This document shows, one piece after another, positions 1 through 24,937 of a stretch of DNA of 24,937 nt. The notes beneath the pieces are model-generated. The model had not been told where the DNA came from and did not search any database. It worked only from the letters and a program-made list of their open reading frames with translations. A program made the position numbers and the translations under genes. Position 1 is the stretch's first letter; every line of letters starts with the position of its first letter. The stretch is from a virus (Duplodnaviria > Caudoviricetes): the IMG/VR virus record IMGVR_UViG_3300035547_000480, positions 1-24,937 of that record; one strand, written 5' to 3'.

Positions 1-98
1 CCACCGGTGGCTTTTTTAATGATAACGTAAGAGCGTCTGATCAGGTATGGAAGACGGTACACCTTCTTCTACGAATGGGAAAAGAGTGGCAGGTGTAA
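1..98 (+). CDS. 3' end of phage head-tail connector protein (partial)
   Basis: Frame from nt 3 reads TGGFFNDNVRASDQVWKTVHLLLRMGKEWQV* (TAA 96-98), resembling C-termini of clostridial prophage head-tail connectors; sits directly before the head-closure gene. Confidence 0.7.
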   Translation, partial: TGGFFNDNVRASDQVWKTVHLLLRMGKEWQV

Positions 99-113
99 AG
101 GGTAGGTGAGGAC

Positions 114-443
114 ATGAGCTTTGGAAAAATGAATCTACTGATTGAGATAAAAGAGAGTACCCTTACTAAAGATAGTGACGGGTTTTCAAATAAGGAAGAA
201 AGCTTAATTTTAAGAACAAGAGCTTATAAAGATGAAAGACATGGTTCAAGAAAGTGGGCCAATATGGCGGCCTTTACAAAAGCCAATGCCACCTTTCAAT
301 TGCGGCAGGCTCCAAATGTCACCATAGCACCTGGAATGATGATTTATTGTGACGAGGGCACCTATAAAATAGTAAGCGTTGAAGTGATTAGGGGGCTGTA
401 TTTAGAACTGGCGGCTGAAAAAATTGAAAAAACAAAAGCTTAG
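114..443 (+). CDS. Phage head-tail adaptor / head closure protein
   Basis: 109 aa, MSFGKMN...KDSDGF...ATFQLR pattern of SPP1 gp16-like adaptors; RBS AGGTGAGG upstream; synteny. Confidence 0.8.
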   Translation: MSFGKMNLLIEIKESTLTKDSDGFSNKEESLILRTRAYKDERHGSRKWANMAAFTKANATFQLRQAPNVTIAPGMMIYCDEGTYKIVSVEVIRGLYLELAAEKIEKTKA

Positions 444-453
444 GAGGAATTTG

Positions 454-885
454 ATGGCAAGAGCAAGTTACAAAATGCCGGAAGACTTTCTACTCAAGGT
501 GTCAAAACTGGCAGAAAAAACAGATGACATCATTCCTAAAGTTTTAAAAGAAGGTGGCGAAGTGGTGAAAGCCAAGGTCAAATCAAACCTGCAGGAAGTA
601 ATCGGAAAAGAGACAAAAGAACCTTCTAGATCAACAGGACAGCTACTTGATGCCCTTGGCATAACGCCGGCAGGTATTGATAGAAAGGGGGATTACAATG
701 TAAAGGTTGGTTTTGATGAACCAAGAAGTGATGGCGAGTCCAATGCAAAAATAGCCAATATTTTAGAGTATGGCAAGTCGAATCAACCGGCTAAACCCTT
801 TTTGAAACCTGCGAAAACAGCGAGTCGAAATGCCTGCATTGATGCGATGAAACGAAAGCTTGATAAAGAAATCGAAAAAATCTAA
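454..885 (+). CDS. HK97 gp10-like phage protein
   Basis: RSTGQL...ANILEYGKSNQPAKPFLKPA motif typical of the family; AGGAGG RBS favours a start at 451/454 rather than 424. Confidence 0.85.
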   Translation: MARASYKMPEDFLLKVSKLAEKTDDIIPKVLKEGGEVVKAKVKSNLQEVIGKETKEPSRSTGQLLDALGITPAGIDRKGDYNVKVGFDEPRSDGESNAKIANILEYGKSNQPAKPFLKPAKTASRNACIDAMKRKLDKEIEKI

Positions 886-902
886 AAAAGGAGGCGGGAT
901 GA

Positions 903-1253
903 GTGGAAGGCAGTATCTTAAAAGACATAAGGGAAGTTATAGAACCATTAGGGCTTCCCATTGAAACAGGTGTGTTCAGTAAAAAGGCACCAGATGAATA
1001 TCTAGTGATCACACCCATGAGCGATGTTTTTGATTATTATGCTGATAATTTGCCAAGAGCTGACATGCAAGAGGCCCGTCTTTCTCTATTTTCAAAGGGC
1101 AATTATCTGGCTAGGAAAAAGGACATAGTAAGGCGTCTACTTGGTGCAGATTTTACGATAACAGACAGGCGGTATCTTGGCTATGAAGAAGATACTGGTT
1201 TTCACCATTTCGCCATTGATGTACTAAAAGAATACGAAGTGAGTTTAACTTAG
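903..1253 (+). CDS. Putative tail completion/terminator protein
   Basis: 116 aa between gp10-like gene and major tail gene; C-terminal YEEDTGFHH motif; AAGGAGG RBS before GTG. Confidence 0.65.
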   Translation: MEGSILKDIREVIEPLGLPIETGVFSKKAPDEYLVITPMSDVFDYYADNLPRADMQEARLSLFSKGNYLARKKDIVRRLLGADFTITDRRYLGYEEDTGFHHFAIDVLKEYEVSLT

Positions 1254-1276
1254 CTATTTTGAAGGAGGAATAAAAT

Positions 1277-2158
1277 ATGGCAACAATCGGATTGGACAGT
1301 CTATATTATGCAACGATAACGGAAGATACAAGCGGGAATGAAACCTACGGCACCCCTAAAGTCTTAGCAAAAGCCATGACAGCAGAGCTTAGTGTGGAGC
1401 TAATTGAAGCGATTCTCTATGCAGATGATGGGGCATCAGAAGTGGTCAAAGAATTTAAAAGCGGAGCCTTGACCCTTGGTATTGATGATATTGGATCCCT
1501 TGTCGCGCAGGACCTGACAGGGTGTAAAATTGATAGCAATAATGTGGTGGTGTCAAGAAGTGAGGATGGAGGAAGTCCGGTAGCTATTGGGTTTCGTGCC
1601 AAGAAGGCAAATGGGAAGTACAGATATTTCTGGCTTTACAGAGTTATCTTTAGTGTGCCACCGACAAGCCTTGCTACAAAGGGCGATTCTATTACCTTTT
1701 CTAGTCCCACCATAGAAGGAACTGTCTTTAGGCGCAATAAGTTAGATGCTGAAAGCAAACATCCTTGGAAGGCAGAGGTCACAGAAGGAGATAACGGTGT
1801 AGCTGGTGAAACCATTACTGGTTGGTTTAGCGAAGTGTACGAACCGGATTTCACACCGGTGACACCCTTGATTACGATTACCACACAACCTGATGCCTTA
1901 ACGGAAGTCACTGCGGGTAATATTACTGAAAGTCTGTCTGTGGTAGCAACATCTAATACCAGTGATCCAGTCACTTATCAATGGTACGAAAACACAACCG
2001 ACAGCCCGACGGGTGGAACGATTATCAATGGTGAAACCTCAGCGAGTTTTGACATTCCGACGGATCTTACAGCGGATACCTATTACTATTATTGTGTTCT
2101 AAGCTTATCAGGAGCTAGTGATGTTACAACGGATGTCGCGACGGTGACTGTATCTTAA
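1277..2158 (+). CDS. Major tail protein (phi13-like family) with C-terminal Ig-like domain
   Basis: MATIGLDSLYYA...LYADDG...VAIGFRAKKANGKYRYFWLY; C-terminal ITTQP...VTYQWY...YYYYCV Ig-like pattern. Confidence 0.9.
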   Translation: MATIGLDSLYYATITEDTSGNETYGTPKVLAKAMTAELSVELIEAILYADDGASEVVKEFKSGALTLGIDDIGSLVAQDLTGCKIDSNNVVVSRSEDGGSPVAIGFRAKKANGKYRYFWLYRVIFSVPPTSLATKGDSITFSSPTIEGTVFRRNKLDAESKHPWKAEVTEGDNGVAGETITGWFSEVYEPDFTPVTPLITITTQPDALTEVTAGNITESLSVVATSNTSDPVTYQWYENTTDSPTGGTIINGETSASFDIPTDLTADTYYYYCVLSLSGASDVTTDVATVTVS

Positions 2159-2173
2159 GGGGAGGGAAAGTAA

Positions 2174-2584
2174 ATGGCAGATGGAAAAATAAATGTCGAT
2201 GATGCATCGGAAGAAAGAAGCACGACGATTCAAATTGGTGGCACTGACTTTAAATTGATTCTTACGACCAAAGCAACAAAGGAGATTGCTGGGCGCTATG
2301 GCGGCCTTGAAAATCTCGGCACGAAGCTGATGAAAACCGAGAACTTTGAAATGGCCTTAGATGAGATTGTGTGGCTGATTACGCTTTTAGCCAATCAGTC
2401 CATTTTGATTCATAACATTAGAAACAAGGCTGAGAAGAAAGAACTCTTGACCGAAGAAGAAGTCGAGCTTCTCACGACACCTTTTGATCTGGCTGAGTAT
2501 AAAAATGCTATTATGGCCAGCATGATGAAGGGAACAAAACGAAATGTGGAGAGTGAACCATCAAAAAACGAGGTGGTCGGGTAA
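2174..2584 (+). CDS. Tail assembly chaperone (G-like)
   Basis: 136 aa between major tail and tape measure genes; ends in ...PSKN with slippery heptamer A AAA AAC. Confidence 0.8.
   Translation: MADGKINVDDASEERSTTIQIGGTDFKLILTTKATKEIAGRYGGLENLGTKLMKTENFEMALDEIVWLITLLANQSILIHNIRNKAEKKELLTEEEVELLTTPFDLAEYKNAIMASMMKGTKRNVESEPSKNEVVG
2563..2569 (+). promoter_or_regulatory. -1 programmed frameshift slippery site A AAA AAC
   Basis: X XXY YYZ heptamer correctly phased in the chaperone frame (TCA AAA AAC). Confidence 0.75.
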
Positions 2585-2772
2585 GTGATGAGGAACTCTT
2601 TACCCGACTGATTTATTACGGCACAGCCCACCTTAACAGAAAAGAGGATGAGGTGTGGCTGATGCCCATTGGTTACCTGATGGATCTTTGGGAATGTCAT
2701 AAACAGTTTATTGGTATCTCAAAACCGAGAAAGGAATATTTTATTGATGATGTGATCCCAGAGTGGATCTAG
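2563..2772 (+). CDS. Tail assembly chaperone GT extension reached by -1 ribosomal frameshift (not in ORF track)
   Basis: -1 frame is open from the slippery site: RGGRVSDEELFTRLIYYGTAHLNRKEDEVWLMPIGYLMDLWECHKQFIGISKPRKEYFIDDVIPEWI* (TAG 2770-2772). Confidence 0.8.
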   Translation, partial: KKRGGRVSDEELFTRLIYYGTAHLNRKEDEVWLMPIGYLMDLWECHKQFIGISKPRKEYFIDDVIPEWI

Positions 2773-2918
2773 TTGTCATTTGGGTACGTAAATATACATT
2801 AATATACGAACAAAAATGACAAAGAGTAAAGTTTGACATTAGTGCTATAAATCATCATTATCTTAGCACGTTTGAAAAAATAGCATTAGAAACAAAACAA
2901 AAATTATTATATTACGTT

Positions 2919-2944
2919 GACGCCAGAACAGGTGTCTTTTTTTT
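2919..2944 (+). terminator. Intrinsic terminator-like hairpin immediately before tape measure gene
   Basis: GACGCC-agaaca-GGTGTC followed by T8. Confidence 0.55.
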
Positions 2945-2970
2945 ATTCTGGTAGAGAGGAGGTGGCAGAA

Positions 2971-5571
2971 ATGGCTGATAATTTTGGACTGAAGATTGGT
3001 GTAGAAGGCGAGAAGGAATTTAAAAATGCCCTTAGGGACATCAATAGAAGCTTCAAGGTGTTAGGTTCTGAAATGAACCTAGTTACGTCCCAATTTGATA
3101 AACAGGATAAATCTATTGAAGCCATAACAGCTAGAAACAACGTCCTGAATAAAGAAATCGATGCACAGAAAAATAAAATCGGTACATTAGAAGCCGCTCT
3201 AAAAAATGCCTCCGACTCTTTTGGAGAAGCAGATAGACGAACACAGAACTGGGCCATTAAACTGAACAACGCTAAAGCTGATCTTAATAAGATGGAAAAG
3301 GAACTGGATAAAAATGTTCAGGCCATAGATGAGATGAACCAAGGCTTTGATGAAGCTGAAGATGGCGCCGATGATTTTGCAAGTGCTGTAGATAAGGCCG
3401 GTAAAGAAACGGAAGATGCATCAGGAAAGTTTGAAAAAATCGGCGGTGTCCTAAAAGGCATCGGCGCTGCTATAGGAGCCACGGTACTTGCCATTGGCTC
3501 TGCAGCTGTTGCTACAGGGGCAAGCCTTATAAAACTAGGCGATGATTATAACTCAGCGGTGAATCAGATATCAGCATCCACCGGCGCCACCGGTCAGGAG
3601 CTGGAGGAGCTGGGCGAAGTCGCTCAAAATGTGTATAAGCATAATTTTGGTGACAGCTTAGAGGATGTAGCGAATGGCATATCTGAAGTGAAGAAGACTA
3701 CCGGACTCATGGGTAAGGAACTGGAAAAGGCTACTGAGTCCGGGTTTGCTTTAAAGGACACCTTTGGTTTTGAGATGCAAGAGTCTGCAAGGGCTGCGGG
3801 AGCACTCATAAAGAACTTCGGAATTTCCTCTGAAGAAGCCTATAACATCATTGCCACCGGTGCTCAAAAGGGTGCCAATAAAAATGGAGACCTTCTGGAT
3901 ACATTAAATGAGTATTCGGCTCAATATTCTGCCCTTGGACTGAGTGCAGATGAATTTATCACCGGCCTTATTGGCGGGGCTGAAGCCGGAGCTTTTAGTA
4001 TTGATAAGGTTGGAGATGCCGTTAAAGAGTTTAATATCAGGGCAAAAGACGGTAGCAAAGGAACTGCTGAAGCCTTCACTTCACTTGGGCTGAATGCAGA
4101 TGAAATGACTAAAAAGTTTGCCAGTGGCGGTGAAGAAGCAAGCGATGCATTCTATAACGTCGTCGAAAGATTAAATGAGATAGAGGATCCACTTCTGCGT
4201 AATGCAGCAGGCGTCCAGCTTTTCGGGACACAGTTTGAAGATTTAGAGGCGGGGGTGCTTCCGGTGCTTGCCGGTATGAAAGACAGCACCATTGCAACGA
4301 AGGATGCCTTAAGTCAAATTACAGAAGTAAAATATGATAATCTATCCGATGGCTTTGAAGGCGTTAAAAGATCCATGCAGGGTGTGTTTTTACCGGCGGT
4401 GAGTGAGGTCTCTTCAGGTATTACAGATTTGTTTTCTGAACTCTCCAATGGGATTAACGGGGCAGATGGAGATTTTGAGAAAATATCAGACGTGATTGGT
4501 GAAACTGTGGGCGGCATTACTACGCTCATAGCAGAACAGCTCCCTCAATTTGTGACCCTTGGATTGGATATCGTCATGGCTCTTGGAGGAGCGATTATTG
4601 ACAATCTTCCTCTTATTATTGATTCGGCCATGCAGATTATTATGACCCTTTTATCAGCCCTGATTGAAGCCCTTCCTCAGATAACAGAAGGCGCATTATA
4701 TCTTGTGATGGCTCTGGTGGATGGGATTATTGCCAATTTGCCTGCCCTAGTTGAAGCCGCTCTAATGATGATTGTGACCTTGGCAACAGGAATTGCTGAA
4801 GCCCTTCCTGAACTCATTCCATCTATTGTAGAGGCCATCATTTTGATCGTGGAGACACTTATAGCCAATATGGACCAGATTTTAAATGCAGCATTTCAGC
4901 TTGTCCAGGGTCTTGCTACAGGGATACTAGGTGCTCTGCCGACACTGATTGAAGCGCTGCCGCAGATTATTAACAGCATTATTTCCTTTATTACCGCGAA
5001 CTTACCACAGATTATCGAGATGGGTGTAGAGCTGACGATTCAATTAGCAGCAGGATTAATTAGAGCTATTCCACGGCTTGTAGCTCAGCTTCCTCAAATC
5101 ATCGCAGCCCTTGTATCGGGACTTGGAAGTGCTGTTCCATCCATGATGGATGTTGGAAAGAACATCTCAAGAGGTTTATGGGATGGTATCTCTTCCATGA
5201 TTGGCTGGCTGAAAGGGAAAGTTGATAACATGGTCGGCGGAATCGTAAAAGGAGTTAAAGGAGTTCTCGGCATCCATTCACCATCAAGAGTCTTTGCTGG
5301 TATTGGTGCCAACATGGGCCAAGGTATCGGAGAAGGTTTCTCTGAAGCTATGAGTGGTGTTGAAAAAGATATGCAAGGGTCTATTCCGACAGACTTTGAT
5401 TTAGATTTGAACTCTCAGGTGACAGGTAGTTTAAGCGGATCTGAAGGAGCTGTTTTTGATGTCACGATCCCACTGACTATTGATGGAAACATATTAACTC
5501 GTGTGATTGCCCAGCTTCAATGGAATCAAAATACCGTGACCGTTAGAAACCTTGGGGTGGCAGGATTATAA
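2971..5571 (+). CDS. Phage tail tape measure protein
   Basis: MADNFGLKIGVEGEKEFK N-terminus, coiled-coil, Ala/Gly-rich core, periodic LPxII amphipathic repeats, GIHSPSRVF motif; AGGAGG RBS supports ATG 2971 (866 aa). Confidence 0.93.
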   Translation: MADNFGLKIGVEGEKEFKNALRDINRSFKVLGSEMNLVTSQFDKQDKSIEAITARNNVLNKEIDAQKNKIGTLEAALKNASDSFGEADRRTQNWAIKLNNAKADLNKMEKELDKNVQAIDEMNQGFDEAEDGADDFASAVDKAGKETEDASGKFEKIGGVLKGIGAAIGATVLAIGSAAVATGASLIKLGDDYNSAVNQISASTGATGQELEELGEVAQNVYKHNFGDSLEDVANGISEVKKTTGLMGKELEKATESGFALKDTFGFEMQESARAAGALIKNFGISSEEAYNIIATGAQKGANKNGDLLDTLNEYSAQYSALGLSADEFITGLIGGAEAGAFSIDKVGDAVKEFNIRAKDGSKGTAEAFTSLGLNADEMTKKFASGGEEASDAFYNVVERLNEIEDPLLRNAAGVQLFGTQFEDLEAGVLPVLAGMKDSTIATKDALSQITEVKYDNLSDGFEGVKRSMQGVFLPAVSEVSSGITDLFSELSNGINGADGDFEKISDVIGETVGGITTLIAEQLPQFVTLGLDIVMALGGAIIDNLPLIIDSAMQIIMTLLSALIEALPQITEGALYLVMALVDGIIANLPALVEAALMMIVTLATGIAEALPELIPSIVEAIILIVETLIANMDQILNAAFQLVQGLATGILGALPTLIEALPQIINSIISFITANLPQIIEMGVELTIQLAAGLIRAIPRLVAQLPQIIAALVSGLGSAVPSMMDVGKNISRGLWDGISSMIGWLKGKVDNMVGGIVKGVKGVLGIHSPSRVFAGIGANMGQGIGEGFSEAMSGVEKDMQGSIPTDFDLDLNSQVTGSLSGSEGAVFDVTIPLTIDGNILTRVIAQLQWNQNTVTVRNLGVAGL

Positions 5572-5592
5572 AATAGAGAGGAGGGAGCCTAC

Positions 5593-6720
5593 TTGATTGA
5601 AATATATGCAGGGACCACTTTAATTCAAACCGTTGGCAAAGTGATGAGTGCTAATGTGAGAGAAACACTAGAGGGAGAATTTACCCTTTCATTTACGGTT
5701 TTAGCGAAATCAGCATTGGCACTTAAGGTAAAACAGATAGCAAAACTGGATGATCAGTATTTTGAGATTGTTCAAATTTCAAAAAGTCTTCAAGGTAGCC
5801 TTCCTGTTTGTTCTGTAATTTGTGAGCATGTGTCCTATATACTTAATCATGAGATGTATAACATGACCAGTTTTGATTTTACAGGTGATCCGGCAGTAGG
5901 ACTGACAGACCTTCTTAATGGAACGCCCTTTACCGCGGGGGCAGTCGAGTTTACTGGAAGTGTCACTATGAAGATTAACCAAGAAGTATCAAGACGAGCC
6001 GCTCTGATGCAGTACATCGCTATCCTGGGAGGCGAGATTGAATATAATGGTTATAACATCAATATCCGAAGTCATCGAGGCAGTAATACCTATAAGCAGG
6101 TGATGGATACTAAAAATGTCACCAGTGTCGCAGTATCCCATGATTCTAGAGAGAATGCTTCATCCTATGATATTTCATTTTTCAAGTTATTAAACCTTGC
6201 AGTAGGGGATAATGTGCAGATTGTTTTTACACCCCTTGGGATTAATGTTAAAACGAGAATTATTTCCCTTGAGTATAACCCTTTTTACAGGTACCACATC
6301 AAGGTGGAAGTGGGTGGTTACAAGCCGAGTATTTCAGATACCTTTTATCGTTTGGAGAATTCCATTTCAAATGTAGGGAGCTCGGTCAATGATATACAAA
6401 CCCAGGTCAATGACTTAGGCGTATCCTATACCATTGTCTCGGATATTGTGGTCAGTGAAAGTACCATTAATGTGACCTATGCTGTTGAAAATGGGGCAGC
6501 AGAGCAGTACCATGCAAACTATTCATATACTGTGGATGACAGTGGAAGAATCACCAGTATTACACTGAATGATATTTTCTCTGAGCTTCTATTAAAAGAG
6601 GTGTCCCAGCTAACGGTGGGCAGCACGAATTTTGACATTGTCTATGCAGATTACACCACAGCAACTTATAACTATACAACTGATGCTAGTGGTCGCATCA
6701 CCAGCGTCACCAAGGTTTAG
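5593..6720 (+). CDS. Tail tip / hub protein (prophage tail endopeptidase-like N-terminal fold, no evident enzyme domain)
   Basis: ETLEGEFTLSF...QYFEI...CEHVSY pattern of Tal-like proteins; short coiled-coil and duplicated YxYTxDxSGRITSxT module at the C-terminus. Confidence 0.65.
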   Translation: MIEIYAGTTLIQTVGKVMSANVRETLEGEFTLSFTVLAKSALALKVKQIAKLDDQYFEIVQISKSLQGSLPVCSVICEHVSYILNHEMYNMTSFDFTGDPAVGLTDLLNGTPFTAGAVEFTGSVTMKINQEVSRRAALMQYIAILGGEIEYNGYNINIRSHRGSNTYKQVMDTKNVTSVAVSHDSRENASSYDISFFKLLNLAVGDNVQIVFTPLGINVKTRIISLEYNPFYRYHIKVEVGGYKPSISDTFYRLENSISNVGSSVNDIQTQVNDLGVSYTIVSDIVVSESTINVTYAVENGAAEQYHANYSYTVDDSGRITSITLNDIFSELLLKEVSQLTVGSTNFDIVYADYTTATYNYTTDASGRITSVTKV

Positions 6721-6734
6721 AAGGAGGTCTTTAG

Positions 6735-7808
6735 ATGAGTTATGATAAAAATTTTAATAATGCTTTAGCCATCTGGACAGCCCTTGGTGGCAGAGGAGAA
6801 GTGGTCTTTGGTATTCCAACCCTTTCTTGGTCTAAGAAGCATTATAATGATTTTGGCTACACCCAATATGGCAGTGAAACCCGGATTGATGTGTATGATA
6901 ATGGCAATGCTCAAATCGCTGTTTATCAGGCAAAAACACCCTATATGTCTTATTTCAATTATACAACAGGTCAGTGGACTGTGGTGGATTGCTTTTATTG
7001 GAGCTATGGTGCACCGGTCATTTTATGGGCAGGTGGTGGTGTGTTTCTTGCCAAAATTACAGGTATGGCTAATATCATTGCTTCCTTTGATGGCATCACT
7101 TGGCATAATGCAGGCTACTGTGCCGGGGCCTATAATGCCATGACCTGCGGGGCTTATGATATGAATCAGACGAGTGGTATTGTCAGCTGGTGGTATTATA
7201 AGTCGCCGGTTTATTATAGCTTTGATTCATTAACCGAAAGAACAGCCTGGAATTTGGTTGGTTCGGATGGCACTTCAGTTCCAATTTTTAAATACCTAAC
7301 GACCCATAAAGGTTTATTCGTTGGTGTAGTTGGGGGAGATAAATCCATAGCCACTGCCAGTACAGCGAGTCCTGGATCCTGGATGACGACCATTCCAGAA
7401 GATGTGAATGAAACAAGTTATATGTATATTCGCTCAATCAATGATGTGCTTTTTGTAATGAAATATACTTACACCAACGTGGGCGGAGATTACACCTATT
7501 ATGTCACCCTATGCGTTTTAAATGATACAGCGACGGTGCTGACTGAAACGAACCTTAGCCGGGTGGGTGATCTTGCAGATAATCACAACCCAAATCCTCA
7601 GAATATCATCTGGATGGATGACTGGGGCAAGTTTGCTCTCTTTTCAGAAAGCATGCTCTATGTCTCTGATGATGGACTGACCTGGGAAGGCGTCGAACAA
7701 CCTGGATTTACAGTGAGTCAATACGACACTTTTGGTGGATCTATTTATGTTCCTGGGGACGGCTTTTATGTTAAAGCCAGCGGCTATGTTTATCATGCAC
7801 CTTATTAA
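6735..7808 (+). CDS. Putative receptor-binding/tail-tip protein, beta-propeller-like
   Basis: 357 aa, Tyr/Trp-rich, Asp-box-like motifs SFDGITW and SDDGLTW; last gene before the lysis cassette. Confidence 0.5.
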   Translation: MSYDKNFNNALAIWTALGGRGEVVFGIPTLSWSKKHYNDFGYTQYGSETRIDVYDNGNAQIAVYQAKTPYMSYFNYTTGQWTVVDCFYWSYGAPVILWAGGGVFLAKITGMANIIASFDGITWHNAGYCAGAYNAMTCGAYDMNQTSGIVSWWYYKSPVYYSFDSLTERTAWNLVGSDGTSVPIFKYLTTHKGLFVGVVGGDKSIATASTASPGSWMTTIPEDVNETSYMYIRSINDVLFVMKYTYTNVGGDYTYYVTLCVLNDTATVLTETNLSRVGDLADNHNPNPQNIIWMDDWGKFALFSESMLYVSDDGLTWEGVEQPGFTVSQYDTFGGSIYVPGDGFYVKASGYVYHAPY

Positions 7809-7835
7809 TCGATGAAAAGGACTAAGTAAAAAATC

Positions 7836-7871
7836 AAGACGCTTATGATACATCTCATGGGCGTCTTTTTT
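7836..7871 (+). terminator. Intrinsic terminator after tail genes
   Basis: AAGACGCTTATGA-tacatc-TCATGGGCGTCTT stem followed by T-run. Confidence 0.7.
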
Positions 7872-7904
7872 ATATACAAACTTAAATGAAAGCGAGGGAA
7901 AGCG

Positions 7905-8321
7905 ATGAAAGAAATATGGAATATTGTTCAAATGGTTTTTGCAGCTGTTGGCGGATGGTTGGGTTACTTTTTAGGGGGTTACGATGGGTTTTTATATGCG
8001 TTGATTGCCTTTGTGGTGGTTGATTATCTATTAGGCGTCATGTGCGCAGTGATTGAGAAACACCTATCCAGTGATATTGGCGCTCAAGGTATCTTTAAGA
8101 AAGTCGTTATTTTTTCTTTGGTAGGCGTGGCCCATATTATCGATCAAAACATTATCGGGGATGGCAGTGCTATTAGAACGGCGGTGATTTTCTTCTACTT
8201 ATCAAATGAAGGGATTAGTATTATTGAAAATGCCACAAGATTAGGATTGCCGGTGCCAGATAAATTGAAGGACATCCTAGAGCAGTTAAAGGATGGAGGC
8301 GATAAGGATGGCACTAAGTAA
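7905..8321 (+). CDS. Phage holin (toxin secretion/phage lysis holin family)
   Basis: Hydrophobic; GGWLGYFLGG..D, LSSDIG..GIFKK, FFYLSNEGISIIENA..LGLPVP family motifs. Confidence 0.92.
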   Translation: MKEIWNIVQMVFAAVGGWLGYFLGGYDGFLYALIAFVVVDYLLGVMCAVIEKHLSSDIGAQGIFKKVVIFSLVGVAHIIDQNIIGDGSAIRTAVIFFYLSNEGISIIENATRLGLPVPDKLKDILEQLKDGGDKDGTK

Positions 8322-9291
8322 CTTAAAAACAAAGTACATGACCAGAAATGATTGTTATACAGCTGGCAGAAAGATTAAACCTAAAGGAATTATGGTTCAT
8401 TCTACTGCCACACCGGGAGTGATGGCTGCTGATTGGCTTAGCCGGTGGAACAAATCCTACAAAGCAGGAGAGATTAAAAGACAGGTCTGCGTCCATGCAT
8501 TTCTGGATGACAAGGAAATCTGGCAGTACCTGCCCTGGAATCACAAGGGTTGGCATGCCGGAGGAGATGCGAATAATACCCACGTCGGTTTTGAGATATG
8601 CGAGCCGGGTGGGTTTTCTTATTCAGGTGGCACTACCATGGTGGGCTATGATGTGAAGAAAAATGAAGCCTACTTTAGAGCAGCTTGGCAGAATGCAGTG
8701 AACCTTTGTGTCCATCTCTGCAGAGAGTATGGTCTGACTGAGAAAGACATCATCAGCCATGCGGAAGGGAATAAGAAGGGAATCGCATCAAACCATTCAG
8801 ATGTGGGTCACTGGTTCCCAAAGCATGGAGAGAATATGGATACCTTTAGAGCTGCAGTAAAGAAGGCACTGGAGAATGTAGGCGAAGCCAAAGAGGTCTT
8901 TGAAGCTGGCAATATTGTAGAAATCAAAGCGTCTGCTAGAACCTATTATCCAGGCGGTCCAATCATTCCAAATTGGGTGAAATGGAACTATCATCTAATC
9001 ACCCAGGATGTGTTTAATGGTAAACCTGTGATCAAAGGCGGCAAGGAATGTGTTCTTCTTGGTAAAACCATCCTCAAAAGCACTATGGGTGAGAAGGCTG
9101 GCATTATGACTTGGGTTGATAAAGACAATCTTGAAATGGTCAGTGCTGGTGTGGAGGTTGAACCTGAGAAGGAATACAGTAAAAAATACTACCGTGTGCA
9201 GGCAGGTGCCTTCAGCGACAAGAAGAATGCAGAGGCCCTTATGGCCCGTCTTAAGAAGGCTGGATTTGATGCTTACATGAAGTATGATTAG
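8308..9291 (+). CDS. Endolysin: N-acetylmuramoyl-L-alanine amidase (Amidase_2-like) with C-terminal SPOR domain
   Basis: IMVHSTA, WHAG..N, GFEICE, ISHAE motifs; C-terminal YRVQAGAFSDKKNAEALMARLKKAGFDAY; GGAGG RBS favours ATG 8308. Confidence 0.9.
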   Translation: MALSNLKTKYMTRNDCYTAGRKIKPKGIMVHSTATPGVMAADWLSRWNKSYKAGEIKRQVCVHAFLDDKEIWQYLPWNHKGWHAGGDANNTHVGFEICEPGGFSYSGGTTMVGYDVKKNEAYFRAAWQNAVNLCVHLCREYGLTEKDIISHAEGNKKGIASNHSDVGHWFPKHGENMDTFRAAVKKALENVGEAKEVFEAGNIVEIKASARTYYPGGPIIPNWVKWNYHLITQDVFNGKPVIKGGKECVLLGKTILKSTMGEKAGIMTWVDKDNLEMVSAGVEVEPEKEYSKKYYRVQAGAFSDKKNAEALMARLKKAGFDAYMKYD

Positions 9292-9310
9292 AAGAAAAAT
9301 TGAATTATTG

Positions 9311-9345
9311 GGCCGGTGTTATTTTTATAGCATCGGCTTATTTTT
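9311..9345 (+). terminator. Intrinsic terminator after endolysin
   Basis: GGCCGGTGTTAT-tttt-ATAGCATCGGCT stem then TATTTTT. Confidence 0.65.
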
Positions 9346-9367
9346 ATCCCTATATATAGAAGAAATG

Positions 9368-9402
9368 ACTTGATAAATACTCTCTTTAGAGTGATATATG
9401 TA
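9368..9402 (+). promoter_or_regulatory. Putative promoter of recombinase cassette (ACTTG-N15-AGAGTGATATATG)
   Basis: TTGATA -35-like hexamer and TG-containing AT-rich -10-like region; the same ACTTG-N15-AGAG spacing recurs at 12908-12931. Confidence 0.4.
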
Positions 9403-9521
9403 ATACGCAACAAGGCTTGGGACCTTTGATTCGAGGGTTTTAAGCATTATTATTTTTGACCTTGGGGCTAAAGAAATTATGCCGCGTGATGCGAACCAAG
9501 GGATAAAAAGGAAAGGAGGAA

Positions 9522-11147
9522 ATGAGCATGAATTATGCAAGAGTTCAGGTTGAGCCTGTTCAGCAACCCAGCGTTTCTGTAATAAACAACGTCGATTTAA
9601 ACAGAAGCTTGGGCCAGGGAAAACCACATAAACCTAAAGTTGCATCATACTGCAGAGTGAGTTCTGAAGAAGAGTTACAGCTAGGATCCCTTGAAAACCA
9701 AATTATTCATTACACTAATTATATTAGATCGAAGACAGAATGGATTTATGCAGGGGTTTACTCTGATAAAGGAAAATCCGGAACGGATATGTCCAAGCGA
9801 ACTGGCTTTAATCGGATGATTAGAAAAGCAATGAATGGTGAAATTGACATTATTATCTGCAAGTCTATTTCTAGATTTGCAAGGAATGTAGTGGATACGA
9901 TGGATGTTGTAAGACAGCTTACTGAAAAGGGCGTCCAGGTCATCTTCGAAAAAGAGAGACTGAACACCAAAGACATAACCAGTTCACTACTAATAAAGAT
10001 TTTGGCCACATTTGCAGAAGAAGAGAGTCGAAGTACTTCAGAAAATATTGAATGGGCCTTAAGAAAAAGATTTGAAAGAGGTGAAGTTGTTGCTTCGCAA
10101 CTCTTTGGTTACAAGACAAAGAAAAACAAGAAGTGGGAGATTGTTGAAAAAGAAGCGGCCATAGTAAGAGAAGCCTATGCAATGTTTCTTTCTGGCGATA
10201 ATCTGACAGCCATAGCCCAGCATTTCATTCGTAGAGGATACAAGAAGCGCTCCGGAGAGATTGATTGGACATCTTCTAATATAAGCAGCTTTCTTACAAA
10301 CGAAAGATATTGTGGAGATGCTCTTAGCAGAAAAACATGTACTTTGGATTTTAGATCTCATAAGACAGTGGTTAACAGGGGACATAAGCCTCAGTATTAT
10401 GTTGAGGACCATCATGAAGGGATTGTGTCAAAAGAAGATTTTCAAAAGGTCCAAGAGATTATGAATGAGAACAAAACCACCCAATCAAATAAAGGAAGAT
10501 ACAAACGCTCCGCTATTACCAGCAGAATTGTCTGCGCCAGCTGTGGAAAGAACTATCATCGCTTCGGTCAGAAGGGGAAAATAACCAGATGGCGATGTTC
10601 GTCAAATGCAAAGAGCGGACTTTTATGCAAGGCTCAACCTATTGAGGAGACGAAGATAGAAGAGCTTCTCATAGAAGGTTTTGAAAAACGTTATGGCATG
10701 GATCAGAGAACAAATGATGGCTTGCTGATTAAACAGCTTATAAAAGAGTTATCAAGTGCAGAAACCGTAAGAGAAAGAGAGCAAAATCTGTTGAGGGTGG
10801 AGCTTGAAAAGTGCCTGATTGCTGAAAACAATGCTATCTTAAAAAATCTAGATGTAGAAGACATCAAGGCTAAAAGAAAAGAAGTCGAAGAAACAATCGC
10901 TGAAAAAACAAAGTTATGGGAGGCTTTTGACAAAGACCATGTCTTTAGAGAAGCATCCTTGAATAAGCTTAAAACCCTCAAGGGTTCAGATAAAGCCATT
11001 TATAAAATACTAGATATCTCTTTTATAAGAGCGTGGGTGATTCACATTACAGTGGAGTCACCTTTTTTATTTACCATTAAGTGGATTGATGGAGAAGAAA
11101 CCGTTGTCGGTCAATTTAGAGGAGGAATGTACTATGACTCAAAATAG
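9522..11147 (+). CDS. Large serine recombinase, type A
   Basis: YCRVSS catalytic motif, SISRFARN, recombinase domain (NERYCG...HEGIVS), CASC..C..C zinc ribbon; AAAGGAGG RBS. Confidence 0.93.
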   Translation: MSMNYARVQVEPVQQPSVSVINNVDLNRSLGQGKPHKPKVASYCRVSSEEELQLGSLENQIIHYTNYIRSKTEWIYAGVYSDKGKSGTDMSKRTGFNRMIRKAMNGEIDIIICKSISRFARNVVDTMDVVRQLTEKGVQVIFEKERLNTKDITSSLLIKILATFAEEESRSTSENIEWALRKRFERGEVVASQLFGYKTKKNKKWEIVEKEAAIVREAYAMFLSGDNLTAIAQHFIRRGYKKRSGEIDWTSSNISSFLTNERYCGDALSRKTCTLDFRSHKTVVNRGHKPQYYVEDHHEGIVSKEDFQKVQEIMNENKTTQSNKGRYKRSAITSRIVCASCGKNYHRFGQKGKITRWRCSSNAKSGLLCKAQPIEETKIEELLIEGFEKRYGMDQRTNDGLLIKQLIKELSSAETVREREQNLLRVELEKCLIAENNAILKNLDVEDIKAKRKEVEETIAEKTKLWEAFDKDHVFREASLNKLKTLKGSDKAIYKILDISFIRAWVIHITVESPFLFTIKWIDGEETVVGQFRGGMYYDSK

Positions 11148-12831
11148 AAACTCTTCAGCGATGAATCCTCGGGTTCGGGTAATACCTGCGAATATGAACA
11201 TGCAAAGAAGAGGGGAAGGAGAAGAAGAACCAAAGGTTAAAGTTGCAGCCTATGCAAGGGTGTCAACTCTTGAAGAAGAGCAACAGTCAAGTTATCAGCT
11301 TCAGGTTTCCTATTTTGAAGAATACATTGAAAGAAAACCGGACTGGGAACTTTATAAAGTGTATAGTGACGAGGGTGTAACAGGAACAAATACAAAGTAC
11401 CGAACCGGCTTTAACCAGATGATCAAGGATGCTAAAGAAGGGAAATTTGACTACATCATCACCAAATCCATCAGCCGATTTGCACGAAATACTTTAGACT
11501 GTCTGACTTATGTGAGGATGCTTAAAAACCTAGACAAACCTGTGGGAATTATATTCGATAAAGAGGGAATTAACACATTGGATTCCCAATCAGAAACGAT
11601 TCTGGTTGTCATCGCAAGCGTTATGGAGGAAGAAAGTAGAACCATAAGCGCCAATGTAAGCTGGGGTGTTCAGAAGAGATTTTCAAGAGGAATACCACAC
11701 ATACCGACAACCTATTTTCTCGGCTACGATGAGGATGAGGAAGGCAATCTAATCATCAATGAAGAAGAAGCCAAGATTGTAAGAAGAATATATCGAGAGT
11801 TTCTAAGCGGGAAAGGAACACCACTTATTGCCAAGGGGCTAACCAAGGATAAAGTAAAAACCGCTAGGGGAAACACCAAATGGACCAGCGATTCGGTTCT
11901 CAAGCTGATAAAAAATGAAAAATTCTGTGGTCATGCACTGTGCCAGAAGTCAGTTACTCTAGACCCTTTAACCCATAAGCGGGTGAGAAATAAAAATCAC
12001 AAACCGCAGTATTTTATTCGTAACAATCACCCGCCGATTATTTCAGAGGAAGATTGGAACGCGGCTCAGAAGGAGCTGGAACGTAGAAGCAGAATGCGTC
12101 ATGATCCAGATGGGAAGTACCGAAGATGTTATAGCAACACAGCTCCCTTTTCTAACATGCTATTTTGTGGGGAGTGTGGGGTTCCGGTGCACAGAAGACG
12201 CCTTACCTCAAAGAAAAATGGGCAATCTTATAAATTCACGGTATGGCAGTGCAGGGTATCAGCGATGAAAATGGAAGCGGATTATAAATGCCATACAAAG
12301 TATATATGGGAAGAAGTCATTGAAAGAGCTTACAATGAGATGCTTCTGAAAATGACAAAAGAAATGGATCAGATTCGAATGGAAGGTGAAGCGGCCATAA
12401 AAGAGGTCAGCCTATCTGAAGAAGAAAATGTACGATTAGAAGAAGTGGAAGAAATCATTGACAGAATCAGCGATCAAATTACTGAAATGTCTATGAGAGA
12501 GAGTATCACCAATGACCCAATTTATGACGCCACCCTTAGAAATCTCATTTACGAGTCTCAAATTTACCAACAAGAACATGAAAACCTCCTGAAGAATAAA
12601 GAAGAAAGTATCTTCATGAAGAAGAACCTGGATATTCTTATTGAGTATCTACAGGGGCTGCAAGACTTCGAAACCTTCGATGCAAAAATGTTTAGAGAGA
12701 CTGTTGAACGGGGTCTTATCTATGATGATTACCAAATGGAGTTTATCTTTAAATGTGGGGTCAAGCGAAAGGCCCTCGGCTGGAGGAGAGGAAAGGACCC
12801 GGTGGAACCGCTGAACTTAGATACTCTTTAA
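11134..12831 (+). CDS. Large serine recombinase, type B
   Basis: YARVST, SISRFARN, NEKFCG...HPPIIS, CGEC..C..C zinc ribbon, coiled-coil; GGAGG RBS supports ATG 11134 overlapping the upstream gene end. Confidence 0.93.
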   Translation: MTQNRNSSAMNPRVRVIPANMNMQRRGEGEEEPKVKVAAYARVSTLEEEQQSSYQLQVSYFEEYIERKPDWELYKVYSDEGVTGTNTKYRTGFNQMIKDAKEGKFDYIITKSISRFARNTLDCLTYVRMLKNLDKPVGIIFDKEGINTLDSQSETILVVIASVMEEESRTISANVSWGVQKRFSRGIPHIPTTYFLGYDEDEEGNLIINEEEAKIVRRIYREFLSGKGTPLIAKGLTKDKVKTARGNTKWTSDSVLKLIKNEKFCGHALCQKSVTLDPLTHKRVRNKNHKPQYFIRNNHPPIISEEDWNAAQKELERRSRMRHDPDGKYRRCYSNTAPFSNMLFCGECGVPVHRRRLTSKKNGQSYKFTVWQCRVSAMKMEADYKCHTKYIWEEVIERAYNEMLLKMTKEMDQIRMEGEAAIKEVSLSEEENVRLEEVEEIIDRISDQITEMSMRESITNDPIYDATLRNLIYESQIYQQEHENLLKNKEESIFMKKNLDILIEYLQGLQDFETFDAKMFRETVERGLIYDDYQMEFIFKCGVKRKALGWRRGKDPVEPLNLDTL

Positions 12832-12878
12832 AAAATAGATTCCGAAGCCGTAATAAAAACTGAATACCTAGTGTACTT

Positions 12879-12976
12879 AAAATACTCCTTTGACCATTAG
12901 AGATTGTACTTGCAATATGTTTCATACAGAGGGAACATACCAACAAGCGTAATCTTTATGAGGAAAGGAGTTTTTT
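12879..12976 (+). promoter_or_regulatory. Long imperfect hairpin pairing over the RBS of the double recombinase gene (copy 1)
   Basis: ACTCCTTT pairs with AAAGGAGT; inner arms AGATTGTACTTG/CAAGCGTAATCT and TATGTTTC/GGAACATA; homologous structure at 21308-21406. Confidence 0.65.
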
Positions 12977-12978
12977 AA

Positions 12979-15900
12979 ATGGACCAAAGAGATAAGGCCA
13001 TGTGGGTACACACACTGTGGGATCCGCTGGACGAGATGCATCAAAGTCCACTGAACAGCAAAAAAGAAGGTATTCGGGTTGCAGCTTACTGCAGAATTAG
13101 TAAAGGCAACACCAATTACAGATCCCTTGAAAATCAAGTGAGCTATTACAGCAACTATATCTACAATAAGCCAAATTGGAAATTTGTCGGAGTGTATATC
13201 GATAATCAAATATCCGGTGGAACCATCGAACACCGAAATGGATTCAAGCGAATGCTTCGTCATGCTAGGGAAGGAAAGATCGATTTAATTCTTACGAAGA
13301 GCATATCCAGATTTTCAAGAAACACAAAGGAAATCTTAGAAGTGCTTCAACAGTTAAAAGAAAGTGGCACAACTGTATTTTTTGAACGTGAAGGCGTGGA
13401 GGTTTCTAAGGGTTTGAGTTCACTGGTCTTAGAGACTCATGCAGCCATGGCCCAAGATTTCATCGAAGGGGTTTCAAACCTTGTGAAGTTTTCTTATCAG
13501 AAACGCCTGAATGAAGGACGGCCTTATTTTCATGAGATGTACGGCTATGATTTAGTTGAGCCAGGTGGCAAAGACATGGTGAAGATTAATGAAGAGGAAG
13601 CAGAAGTAGTTAGGTGGATTTTTAATCAGTTTATTGGTGGCGCCACTTATGCTGATATCACTAGAGAACTTATACATCGAGGAATTAAAACAAAAAAGGG
13701 AAATGATCGGTGGGCCCATACACAAATTAGAAAAATCATTAATGCGATAGCCTATACAGGAAACAAAAGGGCAAAGGCACAAACCAAGGACCTTTTTACA
13801 GGAAAGATTACTGGCAGCGGTCCTTACAAAGATCAATACATGATTGAAAATAGTCATCCGGCGATAATATCCATGGATGTATTTAATAGAGCTCAGGCGA
13901 GGGTTAAGAAAAACAAAAGAACTAAGAAGCAAATTAGAACGCCAATAAGTAACCCGCTGAAATATAGAGTATTTTGTGGTCGATGCGGAAAATTGGTGCG
14001 AAGAAAAAATGACTATAGATATGGATGTGCCTACACCAATGCCAGCGTGAAGCTTTGTGATTTAGAACTTATAAAAACTTATGACCTTGTTGCTATGGGG
14101 TTAAGAGGCTTATTCGAACGCATGCTGGGGTTAACCATTATTGCAACTAAAAACAGAAAAGACATCACATATGAAATGGTAGATCCCCTTGGCAGAAGTG
14201 AGAAGACTTTAAAAGAAGATTTTCGTCTGATGCTTAGGGATCTTGAGAGAATCCTCATCAGGGTCAACCAGAATGACCATTTTGAATTCCAGCGCCTAAA
14301 GTATTTTACTGACATCGAAATTGCCAAAAGGCAGAATCAGATAGAGCTGATTGAACAGCTAGAAGATGAATATTCCTCTTTTGAAGAAAAGGTTGGACGT
14401 ATTGAAGATGATAGAGAGTATCGAAATGATGCTCTTGTTTGGTTAAGGACCATCAGAGGCATAGACCATTTTATTAATTCTGCAACCATTGAAATGGTTA
14501 GAGCGTGGATGACAAAACTGATAATCTATTCAGGGTCAGCTTATGTTATCGAGTGGATTGATGAAAAAACAACGACGATTGGGCAAAAAGAAATTCCTGG
14601 TATCGTAGAAGCTGCAGAAAACAAACGATTAGAAAGGGAGAGCCGACTAAAGAAACAAGAGAAACCTTTATTAAATGATCTTATTAACTTTGAAGCTGCA
14701 GAAGATTCTTTAAAAGATAATGAAAATTCTAAAGCCCGGAGAAAGGAGGAACTCTTAGTGGAAGCAACAGCGATTACAGCAGACTCAAAGAGTCTGGCAA
14801 AAATAAACAACCAGAATATACCTATGCGCGACGTGGTTGTCCTTGAGCGTGGCCTAAGCATTAAAGACCTAGGCGATTTAAAGAAGAATATTCTTAAGAA
14901 CAGGATGAGTCAGCTCAAGCAGGAAGAAAAGAAGAAACTGAGAGTTGCAGCGTACTGCAGAGTATCAACAGAGATGGATGAGCAAAAGCTCTCCCTGCAA
15001 ACCCAGCTTGCATATTATAACTACAAAATACTTTCGAATCCTTTATGGGAGCTTGCCGGAATCTATGCAGATGAAGGGGTATCAGGAACTATAACCGAGC
15101 ATAGGGATGATTTTAATCGGATGATTGAAGACGCGAAAAAAGGTAAGATCGATATGATCATTACAAAATCCATCTCTCGATTCAGTAGGAATGTGGTTGA
15201 TGTTTTGGGAACATTAAAGACCCTCCATGAGTTAGAACCGCCTTGTGTCTGCTACTTTGAAAAAGAAAACTTGAAGAGCAATGATCCAAACTCTTCATTA
15301 ATTTTATCGCTAATGGCTACCGTCGCAGAAGAAGAGATTGTTTCCTTATCCAACAGCATCACCTGGGGCGTACAAAGTCTTGCTCAAAGAGGAACCATCA
15401 GTAGAAGGACAGATATGTATGGATACACCATTGATAAGAACAGGGAGTGGCACATTGTTGAGGAAGAGGCAGAAGCGGTTCGATTGATGTATCAATTATT
15501 CATAGAAGGTAAAAATATTTTTGAGATTGTTGAACATCTAAATGAGCTGGGGATAAAGAGTCCAAAGGGCAGTGACTATTGGAATTACAATACTATCCGA
15601 GAAATATTGAGAAATGAAAAGTATCTCGGTGATTATGAATTTCAAAAATACTACACGAAGGTTGCCGGGAGCGTACGAAAAGCCAATTATGGCCAGGTTC
15701 CTAAGTATTATATTGAGGAACATCATCAGGCCATCATTGATCGAGAGACATTTGAAAACGCACAAAAGGTTTTCGAAGATAGGAAAAGGAACCCTGTAAA
15801 GAATGAGAGGAAAGACGGGACAGCAGGTAGAGAAATATATTATAAGAAGTTCACTTGTGCTGAATGTGGCCATGTAGTAGCAAGATACAGAAGCACCACC

Positions 15901-16827
15901 TATTATTCCAGAGAAGGAAGTGCATGGCGATGTTTTAACTCTTTTCAAAAACTAGGATCGACATGTAATGTGTCCATATCATTTGACGAAAGGTATATGG
16001 ATTACTGCTTTGTAGATACACTAAGGAAAATCAAAACCAGCGAAGACTTTAGGCATCAGATAAAAGCGCATTTGAGAAAATTGGATTTAACGAAAAAAGA
16101 ACTGCAGCATAAAGAGCACCTTGAAAAGCAAATGGAAGCATTAAATCAAGAGCTTTATAAGGCGGTGGATACGGAGATCCAAAAGAACGGTAAAAATACA
16201 CAGCTGATTAACCAGATAACTGACGATATCATCCAATTGAGGGAGCAGCACTACAAGTACATTGAGCGATTAGAACAGTTAGAGGAGGATAAAGAGCGAT
16301 TGGAGAAACTTCTGAAATACTGCGAAAAGATGAAACCTTTCTCTTTAAAAACCTTTCACAATATGAGGCCACGAATCAAGCCGGGAGATAGTGTATATTC
16401 CAAGACCAACAGCGCAAGAGATGTTTCATACATGGACTTGGAAGGAGAAGACCACTTACCTGAAGAAGTTTTTATTGAGTATGTGTTGAGCGCAACCATT
16501 GATAAAGCAGGGGAAATCAAGTTTAAGTTTGCAGAGGGTGCAGAGTTTGGTTCGGGGTTAGACTATGAGAAGTACAAAGAGCGGTTTGAAAAACAAAAGA
16601 AGAAAATCCAAATGGAGGAGCTTTTAATCTCCGCTGAAGTACAAGAGGTGAAAGAGTTCTGTAAAGAATACAGAAAACCAAAGGAAATTCGAGAGCATTT
16701 GGGCATTAAGAGTGAAATTTCATATCGTAAAAGAATCCAGGAACCTCTTTATAAAGCGGGGAAGTTGATGACTAATGACGCAAAAGTAACTCAACTAAGA
16801 ATGTATAGATGGGCAGATGAGGAGTAG
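12979..16827 (+). CDS. Double (tandem-fused) large serine recombinase, 1282 aa, with C-terminal winged-helix-like domain
   Basis: Two full modules: YCRISK/SISRFSRN/CGRC and YCRVST/SISRFSRN/CAEC; C-terminal EFCKEYRKPKEIREHLG...EPLYKAGKL. Confidence 0.9.
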   Translation: MDQRDKAMWVHTLWDPLDEMHQSPLNSKKEGIRVAAYCRISKGNTNYRSLENQVSYYSNYIYNKPNWKFVGVYIDNQISGGTIEHRNGFKRMLRHAREGKIDLILTKSISRFSRNTKEILEVLQQLKESGTTVFFEREGVEVSKGLSSLVLETHAAMAQDFIEGVSNLVKFSYQKRLNEGRPYFHEMYGYDLVEPGGKDMVKINEEEAEVVRWIFNQFIGGATYADITRELIHRGIKTKKGNDRWAHTQIRKIINAIAYTGNKRAKAQTKDLFTGKITGSGPYKDQYMIENSHPAIISMDVFNRAQARVKKNKRTKKQIRTPISNPLKYRVFCGRCGKLVRRKNDYRYGCAYTNASVKLCDLELIKTYDLVAMGLRGLFERMLGLTIIATKNRKDITYEMVDPLGRSEKTLKEDFRLMLRDLERILIRVNQNDHFEFQRLKYFTDIEIAKRQNQIELIEQLEDEYSSFEEKVGRIEDDREYRNDALVWLRTIRGIDHFINSATIEMVRAWMTKLIIYSGSAYVIEWIDEKTTTIGQKEIPGIVEAAENKRLERESRLKKQEKPLLNDLINFEAAEDSLKDNENSKARRKEELLVEATAITADSKSLAKINNQNIPMRDVVVLERGLSIKDLGDLKKNILKNRMSQLKQEEKKKLRVAAYCRVSTEMDEQKLSLQTQLAYYNYKILSNPLWELAGIYADEGVSGTITEHRDDFNRMIEDAKKGKIDMIITKSISRFSRNVVDVLGTLKTLHELEPPCVCYFEKENLKSNDPNSSLILSLMATVAEEEIVSLSNSITWGVQSLAQRGTISRRTDMYGYTIDKNREWHIVEEEAEAVRLMYQLFIEGKNIFEIVEHLNELGIKSPKGSDYWNYNTIREILRNEKYLGDYEFQKYYTKVAGSVRKANYGQVPKYYIEEHHQAIIDRETFENAQKVFEDRKRNPVKNERKDGTAGREIYYKKFTCAECGHVVARYRSTTYYSREGSAWRCFNSFQKLGSTCNVSISFDERYMDYCFVDTLRKIKTSEDFRHQIKAHLRKLDLTKKELQHKEHLEKQMEALNQELYKAVDTEIQKNGKNTQLINQITDDIIQLREQHYKYIERLEQLEEDKERLEKLLKYCEKMKPFSLKTFHNMRPRIKPGDSVYSKTNSARDVSYMDLEGEDHLPEEVFIEYVLSATIDKAGEIKFKFAEGAEFGSGLDYEKYKERFEKQKKKIQMEELLISAEVQEVKEFCKEYRKPKEIREHLGIKSEISYRKRIQEPLYKAGKLMTNDAKVTQLRMYRWADEE

Positions 16828-16860
16828 GTGTGTAAAGAAAACTGATGTCTTTTTTTAGCT

Positions 16861-16902
16861 CCTAAGCTATCACCTAAGATGCCACCTAAGCCATCACCTA
16901 AG
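16861..16902. repeat. Four CCTAAG cores at exact 12-bp period
   Basis: CCTAAG at 16861, 16873, 16885, 16897 (CCTAAGctatca/CCTAAGatgcca/CCTAAGccatca/CCTAAG). Confidence 0.85.
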
Positions 16903-17007
16903 TTCTATTTTTTAATAATGTCACGTTAATCTCCATATATGAAGAAAAACATGCCAAAATTAAAACATCCATTTTCCACTTCACAAAACTGAATAAAGAA
17001 GATTATT

Positions 17008-17035
17008 CCCCAGTGACCCATAGGCCTGGGGTTTT
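17008..17035 (+). terminator. Possible plus-strand terminator
   Basis: CCCCAG-N12-CTGGGG followed by TTTT. Confidence 0.4.
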
Positions 17036-17046
17036 ATCAGCAATAG

Positions 17047-17095
17047 AAAAACCCACTGAGTTGGCAGATAACAATTATCTACCACTTGGTGGGTT
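17047..17095 (-). terminator. Terminator of the XRE-IrrE-PIN operon (possibly bidirectional)
   Basis: AACCCAC..TGGCAGATAA / TTATCTACCA..GTGGGTT long stem with A5 on the left (U-tract on minus strand), just past the stop at 17100. Confidence 0.65.
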
Positions 17096-17099
17096 ATTT

Positions 17100-17801
17100 T
17101 TATTTGAAATATGATTCATACAAACTGTCCATACTCGAGGAGAAATCTCCCCAGCCAGGGTTTGTACTTTTTTCCCGATCGGTCAGATAGTACTGGTATT
17201 TATAGAGCATTTTCATGGCTGTTTTATCAGCCAGATCATTTCTGTATAGATAGTAAATCAGCTCATACATCTTGATGGCTTGTACATTATCTAAGCCTGT
17301 AGACCACTCTTCTGATTTTTCAATGAGTTGAATGGCATTATTATCATTAGCTGCGAAGTAGAGGAGACCTTTGACAGCAATATAAGACAATGATTTCACT
17401 TCTCCACGATCATCCTTGTTATCAAGCATCGGATCGTATTTAGTGAGAGAAGCAATTTTTGATTCAATGGTATCTCTTAAAATTTTTTCAACTTCTGTTA
17501 GAGATGAATCCTTGTGAATAATGATCTCCGGTGGAATGCTATCCCTTTTCGCATCTACATAATTTTGGGGAGAGATTCCAATCAGTTCATCATATACTGC
17601 TTCGTGAATAGCCAGATTTGGAAAGACGCTAAAAATGGGGTCTAGCCAGATCTCTTTAAATTGTTCAAATCTGATGCCTTTCTTAGTGATTGGCCTTCTA
17701 TCTGGAGCAATAAGAAAATTCGCATCTAAAGTGATGATTTGTTCCGGATCTTCAATTATACTTATCAATGCTGGGTTTGGATGGGTTAGATTAATCTTCA
17801 T
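17100..17801 (-). CDS. Putative PIN-like domain protein (candidate toxin/nuclease)
   Basis: ITLDANFLI, AIHEAVYDEL, DDRGEVKSLSY, FAANDNNA acidic pattern resembles PIN-fold proteins; GGGGAGG RBS favours ATG at 17801 (233 aa), overlapping the peptidase stop. Confidence 0.6.
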   Translation of the reverse strand: MKINLTHPNPALISIIEDPEQIITLDANFLIAPDRRPITKKGIRFEQFKEIWLDPIFSVFPNLAIHEAVYDELIGISPQNYVDAKRDSIPPEIIIHKDSSLTEVEKILRDTIESKIASLTKYDPMLDNKDDRGEVKSLSYIAVKGLLYFAANDNNAIQLIEKSEEWSTGLDNVQAIKMYELIYYLYRNDLADKTAMKMLYKYQYYLTDREKSTNPGWGDFSSSMDSLYESYFK

Positions 17802-18678
17802 CATCATCCTCCCCACTGAAGAAAGCATCAAGCTCATCTATGTCTTCTTGAGAGACTTTTATCTCATAACCAAATTCATCAGGTGTTCTATTGAAAAGGC
17901 TTAGGGTTTCTGCAAATTTATCTTCATCTATGAGATTGTCTTCAAAGTTTCTAATGATGATCTCGATTTCATTAGGGGAAGTACCAATATTTTTAGTTGG
18001 CTGATTCAATTTAAGAAACTCGTCTTTATTAGTGGCCAGACCTGCTTTTCCGTATTCACCTTGAAGATCTCGTTCATCAATAGAGTATAATTCTGCATAC
18101 TGCTCTGATGAAATTGCACCTATCTCGTGCAGTCTTCTGACAAGTGAACGGTATGGGAGCCACCATGTGCAGTGGAGTCTAGCGATAAATCTCAACAGTG
18201 CTTTGTGTTGGATTTTCTCAAGAGAAGATGTCTTAAACTCATCAAGAACAATACTTTCCAGTACTGTTTCAGGTAACAAAAACTCTGCTGCAAAACGGTT
18301 AGCTTTTACTTCAATAAGGCTATTATCTTCATCTTCCGGTCTGCTCAGATGTGAGCCGGATTTCGTGTAATAGTGATATAGCTCATGAGCAATAGCAAAG
18401 ATTTGTTTATCGTAATAATCTGCAGTATTTAGCCCGATGAAAGTTAGTTTTTTATCGCCTTCTTCGGAATACATTATAGCAGCAGAAAAAGCTGGTCTAT
18501 CACCTTCAGATTCGATGGGATATTCCAGCAACATGATGTCTAGTCTATCAAGAATTGTAAAGATGTCATTTGCAATAGGTGTTTCGCCTACGAAGCCTAA
18601 AGAAAGGCGTTTTTCTCCGGCAAGTTTGCGAATTTCATCTACTTGTACTTCATTAAGCGTGATTGGATTCATTTTCAA
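17791..18678 (-). CDS. ImmA/IrrE family metallo-endopeptidase
   Basis: FAIAHELYH (HExxH) and EVKANRFAAEFLLP motifs; start TTG 18678 or ATG 18672. Confidence 0.9.
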   Translation of the reverse strand: MKMNPITLNEVQVDEIRKLAGEKRLSLGFVGETPIANDIFTILDRLDIMLLEYPIESEGDRPAFSAAIMYSEEGDKKLTFIGLNTADYYDKQIFAIAHELYHYYTKSGSHLSRPEDEDNSLIEVKANRFAAEFLLPETVLESIVLDEFKTSSLEKIQHKALLRFIARLHCTWWLPYRSLVRRLHEIGAISSEQYAELYSIDERDLQGEYGKAGLATNKDEFLKLNQPTKNIGTSPNEIEIIIRNFEDNLIDEDKFAETLSLFNRTPDEFGYEIKVSQEDIDELDAFFSGEDDDED

Positions 18679-19015
18679 ATGAGCTCCTTAATTTGATTTG
18701 CTGTCTTAGGGACAACATCATAGTGAATAGTTTTTCTACGCCTTCTTTTTCACTATCGCTTAATGCTTCACTTCGAAGAGCAACAAAAGAGTTCGTTCGT
18801 TCTTTCTCCACAAACATTTCTGTAAGATCAAAACCTAAAACATTTGATAAAGCTTCAAACTGTACAATAGATGGAGTGAAGTCTTCTCTTTCAATGCGGC
18901 CTATCATAATTCTGTTTATACCGGTTAAATTACCGAGTTCTTCTTTTGTAAATCCTTTTGATTCTCTAAGGTTTCTAACTGTTTCAGCTAATTTTTTAGT
19001 TGATAAAGTTTTCAT
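18653..19015 (-). CDS. XRE-family helix-turn-helix transcriptional regulator
   Basis: VRNLRESKGFTKEELGNLTGINRIMIGRIEREDFTPS HTH_3 pattern; GAAAGGAGG RBS. Confidence 0.9.
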   Translation of the reverse strand: MKTLSTKKLAETVRNLRESKGFTKEELGNLTGINRIMIGRIEREDFTPSIVQFEALSNVLGFDLTEMFVEKERTNSFVALRSEALSDSEKEGVEKLFTMMLSLRQQIKLRSSFENESNHA

Positions 19016-19033
19016 GGTTTGGGCCTCCTTTCA

Positions 19034-19090
19034 ATACTATAGTATGCCCGTATCTAATTATATGATACTATAAATAACAAAATGCGTCAA
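19034..19090 (-). promoter_or_regulatory. SigA-type promoter of the XRE operon with overlapping palindromic operators
   Basis: Minus strand TTGACG (19090-19085)-N17-TATCAT (19067-19062); palindromes GTATC-N9-GATAC (19050-19068) and ATACTATAGTAT (19034-19045). Confidence 0.7.
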
Positions 19091-19595
19091 TCTTTATTAA
19101 TATTGTACCCAATATGAAATAAATAATAACATAGGTTGTAAAAAAACTCAATCATGAAATATACAGTTTCATAAAACAATTATGCTTGATGGAGCAGCAT
19201 AGGCAAAGATCGCAATAAAGTTTCTAGCCTCGGAAATGTACCGAACTTAGATAAAGTATTGGCTAGATTTCAGCTTTTTCAGAGTGAAATGGCTAAATCG
19301 CGTTTGTGGCCAATTTGAGCCGGATTAGTCGATTGTGGAGCAATGGGTCAAAAATTAAATGAAAAGCCGACACAGGCCAAACTGAAGCGTCGTTTTTTGA
19401 GAGGTTGCTCTAAAATTTTCAGTTTTGGGCAGATTAAGCTTTTAAGTTCAAATAAAGGATCTTGTTTTGTCTACATATATAATAGGAAGAAACTCGTTCA
19501 GGTGAGAGATGCATTGTCATGATGAAATGAGATAGCTTTTTACATTATATGAAGAAAGTGCTTTCTCGGTGTATTAAGCGGGGAAGGCTGCAAAT

Positions 19596-19626
19596 AAAAA
19601 AGCTCCATCCACTTTTGGATAGAGCT
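19596..19626 (-). terminator. Intrinsic terminator of the candidate sRNA
   Basis: Plus strand AAAAAAGCTCCATCCA-cttt-TGGATAGAGCT = stem plus U6 on the minus strand. Confidence 0.7.
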
Positions 19627-19682
19627 ACGAACTTCTTTATATATTTAGAATCAATTGCTTACGTATGCCGTAATTCGAACTA
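19596..19682 (-). ncRNA. Candidate ~87-nt small RNA
   Basis: Lies between a perfect TTGACA-N17-TATAAT promoter and an intrinsic terminator (AGCTC-T-ATCCA-aaag-TGGAT-G-GAGC-U6); no ORF or RBS inside. Confidence 0.6.
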
Positions 19683-19692
19683 GTTCGAATTA
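19671..19692. promoter_or_regulatory. Perfect 22-bp palindrome TAATTCGAACTAGTTCGAATTA (candidate operator)
   Basis: Identical to its own reverse complement; overlaps the -10 and predicted start site of the minus-strand promoter. Confidence 0.7.
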
Positions 19693-19717
19693 TATAGGAG
19701 TTATCGTTCAATGTCAA
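19689..19717 (-). promoter_or_regulatory. Perfect consensus SigA promoter
   Basis: Minus strand TTGACA (19717-19712), 17-nt spacer, TATAAT (19694-19689). Confidence 0.8.
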
Positions 19718-19935
19718 GTATCAGAATATTCTGAAAACAAGGTAGTTGGTGCAAAGTTTTATCAAAAAGATTGATTTTTTTAAGCCTGGATTTTGTAATT
19801 GTTCCTGATTATCTCATTGATTTTAGATTGCATAACGAGACATTGTATATTGGTCTCAGATTATTTTAGATGAAGAAAGGTCTGCTCGGGTAATTTTAAA
19901 ACGCTCTGAGAGCGTATGTATGGATCAAAATTCTT

Positions 19936-19962
19936 GCTCATCATGTCGTGATGGGCTTTTTT
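19936..19962 (+). terminator. Plus-strand intrinsic terminator with no upstream CDS
   Basis: GCTCATCA-tgtcg-TGATGGGC then T6. Confidence 0.65.
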
Positions 19963-20067
19963 GCTGTTAAAAACATGAATATTACCGAGAAATGAGGCTA
20001 AAACCAACTTTTTTCTTGACATTTTTCTATGTATTGGATTTCCTTTTTATCCTTCGAGAATCAAGGC

Positions 20068-21264
20068 GTAATTTCCAGCATTGCTGAAGAAGAGTCCCGC
20101 ACAATAAGTGCTAATGTCAGCTGGGGGGTTCAGAAAAGATTCTCGCAAGGACAGCCTCATATTCCTACCACATACTTTTTAGGATATGACGAGGATGAAG
20201 AGGGGAATCTCATCATCAATGAAGATGAAGCTAAAACGGTGAGAAGGATCTTTCGAGAGTTTATCTCAGGAAAAGGGTCGGTCCAGATAGCTAACGGGTT
20301 GACGAAAGATAAAGTGAAAACAGCAAGGGATAATACAAAATGGACCAGTGATTCTGTTTTAAAAATACTTCGCAACGAAAAATTCTGCGGCCATGCATTA
20401 TGTCAGAAATCAGTGACCCTGGACCCTCTAACCCACAAACGGGTCAGAAATAAAAATCATAAGCCGCAGTACTTTATACGGAACAACCACCCCGCAATCA
20501 TCTCTGAAGAAGACTGGAATTATGTACAAAAGGAACTGGATAGAAGACGAAAAATGAAGCATGATCCTGACGGCAAATACCATAGAACCTATAGCGGAAA
20601 AGCACCATTTTCAAATATGCTTTACTGTGGAGAGTGTGGCATGCCGGTTCATAGAAGGCGCATAACATCAAAGCGAGATGGGAAGCCCTACAAGTTTACC
20701 GTTTGGCACTGCAGACTGGCGGCGCAAAAAGTAGAAGCTGACTTTGACTGCCATTCAAAGTATGTTTGGGAAGAGGTTATTGAAACAGCCTACAATGAAA
20801 TGCTTCTGAAAATGACTGAAGAAATTGATCTCATAAGAGCTGAGGGGGAAGCGGCCATTGAGGATGTGAGCTTAACATACGACGAAAAAGAAAGGCTCAA
20901 AGAACTTGAAGAAATCATCGATCGAATCAATGATCGCATAAGTGAAATGGCCATGAGGGAAAGTGTCACGAATGATCCCATCTATGATGCAACCCTTAGA
21001 AATATGATCTATGAATCACAAATCTACCAGCAGGAGCATGAAGCGCTTGTCAAAAGCCAGGACGAAGAAATCTACATGAGGCAGAACCTAGAAGCCCTGA
21101 TAACATATCTTGAAAGCCAAAGTAGCTTTGAAACCTTTGATGCAGCAGAATTTAAAAAGCTTGTCGAAAGAGGTATTCTCCACAAAGACTATGAGATTGA
21201 GTTTATCTTTAAATGCGGAGTCATAAGAACGGCTCAAGGCTGGAGACGTGGGAAGAACGAGTAG
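20068..21264 (+). pseudogene. 5'-truncated paralog of type B serine recombinase (catalytic domain missing)
   Basis: From VISSIAEEESRTISANVSWGVQKRFS onward it aligns closely with 11134-12831; no YxRVS or SRFARN motif; upstream ATG 20029 has no RBS and a non-homologous first ~13 codons. Confidence 0.8.
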
Positions 21265-21307
21265 TGGTGGACTTTATAGACCACTTTATAGATTTATCTA
21301 ATTAAAT

Positions 21308-21406
21308 AAAATACTCCTTTACCTTATGGAGATTGTACTTGCAATAGTTTGACACCAATGCAAACATACAAGCAAGCGCAATATTTCAGAGGAAAGGAGT
21401 TTTTTT
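21308..21406 (+). promoter_or_regulatory. RBS-sequestering hairpin upstream of double recombinase (copy 2)
   Basis: ACTCCTTT/AAAGGAGT, ATTGTACTTGC/GCAAGCGCAAT, GTTTG/CAAAC; homologous to 12879-12976. Confidence 0.65.
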
Positions 21407-21407
21407 A

Positions 21408-24400
21408 ATGGACCAAATAGATAAAAGTTTATGGATCAATAAATTATGGGATCCTTTAGAAAAGATAGAGGACAGTCCACTTCACAGTAAGCGAGAGGGA
21501 ATCAAGGTAGCTGCCTATTGTAGAGTGAGTCTTGATTCACTGGGGCTGTCCCACTCATTGGAAAGCCAGGTAAGCCACTACACCCATGTGATTAATAGTA
21601 GGGATAATTGGACCTTTGTAGGTATTTATTTCGACAATCTGGTTACCGGGAGAAAAGCATCATTAAGACGAGGCTTCACTCGGATGCTCAGACACTGTGA
21701 AGAGCACAGAATTGACCTAATCTTAGTCAAAAATGTATCCCGGTTTTCAAGAAACACGAAAGAGCTTATTGAAGTCATTGAACGATTAAAAGAAATAAAC
21801 GTAGCGGTATATTTTGAAGCGGAAAATATTACGAGCACTAGGAGTGAAACAGCCTATCTTCTAAAAACCTATGCCAGCATTGCTCAAGGGGAAATTGAGG
21901 CAACTTCCCAGGCGATAGAGTGGGGACATGAAAAACGAATGATGAAAGGCAAGGTTAATATCGGACACACATACGGCTATGATAAAACAAAAGTTGGTAA
22001 TGAGACCGTCATTACAATCAATGAAGAGCAAGCACAAGTTGTTAGACAGATTTATCAAATGCATCTTGATGGTATGAGTAATAATGCCATTGCAGGTGAA
22101 TTAACCATTAGAGGAGTCAGGACCTACTTTGGGAAGGAACTGTGGGGACCGAAGACGATAGCATCAATCTTATCAAACATTGCCTATACAGGAAACGCAA
22201 AGACCAGGAAACTTACAAGAGATTTGATGAGCAACAAAAGACGGTCATCAGAAGGGATACGGGATCAATATTTAATTGAGAACCACCATCCAGCGATTAT
22301 AAGTCAGGAAGTCTTTGACCGGGTACAAGAAGAGAGAAACAAGAACAAAAGGGAATCTAAACCTCAACAAATTAGACCCAATCCGTTATCAAGGCGGATT
22401 CACTGTGGCAACTGCGGTCAGAATTTTAGAAGAAATAGAATTAAACCATGGGAGTATTTCAGGTGCGTCTCGGCAATAACAAACAAAAACCTCTGCAGCT
22501 CACCGACTATACGGGAAGACCTCATGGTTGAAATAATGCTAAAAGCTTTTACAGTACGCTTTGATACTCAAGATCCAAAATTGATTAAAATGCTACAAAG
22601 AATGTTGATTAGGATAAACCAGAATGACTACTTTGAGTTCCATCGCCTAAAAGCCTTGACTCAGATGCAATTGGCTAAAAGGTTGAGAGATATTCAATTT
22701 ACAGATGAGGACATTAATCAGCTGGAAAAGGATTATGAGAAATTTGAGAACCGGCTTGTAGAAATAGAAGATGATAGGGATTATCGGCTCGGTTCCATAA
22801 AATGGCTTGAGAATGTTAAAACATTTGAAGAATTTGAAGGGAAAGCCACTATTGAATACTTACGGGCTTGGATTCTTTCTTTGGACATTTATTCAAAAGA
22901 TGATTATAAAATTTACTGGATCGATGGGAAAGAAACAGAGGTTGGAAGCTGCAAACCCATAAAACCAAACATAGAAGAGTCGTTATCAGAGTTGCATCCA
23001 AATGGGGATTTAGTGGTTCAAAAAGACACTAATTTTGAATTGATGACAAACATCCAAATCGCCTCGGAGAAAGGGGGTGATCAAAATTACGTTGATGAGG
23101 AGGACGGAAAGATGTTAGCAGAAAGAAGACTTGAACCGAATTTGATGGTTAAAAATATACAAAAACAATTGAGCAACTCTGTGATAATGCGGACGAGTGT
23201 ACCGGTAGTGAGAGATAAGAAATTAAAAGTGGCTGCATATGTCCGTGTTTCTACAGAACTGGAGCAGCAAAAAACAAGTATTAAGACCCAATACTCATAT
23301 TATCTGTACCTTATCCTCAAGGACCCACGCTACATTTTAGCCGATATCTATATAGATGATGGCAAAAGCGGAAGAACGACTGAAGGAAGGCCCGAGTTCA
23401 AACGCATGATGGAAGATTGCAAAACAGGTAGAGTGGACCTGATCATTACAAAATCGCTATCTCGATTTGCCAGAAATACTGTCGATACATTAACCTACTT
23501 AAACATGTTGAAAAGTCTGGATCCGCCAGTTGACGTTTGGTTCGAGCGCGAGAACTTAAGGGCGCTTGATGAAAAGAGCAATGTCCTGATCAATCTGTTA
23601 TCCGCACTGGGGCAGGAGGAAAGTGTCAACATCGGTGAATCCATTGCCTGGGGCAGAAGAAGCCTAGCCCAAAGAGGGGTTGTAAGACCGGCGGTTCAAG
23701 GCTACGGCTATCAATACGATAAAAATAAAGAGTGGATAATTAACGATGAAGAAGCTGAAGTTGTGCAGAGGATCTATGATGAGTATGAAAAAGGAAAGAC
23801 AATAAGGGCTATAAGAGATTTACTCATATCTGAATCAGTTCCAACTCCCGGAGGACAAGAAGCATGGTGCGACACCACCATTGGAAGGATATTGCGCTCT
23901 GAAATTTATCGGGGCAATTACATTTATCAGAGATTTCATTCGGGACTTACTCTGGCAAATGAACGGGTGAAGAATACAGGGGAGCTGCCCATGTATTTCA
24001 TTGAGAATCACCACAAAGCAATTATTGGAGAAGAGCAGTGGGAAAGGGTTCAAAAATTAACTGAAGCAAATGAAAAGAAACGTAAAAAGAGTCAAAAGAA
24101 ATATCCGGATGACCATGGTAAGAATGAATCTTTTACAAAGAAATTTTACTGCGGAAAATGTGGAAGTTTAGTCGGATATAGTAGAGCCATCAACAGACAG
24201 AAGAAAAATTATGAGGTGAGGTGGTGGTGCTGCTATCAATCATCGAGAGGGCACTGTGATTCCATGTACATGAAGCAGGAGTACGTTGAAGAAAACTTCT
24301 CTCAGCTTATGATGGACATAAAATTCAACCCTGCATTTAATGAGTACCTTGATGCCTTTATTGAAGACTTGCGAATAAAGCCAGAGGAAGAAAAGCAAAG

Positions 24401-24937
24401 AGCGATCTTAGAAAAGCAAAAAGACGATTTAAACCAGAAGCTTTATGAAGCGGTTGAAGATGAACTAGGCAGAAAAGGAAAAGATGCAAAACTGGTTGAT
24501 CATTTGACAGAAGAGATCATGAAGATAAGAGAGCAAATGGTTGATTTCATGGCCCGAGAAGAACAGCAGGCTGAGATAGAAGAGGATATCAACACCCTCA
24601 GAAAAGCGCTGGCCATTTATACCGATGAAAGAAGAGACGACCTTGGTTATTACTTAAATGCACCAGAGTTTCAACCTGAACTATTTGGCCGCTTTATTGA
24701 GAAAGGAACTATTCATGAAGACGGTCAGATTATCTATCGGTTCCATTCCGGTTTTGAGTGGAGAGCGTCAATAAACTACAGAGTCTTTCAAGAACAGGAG
24801 AAACGTAGAAAAAAAGCAAAATACCAATTAGAAAAGAAAGAGTTTTTAAAAGGGCCTGAGGTGAAGGCTTTACTAAAATATTGTGAAGAGCCAAGAAAGT
24901 TGACTGAGATGATTGATTTCTTGGGAAAATATTCTTC
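21408..24937 (+). CDS. Second double large serine recombinase (partial, runs off window; absent from ORF track for lack of a stop)
   Basis: MDQIDKSLWINKLWDPLE...KVAAYCRVSL...NVSRFSRN; second module KLKVAAYVRVST (~23220) ...SLSRFARN; ends PEVKALLKYCEEPRKLTEMIDFLGKYS; the same frame holds at start, linker and end. Confidence 0.9.
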   Translation, partial: MDQIDKSLWINKLWDPLEKIEDSPLHSKREGIKVAAYCRVSLDSLGLSHSLESQVSHYTHVINSRDNWTFVGIYFDNLVTGRKASLRRGFTRMLRHCEEHRIDLILVKNVSRFSRNTKELIEVIERLKEINVAVYFEAENITSTRSETAYLLKTYASIAQGEIEATSQAIEWGHEKRMMKGKVNIGHTYGYDKTKVGNETVITINEEQAQVVRQIYQMHLDGMSNNAIAGELTIRGVRTYFGKELWGPKTIASILSNIAYTGNAKTRKLTRDLMSNKRRSSEGIRDQYLIENHHPAIISQEVFDRVQEERNKNKRESKPQQIRPNPLSRRIHCGNCGQNFRRNRIKPWEYFRCVSAITNKNLCSSPTIREDLMVEIMLKAFTVRFDTQDPKLIKMLQRMLIRINQNDYFEFHRLKALTQMQLAKRLRDIQFTDEDINQLEKDYEKFENRLVEIEDDRDYRLGSIKWLENVKTFEEFEGKATIEYLRAWILSLDIYSKDDYKIYWIDGKETEVGSCKPIKPNIEESLSELHPNGDLVVQKDTNFELMTNIQIASEKGGDQNYVDEEDGKMLAERRLEPNLMVKNIQKQLSNSVIMRTSVPVVRDKKLKVAAYVRVSTELEQQKTSIKTQYSYYLYLILKDPRYILADIYIDDGKSGRTTEGRPEFKRMMEDCKTGRVDLIITKSLSRFARNTVDTLTYLNMLKSLDPPVDVWFERENLRALDEKSNVLINLLSALGQEESVNIGESIAWGRRSLAQRGVVRPAVQGYGYQYDKNKEWIINDEEAEVVQRIYDEYEKGKTIRAIRDLLISESVPTPGGQEAWCDTTIGRILRSEIYRGNYIYQRFHSGLTLANERVKNTGELPMYFIENHHKAIIGEEQWERVQKLTEANEKKRKKSQKKYPDDHGKNESFTKKFYCGKCGSLVGYSRAINRQKKNYEVRWWCCYQSSRGHCDSMYMKQEYVEENFSQLMMDIKFNPAFNEYLDAFIEDLRIKPEEEKQRAILEKQKDDLNQKLYEAVEDELGRKGKDAKLVDHLTEEIMKIREQMVDFMAREEQQAEIEEDINTLRKALAIYTDERRDDLGYYLNAPEFQPELFGRFIEKGTIHEDGQIIYRFHSGFEWRASINYRVFQEQEKRRKKAKYQLEKKEFLKGPEVKALLKYCEEPRKLTEMIDFLGKYS

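Follow-up and report, generated by a model that had tools for sequence, protein, structure and literature searches.

Organization of the locus

The window, by which we mean the whole analysed stretch of 24,937 nucleotides, contains the right part of a siphophage prophage, followed by two genes for single-module large serine recombinases (LSRs), recA (A) and recB (B), a third gene encoding two recombinase modules in one chain (F1), a small group of cargo genes on the opposite strand, and the remains of an older unit with a second fused gene, F2 (Table 1). The start of recB overlaps the end of recA. The spacer between recB and F1 is included in a 70% identical repeat (11641-13101 versus 20101-21530) and likely holds F's own promoter. 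The inverted motif pair over the recA leader, the right half of which has the geometry of a partner (P') arm, is likely an operator or accessory site. The cargo is recognized by the B and C models of PDC-M69, a candidate system in PADLOC.

Table 1. Coordinates of the features in the window
Feature	Position	Strand	Description
Siphophage prophage, right part	114..9291	+	tail genes, tape measure, holin, amidase
Tape measure	2917-5571	+	
Holin	7905-8321	+	
Amidase	8293-9291	+	
Inverted pair of T-rich 9-bp motif	9453..9509	.	39 bp apart, over recA leader
recA	9522..11147	+	single-module LSR, 541 aa, A type
recB	11131..12831	+	single-module LSR, 566 aa from ATG, B type
B-F spacer	12832..12978	+	conserved with the spacer preceding F2
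F1	12979..16827	+	fused double recombinase, 1282 aa; N-module ~aa 1-540, C-module ~aa 651-1185
F1 N-module catalytic Ser41	codon at 13099	+	
F1 linker	~aa 563-650		disordered
F1 linker ribosome site	14742..14760	+	Shine-Dalgarno and in-frame GTG (codon 594)
F1 C-module catalytic Ser663	codon at 14965	+	
Unit 1 cargo	17100..19015	-	HTH regulator, IrrE/M78 peptidase, 245-aa protein
End arm	20044..20068	+	element right end, 25-bp P-type arm; joint directly after 20068
B'	20069..21264	+	3' part of the older element's recB from ~codon 160, without catalytic domain
F2	21408..24937	+	second fused double recombinase, older unit; cut by window end at 1176 aa
F2 linker ribosome site	23097-23114	+	with ATG

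The end arm is joined sharply to B', a headless recB copy that is 98% identical to the full recB of another locus (L092) and 76% identical to the window's own recB. We infer that the window represents one round, in which a new A-B-F1-cargo-end unit was joined into the recB of an older unit. An integron-like model, in which a cassette consisting of the 3' part of B, F and cargo enters recB so that a hybrid B is restored, was rejected because the full recB is of the F1 type throughout (99% to that of L081) and B' is of the F2 type from the joint onward. Loose ends at position 9385, ambiguous with promoter variants, were left uncounted as end-arm joints. Contigs of an RNA run (X19) cover pieces of A, B, F1, B' and F2, although contigs cannot show transcription.

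Two recombinase modules in a single chain

The Pfam scan of F1 detected two Resolvase and two Recombinase (PF07508) stretches, and the protein has catalytic motifs at residues 37-41 (YCRIS) and 659-663 (YCRVS) and the SRFSRN motif at residues 110 and 733. The zinc-ribbon model scored only 20 bits, under its cut-off; both four-cysteine sets are nevertheless present (C333/336/350/360 in the N-module and C960/963/985/996 in the C-module). These observations bear out the sequence-only reading of the window, which had described two full LSR modules in one 1282-aa frame. An extension of ~95 aa follows the C-module; the sequence-only reading had passed over it, as well as B' with the conserved end arm before it and the ribosome site in the linker. 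The AlphaFold model (pTM 0.51), in which the relative position of the two modules is not fixed, contains helical hairpins; the best Foldseek matches were 9dxd/9y66 (E 1e-17), and the SPbeta, phiC31 and Bxb1 integrases were matched as well. The second double recombinase predicted at 21408 indeed has the same domains (41% identity to F1 in the N-module, 36% in the C-module), and the RAW...WID...G tail is common to recA and both N-modules.

Each F chain thus holds twice the Resolvase-type catalytic domain with the YxRxS serine and the SRxxR arginines, along with the Recombinase domain and the four-cysteine zinc ribbon with inserted coiled coil. Whereas canonical enzymes have one module per chain of ~400-650 aa and form homotetramers, F proteins have two modules in 1070-1350 aa. 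The suggestion that they form a distinct recombinase class applies to their architecture and behaviour, not to their chemistry.

Conservation and origin of the fused family

Among the best 120 matches, 80 are at least 1050 aa long. In 69 aligned proteins, both catalytic serines, both SRF-RN arginines and all eight cysteines are invariant. When N-modules were collected by their own search, independent of C, 59 of the 67 N-tails were fused, 3 ran off the contig and 5 stopped before the C domain. Purifying selection acts on the catalytic domains of both modules, with dN/dS of 0-0.08 for N and 0.05-0.17 for C (11 and 10 of 12 pairs, respectively, with dS defined). Isolate genomes carry the fusion as well, and it spans 19 clusters formed at 50% identity, as expected of an old, conserved family rather than of a one-off loss of a stop codon. 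The proposed A-B-(A'B') cassette was also seen in relatives: the right ends of siphophage prophages of Bacillota repeatedly show the A-B-F order, with four modules in three genes. Of 590 INPHARED phages, 1 covers 80% of F, and none of 471 matching plasmid records does. A fused double LSR family was not found in the literature searched.

Phylogenetic analysis groups the N-module with recA, as anticipated (clade support 98/97). For the C-module, the proposed kinship with recB is retained at the level of the B class, but the module is not recB's exclusive sister (exclusive B+C clade in 0 of 200 bootstrap trees; AU p 0.069). Internal duplication giving rise to N and C was rejected (AU p 0.017). 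Judged from their sequences, the F proteins are conserved fusions in which one chain unites an A-type with a B-class module, the catalytic residues of both being intact.

The end arm and its joints

The 25-bp end arm consists of the T-rich 9-bp motif, 8 bp, a TCA-type 5-mer and a terminal GGCG. A profile of this arm gave 58 distinct matches, joined to recB (20), F (11; 5 in F-N and 6 in F-C), comM (6), an inverted partner arm (5) and other sequences (16). As the loci were retrieved from the surroundings of F, recombinase genes are over-represented in this distribution, and many of the joints have a common origin. Capsule genes account for 4 of the matches, phage genes for 4 and host or unknown partners for 3. 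Three matches judged false (L141, L126, L283) and two at contig ends were kept in the 58 and excluded from the joint analysis, which used 53.

One and the same arm is found joined to different codons, which lie at homologous motifs in paralogous modules. Target preference is type-specific: of 12 alpha-type targets, 9 carry GAY ahead of the joint (background 0.033). The 9-bp motif lies 17-25 bp from the joint. Ordinary serine integrases require a matched core. Here, of the 33 joints for which an intact homolog exists, only 1 has the last two bases of the arm in common with the target, and the first two bases past the joint differ between joints, the cut position being an estimate beside which the core may lie; either the chemistry of the joint is unexplained, or a variable core lies beside the placed position.

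Units of the F1 type are joined to recB (the window), a capsule gene (L244), a host gene (L265/L266) and a partner arm (L090), and these joints may be end points of deletions rather than insertions. In an independent run (X17), F1 and the end arm are unchanged but the cargo and the downstream partner differ, and a further one (X11) contains an intact recB allele exactly at the joint as well as an end-arm/partner-arm join. No 5' halves of cut recB or F genes were found in 5 genomes or records, and no before/after pair was seen among the genomes examined. A recB 5' half in G254, considered as proof of insertion, turned out to be cut by an unrelated tyrosine-integrase element; a contig of G022 (C4) that ends exactly at the arm was dropped as a sign of live switching, as another contig (C5) overlaps it and continues into comM. 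A model of mini-circles combined with homologous recombination was rejected, the end arm following the upstream F and not the downstream B. No inverted copy of the end arm scored above noise at the left ends of phages. The fixed 25-bp end arm, its sharp joins to many positions and the resulting defence arrays (headless B or F, then F, defence cargo and end arm) are newly described here.

The two-arm site and the capsule locus

The two-arm sites are asymmetric, with a spacer of 8 bp on one side and 11 bp on the other. The earlier idea of an asymmetric site for the fused protein is upheld in that such a site exists and its left arm tracks the N-module: over 37 units, arm identity follows the DNA-binding domain of N more than that of C (partial rho 0.50 versus 0.25), and in one recombinant lineage N and the arm were kept when C changed. 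Partner-type arms precede variable capsule genes. The left flank could be read in 9 elements and in 8 of them is an intact last capsule gene with a conserved hairpin; the left flank of G005 is not a capsule gene. Relatives free of F have an intact comM within ~15 kb behind the capsule cluster. Left-site repeats are found in 22 genomes without F and may therefore be a host feature; the strict end-arm pattern, built from 4 of 6 F-positive genomes, is absent in 21 of these 22. Among viral contigs, the partner-arm pattern matched two loci already in the set and, by chance, one unrelated virus. In an Rfam search over 7 left-site loci, epsC RNA alone was detected, upstream, and the repeats match no family.

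A proposed model of integration and deletion

We put forward, as somewhat likelier to be right than wrong, that F, with free A and B, makes up the integration machinery of a Bacillota prophage family, which would attach a fixed 25-bp end to targets of loose similarity. The F chain may work as a covalently fixed heterodimer, as the sequence-only reading proposed. Its two modules would sit on the two unlike arms of the element site, with the N-module on the end arm, and A and B would serve the other site, so that four modules would cover four half-sites. That unlike subunits may act together is suggested only by gene order and arm asymmetry. An incoming circle would integrate at the left site of a capsule locus or of a resident element, leaving the end arm and the old partner arm side by side; this two-arm junction would then recombine with a degenerate downstream site, and the previous capsule genes would be deleted along with most of the older prophage. 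Where such a deletion ends in recB or F, the old F would survive with its defence cargo, and repeated rounds would thereby stack them. Heteromeric integration with relaxed-target deletion is the likely course. A stronger version, which we hold only tentatively and consider doubtful, is that A, B and the F halves form a fully heteromeric tetramer with one module per half-site and no matched target core, which would move a capsule-prophage-defence composite, replace the old capsule genes by directed deletion and stack earlier defence genes as an integron-like array, thus serving as serotype switch and defence collector.

Alternative explanations

The same right-end arrays, without capsule exchange or a second site-specific deletion, would arise by plain multi-target integration, if the phage inserted by one crossover at degenerate sites and homologous recombination later removed the left duplicate. 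The degenerate, type-specific targets do resemble those of multi-targeting LSRs as described in passages of PMC10083194, comM/yifB is named as an LSR target in part of PMC11551731, and G005 has two A-B-F cassettes 25 kb apart. However, no 5' half of a cut gene lies beside the left arm in the 5 genomes or records, the comM 5' half was not found in G076, left flanks are intact genes, and joints in host-side capsule genes and comM could not be collapsed by phage-phage homology; we regard this explanation as rather unlikely. Somewhat less probable again is that A and B are the working pair, similar to CcrAB, with F an accessory for excision, concatemer resolution or directionality control and the joints by-products of A+B. 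In the same pairs, A and B are far better conserved than F (80-98% versus 46-92% identity), the inverted motif pair overlies the recA leader, and most related phages do with an unfused pair or triplet instead of the fusion; yet the end arm co-varies with the N-module of F when A and B change little, and both F catalytic domains are constrained as much as those of A and B.

The fusion could also be a translational convenience, with the modules acting as separate subunits, C made mainly from an internal start, and the link dispensable. A ribosome site with an in-frame start is found in 28 of 44 linkers (2.4-5.1 expected), or in about 7 of 17 lineages (0.9-1.7 expected), and in F1 its GTG lies 61 codons before the C catalytic domain; given this frequency, the C-module may also be made free from the internal start. 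The linker is moreover variable (56-120 aa) and disordered, and 5 of the 67 N-tails stop before the C domain. Against a dispensable link, the ribosome site is mostly absent in 10 of the 17 lineages by the detection rule used, linker dN/dS is 0.10-0.40 with no stops, and among 718 candidates only 2 relatives of the N tail have a length of 315-1005 aa, each a partial protein from a contig of 4-5 kb. Nor was a clean natural split of F found: the one candidate examined base by base, L097, proved to be a one-base frameshift in an A run. Taken together, we judge this reading improbable. An artefact of assembly or gene calling, or a stop codon lost recently by chance, has nothing in its favour beyond the metagenomic origin of the record and a vanishingly small probability, as the fusion is present in isolate genomes and 19 clusters, and contigs of other runs and studies span the linker without gap (X4, 9497-15660; X5, 11314-15748; X17, from another study, 9479-17106; runs with a small share were not used for this comparison).

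Significance

Serine integrases are core tools of genome engineering, with the standing limit that a single protein must read all four half-sites. A natural chain of unlike modules, with an asymmetric site and co-varying pairs of arm and module, offers a scaffold for asymmetric-site integrases. The division of work in paired and triplet recombinases (CcrAB, ICE triplets) becomes testable by one Ser-to-Ala change per module, and if the enzyme itself makes the joints that lack a matched core, the known chemistry of serine recombinases would be widened. A fixed end that is likely joined to loosely matched targets would account for the stacks of leftover anti-virus genes, and this recombinase set might swap capsule genes; the proposed integration and deletion by A, B and F would, if true, give temperate phages of Bacillota a route for gathering defence genes and for trading capsule loci.

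Comparison with known systems

The LI/A118, SPbeta, Bxb1 and phiC31 integrases act as homotetramers of one module at one attB with a matched 2-bp core. In canonical phage integrases, directionality is governed by a separate RDF. Domain order and fold are common to these enzymes and F, and the T-rich 9-bp motif lies at P-arm distance, similar to the zinc-domain motif at 16-24 in LI attP, as given in part of PMC3783163; in contrast, the system described here has four different modules, asymmetric arms and no constant core at the estimated joints. Multi-targeting LSRs (the TndX/TnpX-like clade, Cp36) share the fixed donor arm, the degenerate target motif and, if the joints seen here are insertions, the many target genes, according to passages of PMC10083194, but F is a two-module chain with no match (Pfam, E 0.01) to DUF4368, a domain of most members of that clade, and the missing 5' halves of its targets point to deletion. 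The later candidate filter described in those passages admits only proteins of 400-650 aa, so that such fusions would be absent from the later candidates.

CcrA and CcrB of SCCmec are two unlike LSR subunits side by side, as are A and B; our modules score 55-227 bits against the NCBIfam CcrA/B/C models, below all cut-offs (700-900). In the part of PMC11470126 drawn on here, SCCmec forms tandem, defence-rich cassettes that have att sites on their flanks and are mobilized in trans, and attP x attP recombination by CcrA/B is reported in part of PMC3783163. The present system differs in its four modules, two of them fused, in being siphophage-borne, in its targets (comM, capsule and recombinase genes instead of the 3' end of rlmH, a gene absent from the 58 end-arm matches, 3 of them with host or unidentified partners), and in that older units are cut at variable points and not kept whole.

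The integrase triplets of Streptococcus ICEs (Tn5252/Tn1549) are described in passages of PMC4701971 as three adjacent LSR genes in position-specific clades that arose by duplication, some of which insert into a gene of another element, traG. There, each gene encodes one module, on an ICE, which inserts site-specifically and with repeats of 2-8 bp; here, the three genes encode four modules, the third being a two-module fusion carried by a siphophage whose end joins many targets. Accretion-deletion genomic islands (ICESt1-type elements and phage-ICE tandems) likewise build up in tandem at one locus and later lose parts, as outlined in part of PMC13651849. Unlike in those islands, the deletions proposed here would have the end arm as their exact starting point and would run up to recombinase-type motifs, a pattern suggesting that the recombinase itself makes them.

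Architecture of the fused recombinase

The sequence-only reading of a single 1282-aa open reading frame with two large serine recombinase (LSR) modules, here called F, was confirmed. The first of the two copies in the window (F1; the other is F2) contains two Resolvase and two Recombinase Pfam domains, the catalytic motifs YCRIS (residues 37-41) and YCRVS (659-663), two SRFSRN motifs and two four-cysteine sets. An AlphaFold model (residues 23-1214; mean pLDDT 79, pTM 0.51) predicts two LSR-like halves with about 90 low-confidence residues between them, and its top Foldseek matches are serine integrase-DNA complexes. Contigs from other sequencing runs span both the linker of F1 and the joint at 20068. 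A profile of the C-terminal extension of F also matches AlbA_2-type cargo proteins encoded behind F.

Features of the window, a virus record of 24,937 bases; recA (A) and recB (B) encode single-module LSRs
Feature	Position	Strand	Remark
Siphophage tail and lysis genes	first part, before recA		
Inverted arm pair	9453-9509		over recA leader; includes an 11-bp-type half; 39 bp apart
recA	9522-11147		
recB	11131-12831		
F1	12979-16827		
C-terminal extension of F	16540-16824		Pfam PF21247 here in F2-type homologs
CCTAAG, four copies	16861-16902		12-bp period; directly behind F1
Imperfect inverted repeat	16907-16968		62 bp; after the CCTAAG copies
Cargo: HTH / M78 peptidase / orphan operon, three genes	17100-19015	minus	matches candidate defence system PDC-M69; also cargo in loci L074, L081 and L083
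Perfect 22-bp palindrome with promoter	19671-19717	minus (promoter)	overlaps sigma-70 promoter, 12/12 consensus; in 1-kb gene-free stretch ahead of end arm
End arm	20044-20068		runs into a recB at about codon 160
Recombinase fragment	ends 21264		
F2, second long open reading frame	21408 to window end		

Conservation and origin of the fusion

The fusion is not a one-off, and its homologs are not mostly split. Among 7543 candidates, 219 matched F; at least 1050 aa were found in 80 of the best 120 homologs (identity 31-58%), the long ones coming from Bacillus, Virgibacillus, Clostridium, Heliorestis, Proteiniclasticum and others. An alignment of 69 of 81 proteins, which leaves out near-identical entries and those truncated at the N-terminus or highly diverged (e.g. 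P0073, P0074, P0088, P0105), shows no variation at either serine, at the SRF-RN arginines or at any of the eight cysteines. When loci were fetched by the tail of the N-module (F-N) alone, to avoid bias, 59 of 67 distinct tails were fused to a C catalytic domain, three ran off the contig and five stopped earlier; the single early stop inspected base by base results from a one-base frameshift. A 50%-cluster library yielded 31 matches at E 1e-20 or better: 19 of at least 1066 aa, four shorter with the C catalytic domain, two ending in the linker and six small fragments. Catalytic-domain dN/dS is 0-0.08 for F-N and 0.05-0.17 for the C-module (F-C). F is present in 6 of 269 genomes (one Bacillaceae-level family) and, of the 590 INPHARED phages that matched, in one (PV036459, classified under Ca. 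Heliusvirales). F is a family and no accident.

The N-module had also been read as recA-like and the C-module as recB-like. The former stood: in a careful LG+G4 tree built from 43 of 133 catalytic-plus-recombinase cores, A groups with F-N in a single clade (support 98/97), a grouping repeated in larger fast trees. The latter stood in part, F-C being B-class and placed beside two outgroup second genes, with a B plus F-C clade not recovered yet not rejected (AU p 0.069). A clade of F-N plus F-C was rejected (AU p 0.017), and in two deep fused proteins the C-module comes closest to a stand-alone B-class gene (57% and 47%). Because of the A plus F-N clade, this rejection and the deep C-modules, F is, as judged from sequence, an A-type gene joined to a B-class gene.

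In 28 of 44 linkers a Shine-Dalgarno motif with an in-frame start lies 36-63 codons ahead of the C catalytic domain, where codon shuffling predicts 2.4 such linkers and synonymous resampling 5.1; counted by lineage, about 7 of 17 have it and the two null models give 0.9 and 1.7. The linker apparently carries the trace of a former separate gene, and because of this site the C-module may also be produced free.

The end arm and its joints

Headless recombinase genes begin sharply after a conserved 25-bp arm. The recB behind the window's end arm shares 98% identity with a complete recB from another lineage, and another run (X11) holds an intact recB allele exactly at the window's joint. A 23.9-kb contig from a different study shares A-B-F1 and the arm with the window and differs in cargo; its match to the window stops at 20072. 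An end-arm profile gave 58 distinct matches over the fetched loci, joined to recB (20), F-N (5), F-C (6), comM (6), an inverted partner arm (5) or other sequences (16), shares that are biased because the loci were centred on F, several joints being related by descent. The 16 others comprise capsule genes (4), phage genes or a promoter (4), host or unknown sequence (3), contig ends (2) and likely false matches (3); none of the 58 fell in the recA frame. The targets are degenerate and not random, each arm type favouring homologous motifs of B, F-N, F-C and comM, and alpha-type targets carry GAY ahead of the joint in 9 of 12 cases (background 0.033). With the joint placed where the arm ends, the last two arm bases equal those of the target in only one of 33 joints, a mismatch that canonical serine integrases would tolerate poorly if these bases form the core.

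Five joints run on into an inverted arm bearing the same T-rich 9-mer as the end arm, followed by intact first capsule-cluster genes in four and by the contig end in one. The two halves are symmetric about the arm's last two bases with unequal spacers (8 vs 11 bp), and together they form an asymmetric attP-like site. The end-arm 9-mer, 17-25 bp from the joint, has the same spacing as the zinc-domain motif of the LI attP, at 16-24 (PMC3783163). Across 37 non-independent F-plus-arm units, arm identity correlated with that of the DNA-binding part at a partial rho of 0.50 for F-N and 0.25 for F-C, and in one recombinant lineage C changed while N and the arm did not. At another locus (L008:7330-7360) a partner-type arm occupies the end position behind F, with capsule and cargo genes to either side, encoded on the other strand; it may be an inversion product.

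Cassettes, cargo and arrays

The order A-B-F was found in 25 loci, two of them repeats of others, always downstream of the phage amidase gene wherever the sequence extends that far. The cargo behind F is variable, and 19 of 52 cargo proteins (a raw count without a control set) matched PADLOC models: AbiD, AbiE, AbiQ, IetAS, PDC-S11, -S15 and -M69. After the cargo a further F, preceded by a headless recombinase gene, often follows; one contig carries five F copies, whole or remnant, and a C-only piece. Two full-length F genes adjoin without arm or B fragment between them at L272:1895-9863. L074:5046-11800, from a MAG labelled Sumerlaeota, holds a broken A-type gene, two unfused B-class genes and the three-gene cargo of the window, and may be misbinned or an unfused relative. 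In L198/L199 (G254:C2, about 11,000-25,800) recB is interrupted by a 14-kb satellite-like element encoding a tyrosine integrase, a primase and a capsid-like gene, inserted at a GxFFE motif that is also the target of some end arms.

Capsule loci and the left site

In eight of nine elements with a readable host-side flank (G005 being the exception), the last gene of the capsule cluster is intact, and the phage starts after it and a conserved hairpin. Five such loci have 2-6 tandem two-arm units (the left site) in the spacer ahead of the first variable capsule gene; their right half has the 11-bp geometry and their centre, CG or GG, is the last two bases of end arms. A strict left-site pattern matched 28 of 269 genomes, including all six with F, only two of which are independent tests because four were used to build it, and gave no control matches. 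Among the 22 genomes with this pattern and no F, 21 lack the strict end-arm pattern; several show relics (hairpin with repressor-like gene, arm joined to comM) and also an undisrupted comM no more than about 15 kb past the capsule cluster.

Tandem 120-220-bp repeats with a two-arm motif, up to six copies, occur in L310, L317, L318 and 25 other genomes, phage-free ones included, and separate the conserved from the variable part of the capsule cluster; Rfam has no family for them. The capsule clusters of these Bacillaceae (L337, L340, L344 and L346) are regularly followed by a comM-like gene paired with a Y1 (IS200-like) transposase gene, at times in two copies. Both ends of a 63.7-kb record lie inside the capsid gene; its arm joins into ugd, behind which come 7 kb of capsule genes and then the left end of the phage, an arrangement expected of a circle or tandem. 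Contig G003:C1 (L202, L149) closes, as circle or tandem, through a capsid gene that is cut at both contig ends by sequence apparently resembling group II intron ends.

Discussion

All identified targets lie downstream of the left site in locus order: partner arm, capsule genes, phage left genes, terminase, tail, recA promoter, recB, F, comM. We lean towards the most parsimonious explanation, integration at the left site and then deletion from an attP-like junction to a degenerate downstream site. An incoming circle would integrate at the left site, its end arm coming to lie beside the old partner arm; this junction would recombine with a degenerate downstream site and the intervening DNA would be lost. 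Deletions ending in recB or F would leave the old F and its defence cargo intact, the spared F likely being driven from its own promoter. The two unlike modules of F would read the two unlike arms, and A and B would occupy the other site, giving one module for each of the four half-sites.

Plain insertion at multiple targets with later collapse, to be set beside the loose targets and the 5' halves of cut recombinase genes (none found in five genomes or records, nor a comM 5' half in G076), appears unlikely. That F is an accessory to an A plus B integrase, a reading to be weighed with the arm correlations, we consider distinctly improbable. Dispensability of the covalent link between the modules, to be judged beside the linker ribosome sites and the fused N-tails, seems very improbable.

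F is an enzyme of a known kind, with an architecture and behaviour undescribed in the literature searched: a full-text search covering few subscription papers returned neither a natural two-module LSR nor comparable arrays or a link to capsule genes, and the available text of PMC11283538, on the Heliusvirales, speaks of no more than a common 'DNA invertase'. F resembles CcrAB in its apparently paired unlike subunits and tandem defence cassettes (PMC11470126), but the recombinases of the F cassette fail the Ccr models and do not share the Ccr target. The recombinase triplets of ICEs are alike in gene number (PMC4701971) and multi-targeting LSRs apparently in their loose targets (PMC10083194); F differs from both in having two modules per chain, and from the latter also in lacking DUF4368.

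Follow-up and report, generated by a model that had tools for sequence, protein, structure and literature searches.

A gene that joins two large serine recombinases in one reading frame raises the question of whether its product acts only as a fusion or whether the second recombinase is also made separately, and of what such a choice would mean for the element that carries it. A gene of this kind occurs twice in the window analysed here, i.e., the whole stretch of 24,937 nucleotides, a virus record that covers the right-hand portion of a tailed prophage, in which tail genes, a holin and an amidase are present. The features are collected in Table 1.

Table 1. Features of the window, with the basis of each assignment or a remark.
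Feature	Position	Strand	Basis or remark
Holin and amidase endolysin	7905..9291	+	Pfam Phage_holin_4_1, Amidase_2, SPOR; late phage genes end here, recombinase module downstream
Large serine recombinase A, stand-alone	9528..11147	+	Pfam; ATG 9528 has the strongest SD
Large serine recombinase B, stand-alone	11134..12831	+	Pfam; 14-nt overlap with the end of A
Anti-SD arm, copy 1	12881..12891	+	Predicted pairing with the fusion SD (12964-12970) on read-through mRNA
Two-block promoter-like motif, CTTG...16 nt...GAG[GT]GA	12909..12939	+	Between anti-SD and SD; putative function
Fused double recombinase A'-B', copy 1 (1282 aa)	12979..16827	+	ORF; two Resolvase + Recombinase sets (Pfam)
Internal SD and in-frame GTG, copy 1	SD 14740-14749, GTG 14758-14760	+	Putative start codon of a free B' (689 aa)
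Cargo: HTH regulator, IrrE/M78-like protein, third gene	17100..19015	-	PADLOC PDC-M69B (3.5e-37), PDC-M69C (1.4e-10); Pfam
Conserved right end, copy 1 element (att-like arm)	19997..20068	+	Joined to the B-type gene of another element; same arm at different sequences in related loci
5'-truncated B-type recombinase gene, second element	20069..21264	+	Recombinase + zinc ribbon only, catalytic domain missing
Leader, copy 2	21310..21399	+	Anti-SD 21310-21320, promoter-like motif 21338-21369, SD 21393-21399
Fused double recombinase A'-B', copy 2	21408..24937	+	Pfam; runs past the window end; 37% identity to copy 1
Predicted hairpin burying a second, start-less SD	23058-23081	+	30 nt upstream of the copy 2 internal ATG
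Internal SD and in-frame ATG, copy 2	SD 23097-23103, ATG 23112-23114	+	Predicted start of a free B'

The recombinase module has the gene order A, B, A'-B' and comprises four units in three genes, which fall into four separate lineages and all carry catalytic motifs. PF00239 (Resolvase catalytic domain) is found in both halves of both fusion copies and PF07508 (Recombinase domain) in all halves; PF13408 (zinc ribbon) is matched in the copy 2 halves only, and four cysteines per half, the zinc-ribbon cysteines, are invariant in the alignment of the fusion family. Of the Y-x-R-x-S nucleophile motif, S663 and R661 are invariant and S41 and R39 are retained in at least 90% of the 66 alignment rows, and the KSISR.SR residues of B' are invariant across the alignment. 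Helical coiled-coil regions are present in the AlphaFold2 model of copy 2, and the best Foldseek matches are the serine integrase complexes 9dxd, 9y66, 9tep and 9iu2. Judged by domains and active-site motifs, each fusion half is a complete large serine recombinase. At the end of B', residues of about 1215-1282 in copy 1 form an extra small helical domain; PF21247 is annotated for this C-terminal domain in some homologs, and fusions of about 1110 aa appear without it.

In a quick tree of 63 catalytic regions, the units form one group each according to their position in the module, with SH-aLRT values of 99 for A, 99 for B, 97 for the C-halves and a weak 77 for the N-halves. Together with the identities within the window (28% between A and the N-half of the fusion, 34% over 424 columns between B and the C-half), this grouping shows that the module combines an old A-B pair with a fused pair of paralogs. 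Among the best 120 of 219 homologs, coverage of the protein reaches at least 85% in 75, one of which is the query itself; the rest of these 75 are 31-58% identical to it. The second catalytic motif is present in 78 of the 79 homologs longer than 1050 aa and the first, by a strict pattern, in 71, the eight misses being five Y-x-R-T-S variants, one IYCRVS and two proteins that begin downstream of the motif. The genome and metagenome scans with generic motifs covered 4/64 and 2/64 parts, so that the family counts are lower bounds; no further fusion came out of the viral scans made with P0077 and P0026. PV036459 (labelled Ca. Heliusvirales) is the only phage record found to span the whole fusion protein, at 54% identity and with the same three-gene order. 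Oil-field, aquatic and bioreactor metagenomes contain near-identical DNA, contigs of one metatranscriptome (X22) cover pieces only, and a 57-kb relative has 74 features, most of those viewed being labelled 'hypothetical'.

The case for a separately made B' begins with the linker between the two halves. Copy 1 carries the SD AGAAAGGAGG, an 8-nt spacer and GTG at codon 594 of its ORF; copy 2 carries GAGGAGG, again with an 8-nt spacer, and ATG at codon 569. SD strength is expressed as the pairing energy (kcal/mol) to a Bacillota-type anti-SD probe, which we take to correspond to the Bacillota 16S end. At -16.4 kcal/mol, the SD of GTG 14758 is the strongest among the 60 in-frame ATG/GTG/TTG codons of copy 1, the gene's own start reaching -12.9; ATG 23112, with -11.9 kcal/mol, has the best internal SD among 57 in-frame codons and is second only to copy 2's own start. 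Both signals, pointed out in the first-pass annotation, are therefore real, in frame and the best internal SD of their gene. The AlphaFold2 model of copy 2 (mean pLDDT 78.5) consists of two folded halves, with residues 523-602 below pLDDT 50, which places Met569 within a disordered linker.

The same annotation had matched a further stretch of copy 2, CGGAGAAAGGGGGTG (23065-23079), to the copy 1 site. The sequence is present, but it is not the equivalent of that site: it lies in another frame, no in-frame start follows 5-12 nt downstream, and it falls inside a hairpin, so the likeness does not reflect functional correspondence. This hairpin is predicted in 4/5 clade members, with z = -1.9 for the 91-nt region, and it could shield the copy 2 internal start from elongating ribosomes. 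The start-less SD within it is very strong (-20.4 kcal/mol).

Taken singly, the two sites differ in weight. When the linkers are recoded synonymously, the observed SD strength is matched with P = 0.02 for the copy 1 cluster and with P = 0.14 for that of copy 2; since the latter is not significant by itself, the case rests on the family. The linker set comprises 47 linkers that are complete and differ from one another, grouped into 16 clusters at 45% identity; L019, which runs off its locus, and L011, which has a one-base frameshift downstream of the start, are omitted. L011 has the look of a split gene (611 + 643 aa), but its break is a one-base-shorter A run at that place, read as an error or lesion and not as a natural split. 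Three matches to a split A' alone all continue through the linker.

Lack of a conserved SD and start in homologous linkers had been named beforehand as a result that would refute the internal start, and the comparison gives the opposite. An in-frame ATG, GTG or TTG with an SD of -10 kcal/mol or stronger is kept in 44/47 linkers. The linkers (like the leaders below) are mutually related, so that this count overstates independence, and their loci had been retrieved through a similarity search with the alignment of the fusion. Tiles of equal length from other parts of these ORFs reach the threshold in 16/448 cases, and the other frames of the linkers in 12/47 (frame +1) and 0/47 (frame +2). At -9 kcal/mol, the signal is found in 46/47 linkers and 15/16 clusters, the sole miss being L087. 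When SDs are located first in 16 representatives, an in-frame start lies 5-12 nt further on for 15/19 linker SDs vs 5/75 others (Fisher P = 5e-10). Synonymous recoding matches the observed strength with P ≤ 0.04 in 10/15 clusters and with P = 0.10-0.26 in the remaining 5/15, that of copy 2 among them. A protein-level motif occurs in 44/67 sequences vs 12.6 expected, a figure that is supporting only, the pattern having been written after the data were seen and missing longer spacers.

The form of the signal is variable. The start codon is GTG in 19, TTG in 15 and ATG in 13 of the linkers; the spacers of the 16 representatives are 7, 8, 9 and 11 nt long, so the SD occupies different codon phases; and the start lies 28-80 codons after the W.D motif. 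Linker identity between clusters is below 45%, while the halves are about 31-58% identical. Except in L087, the start precedes the catalytic motif by at least 41 codons, and a free B' would consequently keep a conserved N-terminal extension. Both other frames contain stops in 16/16 linkers and the fusion frame is open in 47/48 evaluable loci; read-through into B' therefore looks maintained, for loci that were fetched with a fused query. In three members of one cluster (L018, L081, L244), the linker SD of greatest strength stands before a CTG, a codon that reads TTG in L080, a close relative; a second, weaker SD-GTG lies 17 codons downstream. In L280 and L281, repeats downstream of the internal GTG expand the linker to 163-169 aa, and the N-half is frameshifted.

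P0146 (MGI6490861.1) is a B' annotated as a protein of its own, beginning at the homologous codon; it has 672 aa, comes from 28 contigs, the longest of 821 kb, and nests beside copy 1 in the quick tree; DNA of the stand-alone B' (P0125/P0146) was not found in the viral contigs, nor in 112 and 151 genomes of two classes. Collectively, the fused gene bears the hallmark of a conserved SD and in-frame start at a domain boundary, as far as sequence comparison can tell, and the internal start is very probably functional. The proposal that each gene yields both the fusion and a free C-terminal recombinase is strongly supported by this conservation, at the level of sequence rather than of protein.

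The fusion's own start is predicted to be under a different regime. Leaders were retained when their own SD was -8 or stronger and enough flank was available (L007 and L087 failed; the leader of copy 1 equals that of L004). In 40/40 distinct, mutually related leaders, this SD pairs with a stretch 70-95 nt upstream better than shuffles do (P ≤ 0.05 each), and the leader fold has z = -4.3 for copy 1 (0/200 shuffles) and -6.1 for copy 2. In the 21-row alignment A3, 92.9% of the cells of a 10-pair anti-SD:SD helix are paired in the 17 rows with letters, 6/10 pairs have changed on both sides, 0/500 shuffles reach this level, and slid registers give 48-77%. G-U pairs alternate with Watson-Crick pairs in this stem, and the pairing thus points to RNA. 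RNAalifold returns no consensus structure for A3, in which 4/21 rows have the anti-SD aligned elsewhere, and Rfam gives no match to the leader at E ≤ 1. A covarying anti-SD:SD structure on the fusion leader is, from these alignments, quite probable. The internal SD is not similarly paired, with P ≤ 0.05 in 5/39 cases and 51% and 81% unpaired in the two copies of the window. Before A, pairing reaches P ≤ 0.05 in only 3/13 leaders. The A leader is flanked by an inverted repeat, TTTTTATCCC / GGGATAAAAA (9338-9352 and 9499-9512), which resembles the end-arm motif TTTTTATCC and is possibly an autoregulation site.

The stem closes a loop of 60-90 nt, and its 3' arm is the SD itself. Between the two arms lies the promoter-like motif, in 16/16 leaders checked, with CTTG invariant in A3; a sigma-70 scan does not pick it up. 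On the long form, in which the anti-SD is present, the unpaired probability of the SD is at most 0.15 in 16/16 leaders. On all three short forms, which start after the motif, the SD is more unpaired in 14/16, and in two L080 leaders it remains paired on the short form. The helix and the position of the motif fit a fold-back leader of the fused gene, here a candidate assignment, with promoter activity as a prediction.

Taking these elements together, read-through mRNA from the A-B operon would hold the anti-SD and hide the fusion SD, giving A, B and free B', and mRNA from the promoter-like motif inside the stem would be without the anti-SD and give A'-B' (plus B'). With the fusion start closed by the upstream stem and the internal start ungated, promoter choice would set the recombinase mix; that this is the role of the anti-SD leader, deciding between fusion and free B', is the reading we lean towards.

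The rivals of this scheme divide by what they take the internal signal to be. Some deny that it serves as a start of B'. A relic of the ancestral A'/B' gene junction would account for the SD and start found at the corresponding position, past the W.D motif, in the unfused A-B pair, and a by-product of a K/E-rich linker protein for the fact that AAG GAG GAA reads K-E-E, common in such linkers, as well as for the non-significant value of copy 2 alone. However, the signal is kept in linkers less than 45% identical while start codon, spacer, SD reading frame and position change, which argues against both a relic and a protein motif, and synonymous recoding loses it in the 10/15 clusters given above; on these comparisons, the relic or by-product reading appears largely refuted and is very improbable. 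Slightly less credit still is given to the internal SD as a signal for ribosome pausing or frameshifting, with A' alone as the product. Frameshifting can be stimulated by internal SDs, and copy 2 does have its strong start-less SD within the hairpin, but an in-frame start is far commoner after linker SDs than after SDs elsewhere, and no X_XXY_YYZ site occurs at a shared position, 7/16 linkers having none. The same very low probability applies to a free B' made from a second promoter inside A', with the leader inverted repeat as a DNA operator: one sigma-70-like site matching 9/12 lies at 14309-14337, whereas such sites number 9 vs 11.0 expected by chance, and the alternation of G-U with Watson-Crick pairs in the stem is as expected of RNA, not of an operator.

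Other rivals accept the internal start and differ in the use of its product. Free B' might inhibit or compete with the fusion, damping recombination instead of redirecting it. The IS50 inhibitor is a precedent for an inhibitory short product, and free B' has every B' interface of the fusion; isoform heteromers are also a recognised outcome of internal starts in the portion of 10.1101/520783 consulted. Against this stand the full catalytic set that B' retains (the invariant S663, R661 and KSISR.SR, and the second motif in nearly all long homologs) and the annotated stand-alone B' lineage, which make an inhibitor improbable. The main rival is a fixed-ratio assembly, in which the internal start only supplies extra B' (e.g., one A'-B' plus two B' per tetramer) and the stem is a terminator or silencer, without any product switch. 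It accounts for all the internal-start evidence, and it agrees with CcrA being needed at one of four half-sites and CcrB always (sections of PMC10018568, citing Misiura 2013, and of PMC13739063) and with the 1:2 assembly of the long and short forms of SpaO (sections of PMC13515050). A run of about 5-7 U ends the stem in most leaders, so stem and U run could form a terminator; if they do, transcripts entering from the A-B operon would stop short of the internal start. On the other hand, the 3' arm is the SD, the promoter-like motif sits between the arms and the loop spans 60-90 nt, features that fit fold-back gating better than a compact terminator; a fixed ratio is accordingly held to be somewhat unlikely, well ahead of the inhibitor.

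Whether the mixes that promoter choice would produce also differ in activity bears on the first-pass suggestion that the product ratio controls directionality. Two recombinase mixes might build different hetero-tetramers on asymmetric attachment sites, as CcrA and CcrB do, and by analogy they would favour different reactions, e.g., integration vs excision, an extension that we put forward only tentatively. The directionality claim gains a plausible lever because only the fusion SD, and not the internal one, has a covarying anti-SD that is predicted to gate it; control by the product ratio is a plausible hypothesis. The suggestion had leaned on a missing RDF gene, and among ORFs of at least 30 aa at 16800-20100, judged by eye in a window that is without the left part of the prophage, no obvious candidate is seen; the argument is weak, because the window holds only the right part. 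The left end of the prophage and attP were searched for and not found. For the scheme as a whole, i.e., a selected internal start and an anti-SD gate, with promoter choice setting the recombinase mix and the mixes favouring different reactions, the chances appear evenly balanced. Its boldest form, an RDF-free directionality switch in RNA, where promoter choice would yield fusion or free half and the subunit mix of a four-component recombinase would decide between integration and excision at relaxed targets, is rather doubtful.

The ends of the elements give a picture of these targets. The right end, of about 70 bp up to 20068, is found at 11 distinct junctions, of which 7 are inside recombinase genes and 2 inside other coding regions; at the remaining 2, an imperfect inverted partner follows the end. 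It is joined to different targets in L001, L005, L006, L009, L012, L251, L252 and L266, and other clades (L080, L010, L287, L288, L291) show the same behaviour with ends of their own. Most targets are recombinase genes of sibling elements, which results in arrays of truncated B, A'-B' and cargo, with three fusions in L080; in L015, the two module types stand in reverse order. In intact relatives of the truncated B-type gene, B coding sequence extends upstream past the position of 20069. Copy 2 thus belongs to what is left of a second element, which was interrupted inside its B gene and keeps a leader of its own. A shared crossover core formed by the CG at the end of the arm was rejected, intact B relatives reading ACAA, not CG, before the junction, and a shared crossover dinucleotide is not evident across the right-end junctions. 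The right end followed by the imperfect inverted partner occurs in contigs of 3/4 sequencing runs. It is followed by a reverse-complement-like arm sequence, as an attP-like pair, at L003:12730 and L262:11030 and in runs X10, X13 and X21, and L269:19005-19350 holds three copies of the inverted partner within 350 bp.

The cargo of the copy 1 element is a candidate defence system, PDC-M69, by its sequence matches to components B and C; in G266, PDC-M69 cargo adjoins other cargo. Several prophages lie in or beside polysaccharide-synthesis loci (G001:C4, G266:C7, L285:21574-23001, L006:12670). PV036459 is followed after its end by what we take to be a truncated flippase-like gene and a sugar-dehydratase-like fragment, and the L006 target presumably resembles UDP-glucose dehydrogenase.

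Directionality is understood for single serine integrases with a small RDF; the division of labour in CcrAB and in ICE triplets is much less clear. The present family offers a direct test, in that three point-mutable signals (the internal SD and start, the leader anti-SD and the promoter-like motif) should set the subunit mix. New here is the upstream anti-SD, which pairs with the SD of the fusion start in all 40 distinct leaders and shows compensatory changes. As annotation shows only the 1,100-1,300-aa fusion, mining pipelines would miss a free B'. The fusion is also a natural tethered hetero-dimer, a model for integrases that read asymmetric sites.

Compared with large serine integrases such as those of SPbeta, phiC31 and Bxb1, each fusion half has the same catalytic and recombinase domains, zinc-ribbon cysteines and helical coiled coil. 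The canonical integrase is one enzyme acting as a homotetramer, whereas the module spreads four units, two of which are fused, over three genes, and the units fall into separate tree groups. In serine integrases, a small RDF that acts on the coiled coil determines directionality (10.1101/2025.01.03.631226). The CcrA/CcrB modules of SCCmec share with the module described here several non-identical recombinases, a relaxed choice of sites and cassettes in tandem that carry defence genes as cargo, as given in excerpts of PMC10018568, PMC13739063 and PMC11470126. In those same excerpts, CcrA and CcrB are two separate genes, with no fusion, internal start or gated leader described; here, in contrast, four units lie in a tailed prophage. 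The two-gene arrangement of an SCC at rlmH is likewise replaced by a fused gene in a tailed prophage with other junctions. In the integrase triplets of Streptococcus ICEs, tandem paralogs cluster by module position, as A, B, A' and B' do; the triplets are, however, three separate genes of conjugative elements with defined targets, unlike the four units, fusion and varied junctions found here (portions of PMC4701971).

In ArcB-C, SpaO, infB and clpB, as here, a domain boundary carries an SD with an in-frame start that is kept in different species and gives a C-terminal isoform (text portions of 10.1101/520783 and PMC13515050). The short product predicted for the fused gene differs in being an entire enzyme, the second of the fusion and a paralog of its first half. 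An integrase or transposase among bacterial internal starts gave 0 matches in the part of the review text searched, and neither a fused double serine integrase nor an internal start in one was found in the open-text literature searched. In the fold-back control of the IS10 and IS50 transposases and of T4 I-TevI, an upstream arm hides the RBS on read-through mRNA, and a promoter between the arms frees it. That gate is an on/off control for one protein, whereas in the fused recombinase gene, with its ungated internal start, a gate of this kind would decide which of two products is made.
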